Assembly: GCA_964016885.1 (NCBI GenBank)
Contig: OZ024740.1
Coordinates: 408,642,001 to 408,706,000, forward strand
From: Eledone cirrhosa
Lineage: Eukaryota
DNA length: 64,000 nucleotides
Reading direction: 5' to 3'
The number at the start of each line of letters is the position of its first letter. Within the stretch, counting starts at the first letter, position 1. The position numbers were made by a program, and so were the translations under genes. The notes below the pieces were generated by a model. The model ran no database searches. It had not been told where the DNA came from and saw only the letters and a program-made list of their open reading frames with translations. This document shows, one piece after another, positions 1 to 64,000 of the stretch.

Positions 1-1062
1 TCGCTATTCGTTCTGGGCTCATTTGCACCAGAACTTCTACGCTGGTCCTACCAAATACACCTCCGGAGGACTTTCCTATTGAAATTATCTTGTCTTCATC
101 AAAGTCAATGATTCCACATAGTATCCACCAAATATTTACATTTGGTGTTATACTCATTATTTTTATTCTTTGTGTCTTCTTTCCCCTGTATGTGGGGAAA
201 AAGCTGAAGCGGGGGGACACAATGGGTGATACCGAGTATTTTTGTGCTGTTGACTGGTTGTTCATTAGCACCGAAATGCTACCAAACAGTTTACCTTTTT
301 GTATGAAGGTTATGTCCTTCATTGCATCTTTTAGAACCAGCTTATTTTCATTTTGTGATAATTGAGCTGGTTTTCTTGTTTCGTTCGATATTGTCCTGAA
401 AACCACAGTTTTCAGGACAGCCTCTCTACGTAATTCCTGTGGAGAATTGATGCTAAAAGCACCGTTTTCGCCAAAAGTCACGAATTGTTTTGCGTCTTGT
501 AGTAGTTTGTTTAGCATTTGTTATGTCAATTGGCGTGTATAGTTCGTTTTTTTTTACATTCTGTGCGAACGTTGTTTTGGTGTTGTTGTCTTTTTTGTTG
601 CTGCTGTTGTTGTCACTGTTGGTAATATTGTTCATGTTTTCCTTGGTGTTGCTATTGTTGCAGTTGTTGGTTGTGGTGTTATTGTCATTGTTCTTGTTGT
701 TGGTGCTGGTATTATTTACCGGGTTTGGTTTCGTGGTTTCAATATTTTCAACGTTTTTCGATAATGCGAGGGGGGAAGGCTGCAAGCTTTGTACTCATAC
801 CTTCCCTCCACCACTTTTCTTAGTGGGCGTGGCACTCACGACAGTGTGCGAGGTTGAAATGGCATCCATTGCTGACTACCAAGTCTACACAGTTTTGAGA
901 TGAAAATGAAAATTTCGCCCCAGAAAGGGGCGAAAATTAGTTGACTCAACGTCTGAAGGCCCTGGCAAGGGGTTAAACTAAACAATGCTATTAAATTGAG
1001 CAATGAACTCACAGTTTTTTTTACAATAATCCGTAAAAATCCGGAGCGAAGTAATTCACATC
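1..1062 (-). mobile_element. L1/Tx1-type LINE, 5'UTR plus decayed ORF1 N-terminal half (continues off the left edge)
   Basis: Asn-rich ORF 453..785 ending ...TFAQNVKK; the downstream frame reads KTVVFRTISNETRK...ITFIQKGKLFGSISVL, aligning with ORF1 of the copies at 14.3 kb (TVTYRTVSTKSRR...ITRGKKYATVDVL) and 60 kb; 5'UTR hairpin at 911-938. Confidence 0.75.
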
Positions 1063-1066
1063 TATA

Positions 1067-1253
1067 TCAAGTGGTAATTGATATAGAGAGTGGGGAGGGA
1101 GTTCTGTGTAGCAGATATATATAGAGAGATAGTTTGATGTTTATTGATATAGAGAGTGGGACTGGAAGAGAGTTCCGTGTAGTAGATATAAAGAGGGGGA
1201 GAGTTTGGTGTAAATTAATATGGAGGGGGGATGGAAGAGAGTACCGTGTAGTA
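1067..1253. repeat. Degenerate purine-rich minisatellite (GATATAGAGAG...GAGTT units), continuing at 9595-9800
   Basis: The same units occur on both sides of the hAT element 1254-9594. Confidence 0.65.
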
Positions 1254-1618
1254 CAAAGGTTCTCAACGGGGGGAGTTTCGGAGCTCCAGGGGGCGTTTTG
1301 AAGCAAAAAGGCGTTGGGGGGGGGGGGGGCTTTAGTTTGGTAAGTTTTATAAGTCATATTTGTACGTATCTTAGACAGCCAGTGAGAATGAATTTGAATG
1401 AAGAAAACAAAGAAAATAAATAGAAGAAGCTTGTCAACGAATTCCCTAGGGAGATAAAAGAAAAACAAAAGAAATCAAAGAAAATGAACATAAGCTCTTC
1501 AACTTTGACAACAGTTACGAGAACAACTTCAACTGAAATGACAACAAAAAGAAGCAATGGTGATGAAACATACGAACATACACACACATGCATACGTACA
1601 TACATACATACATACATG

Positions 1619-1694
<76 letters not shown>

Positions 1695-1777
1695 CGTTAT
1701 TCCGGGTTGAATCGGAGGTAACCACAGTAAGTAAGGTACTCAATACATAGCAGAGTATAACAGTTTTAATATAGATG

Positions 1778-1828
1778 AGATTCTACAGGACTAGAACTGT
1801 TTCATTCATTAGAAATCATCAGGAATCT
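1778..1828 (-). ncRNA. Type I hammerhead ribozyme motif in a probable Penelope-type pseudo-LTR remnant
   Basis: Minus strand reads AGATTC-CTGATGA-tTTCtaatGAAt-GAAA-CAGttctagtcCTG-TA-GAATCT: intact core, 6-bp stem I, GUA cleavage triplet. Confidence 0.8.
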
Positions 1829-2289
1829 GGGTATCAAAAAATAAATATGGTATTTATAGGTCTCTACAAGTGGTAGGAGAGGGTGGGGAGTGGGATGGGT
1901 GCAGGTCATTGGTTGATAGAAAAGGGAATTCATTAAAAGCTAATTCTACAAAGCTATAGTTTATTTTTATTTTTATTTTTATTTATTTATGTTTTTAGAG
2001 TAACTAGGGCAGACAGAATTCTATAAACAGGTTCCGGATGGCATACCATTCCTTGTCAATAAGTTTCTCTTAAGCTAACAGATGTCTATAAAATCAATGG
2101 GGGGTCAGTCATGGTCGATAGAATTAAAGAAAAGGGAGATTCTTTAAAAGCTAAAGTCATTAAGGTTCTACTAAGTGACAAAGGTCTAGAGAATTCTGCA
2201 GACAGATTCAAAATACTGAGTGCATATCTTACTATTATCTTCGAACTTCTCTTAAACTAATCAACTATATGCCAAAAATCAACAGACAC

Positions 2290-4845
<2,556 letters not shown>

Positions 4846-4846
<1 letters not shown>

Positions 4847-5768
4847 AATGGAATAGAGTGAAACGAAATTTCATTTCTCACTCTTAGTACGGCACTTATT
4901 TAAATGTATGTATGCATGTATGTATACGTACATACATATATGTATACAGACGTACAGTAGTATGTATATATATATACATACATGCACACATATATATATG
5001 CACGTATCGGTTTACCGAACATTTATTATAATGCTCGGTTTGTTTGTAAACAAACAAACAGCCCGAATTACGCCGTACAGTGTTTAGGCAACCACGTCAC
5101 CTTTTTGTTCAACACTGACACAGGAACGATATACTAGTTTCAAGCTTATTAGCTATCGTCAGCATCGTATACCTTCCTGCCAGATGGTTGAACGTCTGAA
5201 AGTATATACTTTCCTTATGCATATTAACGGCTGAGCAGCCTAATTTGCATATCGAGTGAGTTAAGTCGGCCGGGCGCACCGAAAACGATAAATGGAATAG
5301 AATGAAACGAAATTTCATTTCTCACTCTTAGTACGGCACTTACTTAAATGTAAGTATGCATGTATGTATACGTACATACATATATGTATACAGGCGTACA
5401 GTAGTATGTATATATATATACATACATGCACACATATATATGCACGCATCGGTTTACCGAACATTTATTATAATGCTCGGTTTGTTTGTAAACAAACAAA
5501 CAGCCCGAATTACGCCGTACAGTGTTTAGGCAACCACGTCACCTTTTTGTTCAACACTGACACAGGAACGATGTACTAGTTTCAAGCTTATTAGCTATCG
5601 TCAGCATCGTATACCTTCCTGCCAGATGGTTGAATGTCTGAAAGTATATACTTTCCATTTATCGTTTACGGTGGGCCCGGCCGACTGAACTCACTCGATA
5701 TGCAAATTAGGCTGCTCAGCCGTTAATATGCATAAGGAAAGTATATACTTTCAGACGTTCAACCATCA
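4846..5768. repeat. About 443-bp direct repeat (two copies) plus an inverted copy of its internal segment
   Basis: 4846-5214 is nearly identical to 5290-5656; about 5655-5767 is the reverse complement of about 5185-5297; a related segment lies at 35065-35110. Confidence 0.85.
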
Positions 5769-6387
5769 GTTTAGTATGTACAGGGTGTAATGGATGCGAC
5801 ATATATTATACGCGAATTGTACAATAATTCAAATTAAGATTAAAATTAAAATTAAAAGCACAGAGTGGAATACATGCGACAGATAATACAAGAGAATAGT
5901 CTAATAATTAAAGAGGCATTGAGGAAGCGTGTAGAGATTGTACATGCGTTAGTCCTATATATGGGAAGAAAACAGGCAAATGTATTAGGCATATACGAGT
6001 ACTGTATGGCAAGGTATTACATAAAATACAAGCACTTTAAGCGAATATGTTAGTGTATTATGGAGGATGTAATGCGAGGATAGTTTCTGTATAGTTCAAA
6101 TATGTATGTGTGTAGAATATGAAAGTTACAGATTTCCCATCCATTACATATGTTAAGTTATATTTTAGTTAATGTTTGTATTGAATGTTTTTAGTTAGTT
6201 ATAGTAATGGATTGTAACTTGGTCTTATTGTATTCATATTCATTGATTAGAGTTGTTCTACAGCGAGATTTTTCAACCGTTTAATATCCGGAAGTCGATA
6301 TGGAATTAAGGGGAGCTAATGCGTAAGGGGAGGTAACTAGCTCGTTATAATATTAAAATTCTTTGCTCTAATAGACATTATATATAT

Positions 6388-6577
6388 GGCGGCGGATTGG
6401 CAGTATCAGTGGAGGGTCGGACGCCATGCTTTGCAGCACAGTTACGTCCCTTTACGGACTGAGTTCAAATCCCGCCGAGGTTAACTTTGCCTTTCATCCT
6501 TACGGGGTCGATAAAATAAAGTACCAGTAATACACTGGGATAATTGCTGGCCTTGTGCCAAAAGTAGAAACAATTAT
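6388..6577 (+). mobile_element. tRNA-derived SINE (main family of this window)
   Basis: A-box-like TGGCAGTATC, B-box GAGTTCAAATCC, core TTTGCCTTTCATCCTTACGGGGTCGATAAAATAAAGTACCAG (recalled as Meta/MESC-like), tail GGCCTTGTGCCAAAAGTAGAAACAATT. Confidence 0.9.
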
Positions 6578-7076
6578 ATAGTGCCACAATTGAATCCCTT
6601 ATACAAAATGTTATATATTTATATTTAATTTTAAATACAGTCTACTATCTCATAATATATTAAATGTTTCATTAGATTGTTATCTACCCAATATCAGGCA
6701 AGATATGGAATAATGTATAGCTGTTTACATGTTAAATTAGATAAATCCCTTATGTTAATAAATTAATCCTTTATATACAATGTTATTAATTTATACATTT
6801 AATTATAAATGTATATATAATTCATTGTCACATATTACATTTAATGTCTATACATATTATATTATATTTCAATTACTGTATATATTATAAGTAATCTAAA
6901 TTATTTATATTATAAGGTGGTGACTAGATGTTTATTTCTAGAGTATAATGTTAGAGATAAATAGGATTTGTGTAGAGGAAAGAGCAGATCAAAGAGTGTG
7001 ATGCTGTGGGGGAAGAAAAGTGTTAGAGGTGAAGTGTTAATGGTAGTGATGAATTCAAATCTGACATTGTTATATG

Positions 7077-8578
7077 CTAGCGGCTAGATTTAAAGCTATC
7101 GAATGAGTGTCGGTAGTGGTGTTGGCACGAGGAAAACACCTCTGACTTTTTATTTAGGAGGTTTAGTTTCGAAAAGATTATAGTATGGGTCTCTAGAAGA
7201 CAGAGGTTACAAAATGTATTCGGTTGTTTATACGATGCAACCCTACCTACTACTTCCCATTGAAGTGTATATGTTCTATTCCTAGTTTTCAGAGAGTGTA
7301 TGTAGCTAGATAGTGAAGTGTAGTTGGCTAGATTGTGTTTTTTGAAAGAGTGGAGGTGCGAGTTGTATCTCATCTTGAAGCAGTTCGAAGTAGAGCCACT
7401 ATATGTTTTAGAAGAGTTGTTTGTGTTGACCGTGCAGGATTAAATGATGTCTTTGATTAAGCAATTATTACTTAATGGGTAAGTTCTATTTGATCTACAG
7501 TTACATTTATTTTGCCGGTTATTATGTTGTGCAGAAGTCTGGTTGTTATGGATAGCATTAGGGTAATGATGGTTGTCGTTCCTATTGTTATTGATTTCAT
7601 TAGTGTTATTACTATTATTACTATTGCTACTAGGGTTTGTAGTTATTATGTTGTTCTGTAAGTTTACCTTCTGCTGTGTTTTAATTAGTTGGAAATAATT
7701 ATTAATCTTCCTTTTATTACAACTAGCTATATGGAATGCTATGTTAGGTGTGGTAGAGTAAGAGATTTTAATGGTGTTTTTATTTATAAGATTATGGTAT
7801 TTGTCGCCAGATGGGAAGTTTTTTTCTAGGATTGAGAAGAAAGCCTTAGGTAAGTTGGTAGAAACGTTTAGATTGAAAGGGGGATTGAAGAATGTATTAG
7901 TTCTTCTTCTATTTTTGTTTTTTGTAATATCTATTGAGGTATTTCTGTTTATAATATTATTGTGGTGTTTACTTTGGTGCGAGTTAAGTTTGACATTACC
8001 CTTCGTATTAGAGTAAGAGTGGCTAGTACTCTTATTATTTTTCCTCATGGCCATATTGTGAGAAATAATGCTGTAACTATGTGATTTTATAGGTAGGAAT
8101 TCAATCCCATTTTTATGGCCTGATTTAGCTAATGCCTGATTATAGTATTGGGAATTATTGTTAAATATGGTTTCGTTTTATGATAGATTAGAGATTCTAT
8201 TAGATATTCCTTTAGTGATTGAGTTTAATATGGATTTAGGGTGGTTAGACTTGGTATCCACATAAATTAGGTTTTCGTTAAGTTTATGAAAGGGTGTATA
8301 TTTCTTAGAGTCTAGGCAAAGGGTAGCATCAAGGAAGTTAACATTTTTAGTGTTTTTGTCTAAGGCGATACTTAAGTTGAAGTTTTTGAAAATCTTATGT
8401 AATAGTTTCCTAGTTCTTTCTATATTAAATTTGTTATAGTCTATAAGGAGTAGTGCATCATCGCGGTATAAACCACCATTGATGTAGGGTAGGTTCTTAT
8501 GAATTTCATTTAGTAGATATAGGCCCACCAAATCAGTGACCTGCGGCGAGTCACTAGATCCCATAGTTATGTCAAAGT
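7077..8578 (-). mobile_element. 5'-truncated, frameshifted Penelope-like retroelement (RT plus C-terminal GIY-YIG; probably Hydra clade)
   Basis: FDITMGSSDSPQVTDLVGLYLL, GGLYRDD, VNFLD, SNHP, FFNPPF, IKISYS, CNCR..YPL.NNCL, TYSGST..FKMRY..H, CNLCLLE; abuts (TA)n at 8583; clade assignment from recalled motif pattern. Confidence 0.85.
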
Positions 8579-8650
<72 letters not shown>

Positions 8651-8816
8651 CACACACACATATATATATTTTTTATTTTTTCAGTCTGGTCTACCATGTT
8701 TGAGCCCCCTGTTGGAGATAGATAGATAGATAGATAAATAGATAGACCGGTACCAAACACACACACACACACACACACATTTCTTACTCTCTCTGTCCCT
8801 CCCTCTTTCTCTCTTC

Positions 8817-8853
<37 letters not shown>

Positions 8854-8941
8854 GTTGTTGAAAAGAGCAGTGGCCTTTGACCTGGCAATAAAAACTGGAG
8901 GCAAAATTGTTTCTGTACCAAAACCAAGGCACACACACACA

Positions 8942-9035
<94 letters not shown>

Positions 9036-9806
9036 CGCGTTTATGTGTGTGTGTGTGTATCTATCTATGTATATATATATAAGGGATACAGATATGGCTT
9101 TCTCACTGTCACCAAGCTTCTCAATTCATTCGTTGCTACTAAGTATTTTATTTTGCTACGATGTATTTTATTTTGCAGGGTACTATTTCTCCCCTGAGTT
9201 TGTGATTTCAGAGAAAGGTAAGAAATTCTTCATATTTTGCATCTTTTGTATTTTTACAGTTTGAATTGTAGAATTGTCTATCCACTCAAAACAGCTAACA
9301 GTGAAATATAGAATTTAAAAAAAAAAACGCTTTTTCGACTGAGATGAAATCTTTTTTTTTTTTTTTTAAATGTATAATTTGAAATAGCTTGCTTTTGTTT
9401 TGGACTGAAACTTTTTTTGTATTTAATTCGTACGAGTATTTTTTAAAGATTCTAAAATGACTCGATTTGGCCCAGTAATCTACTGATTTCAAAATCAGTA
9501 GTATATTGAAAAATTGAAAAATAAGGTAGAGGGACGTTTCGTGATTTCGAGGGGCAAAAGAGGGCGCTTGGCCGAAATGGGTTGAGAACCCTTGGTGTAG
9601 TAGATATAGAGAGGGGGACAGTTTGGCGTTAATTGATATAGAGAGGGGGATTGGGAGAGATAACTGTAGATATTTATAGAGAGTGGGATAAGAGAGGAGG
9701 TGTCATGGTAGATATAGAGAGGTAGAGTTTGGTTTTAGTAGATACAGAGAGGGGGATTAAAAGAGAGTTTTGTGTGATAGTCATGGAGAGGAGGAGAGTT
9801 TGGTGG

Positions 9807-10122
9807 CACTCTCGGGTCCCAAATAACAGGAGAGGTAGCATTAATGGGGGGTCTTGGGACATCAGTAGTTGTATAGTGTACGTTCGTAAATATGGGATTT
9901 CTTGTAATGTTCTTTTGTCATATATCATGTATTTTTATTGTAACAACATTATTATTAGATTCTCCAGCTGCTGTATCAATATGAATCACTTACAATAAAA
10001 TTTCGCCGGAGATAGATTAGCAAAATTTAATAAGCGGGTGTGGGTGGAATAAAAACCTGGGGGGGGGGCTCTGACAAATTAATAAGCGGGGTGTGGGGAC
10101 GATTATTCAAGACCTGAGAGTA
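9807..10122. mobile_element. Small TIR element (MITE)
   Basis: CACTCTCGGGTCCCAAATAA vs reverse complement of right end TACTCTCAGGTCTTGAATAA; subterminal AATAAGCGGG repeats. Confidence 0.55.
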
Positions 10123-10444
10123 CGTGAATTATTGACGGATGTAAGAATGAAAACTCAATACCGAAGTAGAATTTAAATATTCATTTATTATGGTTAAGTC
10201 TTGAGAACAAGGATCTGAGATGGCTTATGATGAAGGGCGCTAAATTTAGGAAATCTGTAAGAACAAACGGGTCCACGGTAGGTAAGTTGGTGTTGGAATC
10301 AATCGAAAAATGCTGAATGAGGTTTCATTTCTTCAAATCTTTTCTTTTTCTATTGTTTCCCCCTTTTTTCCCATTTGGGCTCTACCAACTCTGTAGATTA
10401 CCTTCTTCTTACCACCCCTTTAAGACGATTTGTTTTCTTTTTCT

Positions 10445-11165
10445 CCCAGACGACGCCGTACTCAGCATCCATTCCATCTTGTCCGAAACTCGACTAACGC
10501 CCAAAGATGCCGCCTACATTCTTGACTCTCCAATTCTCTCGAAATCCATAAAAGAGTGCATGGAGACCAATCACACAGACCTATTACGAATGGCAGAGAA
10601 GCTGTGCCTCATTGACGTTCAACCGGCGCTCTTCCTCCCGGTGCTCTTCCTCTTGAGGAATTGCTTCGCCCTCCCCAAATTCTTGTTCACGTTGCGTGGT
10701 GCACCTTGTCAACCCCATGCAGATCACATTAGTGAACTCGACGGCATCATCCAATGCTGTGTGGAACTCATCAGCAATGTCAGTTTCGACAACGCCAGCT
10801 TGCAACAAGCGAAGCTCCCAGCGAGGTTCGGTAGCCTGGGCCTCCGATCCGCTTCGGATCTGCCACTGCCGACCTACCTCTCCTTAATTTCCTCCAGTCG
10901 CACCCTCGTCAGCGAGGTCCTCAGCAAGACGGTTGAACCTGACGTGATCCCAGAACTTGCACAGGCTCTGGCCGAGAGGACAAGAAGATAAATAAATGTT
11001 CGGCCACTTCTTCTTCGCCTCGGATCCCATACGGCCGAGCTCCTTCGCAAAATCGGAACGTCTGATGAAGGGGCCCTGTGAGGTGGGGTGGTTGTCCGCA
11101 TAAATGCCTTTGCAGTCCTGTCCACGGGGTGCAATCCAAACGCCGCCCCGTCCAAGGCATAGAAC
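10445..11165 (+). mobile_element. CRE-clade non-LTR retrotransposon fragment (post-RT region joined to RLE tail by an internal deletion)
   Basis: LFLLRNCFALPKFLFTLR...QAKLPARFGSLGLRSASDL.LPTYLS; then LGSHTAELLRKIG...RINAFAV, homologous to 38050-38200. Confidence 0.75.
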
Positions 11166-11512
11166 CCATCACCTGTTACCCTCCCCCTTCCCTTTCTTCT
11201 GTGGCCTCATAGTTCTTGCTTTTCCTCTCCATTTATGGCATTTATAGTCTTTTCCTCTACTTTCCTATACAAACATATCTGCCCTTCTTTACCCCTTCCT
11301 CTTTTTTTCATTACTTAATTTTATTTTTATCTTCCTTTTTTCATATTTAACTAATTATGTATGGTTGTTCAGCCAACTTTGTGAGTGAAACACATGCATT
11401 GAGTATAAACATTTAATATTTAAAGAATCGAAAGATTATTTTCTTTAATTTTACGGCCTCTTCAGCACTCATCAAACTTCATCTTCCAGCTCTTTCCCAA
11501 CATAATCAGTTG

Positions 11513-12285
11513 GGGCAGTGGTTTGACAGACTCGTTAAGGCGTCGGTAAAAATGACTTAATAGTTTATCTTTCAGCTCTTTGCTTTCTGAGATCAAATCC
11601 CGCCGATGTCAACTTTGTCTTTTCTTCTTCCGGTGTCGATAAAATATAGTTCCGGTCAAGTACACGAGTAGAGTTAATTGACTTTCCCTACTCTCCAATA
11701 TTGCTGGCCTTATGCTTCGAATAGAAACCATTAATGATAATTTTCTACTTTAGGCACAAGACCAGCAATTTTGAGGAAAGGAAAAATCGATCAAATCCAC
11801 CCAGTATATTACTGGTACTTTATTTATCGACCCCGTAAGGGTGAAAGGCAAAACTAACCTCGATGGGTTTTGAACTCAGAACGTAAAGGGACGTAACTTT
11901 ATGCTGAAAAGCATGTTATCCGATGCTCTACCGATACTGCCAATCCACCACCCTAATAATAATGATAATTCTAATTAAGGCACAAGGCCAGCAATTTTGG
12001 AAAAAAAGGAAAAGTCAGTTAAACCGACCCCAGTACTTGACTGGTATTATATTATATTGAAGGGCGGTGAATTGGCAGTATCGGTAGAGGGTCGGACGTC
12101 ATGCTTTCCAGCATAGTTACGTCCCTTTACGTTCTGAGTTCAAATCCCGTCGAGGTTAACTTTGCCTTTCATCTTTACGGGGTCGATAAAATAAAGTACC
12201 AGTAATGTACTTTGTAATTGCTGGCCTTGTGCCAAAAGTAGAAATAATTATTATTATATTGAACCCGGAAGGATGAAAGTTCAAC
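11513..12285. mobile_element. SINE cluster: + copy 11513-11731, - copy 11739-11953, older - copy 11968-12285 interrupted by + copy 12062-12250
   Basis: Same B-box, core and tail motifs as 6388-6577; the nested copy is flanked by a TTATTATTATATTGAA duplication. Confidence 0.85.
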
Positions 12286-12659
12286 TTGTCATCCTTCCGA
12301 CATTGACAAAACAAAGAACCAGACAAGTTGTGGAGTCGATTTAATGAAAGAGTAGACTAAATAATAAGCAAGGAGCTTGTGATGAGACAACGGAGAGATA
12401 AGAGACAAGAGACAAAGGAGAAGATGAAACGGGTGCACTTGGATAGAAGTTGTATGTAGCTCTACAATTCAAAACATCAGAAGCCCGAAGAAGAAAAAAA
12501 CAAAGGAAATATTAGGTCTGTGGGTAGTAGTTGCTAGTATGTTAGATTTTGTCAGATAGTTGGATGGCCTCTTTTTCATGCAGTCGAAGAAGTTTGCGCA
12601 TAGTAGTAGCATTAACCCAGATATATTAGCAATACCCTTATATGGGTCACCCTTCAGTT

Positions 12660-12898
12660 TTGTAAATGTATGAAGTATTTCATCTGCAGAAAATAATAAG
12701 TCAATTACTATAGATAATATTTGTGAAAATTGGATAAATGACCCTTAGAGACAGAAAAAGTGGGCAATGCCGCCATCCTTGTAGCTGCTTCTGTTCACCC
12801 TTTTCTCGTCTCTAAAGGAACTTTACCCAATGTTCTCAAATATTGTCTATAGTGATCAACCGTTATTATCTGCATATAAGGCTCTCACATTTTCAAAT
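12660..12898. repeat. Degenerate inverted-repeat (foldback/MITE-like) element
   Basis: CTATAGATAATATTTGTGAAAATTGG...TTAGAGACAGAAAA pairs with TTTTCTCGTCTCTAA...CCAATGTTCTCAAATATTGTCTATAG. Confidence 0.6.
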
Positions 12899-13245
12899 TA
12901 TCGATTACTTTTCTATTATTTCTGTTCCGTGTTTCGTTCTACAACGGACGGTTTTTGTAGCATTTTAGTTTTATTATGAGAAGAGGGTGCTAGCCTCTCG
13001 CTCAATTCTTCTTCATTTCTAGAGAAAGAGACATTAGGAATTGTCCCCCACGGGCATTTTCACAGTGCAGCGTAGCCAATTCTATGTGCGTGTGTGTGTC
13101 TGAGAGAGACAGAGAGAAGCAAGGTTGACCGAGACGAGATTTGAAGTTGGAGCACCAAGAACTGAAACAAGAATCACAAGTCATTCTAACATGTTTTAAC
13201 TACTTTGCTTATTTCGCTTTGTCCCGTTATAAGAAGTTGTAAAGC

Positions 13246-13577
13246 AGGGTGTATAGAGGGTGTAGTGGGTATAGTGGGTATAGGGGGGGATAGTGGTTTC
13301 GGGGGTATAGGGGGTATAGGGTGTATAGTGGGTATAGGGGGTATAGGGGGTATAGTGGGTATAGTGTGAATAGGGGGTATAGTGGGTATAGGGGGTATAG
13401 TGGATATAGGGGAGTATAGTGGGTATAGGGGGTATAGTGGGTATAGTGGGTATAGGGGGTATAGTGTGTATAGGGGGTATAGTGTGTATAGGGGGTATAG
13501 GGGTATATTGGGTATAGGGTGTATAGGGGCTATAGTGGGTATAGGGGGTATAGAGGGGTATAGGGGGTATAGGGGAT
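13246..13577. repeat. 9-bp minisatellite (TATAGTGGG/TATAGGGGG)
   Basis: More than 30 visible tandem units, strongly G-skewed. Confidence 0.95.
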
Positions 13578-13999
13578 ATTCTGAATCGACTTCCAAATGA
13601 CAACCGATAAACTGGAGTGATTTAGATTGCAGACTTCCACTTTTAGATAAACTGATTCCATTTTCTTTATTTAATTTACATTTCGAGTATATTCTGTTTC
13701 CTGTCCCCCCCCCCCCTCCGCCATCCACTTATCTCTATAAACATCCTTCCACATATCTACTTAAACAGTTTCTTAAATGTTTGCTCGAGAATACACCCAT
13801 CCGATACTCCATATATCCATTTCCTGAATCATAAGCATCACCAATACCACCACCACCACCCCACTATCATCATCATCATCATCATCAACAGCACCATCGC
13901 CAGCACCATCGCCAGCACCATCGCCAGCACCATCTTCACTTTCATCGTATTATTTCTTATTGTTATTACTATTATTTTTGTCATAATTATCAATATTAG

Positions 14000-14137
14000 A
14001 TTTGCCTTTCATTCTAATGGGGTCGATAAAATAAAGTACCAGTAACGCACTGGGGTCGACTTAATTGACATTCCCCTCCCTCCCCCCAAATTACTGGCCT
14101 TGTGCCTAAAGTAGAAATCATTATTATTATTATTATT
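14000..14137 (+). mobile_element. SINE 3' half with (ATT)n tail
   Basis: Core, then GGCCTTGTGCCTAAAGTAGAAATC(ATT)n. Confidence 0.85.
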
Positions 14138-14706
14138 GAATGCTATGGTTGACGGAGGCTCGGCTGTGTAAGGTATTGTAAATTTTGACCGTTATAACAA
14201 TTGTAAATTGTTTAAAACTTTAACCAACTTGTAGACAAAAACACCCTCCTCCTCGTGAGAGGGGTCTTTCTGCCCGTTATTTGGCCCTTCGGGGTTAAAT
14301 AACCGCTTATTGGGGTTTTGTGCCCAATGTTTATTTTAAACAAAAAAATAATATGGCTACGAAAAAGAATTTTCATAGGTCACTCCCACTCATTCCGTCT
14401 TCTTCTTCCTCAATCGTCACTACAGCAGAGAGAAGATTGTCTCTCTCCCTCCCTTCTCTAAATGTGTCTCTCTCCCTCCCTTCTCTTTCGCAAGCGACGC
14501 CAGAAAAGAAAAATCACGTGCAAAGCGAGCAAGATTTATCCACGACAACGACGAAAAAGTTGTGCGGGAAATACGAAAACCCATTTCATTCGTCTGACGT
14601 CAGGAATAATAGCAGTAGCAGCCGTAATAACAGCAGCAACAGTGACAAGGACAACAACAGTAGCAGCCGCAACAACATCAGCAGCAGCATAAACAACAAC
14701 AGCATT

Positions 14707-14737
<31 letters not shown>

Positions 14738-17362
14738 GCAACAACAACCACAGCAACAGCGGCGGCGGCAGTAGTCGTAGTACCAGCAGCAACAACAAAA
14801 GTAACAGCAGCTCTGACGACAACAACAACAGCAGCAAAGAAAAACCAATCTCGTTTGCAGGTATCGCAAAGAACCTGGAAACCATCCTCATAACAAATGA
14901 GGAATTAGAGGAAGCGAAGAAGATGGTGACGAAAACTGGACACCGAACAATCTGCAAGGCAGCCGAAAATTTTTTCGAAACCCAACAACACTGTACGGTC
15001 ACGTACCGTACAGTAAGTACAAAATCCCGTAGGGTTGAAAGAGCCACAGAGGCTCAAATACAAAAAGCCTTAGGGTCTGTGTGGCAACGGAAAACGCATA
15101 TCACCCGAGGCAAGAAATATGCCACCGTGGACGTACTTTTTGCCACACCCCAGGAGGCAAAGGCTCAATCCTTAGTGACCCTAAGGAGCGAGGAAATGGT
15201 GTTGGTGCCCTCCTACTGCGGGCAAAAAATTGTGAGGGTCAAACTGACCCACGTCCCCCCCCCCCCCCCCCCCCCCCGGGATGGCCCCTTCTTGGCTGGC
15301 CGCCTCTGTCCTCGTCGGAATCGAGGACAAAATAACTGCACTGCAAGTACAGAAAAAAGTACGAGAAGATTCGGTCGGCACCTCCATTGAGATGTTAATC
15401 CAAACCAACCAAGAGTGCATCGAAGCTATCCCGGATGTGATAGACTTCGATAACGGCACTCAACTGCCCGTAAGTGTTGAGGGCAAACGCCCGCAATGCT
15501 TTCGCTGTGGATCGAAGACTCACCTCAGGGCCTTCTGCAATGAGAAGACCCTGAGAAAGGAGAAAACCCCCCCTCCTTCCGAAACCGGCTCCACTGCTAC
15601 CAGCAACAGAACAGGCGGCAAGCAGGAAGGATAGGTCCGTGGCACCCATACCCACGCCACGGAAATCAAGAACAGCAGCAGCAGTGGAAGTATTAACAAC
15701 AACAACAGTAATACCAACTGCAGCTGCAACAGAGACTCCACTGCAAACATCACCAACAACAACAAGTGAAAGAGTGGAGCTGGTACCCCTCCCCGACCTC
15801 ACAGAATCGGACATGGAGTGTGAGGTGGGAGAGGGATGGTAAAAGGTCGCAAGAAGGCACAAACGCAGAAGCAGCGCATCGTCGCCTTCGAAAAGGGAGG
15901 AAAGAAATGAAAAAAGGGCAAAGAGACTTACAGCAGCAACACCACCAAAACCATCACCACCCACACTAGCACCACCATCACCACCGGCGGCAACCACACC
16001 GCAAACAACCACAACACCTTCAACACCACCACCACAAGCACCAACATCGCAAACACAACAACAAAACACACACACCCAGCCACAACGACAAGAAAATAGC
16101 AGAACCACACCCCACCCCCAGAAAAACAAATGCACAGCAATAAATACACACAACAAGAAACTAAGGACTTACATAATTGAACACACAGACATTTCACAGC
16201 ACGACTACATAATACCAGCACCAATCAAAGCGCCAACTAACATAAGACTGGTAAGAATAGCACAGAAACAATACACAAACATTAAAACGAAATTCCCCAA
16301 CGCAGTTGGTGATTTCAGAGACCTAGGAGGGACACTCAACCGGAGAGTATATTCGGATACACTCACAGAAGAGCCGACGACCAGCCGAAGGGACGATTCA
16401 ACGGTCCCTTCACCAGACGATCAAGTGAAAAGGGATGGTGAAACCATCCTTCCTCTACGAGAAGTAAGGTAAGTGGCTTTCCCATCTTTTCCACTCCATT
16501 TCAATATGACCTCACTCAGAATAGGCAGCATAAATGCGCGTGGCTTGGGGTCGTCATGGAAGCAGGGCCACCTGCTCAACGACCTCAGGTCACTAAACAT
16601 AGATGTAGTGGCCATCAGCGAGACCAGAATCTCCGAGGCACGGGCCTTTGCACCGATCTTCGGCGGCTACGAAGTGTGCGCATCTCCCAGCCGTCCTGGA
16701 TCGGGGGGAGGAGTTGCTGTGCTTTTTCGGAGAGATTTGGATCTCGCCATACGGGCCATCTTCCTTGACTCAGAAGGTAAGTTGGTGGTGCTGAACGTGA
16801 CCAGCGGAGACGGGCAAGCTTTCAGGCTAGAGGCCGTCTATGCCCCGGCAGGAGCAGCGCGGCCTGATTTCTTCCGGCGTCTGGAGACCTTTCTAGGAAC
16901 GTCTTTAGTGTTAGTGGGCTCTTTAGTGTTAGTGGGCGACTGGAACGGGATCTTAGATGCACGCTGGGACTGTGTGGGATTAGCGGATAGGGGAGGAGGA
17001 TAAAAGAGCCTCACCAACCTGCTCAGGCGTTTTGAACAGTCTGACAGGTACCGATTGGATTTGCCGAATGTGCCAATGTAGACTTGGACAAACCGTATCG
17101 GGTCATCCAGATCATATCTAGATAGAGTATTTTGTATGGAAATAGATAGGTCTAGCATAGGCTGTCCACAATTCAAGAACGGAGAATTCCCAGCTCTGTG
17201 AACCGAGGAGCTGTGGCGCTGCTGAGAAAGGATCCGAACAAGGAGGATAACATAGATAATTTCAGGCCCATAACTCTGCTAAACACAGAGTTCAAGATTT
17301 TTGCCAAGGTGCTAGCAAAGAGGTTGGCGCTTGTCGTTGGTGGTCTGGTGGGAGAAGCGCAA
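14138..17362 (+). mobile_element. L1/Tx1-type LINE: 5'UTR, frameshifted ORF1 with CCHC knuckle, APE endonuclease, internal deletion, RT stub
   Basis: ORF1 from ATG 14353 (Asn/Ser-rich; CFRCGSKTHLRAFC); ORF2 from ATG 16506 (GSINARGL, SETR, YAP, GDWN, SYLDR); jumps at about 17176 to NFRPITLLNTEFKIFAKVLA. Confidence 0.9.
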
Positions 17363-18979
17363 TATTCAATTGTGCTTAGTTTACGTGCTTAAAGGAAGCA
17401 AGCAACACAGTGTTTGTTGACTATTTCTGTTGAACACCTAAAACATGGACAGTTATATTAGTTGGTGGCTCATTTGAGTTAATAACATCAACTATACCTT
17501 AGCAAAAGACCTTGACTTTCCATATGGTTACAATAACTTTGACATTTTATTTTATCTTTAATTCTAGCCTGGTCTTCAATTCTCTGACTTTTTCACGTTT
17601 GGACCCGCCATCTTACAACACAATCTGTACATTCATGTATGTTTTCTTCGTTTCATACTTCTCACACTCTCCTGCGACGATTTTCAAACTCGAAACGATG
17701 CCGAGCGGCTCCTGTGTCGCAACAAACTGAGCGCCTTTTCCCATGGTATTCCTAACAATTAGTATTGCTTCACTTACCTGAACCGTCGATCATTTCACTG
17801 GATGCCGGGCTCTGACCAGTTTAGTACCCTAAACTTGTTTGTAAAGGTATCCCTCCATACAATGAACCATTTCGAAGCGTTCCCAACGCCTCGGCATCAC
17901 TTGGACCGAGTTTTCATCCGTCGGTAACTTCCGACGCCGAGATTACATCCTACTCAAACCCGCTAATGTCAACGTTTTATCATACAGTTAAAACAAACTC
18001 TACGTTTTGAAGACAGGAATGAACACTATAGTATCAAATGGAGAATGCTTGAAATAGCTTGGGCTATATTAAAGAATCCAAGAGATGCCGGGTCTGCACT
18101 ATTGTTCCAAGTCTTCCAAAACCTAGAAATTTCCGCTTCAAAATTCACAACTTGGCCTTATTTCGGGAAGTACTTCTTGTAAACTGGAAAACCTAACTCC
18201 CGGATCATCCACCATTATAGCGAACTGACTCACTGGGTTTAGCGCTTTCTCACTTATGCCTTACATCTTCTAAACGCTTTCTGTCAGCACTTCCCTCCCC
18301 TATTTACCTTCCTAACTCTTATATACCCGCCTAACTAGAAATTTCGGCTCTTCAAAATTGTTTTCCTTTTCTCCTCAAATATATATATTAGTTCAATAAT
18401 GATCATGATTCACTATATCGCTTTCCTGATTTCATCGCTATCTGTGATCTTTCAGGCAACATAAACATAAAGGGATGATCGTGGTGAGGGTATTCAGGAA
18501 CTCCCAACACATCGAATTATTTGCTCCTCAAAATTCAACTTTGGTCAGGGGATAATAGTTTGAGCGCACATCAACGTGCGGCTAACAGACTGTTGATGGA
18601 TAAGAGGAACTTTGCAGAAATCTCTATTTTTCTTATCACTTGTGACGTTTTTTGCTACAATGTGATAGTTGCTTGGGTGAAAGTATACGCTGTAATGTTC
18701 TACAGCGGAAAATCATTTATATGAGTGAGTGTAAAGATGGTTATCCGATCTGTAATTTGAATTTTTGGTAGGTATTTGTTCATATGCCTACGTAATGACA
18801 AATGTTTCGTAAAGGCATTTGGGTGCAGAGTAAAAATAGCACCTTGATATAACATTGAAAAGAACTCTAAAAGATCCACCGAGAATATATTCATAACCAG
18901 GCATACAGACCACAATCACACTTTTAGAACTAGGCATAGTGTCAATAATTCTTTTAGACATAGAAATTGTTTCAATACG

Positions 18980-19112
18980 CATGGAAACCGAAGGAAAGTG
19001 GAAGATACAACAACCCTATGAGCTGGAGAATTGTTGAGACTGCAACACCATATCCCAATAGATCAAAACAATGCAATTTATGTCTGGCTGAGAAACGTAA
19101 CATCTTAATACA
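18980..19112 (+). pseudogene. PLE GIY-YIG C-terminal fragment of the same type as 7077-7373
   Basis: SWRIVETATPYPNRSKQCNLCLAEKRNIL resembles QWEVVGRVASYKQPNTFCNLCLLETHTII. Confidence 0.65.
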
Positions 19113-19606
19113 ACCTTTAAGAAATTTAACCGGAATTGCATTTATGTACAAGAACCTAAGAAATATTGGGATTGCCAATTGGATAACGATCCCTACTACT
19201 ACCCACATAGTGTTGCAGCACCAATATGGCTGCGAAATTCCTTTATATAGCACTTTATTGAATACTTGACCATTATTAATTCTCCCATGGTACTAAAAAA
19301 TGTACTATTTCTACAAATCCCGATTACTCATCAACAGACTGTTAGACACACATAGCTGCATGCTCATCAGACTAAAGTTGACATGAATAATTCGTGTTTG
19401 GTCTTCCTAAATCCCCTAATTGTTATTATTTGTTCATCCTTTTGCCGCCTGAAGTTCTGCACATAAGTGTGAATCTCTGGGAAGAGACGAAGGGAGTCAT
19501 CAACTTCGAACGAAGTATTGAGTACTCTTTCTCTCATTTGTACATCAAAACTATATTTTTTACATGCAAATGATACGATCTCACACAAGCATCCGTATTA
19601 TTTGTT

Positions 19607-19795
19607 GGTGGATTGGCAGTATCGGTAGAGGGTCGGTCACCATGCTTTGCAGCACAGAGTTACGGTCCCTTACGGTTTGAGTTCAAATCCCGCCGTGGTT
19701 AACTTTGCCTTTCATTCTTACGGCGTCGATAAAATAAAGTACCAGTAATGCACTGGAATAATTGCTGGCCTTGTGCCAAAAGTAGAAACAATTAT
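19607..19795 (+). mobile_element. tRNA-derived SINE
   Basis: Near full-length match to 6388-6577. Confidence 0.9.
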
Positions 19796-19796
19796 T

Positions 19797-20085
19797 TGTC
19801 GGTGTCAGTACTGTCTTCTTTTATACATAGTTTTTCTTTCAACTCATCTGTACTTGGTCTTTCAAGTACATTAACGTTACACACCCAGTAAAACATGCTT
19901 GTTTCCTTTCTTTCCAGACTTTGTACATCTTCTGCATTCAGTTTTCCTGTCTCACTACCATGCAACATTGCACTACACACACGAGTATTGTACAATGTAA
20001 TGTTTGCTCGGAGAGAGAATCCCTTTGTACCAGCAGGTGCAATAGCTCCTTGAATATTTTCCACTCTATTCTTATTCTACCGTCT
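19797..20085 (-). pseudogene. RTE-clade LINE C-terminal fragment
   Basis: LYNTRVCSAMLHGSET.KLNAEDVQSLERKETSMFYWVCNV matches the RTE post-RT motif (LYGSETW...LER.E..M.RW). Confidence 0.65.
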
Positions 20086-20149
20086 GTGCTCTCAGAGCAC
20101 CCATCACGACTTTATGTGTGTGTGTGTGTGAAAGATATACATATATACG

Positions 20150-20752
20150 TATTAGAATTGGTGCTCTGAAATAGCCATATATATATGAAGGTATATATAG
20201 TGTATTTTGCAATACACTTTATGCTTAATTAAAAGCATTTCGAAGACCTTATGCTATTGTTTTAGAGTAGTGACAGACTCACTTACTTTAATTTCAGCAA
20301 ACAGGGGGAGATAAAGTTGACAAGGCCTTGTTTCTGCATTTATTGATGCTTATCAAAGCCAACTACTCCTCCCATCTGCTGAAGTCATGCATAAAGTGTA
20401 TTGCAAAATACACTATATATACATTCATATATATATGGCTATTTCAGAGCACCAATTCTAATTTTTAATTTCTGCTTGACTGGCAACCGCTCTGTATAAT
20501 CAGTTCCTGATTATTTACTAGAATTCTATAATAACCAAACATCCATTATTTCAGCAGACGGGAGGAGTAGTTGGCTTTGATAAGCATCAATAAATGCAGA
20601 AACAAGGCCTTGTCAGCTTTATCTCCCCCTGTTTGCTGAAATTAAAGTAAGTGAGTCTGTCACTACTCTAAAACAATAGCATAAGGTCTTCGAAATGCTT
20701 TTAATTAAGCATAAAGTGTATTGCAAAATACACTATATATACATTCATATAT
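20150..20752. mobile_element. Non-coding hammerhead-bearing element: about 320-bp + unit with terminal redundancy, preceded by an inverted partial copy
   Basis: 20389-20432 repeats at 20709-20752; 20150-20383 is an inverted copy; hammerhead-like motifs at 20550-20640 (+) and 20293-20383 (-); homologous to 34150-35020. Confidence 0.75.
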
Positions 20753-20808
20753 ACGTATATATATATTCGACAGCTATATATATATATATATTGGGGTCAT
20801 ACTTGTTC

Positions 20809-20868
<60 letters not shown>

Positions 20869-20874
<6 letters not shown>

Positions 20875-22003
20875 AAAAAAGATGAAATCGAAAATACAAC
20901 TGGAGTCTTTTTTTTTTTAAATATATATTTATTTGGTTCCTTTACCGGTTTCGCAGTTCTTCTGCTTTTCAAAAGTATAGTTGAGATGGAGGGTTTGTGG
21001 TTTTTCTCACATCTGGTTGGTCTTTGAATGTTACTTCTGTTTTATATGGAAAAAAGTGGCTCGAAATGCCAGGTTTTTAGAGAAGTAATTTGATTGGTTG
21101 GTGAATAAGTATAATAAATTTCGCGCCAGTTCGCGTTACAAAGTTCTTCAAACAAAGGGGGGCTCAGGTTGTTTTTTTCATATATGAGGGAAGTTTGGCT
21201 GGTTGATGCAGTCACGTGAATAACCACATCAGCTTTCGCACCAGTTTGGGTTTGAATTTCTTTTTACAAATGTAATTTGATTGGTTATAAATGAAATTAT
21301 GACTGTCACGTGAACAAGTGCATTAAATTTCGCGCCCGTATTTTGTAATTTTTTTATAGCCATTTAGAGCATTTTGTGCCAAACAAAAGATAATGGTCAA
21401 GAAAAATTCTCTAAATGGCTATAAAAAAAATTCCAAAATACGGGCGCAAAATTTAATGCACTTGTTCACGTGACAGTTATAATTTTATTTATAACCAATC
21501 AAATTACATTTATAAAAAAAAAAGCGTTCGTGAGCCACTTTTTTTTAAGTAAAAAGAAATTCAAACACAAACTGGCGCGAAAGCTGATGTGCTTATTCAC
21601 GTGACTGCATCAACCAACCAAACTTCACTCATATATGAAAAAACAACCTGAGCCCCACCTTTGTTTGAAGAACTTTGTAACGCGAACTGGCGCGAATTTA
21701 TTATACTTATTCACCAACCAACCAAATTACTTCTCTAAAAACCTCGCATTTCGAACCACTTTTTTCCATATAAAACAAAAGTAACATTCAAAGACCAACC
21801 AGATGTGAGAAAAACCACAGACCCTCCATCTCAACTCTACTTTTGAAAAGCAGAAGAACTGCGAAACTGGTAAAGGAAACAAATAAATATATATTTAAAA
21901 AAAAAAAGACTCCAGTTGCATTTTCTATTTCATCTCTTTTCTTTATACTTTCACTCGTGTAGGACACCTCGGTTATTTTTCATTTTGTAAAAAAAAACCT
22001 CAC

Positions 22004-22010
<7 letters not shown>
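20869..22010. mobile_element. About 1.08-kb inverted duplication of a Penelope-type pseudo-LTR with a minimal hammerhead in each arm
   Basis: 20869-21375 is the reverse complement of 21403-21947; motif CTT-TTGAAAA-GCAGaagaaCTGC-GAAA-C(C/T)GG-TA-AAG at 21840-21875 (+) and 20940-20975 (-); embedded in (TA)n. Confidence 0.75.
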
Positions 22011-22045
<35 letters not shown>

Positions 22046-22239
22046 CTGTCGAAACGACCGGAGCTCAGCCGTCGGGGTAGTCCTGACTCTTTAGAGAGAG
22101 AGATGGAAAAAACCTACTGCCTTCTGAAACTGCATTAAACTACAGTGGGTAGCTGAAGAGGGGTTATTTATTTTATGTCTGTACTCCTTGTGTCGCCAAT
22201 GTTTTATATATATTTCCTTGACTTTTGTGCTCATTTTGC

Positions 22240-22274
<35 letters not shown>

Positions 22275-23170
22275 GTACTGCAGTACATTCATCATCATCA
22301 TCAACAGCAAGAGCCACAAAAAATAACCAAAAGGAAATCAAATATGCCTCTCCTCTAATATCAGAAACAAACAGTTTGACTATAAAAATTAAATCCTTCC
22401 CGCCCCCTCTTCGTTACATTAGCCATTTCCTAATCATTTTGCCTTGTTTTGTGATTTTTGAAAGATTTTATTTAAATTTATGAGACTTTCTTTTAAATCT
22501 CCGGTATACAAGATCGGGTTTCCTTACCCAAGTATTCATGAAATATTACAGTAATGGTTGTAACGACAGATGTAGCTGTAGTTGGTAGACTCAAGAAGAA
22601 AATTGTGGCTAGAAAGAAGTACGACTTGCAAATAAGATATGCATGGTTGGTGTTTATAAGTTGTGTAAAAGGCATACGAGATGTAACGAAATGTATTTAG
22701 TACTTATCGTTCTCCTGTCTTGTGAAAACATTCAGTTTTTATCTTTCCAACACGGCTGTATCTTCTTCACCTTCTACTTCTTCCTCTAATTCGTTTTTCT
22801 TCAACCAGTTTTTTCATAACTTTTATTTATTTTCTTTCTTTAATGGTTTCCGCTATTGTGTTGCGACCACGCTGGGGCATTGACATTAAGTGTATTATCG
22901 ATTATATCAACATCCAGTATATATAGTGCTACTGTTTTATGGACCTTGGAAGGAAGAACGACAATGTTGTTCTGGGTGAAATTTAAATTCAGAACGTAGA
23001 ATGATATAAAAATGTCATAAGGTATTCTCTCCGACGTTCCGTTGATTCTACCATCTACCACACACCCAACCTTAATTTCATCATGTCTTTACTTTTTTCC
23101 ACTTCCTTTATCTTATTCTTACACCTTCTTCTTCTTCTTCTTCCACGTTCTTCTTCTATTATTAGTATCT

Positions 23171-23797
23171 AGAGTGATGGATTGGCAGTATCGGTAGAGG
23201 GTCGGACGCTATGCTTTGCAGCATAGAGTTATGGCCCTTTATGATCTGAGTTCAAATCCCGCCGAGGTTAACTTTGCCTTTCATCCTTACGGGGTCGATA
23301 AAATAAAGTAGCAGTCACGCACTGGAGTCGATTTAATCGACTTTCCCCTCCCCCAAACTTGCTGGCCTTGTGCCTATATAAGAAACCAATATCGATAGAG
23401 GGTCGGATGCTATGCTTTGCAGCATAGAGTTACAGACCTTTACGGTCTGAGTTCAAATCCCGCCGAGGTTAACTTTGCCTTTCATCCTTATAGGGTCGTA
23501 AAATAAAGTAGCAGTCACGCACTGGAGTCGATTTAATCGACTTTCCCCTCCCCCAAACTTGCTGGCCTTGTGCCTATATAAGAAACCAATATCGATAGAG
23601 GGTCGGATGCTATGCTTTGCAGCATAGAGTTACAGACCTTTACGGTCTGAGTTCAAATCCCGCCGAGGTTAACTTTGCCTTTCATCCTTACGAGGTCGAT
23701 AAAATAAAGTACCAGTAATGCACTGGGGTCGATTTAATCGACTTTCCCCTCCCCTTAAAAAAAATGCTGGTCTTGTGCCTAAAGTAGAAACAATTAC
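23171..23797 (+). mobile_element. Head-to-tail trimer of the tRNA-derived SINE
   Basis: Three B-box/core/tail units at about 200-bp period. Confidence 0.9.
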
Positions 23798-23799
23798 TA

Positions 23800-25385
23800 T
23801 TCGTTGCTTCGTGTCTCGACACAACTTGTTACAGATCATTCGGAAGTTTAGAAGTTTTACAGCTGATTTTCAAACGTGTCTTTTTTTGTCTTATTTTGTA
23901 GTTAGAAATATCACGTTCCTTGTGAGTCAGCTGGTTTTCCTGTGTAGTCCTTAAAGGCTAAATCTGTGATTAATTTTCAAATGCATAAGAAGAAGATAAA
24001 AATGATTTCCCAACATTGCAAAAATTTGACACCAACACAACCAGAAATACAAACATTACCACCACCACCATCACTTTAACAACAACAAATATTACAGCAA
24101 CAAACAAACAATAAATTACAGTGGCAAGAACAATAAAGACAACACAAGCGTCTGCAACATGAACAACAATAATACCAGATTGGAGCGTCTGGTTTCTCAC
24201 TTCATGTGGAAGGATACAGGTTCCACTTGTCAAACGGTCCACTTGCTGCAAACATTCTTTGTGTGGAAGGTCTGGCAGCATATCGTGGCTGAGGATGTGC
24301 AAACAAGCACTGTGGCAACGCATTTGCAGATATTCGTAAACAGTGAACGGGTGTGGTCTCACTTTGTCAGGCACATCTTTCCGCAGCTCGTCTTTATGAC
24401 TAAGATGCAGTTTGGGGTCAAGCGAAGACCGAAACTGGTCACCGGGCATCAGGAATGTTGTCGGGTGCTCACAGCCCTCTACCAATTGGGTAATGTGGTC
24501 AGAGAAACTTCCACGCTATCGTTCTATAAAGGACATATGGGCAAGAGCGATGATGTTCTCGGAGAAACTCTAAGCGTCGACAAGAACGAACTAACCGGTC
24601 TGTTCGAGAGAGCTTTCGGTCCGGGGATTGTGGACAATTTCCAGAAATTCCTGGTCTGGCAGTGCCACCAGAGGGCACTACCGATTCGAGACAAACTCTA
24701 CTATCACGGAAGTTATGAAAGAAGTCGACGAAGAATTTGAAGAAGTAGAAATAGAAGGCAAAGAAGATACAGCCGTGTTGGAAAGATAAAAACTGAATGC
24801 TTTCGCAAGACAGGATTGAGAACGTCTGTGATGTGCGCAGACCGATGAAACCGTCCAGCATTGCGGATGTGTGGAGTTTTGTTTAACAGCTCTTGTCGCC
24901 TATAGGACAGATTCGGCTATCAGCCAACTCCATCATGAAAATCACTCCGCTGCCTTCTTTTGGTCAGGAAGAGCAAGCAGCTTTCCTCTCTGTTGGTTGT
25001 GGTTAAAGAAGTTGTGCGATGAACGCCACTGAAAAGACTGAAGACATTCCTCACTGGCCTAGCCCTCATCGACTTTTTCAAATTCCACTTGGAAAGAAAA
25101 GTGAGGGTGGAGAGGGGAGTGCTTCCTCCACTCCCAGTATATTTGTTAAAGGTGTGTGAATGTAGTCAGGATGACCCGAGTGAATGGGTCTAATCTAAGT
25201 AGGTGCCAGTGAGCTGGAGAGTTCAGAGTGGAGAGGTCTTCTTGACGATCGAGGTAATTTCAGATCTGTGGGGTTCATAAATTACCCTTGGATGATGCTC
25301 CCCTCTATTGGGCGATTATAGTGTTAATGTTTCTTGTTACCTTCTTATCTGGATTTTTTTCTTTTCATTTGTATTCTCCTTTGTG
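23800..25385 (+). mobile_element. Internally deleted, decayed L1/Tx1-type LINE (putative 5'UTR and ORF1 start joined to ORF2 3' part)
   Basis: Asn/Thr-rich stretch 24000-24175, then RLERLVSHFMWK...VWSHFVRHIFPQLV...WQCHQRALPIRDKLY, homologous to 55200-56170. Confidence 0.75.
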
Positions 25386-25388
25386 TTT

Positions 25389-25565
25389 GTCGGTAGAGCG
25401 TCAGATGAAATTCTTTGCGGCATAGTGTTACGCCCCTTTATGATCTGAGTTCAAATCCCGCCGAGATCAACTTTGCCTTTCATCCTTACGAGGTCGATAA
25501 AATAAAGTAACCAGTAATGTACTGGATAATTGCTGACCTTGTGCCAAAAGTAGAAACAATTATTT
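25389..25565 (+). mobile_element. tRNA-derived SINE
   Basis: B-box, core and tail present. Confidence 0.85.
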
Positions 25566-26100
25566 TGTTTCTCTTTACGACGGACTTATTGGTTTGTTGT
25601 TTTTAAGTTATTTTGAATTACTATTTGTGGAATATTTTTGTTGTTAACTGTAAATAAGTCACTATAAATTACTTTTTGACAAGGACACTCCATAATATTT
25701 GGCCCGAAGGCCGAACTATTTGAACTTAATTCTTTTGAAAAAATTTTCTGACAAAACAAAAATTATGTACGAAATACGCCCCTCAAAGGTAAGCCAGCTG
25801 TCACGTGACAACGGCTCAAACGTTGAGAAGAATGAGACTGCCCCCACAACCCCCACCATCATCAACAATGTTACCACCACACGCAGAGTCGCTGACAACA
25901 ACAACAACAATAACCAAAATGTATCTAGTGTTGCAACTGCAAACGAAATAGATTTTCCATCTTTGCCAATATTTACCTTTGTGAACGCTGCCATCTCCAC
26001 CACCACAACGACAGCTAGCACCTCCAACACCACTAATACCACCACTACAACAACTCCACCACAACAACAACACCACCACAACGACAGCAAACACCTCCAA
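25566..26100 (+). mobile_element. 5'UTR and ORF1 start of an L1/Tx1-type LINE
   Basis: ATAATATTTGGCCCGAAGGCCGAACTATTTGAAC resembles the 5'UTR of the 60.7 kb copy; MYEIRPSKVSQLSRDN..NVEK resembles MAEPRPPAICLLSCDNDVEVER. Confidence 0.7.
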
Positions 26101-26572
26101 TACCCCAATAACACTAATATCACCACCACCAAACCTCCACTCCCACCACCACGACCAAAACACCACCACCACTACGACCAAAACACCGCCACCACCACCA
26201 AAGCACCACCACCACCACCAGCACAACTAAAGCACCACCACCACCACCAAAATACCACCACCACCACCAAAGCACCACCACCACCAAAACACCACCACCA
26301 AAACACCACCACCAAAACACCACCACCACCACGACCAAAACACCGCCACCACCACCAAAACTCCACCACCACCAGCACAACCAAAGCACCACCACCACCA
26401 CCACAACCACCACCAAAACACCACCACCACCACCAAAGCACCACCACCACCACCACCAAAGCACCACCACCAAAACACCACCACCACCACCACCACCAAA
26501 GCACCACCACCAAAACACCACCACCACCACCAAAGCACCACCACCAAAACACCACCACCACCACCACCAAAG
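26040..26572. repeat. Compound (CAC)n-AAA minisatellite expansion
   Basis: Directly visible. Confidence 0.95.
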
Positions 26573-27620
26573 CTTTAAGAGGTGAGGTGATGAATGAGGC
26601 ATGTGCTCTATGAAGTGTCTGGCCGTACGAGCAGCCACCTCACATACGCACTTAACTCCTACTCTGAACTGGATAGAGCTGAGTACCTCGCTCATGTCGT
26701 CAACGAGTGGCCTGCAGGCTATCTTGGACACAAGTTGCCGAAAGACGTTACCCACTGCAATAAGTTGTATGCTCCCATCATTATTTTTCAACACCGTTAG
26801 GTTGGCTGAGAAGATCACGGGCATGGCGGGGAAGGTGGGCACAAAGAAGCCTGTTAGGGAGGCCTACTCTCACCTCAGTGGAGTGTGGGGAGAGTAGGTC
26901 TCTCAGGTGGCCTAGTCGCAGGCCTTTCACTGCTGCTCTCTGAGCTTCCGTCACACCCACGCCGGCCGGACACGGACAAGGCAGCAACACTATCAGGAAT
27001 CTGGAAGTCCTTGATATCGGCCAGTGGGTCCAGGTGCTTGAGATGGAGAGCGGCCAGAACCTCCGGCTGGAGTACCGTGTCGCTCGAGGCCAGCGCACAT
27101 ACCGGAGCAGAAACGTCGTCTTCGATCAATGTGCAATTGATTTGGTCACGGAGCCGTTTCGTAAAATCGTAAGTGAACTGTGTGCGTGGTGTTGGCGTAT
27201 TTATGGTGTTGGCGTACAGTCTGGGAGAATCGAGAGACTGATTGTTGAGGGGTGGTCGAAGGAAACGACGTTGCTTCTGACCCTCGAAGTCAAGGAGGGG
27301 ACCGAACTCTCGCCTGCCATCGGGATCCCAAGTATAAGCGATGCTCTTCGGCCTTGAAAGTCCGGGTAACCTTGAGGATCCTGATGATGACTCTCCGCGA
27401 AATCGCTATTATAACCTCGTCGGAGTTCAACGTGGTTTGAACCTCATTTTGTCGTGACCCTGTGTCTATCCGTGCATCGGGGTTTAACAGTGGTGTCGAC
27501 GGAGTTAAGCAGCGTGGGCAGTGCCACCGGTGCAAGGATTCCGATGTGCTTCGGGTAAGTTTGACGCAAGAAAGGTGGAAGAAATTGTTACTGTAGGAAC
27601 ACGTCCTTCCTTTCTTCCAC
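26573..27620 (-). mobile_element. CRE-clade non-LTR retrotransposon, N-terminal and early RT fragment with a PHD-like finger
   Basis: IFSANLTVLKNNDGSIQLIAVGNVFRQLVSK, QFRVGVKCVCEVAARTAR; upstream CSYSNNFFHLSCVKL...WHCPRC. Confidence 0.75.
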
Positions 27621-27833
27621 CTACTGCTCGATTTCCTGTAGAGTGGTGGGTTGGGGAGGAGCCTCGGAATGTCTAGAGCTGGGGTGATTGATGTGGCTGG
27701 ATGGGACTAGAGTTAAAGCTGGGTTTCGGGAACAAGTGGGACTGAAGGGCGAGCTAATACATCCAAGGTGAAAAAAAAAGAAACGGAGATGCAGCCATTT
27801 TGTATGTATGTATGTATGTATGTATGTATATAT

Positions 27834-30800
27834 AGAAGAATTCCCAGTAGGGATTAGTGAGCGTCTTATGTCCATGAGAGTTCCGCTGGACAAAGGTAGA
27901 TATGCTACCCTGGTGAGTGTGTATGCTCCAACTATGAATTCTGTCGATGAAGAAAAAGTGTCCTTTTACCATGCCTTGAAAGGTGTTTTAAGAAATATCC
28001 CTCAGGCAGACAAAGTCATCGTGCTTGGTGACTTTAATGCTAGAGTGGGTAGGGATTTTAACACATGGAATGTAATCGGAAGGCATGGGGTGGGAAAGTG
28101 TAACAGCAATGGTATGCTCTTGCTGCAGATGTGTGAGGAGCTGGATCTGTGTGTTACCAACACCATGTTCCAACAAAAGAACAAATTCAAGACCACATGG
28201 ATGCATCCTGCATCTAAGGAATGGCATCTTTTGGACTACGTCCTAGTCAGGATGCGTGACAGACAGGATGTGCAGTGTGTTCGTGCTCTTCGTGGAGCTG
28301 AGTGCTGGACGGACCACCGCCTGGTACGCGCAAAAGTGAAACTAATCACTAAACGTAAAATCCGGACTCCTTTTGTTGCCCTGCCCAAAACACTGAATGC
28401 TGCTCGTCTTAAGGATAAAAATGTGAAGAGGACATTGGAAGAAGAGATGCAGGCTGCAGATCTTGGTGAGGATTGGCCAACCCTTAAAAAGTCGGTTTAT
28501 GATGTAGGCAGGCGTGTTCTGGGACCGTCTATGGACCGTCTTCTTCTCTGGTGACACCGCTTTGCAACAAGGATGACAAAGAACTTCTTCGTGACTCACA
28601 AGGAATTCTACGAAGGTGGCGAGAGCACTTTGATGATCTTTTGAATCAGCCGTCTGTCATCAATGAAGATTTCCTCAATCTCATTCCAGAAAGTCCTGTG
28701 AAAGTAGCTCTCACAGAACATCCGACGCTTGAGGAGGTTGCAGTGGCTATCTCGAATCTGAACAGTGGAAGGTCTCCAGGTATGGATGGCATACATGCAT
28801 AGCTCCTACAATATGGGGGTGAGAGACTCCTGCAACATCTTCACTCTTTGTTTAGCAGGATATGGGCTAATGAATCCGTACCTGAGGACTGGAGAGATGC
28901 AGTAATGGTGGTCTTGTACAAGGTAAAGGGTAACAGGAATGATTGTGGGAACTACAGAGGTATATCATTGCTTTCTGTCGTAGGGAAAGTTTTATGTACG
29001 GTGCTTCTGGACCCTCTGCTGACACACATTGCAGATTGTGTTCTTCCTGAAAGTCAATCTGATTTTCGTGCTGGACGCGGCACTACTGATATGATCTTCT
29101 CAGCTAGACAACTCCAGGAGAAGTGCATGGAACACGGTTTGGATCTGTATCAGGATTTTGTCGATCTGACAAAAGCTTTCGATTCTGTTAACAGAGATGC
29201 ATTATGGAAGGTTCTCCAGAAACTTGGTTGCCCTGATAAGTTCCTTGCTTTAGTTAGGTCTTTCCATGACGACATGAAGGCTTGGGGTTAATGTCGGAGG
29301 TAACATGTCGGAGCCTATCTCAGTAAAAAAAATGGAGTGAAACGGGGATATTCCAGCACCAACCCTGTTTGCCATAAACTTTGCAATGGTTTTCTGTATT
29401 GCATTCAGGAATTTCGAGCATGGTGTTTACATCTGATATCGAACATCGGGCAGCATATTTAACATCAGGCGCTTTGCTGCAAAGACAAAAGTATTTACAT
29501 CAATCATAAGAGACCTCTTGTATGCAGGTGATTGCGATCTTGTAGCGCATACAGAAAGTGATATGCAGCACATTTTGAATGCATTTTCTGACGCTTGCAC
29601 TGCCCTAGGATTGACTGTCAGTCTCAAGAAAACCGTCGTCATGTACCAACCTGCCCCTGGTAAGCAGTACACTGAACCAAATATCTATGTGTATGGTAAA
29701 CGACTTGGAGTGGTTGATCAGTTTGTCTACCTGGGAAGCACTGTCAATCGATACAGCAACCTTGATAGTGAAATCTCACTTAGGATTAGGAAAGCAAGTG
29801 ATGCTTTCGGAAAGCTAGAAAGGCGACTCTGGAGTCGGCGAGACATATGCAGGAGGACAAAGGTAAAGGTGTACAAGGCATGTGTGCTCTCTTGTCTTCT
29901 TTATGCCTGCGAGACCTGGGTCACATATCGACACCACCTTAAGCAATTGGAGCGTTTCCATCAGATGTGTCTCAGACGAATCCATGGCGTTCACTGGAGG
30001 GACCACATCAGTGATGTCGAGATTTTGGAAAGCTCTATGTGTGACAGTATAGAAGCTCTTGTGCTTAAGAAACGACTCCGTTGGAGTGGTCACCTTGCCA
30101 GGATGAAGGATTCTAGAATACCAAAACAACTCTTTTATGGAGAGTTGGTTAAAGGAAAACGACCGTCACATAAACCAAAAAAGAGGTATAAGAACTTCTT
30201 GAAAGCCTCTTTGAAAGACGCTAACATCTCTGCTGATACGTGGGAAAATATTGCTGCTGATCGTAATAAATGAAGAAAGACTGTATATGAGGGAAAAGTT
30301 GCCTTTGAGGCATCTCGAATCGCATACGAGAAAGTAAAGCGGGATGTGAGGAAGGGCATTGCTGTTGCACTTCCAGACGGCGAGGGTCCTCCTATGGTGC
30401 TGACATGCAGCATCTGTGCGAGACTCTGCCTAAGCAAAGCTGGACTCGACAGTCATCTTAGCAGTCATAAAGTAAGACCAGTGGTTGACTACCAGGCTGC
30501 TGTTGGAGATGCTACTCATCATGCTTGCCAAACATGTGGTAGAGAATGTAAATCAGCAGGAGGCCTCAAGCGACATGCAAAAGTACATGAACTCCAACCA
30601 CAGCCGGCTATTCCCAGTGAATGTTTTGGTTGCCGACTCTGTGCAAGACATTTTAGATCATTGGCTGGGCTAAAAAGCCACATTCGATCGCAGCGCTGTT
30701 AGTTGCTATCGTGTGTGTGTGTGTGTATAGATATGTTTATGTGTGCGCGTGTGTGTGTGTGTATATATGTATATGTATATTATTATTGTTGTTATTATTA

Positions 30801-30960
30801 TTATTATTATTGTTATTAATGTATATGTGTGTATGTATATATATATATGTGTGTATATATGTATATGTATGTGTATATATATATATATATTTCTTTTTTT
30901 TCTCCTCGTGCAATGGCCATACTCGATAACGAGGGGGCAGCCATCATGTATGTATGTATG
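27834..30960 (+). mobile_element. RTE-clade LINE, 5'-truncated, with APE, RT, three C-terminal C2H2 fingers and (TATG)n tail
   Basis: VYAPT, GDFNARVG, TWMHP, LDY, TDH; SPGMDG, NYRGISLL, FVDLTKAFD, LYAGD (decayed YADD), YLGS, YACETW, LRWSGH; 3'UTR ends GCAGCCATC(ATGT)n; several stops and frameshifts. Confidence 0.92.
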
Positions 30961-31782
30961 TTCTGGTTTTATAATTTCACAAATTTTTGCCAATTCAGAG
31001 AGAGTCCTTTTCTAACATAGACACAAGACTCCCTCATTGAAATTTACACATCAACTGGGTAGATATGTATGCATGTCTGCATGCATGCATGTGTAGATAT
31101 GGATGTTATTGTATGTTTTGAGTTGTATGTGTGCATGTGTATACGCTTTGTATCTATACATGTGTATATGCACATCAGATGCAAAATGTTTGGAATGTTT
31201 TACATATTTTTACTGTTCCGTTAATGGATTGTACTTTTAATTTCCTAACTAGTTGTACTCTTTCTGTTCCTGTGAAGCCCAACTTCTCAAGATTTGTATT
31301 GAGGCAGTTGCTAACATACCCCAGTGCCCCAATAATTGCAGGCATAAATCTGAAGGTATAATCGTGGTGGAGTATCTGCAGATTTCTCATTAGTTCTGCA
31401 TAGATATTCGCCTTTTCGCTAATCTTTGATATTATATTGGCATCTGTTGGGCAGCTAACTTCCATTACTGTGCATGCCTTCTTTTCCCTGTCCCATATCA
31501 TAATATCTGGTCTGTTATGCCTGCATTTTATTGGGGGTTTTACTGGAACATTCCGCCAGTACTCTTTCATATTATGTATATGTATGTCTTCCACATTGCT
31601 GTAGCTTTTAATGTGTTTATTACCGGGGCTATCTTTTCTACGGATTGCATTGTACAGTGTTTTGGCCATTACATCATGCCTCATAGGTAGATAGTACCGC
31701 GATGACATCTTTGGACAGCTGCTTATGACATGGGTGATATCTTCGATGTTAATTCTGCAGAGTCTGCACTTGTTATCACAAG
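30961..31782 (-). mobile_element. R4/Dong-like RLE-type LINE, 3' fragment
   Basis: CRLC..NIEDITHVISSCPKM zinc knuckle, RHD, HNRPDIMIWD, EVSCP, K..KA..Y, IIGALG; flanked on both sides by (TATG)n-type microsatellite. Confidence 0.85.
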
Positions 31783-31912
31783 TGTACGTATGTATGTACG
31801 TATGTACGTATGTATGTACATATGTACGTATGTATGTACGTATGTACGTATGTATGTACGTATGTATCTATGTACGTATGTATGTATGTACGTATGTACG
31901 TATGTATGTATG
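31783..31912. repeat. (TATG/TACG)n microsatellite
   Basis: Directly visible. Confidence 0.95.
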
Positions 31913-32064
31913 CACATGGATATATAAATACTCGGTTTGGTGTCTGATCACACGGTTAGTCTACCGGGAGTGAGAGGACCCTAGTTCTTGTAAAGGCATC
32001 ATTCCTGGAGAAGAAAAACTGCGACTCGATGGTTACGTTTTGGATAACTATCACCGTAGTTCAG

Positions 32065-32118
32065 ATACATACATACATGATGGCTGCCCCCTCGTTATCG
32101 AGTATGGTCATTGCACGA
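32065..32118 (-). mobile_element. Very short 5'-truncated copy of the 27.8-30.9 kb RTE 3' end
   Basis: Reverse complement TCGTGCAATGACCATACTCGATAACGAGGGGGCAGCCATCATGTATG matches 30906-30952 with one mismatch. Confidence 0.85.
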
Positions 32119-32149
32119 TATACCATTATTAATAATTATTAACTAATTC

Positions 32150-32820
32150 TATCATGCAATGCCTGTGCATGAAGATGTTTTTTAAAGTGAGGAAAGACTG
32201 TGCACTGAGCCAATCCCACTCTCTGAGCGACAGTAGCTATAACCCGAAAAGAAGAAAAGATCAACATCATCAGTAACTACTGAGCCGCAGGTTTTATATC
32301 GGAGTTATCCCAGTTTCCTGAGTTGCCTTCTCCTAGAAGAATGCCCTGACAAAGGCTAGGGGTCCTTCACTCCCAGTGGTTTAACCGCGCGGTACATGTG
32401 TATATACATATTTACACACTTTTGGATGGCCGTTGACTCTTATGTGTTCTTCCGCCCTTACATACATACGTACATGATGATGATGAGAATGGCTGAAACT
32501 CGATTTCGAGTAATGCCATCGCTTGATACTTAAGCATGAGCATCACGGACATGGCTTTTTATTCCTGTTAGGGACTTGCCGATGGCCAGCAATGCCATGC
32601 ATCGCAAATAATGTCACATATCAAGCGTTGCCTGTGCTTGAAGCTTTTTTAAGTGAGGAAAGGCTTTGCACAGAGCCAATCCCACTCTCTGAACATCGAA
32701 TGCATTTACCCCCAAAAAAGAACTGGTCTACGTCATTGGATGCAAACGAAGTTGCGGGTTTTATATCAGAGTGACCTTCTAGAGAGATGTCTTAATGAAG
32801 ACTAGGAGCCTCTCGCTCAA
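32150..32820 (-). mobile_element. Two related short non-autonomous elements carrying an RTE-5'UTR-like motif
   Basis: 32155-32400 resembles 32625-32820 (AAGTGAGGAAAG.CT.TGCAC.GAGCCAATCCCACTCTCTGA); minus-strand motif GGGAGTGAAGGACCCCTAGCC...GGC...CTAGGAGAAGG, also on + at 31965-32020. Confidence 0.55.
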
Positions 32821-33541
32821 AACAAATAGAAATGTTAAATGAATTAAAGAATTCAAAATAAAAAACATAATACGTACATACGTACATACATACATACACA
32901 CACACACACACGTACATACATACATACATACATACATACATACATACATACATACATACATACATACATACATACACACATGCGTGTGTTTGTATGTGTG
33001 TATTGGCCTTGAGAAACGCCGGGTGATCTTATTCTTCTGGAATAGCGTGAGTCATACTTCTTCGACGTCTGTTTATCATCTTAATTTGATTTCATAAACA
33101 TTGAGAGAAAGAAGCAGTATTGGAAAGGACTATAAATGACATGAGAGGAAAAGGAGGGGAAGGGCAAGGACTGCTAGACAAATACATACACTAAGGCGGA
33201 GTTCAGGGATTACGTCATTGAAATATAACTGGTTAATAACTCTTCACGTCTTTGTGCTGTCACAGAGCCCGTACTTCCGTTAAAACGGTTAATAAATGAA
33301 TAAATAAATAAATAAATAAATAAATACAAATAACCCTTCTATCTTTCATTGTAAGTTCTTATTCAATTCCTGCTTGGGTGCAATCTGAAGCTGGTAAACA
33401 TGATATATATTATTGAAGCTAGATATATTCACAACTATATTTAGTTCATCGTTGTTTTTCCTGTTGGTGTTGTATTTGTTTTTTAACCGCCAATAACCAT
33501 ATATCAACGAAATGTGTCTTTACTCACTCACAAATACTCAA

Positions 33542-33629
<88 letters not shown>

Positions 33630-34332
33630 GATCGTTTTGGAAGCCTCAACAATGCAGATGCGTAAATCTCCGAGTAACAGAATCAGGTGGTGAAGAGAGA
33701 GATGTAAGAGGAAATGTAGAATGAGACATATAGTGTGTAGAGGAACATAGAAAGAATGTAAAAATAATAACACGAGATAGAGTTCCTTGGAAGTGATTTA
33801 AGTGTCCCTATATTTCGGATTTCGCATCCATCAACAGTTGAACACAAACGGCGGACAACAGAGGCCACATACCGTTCCTCTCCGACTAAAAACGATTCCC
33901 CTCGGAAAAAACCCCAGTTGATGGATGCGAATAACGTATACTAAGAATAGACACACACACACACATAGTAAGTTTCATATTGTTTACATCTACGCATCAT
34001 CTAATCTTCCGTCTCCCTGTCATATTGTATCGTCGTATTGATACATGCATACACGCTAGCTCGAAGTAGCTATGCAGCAAATTATGTAGTGATAAATCCT
34101 GTCATAAATATTATTCTCCTGCTTCCACCACATACATACATATATATATACTCCAAATTATAGTAGCTGAATTCTTATAGAATTCCAGTAATAATTAGGA
34201 GCTGATTATACAGACCGATTGCCGGTCCAGCAAAAAATTTTGCAATCGCTCTGTATAATCAGCTCCTCATTATTACTGGAATTCTACAAGAATTCAGCTT
34301 CTATAATTTCCGGCAGAAGCAGGGGAGTACGT

Positions 34333-34374
34333 GGTTCTGATGAACGCCAGCCAGCGTGAAACAGACTGTCAGCT
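34333..34374 (+). ncRNA. Type I hammerhead ribozyme motif
   Basis: GGTT-CTGATGA-ACGCcagccaGCGT-GAAA-CAGaCTG-TC-AGCT; stem I extends past an internal loop. Confidence 0.8.
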
Positions 34375-34825
34375 TCTCTGCCTTCTTTCGCAGAAAAGAA
34401 GTGACATAGTCACTACTTTAAAACTGATAGTGTATGGTCTTCTAAATATCTTTAATTAAACATACGGTATATTGCCAAATATACTATACAAACATTCATA
34501 TATATATATATATATATATATAATAAAAATATTATTTATACTTATATATAAACTATATATAATTATAAACAGAAAAGGTCAGTATTTTTTTATTTTATAC
34601 CACCTTATTACCAGTATGAAAAATAGCTCAATGTAAATACATCAGATGTCTTATTACAGAGCAGGAATATAAAATACAGAACAATCAAAACTATGTTTAA
34701 TACATTTTATTGCTGACAATCGTTTCTTCCAAACAGCCATTTGGATTCATCGGAGCGTTGGCAAAGCTTAAACATATAATTAAATTCCTATTCTACAGAA
34801 CAATCGGTGGAAGCCGAGAGTACGT

Positions 34826-34867
34826 AGCTCTGATGAACGCCAGCCAGCGTGAAACAGACTGTCAGCT
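34826..34867 (+). ncRNA. Type I hammerhead ribozyme motif
   Basis: AGCT-CTGATGA-ACGCcagccaGCGT-GAAA-CAGaCTG-TC-AGCT, extended by GAGAG/CTCTC. Confidence 0.85.
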
Positions 34868-35342
34868 TCTCTCCCTTCTTTCGCAGAAAAGAAGTAAGTG
34901 ACTACTTTAATACTGATAACGTATGGTCTTCTAAATGTTTTTAATTAAACATACAGTATATTGCTAAATATACTATACATACATTCATGTATAAATCGCT
35001 ATTTCAGAGCACCAATCCTAATATATATATATATATATATATAGTTTTGACACCTATGTACATGGGCTGCTTAGCCTCATTTGCATATTGAGCTATCAGC
35101 TGTCTCGGCCGGAAAATTGCAGGTAACTTCTCCTTAAAGAGTTTTTTAACCCGACTCTTTATTACAGGGTATCATTCCTTTCTTGTTCAGTTTAGCACTG
35201 CTAGTTTATTTCTGGCGGAATGGTCCCTATTATGTCTTGTTGTCGTCGTCATTGTCTTTGTTGTTGTTCGGGTTAGCCCTGATTAAGTAGACGTATGGTG
35301 ATGTGACTATCATATCTTTTTGTGATCAGACCACATTATTTC

Positions 35343-36370
35343 AAGGTTAACTTTGCCTTTCATCCTTACGGGGTCGATAAAATAAAGTACCAGTAATGTA
35401 CTGGGTAATTGCTGGCCTTGTGCCAAAAGTAGAAACAATTATTTGATATATCATAATATATCAGGGCGGTGGGTTGGCAGTATCGGTAGAGGGTCGGGCG
35501 CCATGCTTTGCAGCATAAAGTTACGTCCCTTTATGGTCTGAGTTCAAATCCCGCCAAGGTTAACTTTGCCTTTCATCCTTGCGGGGTCGATAAAATAAAA
35601 TACCAGTAATGAACTGAGATAATTGCTGGCCTTGTGCCAAAAGTAGAAACAATTATTTAATATATCATTCCTTTATTAAGATAATAGAATGCTGTTGGAG
35701 GAAGATTTTGCTGCTGTTTTTAACAGATCGAATGACCACTTAGAAGCAAACTACTTGACACGTTACAAGATAAGTTTTAATTTCAAAAACAGTAGCAACA
35801 AATGCCTTTCACCTTCTTGTGTTGATAAAAGTATTGGGTCTGTTAAATTGACTACACCCCTTTCAAACAATGTATGGCATTGGGCCTATGTTATAATAAT
35901 TATTTCTATTTTTAGAACAAGCCCAGCAATTTGAAGAGAAGGGAAAAGTCTATCAAATCGACCCCAGTGTATTCTTTATTTTACCGGCCCCGTAAGAACG
36001 AAAGGCAAAGCTAACTTCGGAGAGATTTGAACTCACTCTATGTTATAAATAGTAATAATTATTATTAGTCCTATTAAGAGCAGTGAATTAGCAGTATCGT
36101 TAAAGCACCAGGGAAATGCTTTTGTAGCATTTAGTTATGCTCCTTTATGTTCTGAGTTCAAATCCCACCGGGGTCAACTTTGCTTTTCATCCTTCTGTGG
36201 TCGATATAATAACGCACCAGACAAGTACTGGAGTTAATTTAATCGACTTTCCTTTCCTCCAAAATTGCTTGCCTTGTGTCTATATTAGACTGCCCTTTAA
36301 GTTCTGAATTCAAATCATGTCGAGGTTGATGTTGCCTTCCATCCTTCTGGGGGTTGGTAAAATAACAGAG
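35343..36370. mobile_element. SINE cluster (+ half 35343-35441, + full 35463-35656, - partial 35905-36035, older + copies 36078-36370)
   Basis: Family core and tail motifs. Confidence 0.85.
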
Positions 36371-36389
36371 TCGATATAATCTGTTAAGT

Positions 36390-36886
36390 CATGAAGTTTA
36401 TATTTCAACATATGCTCCATCTAGGTCAATACACTTCTGCATGCGTTCATACCAGCCTTTAAGTCCATCTGTGTAAAACTGAGGGCTATGCGATTTAAAC
36501 CATGTCAAAGCAGCGTTTTTTACATCTTCAACTGGGGGGATCATCTTCAACCTCATCTCTTCCTCTTCTAAAACGACTTATCCATTTGTAGGTTGTTGAT
36601 TTATTTGGGGCATTGTCCCCATAAACTTGCTCCAGAACGTCAATGATTTAGCTGCTCTTCCACCATAGCTTCACCATGGATTTGATGTTTTGATGGAGGC
36701 CATGCTGCTGGAGAGGGTACTGACTTCTGACTGGCGCCGCTGCGTTGCAATATACATTTAAGGGTTCATGTTAGAACATGTTATGAGATGTTAGTACGAG
36801 AACGTACAGATGCATTGAGATCAAGATACCTGTATATGATTTTTAGCTATGTACTTTTTCCACGAACTTTTTGAAGCCCCCTCGTA
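36390..36886 (-). mobile_element. Internally deleted mariner element (Hsmar2/irritans-like)
   Basis: TIR TACGAGGGGGCTTCAAAAAGTTCGTGGAAA; N-terminal IIDVLEQVYGDNAPNKSTTYKWISRF joined to C-terminal DVKNAALTWFKSHSPQFYTDGLKGWYERMQKCIDLDGAYVE. Confidence 0.85.
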
Positions 36887-36889
36887 CTA

Positions 36890-37080
36890 AGGGTGGTGGA
36901 TTAGCAAAATCGTTAGAACGTTGGACAAAATGACATGGTTCAGGTCCTGCCGATGTCAACTTTTCCTTTCATCCTTCCGGGGTCAATAAAATAATGTACT
37001 AGTCAGGTACAGGAGTCGACTTTATTGACTTTCACTTTCCGTCAAATTGCTGGCAATTGTACCTAAATTAGAAACCATGA
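36890..37080 (+). mobile_element. Older SINE copy
   Basis: Diverged head, core TTTCCTTTCATCCTTCCGGGGTCAATAAAA and tail. Confidence 0.75.
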
Positions 37081-37315
37081 TTAGCACTGCCACCCTGTAT
37101 AGATTATTTGTATTTGCTTGTGTCAGATTTCATCAACCGACGCCATTACAGTCCAGTGGGGGAGGAGTCTTTTAACAGAATATGAAAACATTGGAAATCC
37201 ATAGATATGATAGGACTGGGGTCCCTATCATTAAATTACCCAAGACACCTCCAACGAGATATACCTTGGAGGAGGCCAGCTAAACTTGCATAGGTGTGAG
37301 CTGTCACACACACTA

Positions 37316-38210
37316 CTGGCCTATCTTTCTTCAATCTTTTCTAGCCGCGCTCTCATCAACGAGGCCCTCTGCATGACGTCAGGACCTGGCGTGACCCAGT
37401 AACTGGAGTCAGCTCTGGCTGATTGGATCGATGAAGGCCTCACCGTTCCCCAGGATTCATGTGTCCATCGTAACTGGAACTACACCAAATTCAAGTCTAT
37501 CATCGAGCGAACAGTGTCCTTCTTTAACGAATACCATCTCGCCAGCCTCCGATCTGCCTCGCAACCAAACAGCGACGTGTGACTCAATTTGATGCCCTGT
37601 TTATAAACTGGTACTCCCCTTGATTATGAATGCACTCGAATCGCATGGCTCAGCGCCTTGGCCTCCGCGTCTGTGAAGCCGTCGTGGAGCAGTTGTTCAT
37701 GAGTTTGATCTGCACCCTATATCATGCCATCATAGCGCAGGCCGGTTCCCCTGGCACGCTGCTCTGAACGACATCATCAAAAAGGGCCTCAACGCAGGCG
37801 GCTTCCTGTACAGCTGGAACCAACTACACTCGACCGTGGTGATGGTAAGTGCTCCGACAGAATTACCCTCTTCCCATTCGAGAGAAGTAATTCCTTAATC
37901 TGGGACGAGACGTTCTGCGGCTCGCTCTCCGACTCCAGCCTTGTCACTTCGGCTGCAAACCTTGTCACCGCCACCCTCAACGTAGAGGAGAGAAAGATAA
38001 CTAAACACCGCTCCCTTTTCGAACCGGTCGCCGTCAAGACCTCAGATGTTCTCAGTCCTCACACTGCTGATTTCGTTAGTAAAATCGGAAAGACAGCAGC
38101 CCACCTGAGGAAGGAATCCTGCGATGTGGAGTGACTGTTAAAGCAGGTGTCGCTGGCCATTCTCCGCAACAATACCTGTACCATTTCATCCGCTCAGATT
38201 AGGGTATAGA
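37316..38210 (+). mobile_element. CRE-clade element 3' part with restriction-like endonuclease
   Basis: HAALNDIIKKGL, RGDGKCSDRITLFPF...LIWDET (decayed GKRPDG...WD.T), FEPVAVKTS.VLSPHT, QVSLAILRNN. Confidence 0.8.
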
Positions 38211-39581
38211 GCCTGTTGCCCCTGCCCCCTCTTCCTTTCTTTCATTGCTTAATTCCCTTTCTTTTTCTTCTTACTCTTTTTCTAATTTACCTCTTTTTTT
38301 GTCTTTTTATTTCCATGTATATTGTACATTTTTTTAGCTAGATATTTTGTATTGCAATAAATTTTGTTTTCCATTAATTTTTATTTTTTATTTTTACTTT
38401 ATATGAGAGTATAAAAAGAGAGTTTGATATCAATACTTATTTTTTATGGCGATTGGAAGGGATATTTATTTCTCTCCACAATATACACAACCCACACCTA
38501 TAAATAGAATCATCTAATATTTTCCTCATAGTATTCCTATTATATCAATGAGTGTTACAATATATTTATTTCTCATTGTATCTTCTACTTGTAAATATTG
38601 GGTGGATTCAAGTGTCGTATAAGTGGATGCTATTCTATTATGTTAGAACATTGTATCTTCATAAATACCACGCTTACAACTATCAAAACATTGTCAGTAA
38701 ATAGGATTCAAAACAAAATTAGATAAACAATGGACTTTATTATTATTCATTTAAAAGGTTTATTTGGCGGAAATCTTGTGTGGTATACTTCCGTAAAATA
38801 CTTTCCGCTTGTATCCTTGACACAACTTCAGTGTTGTATAATTTGTAGAAAGAGGATTGACAGAATCAATAGAGTGAAGGACAAAATCTCTTTCAGTATC
38901 TGTTCCGACTTTCTACGTTCTGGGTCGTCCATCTTTGTGGAGTCCAGGACGTGTGTTGATGAAATTGTTAAGACGTCGGATGGGATACTTCCTGATATTT
39001 ATTCGAGCCCATGATTTCTGAGTTCTTGAGTGATAAACTTAAATCATAGTTCGGTTTAACACTCCTCCTACCAGGTTGTTGTTTTTTTTGCGGGGTTCAT
39101 TCTGTTGAAATCATTTTAGCCAGAACTCCGGTTTTAGAATAATTTCCTTTCTTCTTCCCACCAGTCTCAGATAGACTGAAGAAAAATAAGGTCAGGTTTG
39201 CTGCATTTTCCTCCCTGGTTGAACAGCATTCGACCGACTGGACAGTTCAGTTAGAAAAACAAAGCCTGTCACATTCTACAGTAAACTGGTAGATGGTATG
39301 ATTGATGGTGACTTGGAGATTACTTTACGAGTCGAAAATGACTTTATACACACTCAGACTTATAAACCAAGCAATATAGATAGTTATACTTGGGGAGGGT
39401 CATATTTGCGTAATATTGCCAGAATTAATAACAGAACACACTCACTATTTGGTTGGTTTTCGCTTCTCGCTGTCTTTTATATCTGCGATCTAACTTACTC
39501 GGTCCTCAATGTTGCCATTGACTGACCGACGGTCAAAAATAATACAGATACAATATAGACACAAACACATATATATAGTTT

Positions 39582-39633
39582 ACATAATTTACATAAATCT
39601 TTCGTTGCACATCTGCAACATCGTCAGTGGTGT
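39582..39633 (-). ncRNA. Degenerate hammerhead motif in the PLE 3' pseudo-LTR
   Basis: CTGACGA-tGTTGCAgatgTGCAAC-GAAA-gATTTAtgTAAAT-TA; stem I weak. Confidence 0.55.
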
Positions 39634-39893
39634 TATATTCTTTGTTCCTCCTGTTGTGTTGTATGTCTACGCCATTTTTTATTCAGTCTGTCTATATATT
39701 TATTTATTTATTTGCTTGTTTGTTTATCTTATTTTATTTTGTCTTCTTTGCGCATGCGTTTGCGTGTGTGTATAGTGTTATGTGTGCTGTGTGACTAGTG
39801 TGTATAGTGTTGTGTCTGCTGGGTGACTAGTGTGTGTTTATGTGCTTGTGTATGTATTTATTTATCTTATTTTATTTTATTTTATTTACTTAT

Positions 39894-41624
39894 TTATACT
39901 TCTCTTAGGTCAGTGTTGTTTGTTTGGGTGTTGTTGTTGTTCCACTCATTCTTTCTGTTTAGCTTTGGTCTTCTAATTTCTATTTCACTGGCCTCTCTGA
40001 TTTGCCTATCTGCTGGGTCATTCCTATGTTTAGATATTATTCTAATTTCTATGTTGTCTATGTTACCGTCATGTTGTTGTCTAGCATGTTCGTATAGTGC
40101 TGACCCGTTTTTTCGTCCTTTTAGTTCCCCCCAGTGTTGGTCTATCCTTTCACCTATGCTACGAGCTGTCTCACCTATGTATGTTGTTGTCATGTTTCTG
40201 CAAGTACCCTCTGTACATCTTATGCTATAGACTACGTTTCTAGTTTTACAGTTTATCCGGGGGTTCACCTTACATATGATACATTTGATACATTGTCTAG
40301 CATGTTCGTATAGTACTGACCCGTTTCTAGTTTTACAGTTTATCCGGGGGTTCACCTTACATATGATACATATGATACATTGTCTAGCATGTTCGTATAG
40401 TACTGACCCGTTTTTTCGTCCTTTTAGTTCCCCCCAGTGTTGGTCTATCCTTTCACCTATGCTACGAGCTGTCTCACCTATGTATGTTGTTGTCATGTTT
40501 CTGCAAGTACCCTCTGTACATCTTATGCTATAGACTACGTTTCTAGTTTTACAGTTTATCCGGGGGTTCACCTTACATATGATACATTTCCTATTGGTAC
40601 AGTGGGTTTTCTTAAAGGGGTAGGTTTTGCTGATCAGGGATTTTATGGTGGTTCCTGGCTTTTCTACCACCTTTATTTTTAAGTGGGTCTTTCTCAGGGC
40701 CTTTCTACACTGGTTAGCTAATTTTCCTCCAGGGGTGGCGTCCACAAACATGACACTCTGATATCTCTGGTTGTCGTGCCATGATGTGGCCTTCCCTATC
40801 TTATGTCTAGCCCTATCTAAGCTATTCCATGATTTGCTCCTGTATAGTGGGCAAATTCCTTTCATGTCCAGTTCTATGAGGGTCTTATACTTTTCCATGG
40901 CTCCTTCGTATACTCTGATTCTGTCTCTTTGGTTGTAGCCAGAGAACTGCATGCGGTTGATGAAGTGTTGGATGTGTCTTTCCATTTCTGTTGGGTCGCA
41001 CATGCTGGACACATTCTTCATCACTCGTACCAAATCTGCGATCAGAATATTAAACTTAGCACTACTGGACATTGCTGAGTTTTTGAGTATCAGGTATTTG
41101 GAGGCCGTGGGTTTAGCATAGTGTGAGTGGAGAATTTGGGCTCTCTCGTCTATAGTGTTAATCCAGAGTTCTGTGTCTAATACAGGTAGTCTATTGTTAG
41201 GGTGTTTGGAAGGGAAGTCGATAGTTACAGTTATACTCTGGTGTATGGAATTAGCTATCTGCTGGATGCTTTCCATCGTGCTACGTTCTAAATCAAACTT
41301 GTTAGTGCTCTCTAGTGGGGGTGTTCTTATAACTATATTGATATCGTCTACATAACGAGAGTACATGATGAGGTCTATGGAGCTTTCATTAAGGAGATCT
41401 TTAAGTCTCCTTTTCCACCATACCATGAAAAGGTTGGCAACATCACCAGCTATGCTGACGCCGATGGCTGCTCCCTCATTTTGGGTGTAGATTTTCTCAT
41501 TGAACTTAAATATGTGGCCCTTTAGGGTAGTTTTGATACTAGCCCCTATTGCATGTGCGACCATTTTTCTTACCTGATCAGTGTTTTGGGGGGGGTCCGT
41601 ATAGCTTTGGTCCCCCCAATCCAC
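39894..41624 (-). CDS. PLE reverse transcriptase C-terminal half plus tandem GIY-YIG endonuclease (frameshifted from 41570..42022)
   Basis: 576-aa open frame carrying the motifs above. Confidence 0.75.
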   Translation of the reverse strand: MDWGDQSYTDPPQNTDQVRKMVAHAIGASIKTTLKGHIFKFNEKIYTQNEGAAIGVSIAGDVANLFMVWWKRRLKDLLNESSIDLIMYSRYVDDINIVIRTPPLESTNKFDLERSTMESIQQIANSIHQSITVTIDFPSKHPNNRLPVLDTELWINTIDERAQILHSHYAKPTASKYLILKNSAMSSSAKFNILIADLVRVMKNVSSMCDPTEMERHIQHFINRMQFSGYNQRDRIRVYEGAMEKYKTLIELDMKGICPLYRSKSWNSLDRARHKIGKATSWHDNQRYQSVMFVDATPGGKLANQCRKALRKTHLKIKVVEKPGTTIKSLISKTYPFKKTHCTNRKCIICKVNPRINCKTRNVVYSIRCTEGTCRNMTTTYIGETARSIGERIDQHWGELKGRKNGSVLYEHARQCIICIICKVNPRINCKTRNGSVLYEHARQCIKCIICKVNPRINCKTRNVVYSIRCTEGTCRNMTTTYIGETARSIGERIDQHWGELKGRKNGSALYEHARQQHDGNIDNIEIRIISKHRNDPADRQIREASEIEIRRPKLNRKNEWNNNNTQTNNTDLREV

Positions 41625-44562
41625 CTTCCTATGGGAGTCTTTTTAGCCATTGAGGTTATGGTGGGGGGTCTACCTCTTATAGGTCTACTAGGGCAGAAAC
41701 ATCTAAGGTCATGGCTGTCTAGGTAGTCAGTGTCGTAGGTAAGTCTAAGTAGGAGGCGCAGTTCGTCTGTGTCGACGTCACAGAACTCCACCTCACTCTC
41801 AATGATCATCTCCACACATCTTTTCACAGCAAAATCAATGTTAATGGATGGGTACAGTGACACCACATCCATGCTGCCTATTATGCAGTTGGATAGGCTC
41901 CTGTTTTTGTTGCACTCACTGATTCTGCTGAGGAGGTCCTCTGTACTTTCACATACATCTGGGGACATCTTGATTATGGGGCGTATAACCATTGAGAGGA
42001 AGTAGATACAATATAGATACAAACTTCCAGAAATCCTTAGCTTGTACAGTATATGTTACCGAGAAGCAGCAATAATGCGATAAGCAGTAGATCTACAGTA
42101 ATCCGAACAGAAGAATTTGACCGCAACTCTTCTGTAAGCGCCTGCCTTGTGTCCACAACTCGCTTGTTTGTGTATGTATTTCGAACAATTGTTATTAAAT
42201 CCAAATTGAATCCTAATTCAGTAGGCCTATATTCAGAGATAACTCAGCATTCAATCTAACACCTCCTTCCTTTTTTAAGACAGTAAGGTGTGATTTGAAT
42301 TAAATTAGGATGTTGGTCAACCATATAGAATCTCCCTCATTGATTTATGGTGATATTGCTTTCGCTGTTTACTTCCTTGTTAACCATTTTCAAATAGATA
42401 TATGATTAAAGGTGTTCACTTAGTGAATAACATTTTATTTAAAGACAGTGTATTTAGGACAATAAAATAAAAGTACTAAGAGTCAATAAAATAAAATATC
42501 AGTCGAGTATTTCTGTCGATGTAATCAACTGTTCTGCTCCCTTCCAAATTTCTGGTTCTAGTGAAAGGTATTGCATGGTAGACAAGATTAAAACTACTGG
42601 AGAGACACGTTCTTCATTGATGAATACGTCATCAACTTCAAACTTTGACAAGAAAGTCAATGTGAAGGGAGGAGTGCTTTCTTTCAGGAGATTTGCTGGA
42701 AGGTGTATGAGCGGTAAGAATGTCTCGCGTGATTGAGTCTACAAATGTAGACCAGAAACTCGAGTTGAAAGAGGACAATTATTCTTGATAGCAAGGGTAA
42801 TCCGAAATAAGGTTACGAGAAATTTGACATATCTCTGCTTCTCTGTAAACGAATTGAAGGAAGCATTGGCCGACGTGTGGGACAGTCTCTTGTCCATCGA
42901 ACAAGGCAGTGTCTCACTGATTTGGGGGATGAAAATGGAGGCAAAACAGTAAGCAGAGGTGGTGAAATTCATACTCGTCTTTGAGCTTGTACCGCTGTAC
43001 ATGGACCAGAATAACACATGAGTAACAATCAGGTGCATTTGGTAGTGAGAATGCCCTCCCCCCGGTTCATTGTCACGTTTTTAGCGCAATTTGGACAAGA
43101 ATGCAGACGTGAGAATGGTTTGAAAGTGTTTAAGACTCCTTAAGACATTTCCCTTCCAGAGTGGGATTCCGACTTGCAAGCAGATACACAGGTAATAAGT
43201 CTGGCAATACAGGGGAGATTTTCCAGCTGTTAAATATATGACAGCAAAAGTAGATACTTGAGAGTAGCTTTCTGTCTTAGAATGTAGTTCCTGAAAAGGT
43301 AGAGGAAGAGAGAAGGGGGCAAAAGGCAGTAGAACCGGTAATAACAACAACAGGTCCCAGAAGCTGACCATACCAGTTAAAGCCCTGGAAATGGCGCAAA
43401 AGATTACTTCATACGCGGTCTCAGAAGCTGACTATACCGAAGCACTACACCTCCAAAGTAATACCACTCCATTCACGATGGGGTCTGATTGGTGGTTGAA
43501 GAAGAGTAATAGACCATAGCAGGGAAAAGGGAAAAGGACGAAGAGGCGGAAGAAGATCGACAAGAAAAAGCAAAAGGTGAATAAAACACAAAAGGGTCTC
43601 CACTCCACCGAACATGAAATTCACAGACATTAGATTATACATGTTCCTCAATAAAACCAATAATGAAGATGTAGGCTATGAGGAGGAAAACAAAGGCCGA
43701 TATACATAAGGCAGGAGAACGATAGGATAGTGAAAACTATACCAGTTGTATCAGAAGACGTTGCTGGTGAGTGTGGTCAACAAAAGATAAATGTTCAAGT
43801 GTGCCTTTTGGTATATCCAGTTTCAATATAATGGGTGGCTGACCTGGAGCGCTTGAACCAGACCTAACTAGTGGGTTTTCACTCGTATGTGGGTGGGCCA
43901 CATAGTTTGTGTTTCCATTTCTTAAATTATATTTGGTTTTAATTATGAAATGATTTTATATAATTGTATATTTATTGACCTTTACTCTTTATTAATTTTT
44001 TGCTCTTCATTATATAAAATTCTTCCCCTTCCTTTCGTTTTTTTTTTTGTAGAACTTTCTCTTGTTTCTCCACACATGTTTTATATACTCCACATTTTAA
44101 CATGTTATTTGTGTGACTAATAAAGAAATTGCGTGTCTTTTATGGAGCTGCGTGAGCTAAAAAGTATCGAATTACTTTCAGAATTGGATGTTTGGTGTGG
44201 TGGAGGAATCTGTTACAGATATAAGTTAAAAGTTTATCTTTGTGTTTCTCTCCAATTGGGAGAAGAAAATATTTTACATTAAAATTTGTTTGCCGTCGGA
44301 TAGTTTTCTCTCTACAAAGCATGGAAATAACGATTACAAAAATCTGAACAACTGAAATAGTAGCAACAATAGCTTCTCTAGTTTATCAAACGGAAAGAAA
44401 TATGTCATAAAATATTCCGTCTTCTTGCTTGACCATTTTATGAAAAAGACAAAAACAAAAATGGACATTAAAAGCTATCTTTTATTGAAAGTACATTCAA
44501 ATTCAATTTTTTAGGATTTTACTCTGATTTATAAATGATGTTTGGTGTTTGGTTTTTAAAAG

Positions 44563-45980
44563 TTGTTCGGAGTTTCGGATACATAGATACATTATATATT
44601 AGTATATATTAGTTTCTGTAGTTTTATCTCAAATTTTATTATGTTTATTGTATAACATCATTAACATCCCTTTGGTTATTGTTAACTCTTAGATGCCTCA
44701 ATAGATTGCGATAGTAAGAGCTTTTATTAAATCTTTAACATCGCCATATTGTTTCACGAGAGAATATACTATAGCCTTCTCCGCTGGCAAAGAGATCTGC
44801 TAATCCACGTAGTAGTCCTGTAAATATTTGAGTTTGCGTATTTCTCTGCCTGCCCGGGAGGTTCTCACTGAGTTGTCATCAAAAGCACTGGTTTCAGCTA
44901 AAACAAGTTGAGAGGGTCGTCTTGTTTCGCTTGTGGTTTGTGGTCCGTATCCCTTCTCGTCTTGTAGCGTCTCTGACAATCGTGATTGAGTAGCTTTTAT
45001 TAAGTCCGATATTTCATAGTTGGAAGCAGGTTTAGGGGAGTGTTGACTGGGAAGTGACGGCGCTAAGTATTCTGGATCCTGATATTTTATAAATGGCGCC
45101 AGCTGCCGGGTTGAGACTGTGTCTGAGTGATCAACACTGAACTCAACTCTGGTAAATTGAGGTGAGAGTTACCTTCTCTCCCCGATCTTATCATTTCCTC
45201 AGAATGTGATGATGGTGTAGAACAGTACTCTCCTTTTGTTGCAAAAATTGCGGAAGAGTTTGGCCGACGACAGATTGTCTTGGAAAGCTCAGGAATCTTT
45301 CGTGAGGAGTCTGGTTTGTAGCCGTACAAAGCTTAACACCGGTGTGGAAATTGGTTTGAGGTTCTCAACGCCTACTCCAAGCATGAGACTCAGTTGTTCC
45401 ATGTTAAATGTTTTAAGCATAAGGTAGTATGTCGTAGGTGGTAAGATACCGCCAAATTGCAGGGAAACCGGCGCGTGAAAGGAGGTCGCGTCCAAGTATT
45501 AAAGGTGCAACCAATTAGTGTGTAACATAGACTTTAGTATTAAGGTAGGGATTACCGTTAGTCGTTATTTCCGCTATCAGTTCACCTTCATCTGGTGACT
45601 GTAAGCAATGTTGTGCCTTTCGAGATATCCTCGTTCTATGAAGGTCTTGTCAGATTCGGTACCGAGTAACCCACGAATGGAATGACCGTTGAATTTGACT
45701 CCACCAAACTGCGACCCAGTGTTCCTACGTTTCCAGTATGGCTGATAGATTGACTTCTACATCATCAGTTGCTTAATCTGATGAGTCAGGTTTGTCCAAA
45801 AGTTTTACTGAAGTTTTTGACTTTAGATTTTGAAGAACTCTTGCCTTTTGATAAACAAATATTGACCCAATGGCTCTTTTGGGGGGGCAATAACGACATA
45901 TTGAGGGCTTTGCAGGACACGTCGTGTGGTCATTATGGCGTGTTACTCCACAAAACATGCAATTTTTTATGTAATTTTTA
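44563..45980 (-). mobile_element. Heavily decayed Ty3/Gypsy LTR retrotransposon remnant
   Basis: Gag knuckle FCG...H.DH..CPAK..ICRYC; protease-like VKFNGHSIRGLLGTESDKTFI; integrase-tail-like RTSRAGREIRKLKYLQDYYV*, then a purine tract and an LTR-like AT-rich segment. Confidence 0.55.
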
Positions 45981-45988
45981 TGTAATTC

Positions 45989-46171
45989 TTCAAATTACAT
46001 CCAATCATCTTTCAAAAGGGAAAATATATAGTGAATACAGAACAATATTATCTTATGCCAAGACTTAAGACGGCAACAACGATATTCCGTCTTAATTCCT
46101 GTTGTACAATAATATTGTCTATATTCACTATATATTTTCCCTTTTGAAAGATGGTTGGATGTAATCTGAAG
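45989..46171. repeat. Short inverted repeat (about 60-bp arms)
   Basis: TTACATCCAATCATCTTTCAAAAGGGAAAATATATAGTGAATA pairs with TATTCACTATATATTTTCCCTTTTGAAAGATGGTTGGATGTAA. Confidence 0.8.
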
Positions 46172-46539
46172 GCAAGGATACTGTTATTTCTAATAGGTTA
46201 AGCGACCACGTAGAGGCCAGTGAGTGCTGTGTTCTTTGTACTAGGATGTGGTTTTCGGGAGGATAAGCGTCATGTTCTCAAATTGTATATCCTGATGGTT
46301 CAGTTGACGAGTTTGCTGGTGGTATGTATGTCTTTATTATGTTACCGCTTTGTTTAGCCCCTGGTAAAACCTGATTGCGTAAACCTATGATCAAAGGTAT
46401 TCCAGACATAACAATCTTGCCTTTTTTTGCTTTTTGGGAGGGTGGGAAGTATATCTAGAACTACATTATTCAATGAGTGTCCTTTCTTTTTCTAATAAAA
46501 TGGATTGTGATTCGAGGGAGAGTCGATTATTATTTAAAG

Positions 46540-47841
46540 TCTATGCTAAGTGACTGGAAAAGAGATGTAGGGAGATTGTCAAATCCAAGCTAGTTGATGA
46601 ACAGTGTGGTTTTCGCCTCGGGCGCAGCACAGCCAACCAAATATTCACACTGCAGCAGATCTTCGAGAAATCGTGGGTGTATTGCCAAGAGGCATGTTCT
46701 TGTTTTGTCGACCTTGAAAAGGCATATGACCACGTTCCTGCTGTGGAAGGTTCTGCAGGAGTATGGGATCGATGGTCAGCTTCTTGCAGCTCTAATGTCT
46801 CTATACAAATGTCCAAGAATTTGTGTCCGAATAAATGGTGTTAAATCAAAACCATTCAATGTGGGGGTCGGACTCCGCCAAGAGTGCGTACTATCACTTC
46901 TCCTGTTCAGTATTTACATGATTAATATGCGCAGCCGGGTTGGAAGTGCTATCATGACCGGTAGGTGTGAAATCAGTCGGCTGAAAGTTGCAGACGACAT
47001 GGTATAACTTAACTCGACAGAAGGTGATCTCCAACTTGCACTTGATAGGTTTGATGCCGAGAGCTGCATGGCTGGAATGAAAATTATTGCTGCGAAAACT
47101 GAGACGCTCGTCCTTACTATACATGTAAATGAAGTTCCACTGAAGCAAGTAGAGAAGTTCAAGTATCTCGGGGCCGTGTTCACGAGTGATGGAAGGCAGG
47201 AAGCTGAATTAAGTGCAAGAATTGCAAGAGCTGGTGCAGTAATGTGCCAGCTTCAACATTTAGTCATCGGAAAAAGGGAGGTAGGCGTAAAAGCCAAACT
47301 TGCTATCTTCAATTCGGTATTTGTGCCAACCCATACCTATGGTCATGAATCTTGGGTAATTACCGAAAGAATACGATCGCGAATCCAAACGGCTGAAATG
47401 GGATTCCTCTAAAGGGTCTTTGGAGTTACGTTACTCGATAGAGTGAATAGCTTGGAGATCAGAGAGTCACTCCCGGTAGAACCACTACTTCTCCGAATTG
47501 AGAGATCACAGTTCCGATACTATGGACATGGGGTTAGAATGCTTCAGGAAAGAATCGTTGGACAGATTTTATGAGCAAAACCAACCAGCAGGAGACACAG
47601 GGTAGACTCCTTGGATAACATCCATGAGCTTGGCTTGTCTCGCTTGGGGATCCAGCTGAATCAGTTTGGAGGCAATTGCTTCTGATAGGACCCGCTGGAA
47701 GGAATGTTTGACGACTCTGCTACCACAACCCCATCAGGAAGAAGAAGAAGAAGAAGAAGAAGAAGAAGAAGAAGAAGAAGAAGAAGAAGAAGAAGAAGAA
47801 GAAGAAGAAGAAGAAGAAGAAGAAGAAGAAGAAGAAGAAGA
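46540..47841 (+). mobile_element. RTE-clade (Expander/Rex3-like) LINE, 5'-truncated, with (GAA)n tail
   Basis: EQCGFR, FVDLEKAYD, GLRQECVLS, ADD, VEKFKYLG, YGHESWV.TERIRSRIQTAEMGFL; tail 47738-47841. Confidence 0.88.
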
Positions 47842-48199
47842 AAACAGATTTCTTCTAGAGAAGGATAGAGAGTGAGAGACTGGAAGTGAGAAAGAGATAT
47901 AAAGGAAGAATCGACCCAGTACTAGACTGGTACTTTTTTATCGACTTTAAATGGTGAAGTTGACCACGGCAGGATTTGAAGAAGAAGAAGAAGAAGAAGA
48001 AGAAGAGGAGGATGAGATAATGAAATCGTTGCTGCAATACCTCTGATCAAATCTGCTCAATGAAAGCTAAACAAAAACTAAAAACATACGGATCTTCTAC
48101 TAAAACCATGACTCCATCCTTCCAACAGATACCATAAAAATAATAGAGAAATTTCTGAAACTCAAGGCCTGGTGAAGATAGAAACAGAATTTGATGAAC

Positions 48200-48907
48200 A
48201 ATCCTGAGTCAAGCAAAGACTAAGACTGGGTTACTGGCATCTGAAGTGTAGTCAGGCGCTCACCGTACTCTACCAGTCATGCAATGCGATTTGTGGAAGT
48301 TCCACACTAGCAGTTTATAGAGGACTAGTGGCGGGGAAAAACTACGATGTACTCGGGAAGGCCCTGAGCCTTGAGAGAAGTGACCTGGCCAGTCTGTTTG
48401 GGAGGACTTTTGGGAGGGGATTTCTATGAACAGTTTCTAAAAAGTCTCTAGCCTGGCACTACTAGTTTAGGATAAATTCTATTTATAAAATCTATGGCGA
48501 TTCCTTCAAACGGTCCTCTTCGAGATGCACGCAGGTAGGTCGGCCAAACCGTTCTGCATCAGAATCCGGGCATCATGTTATGACAAACAACTGTTGCCGC
48601 GTGTAGGACAGATCCAGTTATCGGCCAAGTCTATTATGAAGATTGCTCCACAGCCCTCGTTTAAGCGGTAGCTTTTTCTTTGTCATTTGTCAATAGCAAA
48701 AGATGCCGTATGGTGGACAATTTGTGAGGACTGACACATTTCTCTTCGGTCAAGTTCTCATTGGTTTTTTTCCAAGTTACTCTTGAAAAGAAAGGTGGAA
48801 ATGGAGAGAGAGGTGCTCTCCTCTAGTGACTTTTGTAAAAGATGAATGACTGTGGGCAAAATGGCAAGAGTAAGTGGCTCCAATCTCAGCATGAGCCTGT
48901 GGTAATC

Positions 48908-48992
<85 letters not shown>

Positions 48993-49113
48993 TTTATTTT
49001 ATTTCATTTTATTTTTCCTCTTCAGATTTCTATGTAAAACCTAACACTGTAATTTGTCTTTCTAATGTTCCCTCATTCGGCGTCCTTGTATCAAATATAA
49101 GAAATCATCATTA
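48200..49113 (+). mobile_element. Decayed L1/Tx1-type LINE 3' fragment with an internal (TG)n
   Basis: Homology to the reverse complement of 55200-55940; ends CCTTGTATCAAATATAAGAAATCATCATTATT. Confidence 0.7.
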
Positions 49114-49425
49114 TTGGCAGTATCGGTAGAGAGTCGGACACCATGCTTTCCAGCATAGTTACGTCCCTTTACAGTCTGAGTTCAAATCCCGCCGAGCTTT
49201 ACTTTACCTTTCATCCTTACGGGGTCGATAAAATAAAGTACCAGTAATACACTGGATAATTGCTGGCCTTGTGCCTAAAGTAGAAACAATTATTATGGTG
49301 GATTGGCAGTATCGGTAGAGGGTCGGACGCCAGCTTTGATGCATAGAATTACGGCCCTCGCCATTCTGAGTTCAAATCTCGCTGAGTAACTGCTGGCCTT
49401 GTGCCAAAAGTAGAAACAATTATTA
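49114..49425 (+). mobile_element. Two tandem SINE copies (the second lacks the core)
   Basis: 49114-49295 near full length; 49297-49425 head joined directly to tail. Confidence 0.85.
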
Positions 49426-51575
49426 TTTATCTGCAGAGCTTCCGCGAGGGAATTCCGGTGTGGAATGTTTCGTTAGAAGCTCTCCTTCAACGAGTATGGT
49501 TAACAAAACTTCAGTGTTGTATAATGTGTAGATTAGGGATAGGCTCCTGGAATCTGGAATATTGCCACTGAAGGAACTATTGCGCTCAACAACATCTTCA
49601 AGTATCTTTATCAGCACTAGCAAATTGCTGTAAGTTGGGAAATGGGCAAAATGATAAAGAATTCAAACATCTAAAAGAAGTCCAAATCGAAACCTAGACA
49701 GCATCACACAACGTCTTGTACACACCTTCAAACTTTCTGGGCAGCAACGGCGGACGAAATTGCCTGATATATTTATTTCAATTTCTTGTATTCTGAGAAC
49801 AAATCTCGCCGAAGTCAACTTAACCTTTCATTCATCCGAGGTCGGTAAATAAATGCACGACTATATTACATTATTTTTATTATAACAATGTTATATCTCT
49901 TGTGTATATTACTTTTTCTACATAGAAATGTTACGGTAACCTTATGTAGTGTAAATTTAAAAAAATAATATTTGTGCACAGTTTTTTTTGTTATTTAATA
50001 GACTATTCTTTTAGCCCTTTTGATTTCCTCACATTTAAAATATTCCCTTAAACATATTCACTACAGACTCAACATGGAGTTGAACTGGGATTGCTTTGTG
50101 ATTTGCCAGCAAGACTATTGAACCTTTGAAGTGTCCCTTAGAGAACCCTTTGTTAAATGAGCGGCACGGCAGATTCTTACATATCATTTCCTATCAACAT
50201 AGAATAGTTCCGGGTAATTGCTGCTCTTTCAGAGAATGTTATTTTGGTAGCGATGGAACCATTGAAATTGTGCTCCTCCTGCGCCCTAACACAAATCTTG
50301 TTAGCGAGTAGAACCCTGACGACAGAAAGAAAACACAGTAAGCGCAAAGTATTTCTATTACGAGATAGGGAATGCAGAAACTGTTCTCTGTGAAATTTCA
50401 ACATTTAATGCAACAGACAAAAATATTCGGGAAATATTGTAGAACTGAACAACTATTTTGAAAAATCTGTGAACTCTAGATCCCTCCTATTTCGACCTTT
50501 CCACTAACAGTGGCAGCACATTCCGTATGTAAGCCAACAGGGTATTGATGTCTTAACTGGAAATCAGCTGCAGGATGCACAAAGTTGGATCTTGCGTGAA
50601 ATTCATTGATATGAAACGGCATTCTCCTATAAATTTACCGACGAAGATTCGAAACCGAATCTAAGAGTTCTTGCATCTGAGACCACCCATTATCCGGAAG
50701 TTCCCACCATTGTATTGTCAAGAAACTAGTATGATAAACATACATATCACTTGACCTGTGACCCCAGGTTGTAGACAGAGGAAACACAGATGGCTGCCCA
50801 TAAATCAACCCATATACACATCCTTCTAACTATAGCATTATTATAAATACAAGTACTTAGAAAATCTAACAGTAAGATACTACGAAGCAAGCAGTCCGTG
50901 TTAAGGTTAATGATGTAACAGACCTTTACCTTTGCTTTCTCCTGGCCTTACTGGTTCTCACTTCTCGGCCACAGACTACGCCACCAGACAATAGAGAAGC
51001 AACAATCCTTGAAGGGAATAACGTCCGTCCGTCCGTCCGTCACTCACTCGCTCACTCACTCACTCACTCACTCACTAGGTTTAATTCTGCGTTTTATCCA
51101 TTTCTGCTGAACCATTTATATTGTATTGTCATATTGATACATGCATGCACGCTAACACGAAGTTGCTTGCCAGCAATTAATGTAGCGATAAATTCTGTCA
51201 CATATTGTTATTGTAAAATAAGCATAGCCAACATCACAATCATGGCATTAATTATTCTTTTTCATTAAACACCCATCAAAGAATAACATTTATCCACTAT
51301 AGATACAACACAGTTTAAAGCAGTGCACATGAACATATTGGATAAGCGAAGACATCCAAACAATTTGGTAAGCTTCGTCCGTGGCCAAATGAACAAGATG
51401 AAACTATTTTTTTTTCATTTTGATTTCCAAGCTTCAAGAGTTCAGTGTGTAACATGTGGTGCGGTAAATAAATATATGCATATACACCAGGTCCGAACAC
51501 AAAGGAACCAAACTTCCATTGTCACTTTCCCCGTCTCTCTATCTCTCCCCATCTCTCACTATTATGAGCAAATGG

Positions 51576-51692
51576 GGTCCCACGCTCTGGCCGCCCCATG
51601 ACCCCGGTGGACTGGCCACCCAGCGCCCCCAGCGGGCAGACTAGAGAAGGCATTTCCCCGCGAGGGAGACGCGCTGGGCTGCTAACCAACAC
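51576..51692 (+). ncRNA. GC-rich structured island; degenerate HDV-like ribozyme candidate
   Basis: Pairing order P1-P2-P3-L3-P3'-P1'-GG-P4-CTAA-P2' can be drawn by eye; L3 is 11 nt and P2 only 3 bp. Confidence 0.4.
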
Positions 51693-52084
51693 TACATATC
51701 GTGACAAGCTGTGGTGCGTTTTGGTGCCTGCATTCTCAAGCAAAATTACAATCATGAGAAGGCAAACACCGTGGTTATGGTTCACATACTGCAATCCCTG
51801 AAATATGTGGAAACGACTATTCAAGTTCGTGCCGTAAGTGCAGTCGTTGTAATCATACTGACAATTATTTTCTTTGATTTAATTGTGACTCAACCTTTTA
51901 CTAACATACAAGCACCTTTGGAGATAGCAAAACTTACAAGTTTTACCACATCAATACCACCTGTGTAAGCTTAGTAGCGCCATGACGATTAGGATTACCT
52001 TTATTTCACGCGTTTTCAAGTTCCGACGCAAAGACTGTCTTCGGCGGTAAGGACAAAACTAATTTTGACAGGCCTGATATATGT

Positions 52085-52321
52085 ATGTGTGTGACAGCTC
52101 GCACCTATGCAGGTTTAGCTGGCCTCCTCCAAGGTATATCTTGTTGGAAGTGTCTTGGGTAATTTAATGATAGGGACCCTAGTCCTATCATCTCATTTCT
52201 ACAGCTGAGTAAACTGGAGCAAGTGTCTTGCTCAAGGAAACAACATATCACCCGGTCCGAGAATTGAACTAACAAACTTTTGATTGCAAGCCCAATGCTC
52301 TAACCACTAAGCCATGCGCCT
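52085..52321 (-). mobile_element. Second tRNA-derived SINE family (CORE-like body, (CA)n tail)
   Basis: Reverse complement AGGCGCATGGCTTAGTGGTTAGAGC...GTTCAATTC...TCCTTGAGCAAGACACTT...CTCAGCTG; the 3' 110 bp recur at 37205-37313. Confidence 0.75.
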
Positions 52322-52891
52322 GTCTGATATATGTATGAAGACAGCACAGAAACATTTGTGTATCTGGCCGACCTTCCCTTCAGCTGCTGGATCTTGATGA
52401 TGACGCTTTCACGAAGCTAGAGAAACTGACAAAACCAGTCAAAAGAATTGAGCAATAAACAAACTTCCCCCACCAGTAATACACTACTCCCAGTATGTCT
52501 GACGTGCAGTGAATTAAGCAAAATTTGGACGTCCAGCACACAGACAGATCTAGTCAGACCAGCCAACCTCTAATAACCCAAACAGGGAGAAATGAGGTAA
52601 AATGGGGAAATTCTACATAATGAAAACTATACCTATTTTCACAAGAGAAGACATCTTTCACCCACCACCAAAGTGTTTGGGAGATCTCCCCGTCGGACGG
52701 GGAGAGTTGTCAGGCCTGAGTGGTTCAAGTAAATCGAGACTGCTCGTCATTTTGCAAGTACAAATGTATTTCGTAAAACACAGCAAACCGTATGTTAGTG
52801 ATGAAGACATAACAAAACAATATTACATATTTTTATGACTGTAGGTGTAGGATTATTTGCTATAGATCTGTCGGTAAATTTTAACTGCGAG

Positions 52892-53921
52892 CAGAGGCAT
52901 AACTAGGAAAAATAGCGTCTATAACAAGCAATAAAATTGCGTCCCTGCCCAGCACTGTATTTTTACCTATGGACCTAATAATTTATATAAATGGTTTAAT
53001 TATCCAGCCACTACAGTGTTTCTTAGCCATGACAGAGACAGATCATACATCTGAAGAGGTTTCTTTTTTCACTCCCCGACGAGGCTTATTTGACTTTAAT
53101 AGAAAGGGCTCCTAGTCCAAGTGGCGCCCCCTTCATTTGACTTTAATAGAACGTGTTCCTAGTCCAAGTGGCGCCCTCTTAATTTGACTTTAATAGAACG
53201 TGTTCCTAGTCCAAGTGGCGCCCCCTTCATTTGACTTTAATAGAACGTGTTCCTAGTCCAAGTGGCGCCCCCTTCATTTGACTTTAATAGAACATGTTCC
53301 TAGTCCAAGTGGCGCCCCCTTCATTTGACTTTAATAGAACATGTTCCTAGTTCAAGTGGGGCCCCCTTCATTTGACTTTAATAGAACGTGTTCCTAGTCC
53401 AAGTGGCGCCCCCTTCATTTGACTTTAATAGAACGTGTTCCTAGTCCAAGTGGCGCCCCCTTCATTTGACTTTAATAGAACGTGTTCCTAGTCCAAGTGG
53501 CTCCCCCTTCATTCGATTTTAATAGAACGTGTTCCTAGTCCAAGTGGCGCCCCCTTCATTTGACTTTAATAGAACGTGTTCCTAGTCCAAGTGGCGCCCC
53601 CTTCATTTGACTTTAATAGAATGTGTTCCTAGTCCAAGTGGCGCCCCCTTCATTTGACTTTAATAGAACGTGTTCCTAGTCCAAGTGGCGCCCCCTTCAT
53701 TTGACTTTAATAGAACGTGTTCCTAGTCCAAGTGGCGCCCCCTTCATTTGACTTTAATAGAACGTGTTCCTAGTCCAAGTGGCGCCCCCTTCATTTGATT
53801 TTAATAGAATGTGTTCCTAGTCCAAGTGGCGCCCCCTTCATTTGACTTTAATAGAATGTGTTCCTAGTCCAAGTGGCGCCCCTTCACGTTCCATGCTTGC
53901 CATACCCTAGATACGCCTCTG
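52892..53921. mobile_element. hAT-type MITE containing a 47-bp tandem array
   Basis: TIRs CAGAGGCATAACTAGG and CCTAGATACGCCTCTG; exact 8-bp TSD ACTGCGAG at 52884-52891 and 53922-53929. Confidence 0.88.
53089..53886. repeat. About 17 copies of a 47-bp minisatellite
   Basis: Unit TTTGACTTTAATAGAACGTGTTCCTAGTCCAAGTGGCGCCCCCTTCA, near-identical, no spacers. Confidence 0.97.
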
Positions 53922-54078
53922 ACTGCGAGTAATTATTTTAATAAAAGACGTCTACATTTGTTTCGGTTTTGTGTAACTCCCAACGATATTCGTTTCATGG
54001 ATGTTGGGCATTTATGACATGAATTTCTTTTCATATTTACATTTCTTTTTTAAACTCCAGAGCGCTGCTTGTAATTAG

Positions 54079-54281
54079 CAGGGATGGTGGAAGTATTTCT
54101 GAATAGGGAGGGGCTGAAATTTGGTTGATTTACTTGTAGGGATTAGTTTAGCTGTTATCAAATATCAACCAAGAATATAAAAAACTTTGATATGCGATAA
54201 ACATAACATGTATATAAATTGTTGCGAATATACAAATAGTTGTGTGTTTTGGTAACCCCCATGCCCAGTTCCATCGTCCCT
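54079..54281. mobile_element. Possible decayed hAT-like MITE
   Basis: CAGGGATGGTGGAA vs TTCCATCGTCCCT; only a partial flank duplication (ATTAG). Confidence 0.4.
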
Positions 54282-55196
54282 CATTAGGAACTTCGTGCCA
54301 AATGTGAATGCTTTCATTCACTTAGTATCGGTAATTTCATGAAGTCACTCGACTATAGTAAAAATGAAACAAAGTTATTGTTGCTGTTGTTATTGATGGG
54401 ACGTGTTCAGTGCCACATTTACCATTGTGCTTAAGTGTTCCTAAGCACAGGGCCGCGTTGGTCAAAAGAATGTTTTACCACGTTTAGAGCCCAAGTAAGG
54501 GGCCTAACTATTACAGGGCCTCATTTGTTATAAAACACGGTACTAGACGTGACACACAAGGTATCCTCTCTGCCAGATAATTCTGCGACCAAATTTCGAT
54601 TTGTTTTTATTGAAACCCATATATTTATTTCATTGAAATTGTTGACAATATTGTGAAAAAGATGAACGTCACAATATCACATTTATCTCTCCCGTCTCAC
54701 CTTCTTGACGGGATAAAGAAACTGCTTGTTGTTATTTTTATGGCTATAGTTATTGTTTACGTATCTCACTATCAAAACAAATTCCTGCTCCATCCCACAT
54801 CTTCCGCCATCCCTTACACTTCACCAATACTGTTCAATTGCTAACGGAAATAGTAAGGCTAAGGAATGCTTTTCTGTAATAATAATAATAATAATGATAA
54901 TGATTTCATTTATTGGCCACAAGGGCCGACATATAGGGGACAATACAAAAGACTGGGACAGTGGGGTTTTACAGAAAAATCGAGTAAACAATATGAATAA
55001 CAATAACAAAGTAACAATAACAAAGTAACAATAAAGTAACAATAAAGTAACAAGAAAATTACAACAAGAAAAAATTCCCCAATAGGGGGGGGGGATGACC
55101 ACCTAGGGTTCGCTCAGGTACCCCACCAGTCCTGAACGACCCGACGCTTCGAGAGCACCCTAGAAGGGCAACCCTCTCCTCTTCAAATTTACCTAC

Positions 55197-58100
55197 CTAC
55201 AGCCGCATGACCAGAGTAGGCCCACTCACACGGGCCATTCTCGCCACATTCACCCACCTTTCAGCAAATGTACTGGGGGGCAGCACTTCTCTCTCCACCC
55301 TCACCTTCCTTTCCAAGTGAAACTTGAAAAAGTTGATGAGGGATTGGCCGAAGAGAAAAGTGTCTGTCTTCAGTCCTTTCAACCTCGTCCACCATACAAC
55401 CTCTTTCGCTACTGCCACCAGACAGAGGAAATTTGCCTGCCCTTCCTGGCCAAAAGAAGGCGGCGGGTCGATCTTCACTATGGACTCGGCCGATAGCCGG
55501 ATCCGTTCTACACGCGACAACAGCTGTTCAACATAACTCCACAAGTCAGTAATGCACGGACACTGGACGAGTGCGTGCAGAACGGTTTCGTCGCTCTGCG
55601 CGCATCTCGGGCAGATCCGTCTGACAGCACTTCCGTGCCTGTAGAGTTTATCTCGAACCGGCAGTGCCCCCCGGTAGCACTGCCAAGCGAGGGATTTTTA
55701 GAAATTATACACCGTCCCCGGCTCGAAAGTCCTCCGGTACAGACTGGTTAGTTCGACTTCGTTGACTCCCAGAGCCTCTCCGAGTGCGTCGTCGCACTTG
55801 CCCACCACTAATCCTCTATAGAACTCGAGAGTGGAAGTTCCACTGACCGCATTGCCCGCCTGGTAGAGGGCAGTGAGTGTCTGGCAACATTCCAGATGCC
55901 AGTCACCCAGTCTCGGTCTCTTCTTGACCCAGGACTGCAGCTCAGTCAAAGAAACGAGCTGCGGAAAGGCCCGTCTGACAAACGGCGACCACACCTGTTC
56001 ACCGTTTAGGCAGAATATCTGGAGATGCCGCAGCCTCAGCGCGTGCCTGCGCATCATTAGCCACGGCATTCCCAGCCCTCCACGTAGAGGGTGCTGGCAG
56101 CAAATGGACCGCCTCACCAGCGGAACCTGACCCCTCCACAAGAATTTGAAAAGGAGTCGCTCCAAGATGGCGAGGTGCGAACGGGGTCAAGGGACGACGG
56201 TCAGACGGTAGTAGATGACGGACGCGACGTACGCGTTCGCCACCTCCGCCCGACCTTTCACTGATAGCTTCATCCCAGCCCATTTCTGGGTGAGACTGGC
56301 TACCCTGCCCGTCAACTCGTCCCAATTTTTATCCACCTGGAGGTCTGGCCCGAACCAAACACCTAGCAACTTTACCGGTCCGTCCGTCCAGCGCCTAACG
56401 ACGTTGTTGGACGGCATGGACTTGCCTCTCCAGGTGCCGAGTTGCAAGCCCACCGACTTTTCCGGATTAAGTTTTGCTCCCGTCAACCTTTCATATTCCT
56501 CCAATAAGGTGCCGACCACCTCGATTTCTGAGGTGCCCGACACCATCAGGGTGATGTCCGCATAAGCCGACACAGCCTTTCCGCGTCCCGGTTCGAGCGG
56601 GATGCCCTGCAACAGCTCCAGCTCTTCCGCAGTAAAGGCTCGAGAGTCAATACGTACAGAAGAGAGGAGAGAGGGCACCCTTGACGGACCGATCGGGAGA
56701 CCTGAAACGGTTCCGAGAGGTGGCCATTAATTTTGACCACCGAGCAGATGCCCCTGTGCATTGCAGCGATCCAGCTTCTGAAGACGGGGCCGAAGCCAGC
56801 CGCCTTGAGGACAGCCTCCAGGTACCGATGGTCCACCCTATCGAATGCTTTCGATTGATTGATCTAAATTGATCAGAGCCCCACCGAAGCCAGGTTTACA
56901 CCCTACCCTCTCTATGATGTATCGCATTAGGTGGAGGTTGTCGTGTATGGACCTGTTGGGATTGCGCAAGTTTGCGCCTCCCCAACCAAATCCCCCACGA
57001 TAAGCACCAACCTCTTTGCTAACACCCTGGCCAAAATCTTAAACTCTGTATTGAGCAGAGTTATGGGCCTGAAATTGTCTAATGTGTCCCTCTTGTTCTC
57101 GTCTTTCCTTATCAGCGTCACTACGCCCCGGCTCACAGAACTGGTAATACTCACATTTTGCTGCCAGTTGCAGTAGAGGGCCTCGAGGAGGTTGAAGAAC
57201 AAGTCTGGCATATTTACGTAAAACTCGTAGGGCAGACCATCCAAACCGGGTGACTTGCGCCTCATGCAGCCGACAAAGGCATCCTGAATCTCGGCTGAAG
57301 TAATTGGCCTTTCGCAGCGCCCAGCGTCAGCCGTCGAGAGTTGCGGAAAGCCATCGAGGTAGGGACTGAAATCCGCCACCATCTCTGACCCGCCACTTCC
57401 CCCGAACAACCGAGCAAAATGTTGGCGAAAGGCCTCACACATCCTCTTGGAATCGCTCAGCTTGTGTCCGTCTCGGTCCGTCAAAGACCGAATCGTGGTT
57501 TTATTACCACGCTGCGCCTCTCCCACGCGGGCCCATCGGACAGTTTTGGTTCCCTCGTTTCTCAGAGCACGCGCCTTTGCTCTGACAATGCAACCTTCGT
57601 GTTTCGCATTGAAGAAATAGTCTAATACCATTCTAGCCGCTAGCACGTCAGTTGCAATGCCACTACCAATAGCCTCGTCTAACTTATCTACCAACTCCCC
57701 CTCCTTTCTATTTTTCTCTAACGCTACTTCTTTGCTAAACTCTATCGACATTACTCTAATCTCTCTTTTGAGAGCCCCCCACCGTCTATTGTTGAAGACT
57801 CCCCCTGTCAACTTTTTCTTAACTAATTGTAAGCCTTACGTGCCGGAAATGAGATGTTTAGCTTCCAGTAACCAGGTCCTAACCTACGCGTCTTATCTAG
57901 GTTGACCATACAGATCACAAACTTGTGATCTGAATAGGCGACCGTTTCAAAACGTGGACGGCTTACACTATTTCTGTCTATTTTCCTAATGAATATCCTG
58001 TCTATATAAGATCTAGATGACCCTATGCGGTTAGCCCAGGTCCACACTGGCGCATTAGGGAAATCTAGTCGGTACCTGTCAGACAGTTGGAACTGGCTGA

Positions 58101-58597
58101 TCAGGTTCTTGAGGCTTTTGCACCCCCCGCTCCTATCGGATACTCCCACACAGTCCCAGCGTGAGTCTAAGATGCCGTTCCAGTCCCCCGCTAACAGTAA
58201 AGGGCGAGACGTACCCAGAAAGGCTTCCAGGCGTCTAAAGAAGTCCTTCCCCAGTAGGAGCATAGACAGCCACCAGTCTAAAGGCACCACCTTCGTTATT
58301 GTTCACGTCCAGGACCACCAACTTCCCATCCGGGTCCCGGAAGATCGACCTTACCTCGAGATCCAGGCCTTTCCTAAACAGCACCGCCACCCCACTTCCC
58401 ATTCCCGGCCGGCTAACAGATGCAAAGATCTGATAGTCGTCGAAAATGGGGGCTAGTGCGCGTGTGTCGGAAATCCTGGTCTCGCTGACGGCAATTACAT
58501 CCATTTCTATAGACCTGAGGTCGTTGAGCAGGCGACCCTGCTTCCAGGACGATTCCAAGCCTCGAACATTTAAACATCCTACTCTTAATATGGCCAT
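55197..58597 (-). pseudogene. LINE ORF2 (APE endonuclease, RT, C-terminal zinc motif), frameshifted
   Basis: GCLNVRGL, SETR, YAP, GDWN, SYIDR, SDH; SPGLDGLPYEFY, FRPITLLN, RQGCPLS, AYAD(D), GGLG. Confidence 0.92.
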
Positions 58598-58632
58598 GTT
58601 GGCAGGTTAAAAAGAGAGAGAGGAAGGTTTAC

Positions 58633-60637
58633 TTACCTTCCGGGCTCTTGTGAAGGTCGGGTTGTTCGACCTCCATATTTGGTGGGGTTTCTTTTGGGAA
58701 CCCCTTTAAAAGTCTTGAAGTGGGTTTTACGTACGGGGTTCCCACGTCCTGAGGAAAGCTGTCCCGTATTTCTTTGAATATGTCGAGCGACATTCGCACC
58801 AGAACCAAATCTTCCGGCACGCGAAATGTTAAAAATTTCCCCCACTTTTTGTATATTTTCACTTCGTGCTACGAGGGCCATCAGTTCCTTGTTGGCTCTC
58901 CTGACGAGCACGAAGTTTTGTATGTTTTGTTGGTGTGATTTTATTTGTTTACGTGGCTATGGTGGTGATGATTTTGGTGGTGTTGTTTCGGTTGTATCTG
59001 TGTTTGTTGTGAGTGCGGTGTCTGTGGTTTCAGATGTTTGTGTGTATATTTGTTCTTGCGTCTGTTTAGGTTGTTTGCGTTTGGGGGATTCTGGTGATGG
59101 TGATGGTGGTGTTGATGTTGGTGTTATTGGAAAGATGTTTGCGTGGGTGGTGTCTGCGTTTTTTATTGTGGGTGATTTTGTGCTTTGTTGAGTTTTTTTT
59201 TTTCTTTTTGTTTCCTCTTTTGTATTTTGGGGGATTTAGGTTTTCCCTCATCTTCACTACTGGTAGATGAGGGGTCTGTGTCTGTAAGTGTGTCTGTATG
59301 TATGTTTACGGTTTTATTGGTGTGTGTATTTTTTTTTGGGGGGGGGGGGGAATTTGACAGCTTTCCTTGTTTCCCCCCTGGGTGGTCAATGTTGGTGGTG
59401 GTCTTTCTATTGGTGTTGTTGTTGGTGGTTGTCTTTCTATTGGTGTTGTTGTTGGTGGTTTTGCCGGTGCTGGTGTTGGTTGTGGTCCTCACCCCGGCGT
59501 CGGCAGCAGTGGAGCCTTTCGACCCCTTGCCTCTTTCAGCAGTTGAGGGCAGAAGGCTCGCAAATGGTTTTTTTCCCCACAAACAAAACACTGCGGCCTT
59601 TTGCCTTCGGTCATAATGTGAATGACCGTCCCATTCTGAAGGCGGATGTGGTCCGGAATTGTCTTCACATTCTCGGGCCTGATCTGGAGAAGGATCTCCA
59701 GGTCAACCCCGGACCAGTCCTCTCTGGCCGTTCTGGTCACTTCTATAGGGACTGTATCCGTCCCCTCCACAATCATACATCCCAGAAGCCACCACATGTC
59801 AAGTCCTGGTGGGATTCTAGGAATGCGGAGACGGGCCGTTCTTTTTCCCATGTGGGAGGGGTACATTATGACCTTGCTGGTTTTGCAAGGAGTCATAGCG
59901 TGTTTCATAGCGAAGGCTTCTGACTTGAACAACACCGAAATGGTGCCTTACTGTCTGCCCTTCTCTATGTACTGGGTGTTTTCTCTGATGCACCTCAGCG
60001 CGACTTCGACATCTTCTTGTGGGATTAAAGCTGCCCTTTTGGTTTGTGCTGAGATGCATCTATAATGCACCGTTCTGCGCTCCACTGCCTCAATAGCTTC
60101 TACGGGGACAGTTAAGTTGGCCCAAGTTTGCTCTTGCTTGATGAGCTTCCATGCCTAGGCCAACTTTTCATCTTTGTTTGAGAGGTCCATGTTGAAGCAT
60201 GGCATCTTTTTTGCTGCTGCCGCAGCGAAAGTGTTCTTCTTGTTTTCGTTGGGGGTGTTGTGGTCGCTGTCGTTGTTCTTGTTGGTGTTGTTGTTAGCAA
60301 TGTCGCTGTTATCATTGTTGTCTTTGTTGCCACCGTTGTTCTCGGTGCAGTTGGTATTGTTGCTGTTGGTGTTGTCGCTATTTGTTTTCATGTTAGTGGT
60401 GTTGATATTGTTGTTGTATTTGTTTTATTTTTTTTTTGTTATCTGTATTTTCGTTGTCGCTGTTACTGTCATTTTTTCAAAATTAGAGTTCTCATTGGTA
60501 TCAGTGTCTTTGTTTACCTTGTTTGTGGTGGTGTTTGTGCTATCAATGTGTGTTCATTTCGCTGTAGTGCTCCTCTCAACTTCTACGTCGTTGTCGCACG
60601 ACAGCAGACATATCGCTGGGGGGCGTGGCTCAGCCAT
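58633..60637 (-). pseudogene. LINE ORF1 (Asn-rich N-terminus, CCHC knuckle), disrupted
   Basis: EGKRPQCFVCGEKNHLRAFC, homologous to EGKRPQCFRCGSKTHLRAFC at 15.5 kb. Confidence 0.88.
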
Positions 60638-60856
60638 GTTGTTTTTTTTCTTCGTAAATTTTTTAACATGTAAAAAAAGTTCAAATATTTGGGCCAAAAG
60701 GCCCAAATATTATACTTTCCCCTTCACGAGGCAAAGTCTAAGGGCTTATATCCCTTACACAACAAGAAATATTTAACAACAAATAATTTTAACAAGCAAA
60801 TAAAGCGACTTACTGTGAGCGAGCAAAATACGTCCGCTTAGACCAATAATAATGAT

Positions 60857-61008
60857 GATTTCTTTATTGGCCACAAGGGCTGACATCAAGAAAAACATTA
60901 CGGACGGTACGATGTGGGTTTTGTGCGTGTAAAGATTTGTATTATTTATATAAAAAAAGAAAAAGACATAGAAACATATATATATATATAAACAATAAAA
61001 AAAATAAT
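60857..61008 (-). mobile_element. Short LINE 3'UTR stub
   Basis: GATTTCTTTATTGGCCACAAGGGCTGACAT matches the 3' end of the 54.9 kb element. Confidence 0.75.
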
Positions 61009-61009
61009 A

Positions 61010-61215
61010 ATTGTTTCTACTTTTGGCATAAGGCCAGCAATTATTCCAGTGTATTACTGGTACTTTATTTTATACTGGTACTTTATTTTATCGACCCCGT
61101 AAGGATGAAAGGCAAAGTTAACCTCGGCGGGATTTGAACTCAGTCCGTAAAGGTACGTAACTGTGCTACAAAGCATGGTGTCCGACTCTCTACGGATACT
61201 GCCAATTCACCGCCC
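61010..61215 (-). mobile_element. tRNA-derived SINE with a small internal duplication
   Basis: Full family match; TACTGGTACTTTATTTTA duplicated. Confidence 0.9.
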
Positions 61216-61243
61216 TCAAAATAATAATAATAATAATAATAGT

Positions 61244-61906
61244 GATTTCATTTATTAGCCACAAGGGCCGACATGTAGGGGACAATATAAAGACAGGGAC
61301 AGTGGGGGTTTACAATAAGTTCGAGTAAAAGTGCACAATGGCAAGACTAATTTAACAATGAAAATATAAAATATAAAATAAACTATGCATAAATATAACA
61401 AAATAAATTCCCCTATAGGGGGTGGATGACCCAGGGGGGACTCAGGTACCCCACCAATTCTAAACCACCCTGCGCTTCTAGGGCACCCAGGGAGAGCACC
61501 CCTCTCCTCAAGTTAGCTAGCCTATAGGCGCATGGTCAGAGTAGGCCCATTCACACTGGCCATTCTCGCCACATTCATCCACCTTTTAGCAAATGTACGG
61601 GGGGGGGGGGGGGGGCGCAGCACTTCTCTCTCCACCCTCACCTTCCTTTCCACGTGAAACTTGGAGAAGTTGATGAGGGATTGGCCGAAGAGAAAAGTGG
61701 CTGTCTTCAGTCCTTTTAATCTGGTCCACCATATAACCTCTTTCGCAACGGCCACCAGACAGAGGAAAATTGCCTGCTCTTCCTGACCTAAGGATGAAAG
61801 GCAAAGTTAACCTCGGCGGGATTTGAACTCAAAATGACAATAGCCGTATCTGTATGCTGCAAAGCATGGCGTCCGACTCTCTACCGATACTGCCAATCCA
61901 CAGCTC
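61244..61906 (-). mobile_element. Chimeric SINE-5'/LINE-3' insertion
   Basis: 61789-61906 is the SINE head and start of core; 61244-61788 is the ORF2 end and 3'UTR of the 54.9 kb family; flanked by AATAAT(A/G)ATAATAGT. Confidence 0.8.
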
Positions 61907-61917
61907 AATAATGATAA

Positions 61918-61953
<36 letters not shown>

Positions 61954-62157
61954 GAGGAGGAGTAGCAGCAGCAGCAGTAGCAGCGGTAGTGGCGGCGGCG
62001 ACGTTGACGCTGTTGTTGGTGATGTTGAACGTTGTTGTTGGAATAGTCGTGTAGCTGCTAAACAATGGGTTGTTGTGTAACCCTAGGTCAGCTCTAATCC
62101 AATAGGTCTATGGTACTCAAGTACCTGGCATAGCCCTTAGATCAAACTTATCAGATA

Positions 62158-63060
62158 CTAGCAGTGGTACCCGGCGTTGCACGGGATAAGGTATTTTGTA
62201 ACGCGGGCCGCCAATAGACCTAAAAACTGCATGCCTGGACAATATGTAAAGAAAATAAACCGAATACTCTGATGGCTGGATAATCTTTAAGATTTTCCTC
62301 GATGAAGCAGGAAAAATGCAGGTTTTCACCTAGGGGATCAAGAAAATGAATTTTTTTTATGTGCATAATATGCCTTGAAATTTCGGGGAAATCGGCTAGA
62401 CGTAACGCCTCTAAAAAGCCCTAAGAAGCTGAAAAAAAATTAAGTTTTTCACATAATGCGGGCCCTAGGCCATAAGAAAGTTGGATTTTCTTTGCTTACG
62501 GTATGAAGAAGAGACTGACTTATACATAGTTACAATTTCAAGGAAATCGGTCTGACGTAACGCCTAAAAAAAAAAAAATGTTAATCAACGCAGTTTTTCA
62601 CCTAATGCGGTAGGAGATTTTTAAAAAAAGTTGAATTTTATGTGCATAACACTCCCTGAAACATAAGTAATACATATGTAAAGTTTGAAAAAAATCGGTT
62701 GGGTACTTCTCGAGTTTTAGGGATTCAAACTCACACTCACACACAGACATCCTCAAGGAAGTGACGTAAGCAGACAGGCAGATATACAGACAGATATTAT
62801 AAGGGCGCGAGGTTATAAGTATGTATCTATCTAAAAAGAGAAAGACTAAGAATTATAGAGCGAGATCGCTAAATCGCCTAATGTGGTCCCTGGGGCATAG
62901 AAAATCTGAAATTTTGTTTTGCTCAGAACACTCCCTGAAACATAAGTATTACATGTGTAAAGTTTGAAAAGAGTCGGGTGGGTGGTTCTCGAGTTTTAGG
63001 GATTCGAACTCACACACACACACACACACACACAGACATCCTCAGTTTTATATATATAGA
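62158..63060 (-). mobile_element. Non-autonomous Helitron
   Basis: Minus strand starts TC(TA)n and ends CCCGTGCAACGCCGGG hairpin, TACCACTG, CTAG, followed by T; internal duplication 62648-62755/62927-63045. Confidence 0.8.
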
Positions 63061-63628
63061 CTAGCATAGACTAGTGTATATACTGATATTGTTGAGATTT
63101 GGATGAGAAATATTTTCGGCACCACATGTTCACCGTCTCTCGGTGTGTCTTTTATGCATGTATAAATATATATGTTATCTATACGGTGAAATCTTTGAAA
63201 TAAATATATGTTAAAACGAAAAAGGAGAAAAAGAGATTAGTGACGGAAATATAAACGTTATGATATAACGATGGAAATATATCTTCAAATGGTCCTTGGC
63301 ATGGTGTCAAGTCAGAACCGCCTCGAACTGGTTACTTCTGGCTTGTGCAAGGTGTCTCTATAGCAACCAGCGATTCCCTCGGCCTCAGTGACCAAAGTCA
63401 GTGGAGAGGGGAAGGTAATGTTTCTATAGCGACAGTGTTTCTCTTGCTAGCACCAAAGTGGAGAAAGGAAGGGGAAGGTAATATTTCTGTAGCACCTACA
63501 TTTGAGTTTTAGGGAAGGACAGACAGACAGACAGACAAACAGAGAAATGCCCATATATTTCTGTGTGTGTATATATATATATACATATATATATATATTA
63601 CACACACAGAAATGTATATATATATTTC

Positions 63629-63673
<45 letters not shown>

Positions 63674-63821
63674 CACACACAGAAATGTATATATATTTCT
63701 TAGAACAAAATTATTATTAATGTTTTGCTGTTCATAACAATTGGAATTGAAAAATTACTTTTGAAATTATTAGTTATTTTACTAATGCTTAGATATGTAA
63801 AAATGAAGCAATGTTTCTAAT

Positions 63822-64000
63822 AATTGTTTCTACTTTTGGCACAAGGCCAGCAATTACCCAGTACATTACTGGTACTTTATTTTATCGACCCCGTGAGGAT
63901 GAAAGGCGAAGTTAACCTCGACGGTATTTGAACTCAGACCGTAAAGGGACGTAACTCCATGCTATGAAGCATGGTGTCCGACTCTCTACAGATTCTGCCA
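63822..64000 (-). mobile_element. tRNA-derived SINE (5' end at the window edge)
   Basis: Family tail, core and B-box in reverse complement. Confidence 0.9.

Follow-up and report, generated by a model that had tools for sequence, protein, structure and literature searches.

The closest described systems are the non-LTR retrozymes of metazoans, which have already been described together with a proposed link to Penelope-like elements, PLEs (PMC7229834; 10.64898/2026.07.22.740005). Like the element described here, they are non-coding, of 150–450 nt, with a proposed mobilisation by PLEs, and carry a type I hammerhead with a 4-bp helix II and a palindromic helix III in a predicted circle that is self-paired. 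Compared with the available text of both sources, the present element is distinguished by a U3-A8 core, by a heritable A between positions 11.1 and G12 in 26% of the matches, by a helix III of 12 nt instead of 1–2 bp plus a loop, by insertions that mostly have one to two units, set in opposed arms, and by a monomer predicted to be self-blocked; metazoan retrozyme circles were mostly not predicted to be so (PMC7229834). In Xenopus, eight of nine retrozyme dimers were uncleaved in vitro (10.64898/2026.07.22.740005).

U3-A8 hammerheads are known from Penelope elements and phages (PMC4209133, PMC3088659). In the PLEs of S. mansoni, they amount to about 1,300 genomic motifs, and the minimal hammerheads of PLEs show weak cleavage (PMC4209133). 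U3-A8 covariation was also reported for several natural hammerheads, together with citations of earlier activity in vitro, and the variants of Perreault et al. 2011 resemble the present one both in U3-A8 and in having core insertions (A6a, U13a, 2a/2b), some of them active (PMC3088659). As this core variant is already published, its novelty here is low. The Cercyon PLEs of S. mansoni share with the present locus the U3-A8 core, pairs of motifs on opposite strands 100–700 bp apart, and a dimer model (PMC4209133). According to the available text of that source, Cercyon has a helix II of 7–8 bp and no real helix III, whereas helix II has 4 bp here; its extra base, between 9 and 10.1, flanks the 5' strand of helix II, not the 3' strand as here; and its motifs sit in pLTRs of coding elements, whereas no linked ORF was found here. 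A long helix II, a 9/10.1 base and a flanking RT-EN ORF, typical of Cercyon-type minimal hammerheads, were thus not features of the unit. From the EN+ PLEs of Craig et al. 2021, partial tandems, an adjacent inverted 5'-truncated copy, a tail at one end only and microsatellite targets are known, all of them found here; the tail measures 30–40 nt there and 29 nt here, where the unit is non-coding (PMC8557442).

The window, that is, the whole stretch of DNA analysed, comprises 64,000 nt of contig OZ024740.1 of Eledone cirrhosa. The locus consists of two back-to-back arms of a 320-nt non-coding unit, in opposite orientation, the longest ATG ORF of the unit coding for 28 aa. The features of the locus and of its relative in the window are the following.

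20151–20392, minus strand: inverted arm, 5'-truncated, ending with the tail (inverted repeats I2 and I5, alignment)
20151–20179, minus strand: 29-nt tail, confined to the outer end of the inverted arm (repeats, end comparison)
20315–20360, minus strand: second hammerhead copy (U3-A8, extra A), inside the inverted arm (homology, motif)
20389–20753, plus strand: direct arm of 1.14 units (320 + 45 nt), with the tail-less end (repeats)
20389–20433, plus strand: 45-nt direct repeat, copy 1, a partial upstream unit (family D6, 100% identical)
20434–20462, plus strand: tail sequence inside the unit (repeats, end comparison)
20548–20642, plus strand: long hairpin carrying the hammerhead (folding, pair changes)
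20573–20618, plus strand: type I hammerhead motif, predicted cut after C20614 (motif, homology, covariation)
20573–20576/20615–20618, plus strand: helix I
20577–20583, plus strand: core strand UUGAUAA, with U3 at 20577 and A8 at 20582
20584–20587/20594–20597, plus strand: helix II, 4 bp
20598, plus strand: extra A between C11.1 and G12, common to 227 of 879 matches
20599–20602, plus strand: GAAA
20602–20613, plus strand: palindromic helix III, perfect, 12 nt (repeat D17)
20709–20753, plus strand: 45-nt repeat, copy 2, the fixed outer end of the tail-less arm, entering a TA tract
34155–35030: sister C3-G8 family with two hammerheads (34337, 34830), sharing the ends and tail of the unit

The arms are delimited by two inverted repeats, 20180–20392 being an inverted copy of 20541–20753 (I2; 213 nt, 97%) and 20151–20224 an inverted copy of 20389–20462 (I5; 74 nt, 99%). 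In terms of the unit, the inverted arm stops 29 nt beyond the end of the direct arm, and its hammerhead copy has a private helix I mismatch at 20317. A preliminary description of the interval had treated it as one hammerhead unit; the motifs are present, and the inverted arm with the second hammerhead had gone undescribed. The terminal redundancy of 44 bp given in the same description corresponds to a real direct repeat, 20389–20433 being equal to 20709–20753 at a spacing of 320, but its length is 45 nt. Tandem extent at the locus is limited to the 1.14 units of 20389–20753. In the family, arm starts are spread all round the unit, so the length of the redundancy varies and is not a family feature.

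All motifs quoted in the preliminary description, including the UUGAUAA core and the long stem around it, were found in place. The core follows YUGANRA...GAAA...UH, positions 3 and 8 are paired, and a GUC triplet is present, with its C at 20614. The three helices are open at helix I and are backed by two-sided changes in helices I, II and III; loop II has 6 nt, and beyond helix I there is an internal loop. The hairpin had a z of -5.98, with none of 200 shuffles as stable. The motif departs from the standard hammerhead in that 11.1 is not directly followed by G12, in the window copy and in the 227 matches with the extra A. Rfam gave no hammerhead match for the window copy, at the gathering score or at E up to 10, and sister-family copies matched Hammerhead_HH9 weakly, with 18.0 and 16.1 bits (cut-off 52). 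The 320-nt unit is non-coding, within the range of about 150–450 nt of retrozymes, and carries one type I hammerhead.

A DNA search of the 3.0-Gb genome yielded 1686 candidates, the best of 40 scored at 96–100%. A pattern anchored on helix III, with position 3 free as C or U and position 8 free as G or A, gave 879 matches genome-wide and 0 in the reversed control, so the motif is not due to chance; 879 is a lower bound, as copies with altered helix III escape this pattern. U3-A8 was present in 857 of the 879, together with nine C3-A8 and 13 U3-G8 matches; C3-G8 was absent from them, and a further count again gave 0. All nine C3 matches carry A8 and all 13 G8 matches carry U3. These counts bear out the expected joint fixation of U3 and A8 and exclude a family made up mostly of C3/G8 copies.

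The homology to the family at 34 kb, also proposed previously, was confirmed at 73% over 287 nt. This sister family had 514 pattern matches in the genome. Among the first 100 listed, 92 were C3-G8, five U3-A8, two C3-A8 and one U3-G8, and the U3-A8 sub-lineage accounted for 38 of the 514 genome-wide. In 35 of these 38, the A before GAAA faces the A after A9, an A-A mismatch that closes helix II. Two sister U3-A8 copies passed the filter of the joint tree and both fell inside the sister clade, one of them on a long branch, a placement that points to a likely second, independent switch between C3-G8 and U3-A8. In organism B (run X4), one 284-nt contig covers 20420–20707, and its listed differences fit the subfamily with changed helices I and II and no extra A.

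For the tree, 121 locus records, some of them overlapping, provided 178 copies, of which 106 were near full length and were used. The sample is non-random, with top matches, pattern matches and deliberately chosen C3 and G8 variants; the sampling patterns prescribe parts of the motif, and some regions of the FastTree topology are weak. Branches leading to at least four copies were taken as source elements that really spread. On these branches, all 15 changes at paired sites keep pairing, and five of them are two-sided, at the following positions.

20576/20615: helix I
20586/20595: helix II
20605/20610: helix III palindrome
20550/20640: outer stem (twice)

On terminal branches, by contrast, the pair was broken in 56 of 94 changes and kept in 38 (Fisher p 6e-6; 2.5e-4 when repeated flips at one site count once, with 10 distinct sites). 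On branches of 2–3 copies it was broken in six of eight. In an alignment of 30 rows chosen by hand from the two families, all 27 distinct rows had the 3-8 pair intact; the covariation score was 0.68, compared with 0.30 for shuffles, which do not control for relatedness. Helices I and III are uncounted in this alignment, as its 3' side is misaligned for the sister rows. Core positions showed 0.08 changes per site on inner branches against 0.38, a figure biased by the sampling patterns. RNA editing was rejected as the source of the pair-keeping changes because no editing-like strand bias was detected: A>G and T>C amounted to 0.46 and 0.51 per base on terminal branches, with no A>G excess, and to 0.17 and 0.13 on inner branches, with little excess. 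One two-sided change is from A-U to U-A. Judging from these substitution patterns, the hammerhead structure is under selection, and the earlier claim that the stems covary under selection agrees with the contrast between amplified and private changes.

The extra A had been suspected in the preliminary description to inactivate the window copy. It is not a lesion private to that copy, since it marks 26% of the matches and whole amplified lineages; most other matches listed have no base between 11.1 and G12. The insertion is heritable, with 3 changes on the tree against a mean of 35 for shuffled labels. In a 37-copy subset with the sister family as outgroup, it was gained once and lost once, under a weakly supported root, and in the full FastTree there were two gains and one loss. 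However the tree is rooted, extra-A copies stand on either side of the branch that carries the two-sided helix I change, so that extra-A sources were mobile and structurally constrained; this removes the idea of a dead single copy, while leaving catalysis unproven. In the extra-A lineage one change was found at 17 enzyme-side sites, against 2.4 expected, a degree of conservation that is not significant, and this single change weakens the pair to U3-G8. Most likely, the extra A is a tolerated bulge that would leave enough activity.

A crippled enzyme strand in the extra-A lineage, with cleavage in trans by an intact copy in a mixed dimer, would account for several of these features. G12 is the general base of the hammerhead and the extra A adjoins it, helix III and GUC are unchanged in extra-A lineages, and intact subfamilies with matching helix I arms coexist with them. 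The weaker U3-G8 pair has spread mainly in the extra-A lineage, as 10 of the 13 G8 matches carry the A, but this excess belongs mostly to one sub-lineage and so is not independent. Moreover, within the extra-A lineage the two arms of helix I changed jointly, and several changes hit loop II but none hit helix II. Cutting in trans is considered unlikely on this balance, and it is equally doubtful that the lineage is a freeloader that cuts itself poorly, retains palindrome and cut site so as to be cut by intact relatives in mixed dimers, and has its circle locked off through that palindrome. On this doubtful reading, the unpaired A before G12, which would have arisen twice in U3-A8 lineages, as an insertion here and as the A-A mismatch of 35 of the 38 sister matches, may be a repeated means of tuning cleavage down.

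The insertions show an inverted 5'-truncated arm, a tail at one end and a microsatellite target, which are marks of PLE mobilisation. In 51 of 54 divergent arm pairs the tail is on exactly one arm, and most ends shown enter TA tracts. As in retrozymes, head-to-tail tandem copies are dispersed over many loci: 67 of 182 arms exceed 365 nt and five exceed 685 nt, the longest having 1275 nt or about four units, and the tail runs straight into the next unit in 82 of the 242 end motifs examined. Arm starts were not enriched around the predicted cut: one of the 182 falls within 2 nt of it, where an even spread would place about 2.8. Direct traces of cutting are therefore missing from the genome. Rare variants were shared within a locus in 13 of 89 copy pairs, against 195 of 15405 pairs between loci. 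Together with arm lengths and starts, this suggests that the enzyme likely copied across the cut site, often for more than one unit, from one template. A circular template, as previously proposed, is compatible with these data, and an uncut tandem transcript would fit the arm lengths equally.

Folded as a circle, the unit had a z of -4.9 and was more stable than 100 of 100 shuffles. Of 129 copies, 106 preferred a fold in which the core strand is bound by the 5' half of helix III; this inactive fold lies below the active one by a median of 5.4 kcal/mol (nearest-neighbour folding, 129 copies). In the window copy, the 5' half of helix III is predicted to pair with 20573–20579. The same pairing, hereafter off helix, is preferred in all 33 sister C3-G8 copies; in it C3 faces G in the sister, and U3 faces A in the U3-A8 family. 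It is missing from all six natural C3-A8 copies and is present in only two of five sister U3-A8 copies; of the 256 possible palindromes, 27 would produce it. The off helix is not general, as two other hammerhead families in the window are without the needed bases. Energy models omit the tertiary contacts of the hammerhead core, and the support across families amounts to a single event; for these reasons, that the off helix holds the monomer inactive can be put forward only as a tentative lead. The helix III palindrome, with 12 bp and a self-duplex of -19.5 kcal/mol, fits the published dimer model in its predicted energy, and dimer cleavage through it, also suggested previously, is compatible with these predictions; a monomer, too, can form a helix III, of 4 bp.

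The even spread of arm starts, without a peak at the cut site, and the preference for the inactive fold would also be expected if cleavage were dispensable, with uncut tandem or read-through RNA spreading and with selection for a rod-like fold or for being recognised by the Penelope enzyme. Naiad PLEs, according to the available text, spread without canonical hammerheads (PMC8557442). However, two-sided changes keep helices I, II and III, and helices I and III are unpaired in the predicted rod; likewise, a joint switch of positions 3 and 8 is seen in two related lineages, and their pair matters only in the active fold. Dispensable cleavage is judged quite improbable.

A partner coding for the enzyme was searched for with the PLE proteins of the window. 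In 111 fetched loci, tblastn detected no same-sense ORF leading into the unit, a result that covers relatives of these proteins only, and no autonomous element with the same ends as the unit. At one locus (L102, 604–1998), the 3' end of a PLE is joined head-to-head with the unit over 5 shared bases, with TA tracts at both outer ends; these ends do not obviously fit the tail rule, and it is one case. Its coding arm resembles the element at 39.9–41.6 kb of the window, a type of protein that resembles clusters with RVT_1, HTH_animal and GIY-YIG; in Pfam, it matches RVT_1 at an E of only 0.0075. The PLE at 39.9–41.6 kb was rejected as the partner, as the end of the unit is not shared by it, by blastn or by eye. 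The segment 34590–34805 was rejected as a PLE end and proved to be a different abundant repeat, between two sister arms, with 3048 candidates. It is very improbable that the unit is a solo pLTR, the remnant of a 5'-truncated autonomous Penelope-like element, and not an independent replicon: the ends of the unit are of PLE type, U3-A8 is known in PLE pLTRs (PMC4209133) and retrozymes resemble pLTRs (10.64898/2026.07.22.740005), but the tail passes directly into the next unit, arms reach about four units and, within its scope, the tblastn search revealed no same-sense ORF leading into the unit.

On present sequence evidence, the locus is probably a U3-A8 type I hammerhead of a likely working non-LTR retrozyme that was likely copied into TA tracts by the enzyme of a PLE. 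Tandem or read-through transcripts would be cut after GUC, a reaction that probably works best in dimers joined by the palindromic helix III, and the cut monomer would be closed into a circle, which may be kept inactive when the core strand pairs with helix III. An RT/GIY-YIG protein of Penelope type would then prime from both sides of a break, copy round the template and stop at a random place, leaving one arm with a tail and one without. As such, the element would be a non-LTR retrozyme of known kind, with the extra A as a testable oddity, and not a new kind of system. The extra A and the predicted self-blocking helix are possibly its sole new features. An insertion between 11.1 and 12 was not met in the text on natural core variants (PMC3088659), the supplements of which may show it.

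Other elements were observed in the window and among the loci. Directly adjacent, at 20868–21947, lies a two-armed element of an unrelated family (motifs at 20972, minus strand, and 21843, plus strand), with a small U3-A8 hammerhead motif and a 6-nt palindromic helix III; this family gave 12,409 pattern matches, with U3-A8 in every one of the first 100 listed, and tblastn in 12 of its loci found no PLE ORF. A third family, a tandem of about 442 nt whose C3-G8 hammerhead has a helix II closed by U-U, occupies about 4800–5900 on the minus strand (motifs at 5604 and 5162). At one locus (L061, minus strand), the tail of the 320-nt unit runs directly into the hammerhead of this family, and this join is possibly a template switch or a nested insertion. 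At another (L108), copies of two subfamilies stand side by side, with the rare G8 in one copy of each. A PLE-like RT/GIY-YIG ORF with an internal duplication near the C-terminus is located at 39894–42055 (minus strand), with a degenerate minimal hammerhead in the 3' region of the element. Broken ORF pieces at 7077–8582 (minus strand) presumably resemble another PLE clade, by their motifs; two pieces scanned had no Pfam match. In run X1, summed contig depth over 20398–20462 and 20645–20748 was tens of times that of the hammerhead part, a depth that is not a copy number, and suggests that larger families share the ends of the unit.

The family adds one more well-supported case to the known retrozymes, with a core variant already in print. 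Subfamilies that have the extra A or lack it, the U3-A8 and U3-G8 forms and the C3-G8 sister family were all amplified in the same genome and constitute a natural mutant series, which bears on how much self-cleavage the spread of a retrozyme needs and on whether dimers of unlike copies complement each other. In addition, the predicted self-blocking helix bears on how the circles of animal retrozymes avoid cutting themselves, a question raised in PMC7229834.

Follow-up and report, generated by a model that had tools for sequence, protein, structure and literature searches.

Two-armed insertions of a short hammerhead repeat family in Eledone cirrhosa resemble those of Penelope-like elements

Metazoan non-LTR retrozymes are short repeats with units of 220–240 nt in coral, 350–390 nt in mussel and 330–350 nt in axolotl, and circular RNAs have been demonstrated for all three (Cervera and de la Pena, 2020, PMC7229834). 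The same authors hypothesize that the enzyme of a Penelope-like element (PLE) makes tandem cDNA on the circle; the main text of their paper contains neither "inverted" nor "rolling". In vertebrates, non-LTR retrozymes were recently presented as PLE derivatives that are homologous to PLE pseudo-LTRs, and local tandem amplification by unequal crossover was suggested (Li, Clavereau and Pollet, 2026, bioRxiv 10.64898/2026.07.22.740005); no mollusc was sampled, and "head-to-head" and "tail" are not mentioned. As to the enzyme, a PLE protein was shown to cut and extend both target strands, with two internal start sites defining the tail (Frangieh et al., 2024, PMC11167929); the protein is predicted to be dimeric, and the later steps of integration are stated there to be unvalidated. 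The inverted copy and the one-ended tail of PLE insertions have likewise been described (Craig et al., 2021, PMC8557442).

The locus under study lies in a 64-kb stretch of the Eledone cirrhosa genome, referred to here as the window. A scan of both strands of the window for a hammerhead core plus three stems returned two matches, both on the plus strand: the type I hammerheads at 34333–34374 (core from 34337, predicted cleavage after 34370) and 34826–34867 (core from 34830, predicted cleavage after 34863). The preliminary description of this DNA had reported two full type I hammerheads with stem I extended past an internal loop; both are indeed present, 493 nt apart, with the extended stem I at each, and the cut positions predicted there agree with those expected from a direct reading of the sequence. 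The locus had also been called non-coding, and no open reading frame of at least 120 aa overlaps it. Between the two copies, the 78-nt ribozyme region is 96% identical and the 183-nt repeat 89.6%. Rfam yields no match at either hammerhead at the gathering level; below threshold, the Hammerhead_HH9 family is found at both sites (E 0.85 and 0.2). Folding energy does not single out the ribozymes (z -1.4 and -0.15). Both have a stem III of 1–2 bp, which is near-palindromic, and therefore cleavage as a dimer is predicted, short or weak palindromic stems III having been associated with dimer cleavage (PMC4209133; PMC7229834).

Comparison of 16 natural variants of the ribozyme from the Eledone cirrhosa genome supports the assignment: 94.8% of the stem cells are paired, against 20–41% in slid controls, and 8 of the 12 stem pairs show two-sided changes, including a swap in the core between C3-G8 and U3-A8 (7 vs 9 variants) that is already known from PLE ribozymes (PMC4209133). 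Since the 16 variants are mutually related, the shuffle control overstates the significance; to judge from these relatives, the covariation of the stems is a sign of selection on the ribozyme.

In the preliminary description, the two ribozymes bracket the repeat unit of a candidate dispersed family that would give rise to a 493-nt circular RNA. Two observations speak in favor of this model, namely that two intact cores on the same strand would release a 493-nt RNA upon transcription of the locus, and that a stable fold is predicted for the stretch in circular form (z -4.9). However, among 30 ribozyme loci the window is the only one with a 493-nt spacing of same-strand cores, the spacer runs into this ribozyme at none of 29 other spacer loci, and none of 43 other matches (40 of 1,421 candidates scored) spans the junction at 34804/34805. 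The spacer itself is an antisense piece of another element: positions 34522–34803 (minus strand) derive from the 3' end of a Penelope element of Hydra-like type (family B), truncated on its 5' side and 94% identical to a copy elsewhere (L061). Because the middle of the 493-nt stretch is the end of an unrelated element and the junction is spanned by no other scored match, the stretch is not the monomer of the family. The true units fold equally well (z -3.2 to -5.3), so that folding does not discriminate between the two. A family of 493-nt monomers is hardly credible and the model largely refuted, although a circle from this single locus, of which no offspring was detected, is possible. The monomer, and hence the predicted circle, measures 312–316 nt here and 320 and 310 nt in two sister subfamilies, and the ribozymes do not belong to consecutive units but are most likely the two arms of one inverted head-to-head insertion.

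Family B, with 3,131 first-look candidates in the genome, shares no significant sequence similarity with the hammerhead repeat, hereafter family A. Elsewhere its copies extend by more than 3 kb into a minus-strand open reading frame resembling the element at 7–8.5 kb of the window. Their translations contain a CxCX5C linker as well as CxxC and CxH motifs in a C-terminal endonuclease, and the target is (TA)n; by these motifs, family B fits the Hydra clade as described by Craig et al. (2021, PMC8557442). It also carries a minimal hammerhead of its own, overlooked previously, at 34712–34756 (minus strand, predicted cut at 34715). Its core has C in place of U at position 4, a state found in 18 of 25 listed copies, and 6 copies have U; the U copies may be products of CpG decay. 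A candidate role of the spacer as the 5' head of a parent element was ruled out, the spacer being the 3' end of a minus-strand element. Further family-B relatives in the window are a fragment at 3528–3604 (plus strand) and a degenerate Hydra-like element at 6750–8582 (minus strand, ~77% identical). The former (83%) is all that the supposed relative at 3490–3700 amounts to: it matches the spacer family only, and not the ribozyme family. Another Hydra-like subfamily (L127:1-2850) has a 1.4-kb 3' UTR with a degenerate hammerhead-like motif.

How the family-A pieces of the locus belong together can be read from their order. From left to right, these are the start (~80 nt) of a long arm at 34155–34236 (minus strand, unit positions 176–255), which would have been displaced by an inversion; arm 1 at 34242–34499 (plus strand), 5'-truncated and with a short 3' end against the (AT)n target at 34500–34521; the family-B fragment; and the remainder of the long arm at 34804–35022 (plus strand, unit positions 256–167), whose tail of ~34 nt (~34989–35022) is joined to (AT)n at 35023–35043. 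The inverted 5' piece noted previously is thus real, and together with 34242–34309 it forms a 68-bp inverted repeat. Its last unit position is 255 and the first of the second copy is 256, with neither gap nor overlap. Of the rare letters of arm 1, one is common to the inverted piece (0/58 elsewhere) and two to the second copy (2/75 and 6/74 elsewhere); of 54 other arms, only one carries three or more of its 13 rare letters. Because the abutment at 255/256 is exact and all pieces have rare variants in common, the locus is very probably one head-to-head insertion, of which 34155–34803 was later inverted together with the adjoining 3' end of the Hydra-like PLE. When this segment is flipped back, the order becomes Hydra-like 3' end, (AT)n, a short arm running leftward, a 301-nt long arm running rightward, and (AT)n; the inversion is supported by the fact that this is the standard short-plus-long layout of the family. 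A 4-nt indel, which differs between the copies of the window and agrees in 8 of 9 other pairs, argues against a single insertion and had first suggested two independent ones, a possibility overridden by the shared rare variants. The left breakpoint coincides with the truncated 5' end of the family-B fragment, and the left flank is unlike family B, which suggests that the inversion arose with the integration of family B or accompanied a deletion. At 20 of 249 positions the two arms carry different letters; since other old family-A insertions show a similar divergence (6.7%), the locus is old.

Two other histories can be considered. The locus might have started as a direct dimer whose 5' side carried a small inverted piece, and the Hydra-like fragment would later have been inserted at an internal AT-rich site, replacing ~125 nt. 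Direct dimers do occur, the shared rare variants are equally compatible with this history, and the family-B fragment ends in (AT)n and meets the second copy via 2 nt of microhomology. Nevertheless, it leaves the exact abutment at 255/256 to chance, and the inverted arm would have neither of the two family ends, which makes it improbable. Still less credible is an assembly error at a short inverted repeat. The 34803/34804 junction is unbridged among the short-read contigs listed (part of the joints and pieces, which is no evidence of absence), but the rearrangement has two breakpoints without a long inverted repeat flanking them, and the family-level results are independent of this locus. The inversion of a head-to-head insertion hence remains our reading of the locus. 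If transcribed, the two-armed layout would yield long perfect hairpins (68 bp at 34155–34309, kilobases in young arrays), and two-armed copies are a possible source of double-stranded RNA. Other repeats of the window include a SINE-like repeat present in several copies (family D2/D3, at 35294–36352 and 6400–6580), which we take to be one known from octopus genomes, and fragments of several non-LTR retrotransposons with endonuclease/reverse transcriptase reading frames (14299–17003, 23970–24740, 27772–30702 and 55197–59947).

For the ribozyme region of family A, a first look at the 3.0-Gb genome gives 2,340 candidates, and its 28-letter core occurs exactly at 218 places. The monomer of 312–316 nt is apparent from full dimers, with a period of 316 nt in one (L108) and of 303 nt (L109) and 291 nt (L077) in two others, both with deletions. 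At 29 family-A loci viewed over their whole length, what precedes the ribozyme is either the 3' tail of the unit itself or an inverted arm, or else the copy is truncated there. The relative at 20150–20752 that had been noted previously is genuine and represents a young sister subfamily, A', which is ~75% identical to family A: the window holds a two-armed A' insertion at 20151–20761, with a 320-nt unit, the U3-A8 core, the long end on the left and the short end on the right. Subfamily A' has 1,967 candidates, the best of which match at 97–99%, and the 320-nt period is seen in 3 of 30 loci. Its ribozyme combines the U3-A8 swap with a perfectly palindromic stem III, and 27 of 30 loci (L078-L107) have an extra A before the GAAA box. 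The genome contains 5,482 exact occurrences of a tail motif common to A and A'. A third and very young subfamily, A'', first met beside a family-A copy (L113), is 67% identical to family A, has a period of 310 nt, and yields 4,225 exact matches to its 32-letter ribozyme core.

The following features of retrozymes are present in this family: one hammerhead per unit, head-to-tail dimers to multimers within 150–450 bp, a low GC content (38%, 34% and 35% in the units of the family, where retrozymes lie below 45–50%), and the absence of a reading frame, there being none of at least 120 aa over the locus and nothing but the unit in the A'' arrays. It thereby resembles the known metazoan non-LTR retrozymes, which are likewise non-coding head-to-tail repeats (310–320 nt, 34–38% GC and thousands of copies here, as dimers to multimers) with one type I hammerhead per unit and a weak palindromic stem III. 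For the retrozymes of Cervera and de la Pena (2020, PMC7229834) circles were shown, and for the Eledone family they are predicted. Of the earlier retroelement reading, the dispersed, non-coding, hammerhead-bearing family with PLE insertion marks stands, and the 493-nt monomer does not. A hairpin of 7–8 bp with a 4-nt loop lies ~15 nt before the short end in all three subfamilies (34468–34485 in the window); it is kept via compensatory changes with three different loops, and is a candidate binding site for the enzyme. One further locus (L250:708-1310) contains an older tandem of 163 nt (~3.7 units), an A'-type fragment in which both start sites are kept and the ribozyme is missing. In a short-read sample, the unit junction appears as loose ends at 34236, and the 310-nt unit is found without differences at a level of at least 10%; these data are the contigs of three runs from one sample, possibly the assembly's own source, and carry no information on copy number or RNA.

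The architecture of the insertions is clearest in the A'' subfamily, of which 33 loci were compared, i.e., 10 clusters (L158-L167) plus 23 loci chosen by two variants (L256-L278). The first 100 of the 4,225 A'' cores contain 10 clusters of exact 310-nt period (the first at G000:C1:5388705), and in 9 of these 10 a minus-strand run is followed by a plus-strand run. The arms measure 0.6–14.4 units and stop at a random 5' phase, and arrays reach up to ~20 units. Six of the first nine arm junctions overlap by 1–4 nt, and three have 2–18 nt between the arms. Complete two-armed arrays are found in 29 of the 33 loci, the remainder comprising two incompletely covered and two single-armed loci. All 29 complete arrays have one short end (unit position 128–139) and one long end (156–172), ~30 nt further. 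An automatic classification of ends (36 long+short, 12 short+short, 0 long+long) included duplicates and false matches at the palindromic hairpin and is not relied on. Across the superfamily, (TA)n adjoins 104 of 118 outer ends, and the ends join it directly; the flanks consist of (TA)n, and at one insertion (L233) a possible duplication of ~12 bp was read by eye, where target-site duplications of retrozymes, if present, exceed 4 bp.

An inverted 5'-truncated copy, a tail of 30–40 nt at one end and a (TA)n target are insertion marks of the PLE type, and the family shares them with Neptune and Hydra PLEs (Craig et al., 2021, PMC8557442; Frangieh et al., 2024, PMC11167929), along with two start sites of reverse transcription and the cutting and extension of both strands. 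It differs from these PLEs in that the repeat has no reading frame and the arms are multimers of a tiny unit. In being non-coding PLE passengers with multicopy head-to-tail insertions, the repeats are also comparable to Chlamys elements, e.g., MRC1, which are mostly without hammerheads and have 3' ends in common with autonomous partners (PMC8557442), and in this differ from the Eledone family. Unlike the retrozymes of PMC7229834, the Eledone repeats form two-armed head-to-head insertions with strict short and long ends and with array-private variants in both arms.

Variants within the arrays point to the number of templates. Rare variants are shared within insertions more often than between them, with 13/91 vs 23/1,923 in A', 2/3 vs 0/48 in A'', and 17/170 vs 65/3,088 in A; by this measure, both arms of an insertion are copied from one template. 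In addition, variants that are unique to one of the 33 A'' loci fill all units of the respective array (20/20 in L257, 13/13 in L262, 6/6 in L258 and 6/6 in L276), and are present in both arms at L257, L258 and L276, over a background of scattered single-unit changes. Most array-wide A'' variants are lineage markers common to several arrays (one in 12 of 33 loci). Exceptions to the one-template pattern are L265, in which the arms differ at the variant that was used for selection, and 8 unrelated A'' arrays (L271-L278), in which an A>G change at unit position 92 is confined to a single unit. The latter change is array-wide in a separate lineage, and this position is a possible hot spot of copying errors or editing. 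The array-wide variants were also considered as products of A-to-I editing of the circle, which was rejected, the 21 distinct changes comprising 6 A>G (two of them search-chosen) and 6 T>A. Changes at unit positions 128–137, beside the short ends, were ignored as run-over of the alignment into (TA)n.

Taken as a whole, the explanation that we consider probable is that a hammerhead repeat of 312–316 nt was inserted in two arms into (TA)n by PLE-type copying of an RNA circle, followed by an inversion. A multimeric transcript would be cut by its hammerheads into monomers, probably as dimers, which would then be ligated to a circle, as suggested by the retrozymes of PMC7229834. The PLE protein would cut both (TA)n strands and extend both ends, for which there is an in vitro precedent in another PLE (PMC11167929). 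Going by the pattern of ends seen here, one arm would be primed at the short site and the other ~30 nt downstream; the arms would be copied over 0.6–14.4 units until they stop at a random phase, and their 5' ends would be joined, in most cases through microhomology or filler of a few nt. At the window locus, 34155–34803 would then have been inverted, taking along the 3' end of the Hydra-like PLE beside the short arm. The enzyme would most likely be that of a Neptune-like Penelope family, family N, or a close relative.

That an RNA circle served as the template of reverse transcription likewise appears probable. Arrays combine 3' starts at fixed sites, 5' stops at random ones, copying that crosses the cleavage site many times, and a template common to both arms; together these make up the footprint that one RNA circle would leave if it were reverse transcribed in rolling-circle fashion from both target strands. 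Unequal crossover at the DNA level would not on its own account for arrays that are dispersed, two-armed and matched in their ends. A different template for the same family and the same two-armed insertion would be a long multimeric RNA, transcribed from a few master arrays and left uncleaved. In vitro, uncleaved RNA was the main substrate of the PLE protein and ribozyme mutants still inserted, i.e., ribozyme cleavage was dispensable (PMC11167929), which means that a long linear transcript could be the template; only one of nine predicted retrozyme dimers was cleaved in vitro (bioRxiv 10.64898/2026.07.22.740005). The lineage markers common to several arrays and the existence of the ribozyme-less tandem (L250) agree with a linear template as well. 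However, linear copying that truncates the 5' end cannot increase the number of units, and single-locus variants are found in as many as 20 of 20 units, on both arms. Array-private, array-wide variants would be explained by a monomer bottleneck followed by amplification, and linear copying from master arrays would require unseen sources; of the 141 units with the main variant 100 were listed, so that an unseen source array is possible. On balance, we regard the linear template as rather unlikely and continue with the circle.

With regard to the mobilizing enzyme, the preliminary description had named the elements at 7–8.5 kb and 39.6–42 kb. The former is a relative of the spacer's PLE; the latter, a 5'-truncated Neptune-like copy of family N at 39380–42005 (minus strand) with intact 1,216-aa copies elsewhere, is a good candidate. 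Family N has 18,138 candidates in the genome; the 150 best matches are 97–100% identical over 161 aa, without stops, and several of them lie in open frames of 1,215–1,218 aa, from which it appears that the family is very young and currently amplifying. The 1,216-aa reading frame carries a long Asn-rich insert (L198-L209). Searches of Pfam and of PDB sequences with this frame found nothing; the protein has a CX4CxxC linker, and its nearest clusters bear RVT_1, HTH_animal and GIY-YIG domains, and by the linker motif and these neighbors family N is assigned as Neptune-like. It occurs in near-identical tandems of 4,145 nt, has two alternative long ends (44 and 58 nt), and in 10 of 10 two-armed insertions it pairs a short end with a long one. 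The arms of one N insertion differ by a mean of 1.8 mismatches per 1,135 nt, against 13.8 between insertions. The short-plus-long rule (29/29 in A'', 10/10 in N) is stricter than the start sites reported in vitro, which show no strand difference (PMC11167929).

We lean towards family N or a relative as the mobilizer of the retrozyme family. Two family-A insertions (L013, L233) occupy precisely the site at the short end of N-type repeats, and a junction between an N relative and A' has 7 nt of microhomology, as read by eye, with both ends long (L235). Such adjacency is weak evidence because N-type ends are abundant and both families target (TA)n. Against family N, no significant similarity to the repeat is seen apart from AT-rich matches, and the N tail measures 44–58 nt, compared to ~33 nt in the repeat. 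A hairpin at a place similar to that of the short-end hairpin is present in N-type elements, and is weaker. Family B as the mobilizer, via a chimeric B/A insertion, was dropped, as the inversion accounts for the junction.

Alternatively, a coding Penelope element as yet unseen could have the repeat as its pseudo-LTR or 3' terminus. Every insertion mark is PLE-like, animal retrozymes are derived from PLE pseudo-LTRs according to the vertebrate study (bioRxiv 10.64898/2026.07.22.740005), and a rare parent could escape a comparison with four PLE types. This seems very unlikely nonetheless: in the loci read, the ribozyme is preceded by the tail of the unit itself, by an inverted arm or by the point of truncation, and arrays of up to 20 units hold nothing besides the unit. 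In tblastn and adjacency scans of ~120 loci with four PLE types, no PLE reading frame (reverse transcriptase plus GIY-YIG) collinear with the unit was found. The co-occurrence with PLEs, the presence of monomers, dimers and multimers and a proposed mobilization by PLEs are features common to the Eledone family and the vertebrate retrozymes; in distinction from the latter, no homologous parent was found here, and the array structure points to amplification at insertion.

In a search, mostly of open-access literature, on octopuses and cephalopods and on inverted, head-to-head or rolling-circle arrays, neither the family nor two-armed retrozyme arrays were found described. Judging by its sequences, the family would thus be a member of the non-LTR retrozymes that was not previously described in the literature searched, with unusually clear mechanistic footprints. 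The locus that first drew attention is an old, rearranged copy of modest interest, and its 493-nt arrangement is a one-off. The synthesis of tandem cDNA on a circle by a PLE has been a hypothesis since the work of Cervera and de la Pena (2020, PMC7229834), and the young A'' subfamily makes it directly testable. As a young retrozyme subfamily and a young autonomous PLE share a strict architecture, the template, the strand-specific choice of start site and the partner can be tested as well. It is an even call whether the arrays are frozen integration records of single molecules, in which a dimeric enzyme copied one circle for up to 14 turns on both strands from a short and a long priming site before the two cDNA ends were joined, with the 310-nt subfamily and its 1,216-aa Neptune-like partner being active at present. 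If this were true, Eledone cirrhosa would harbor a natural, circle-templated insertion system that targets (TA)n, inserts up to 6 kb and could be rebuilt in vitro.
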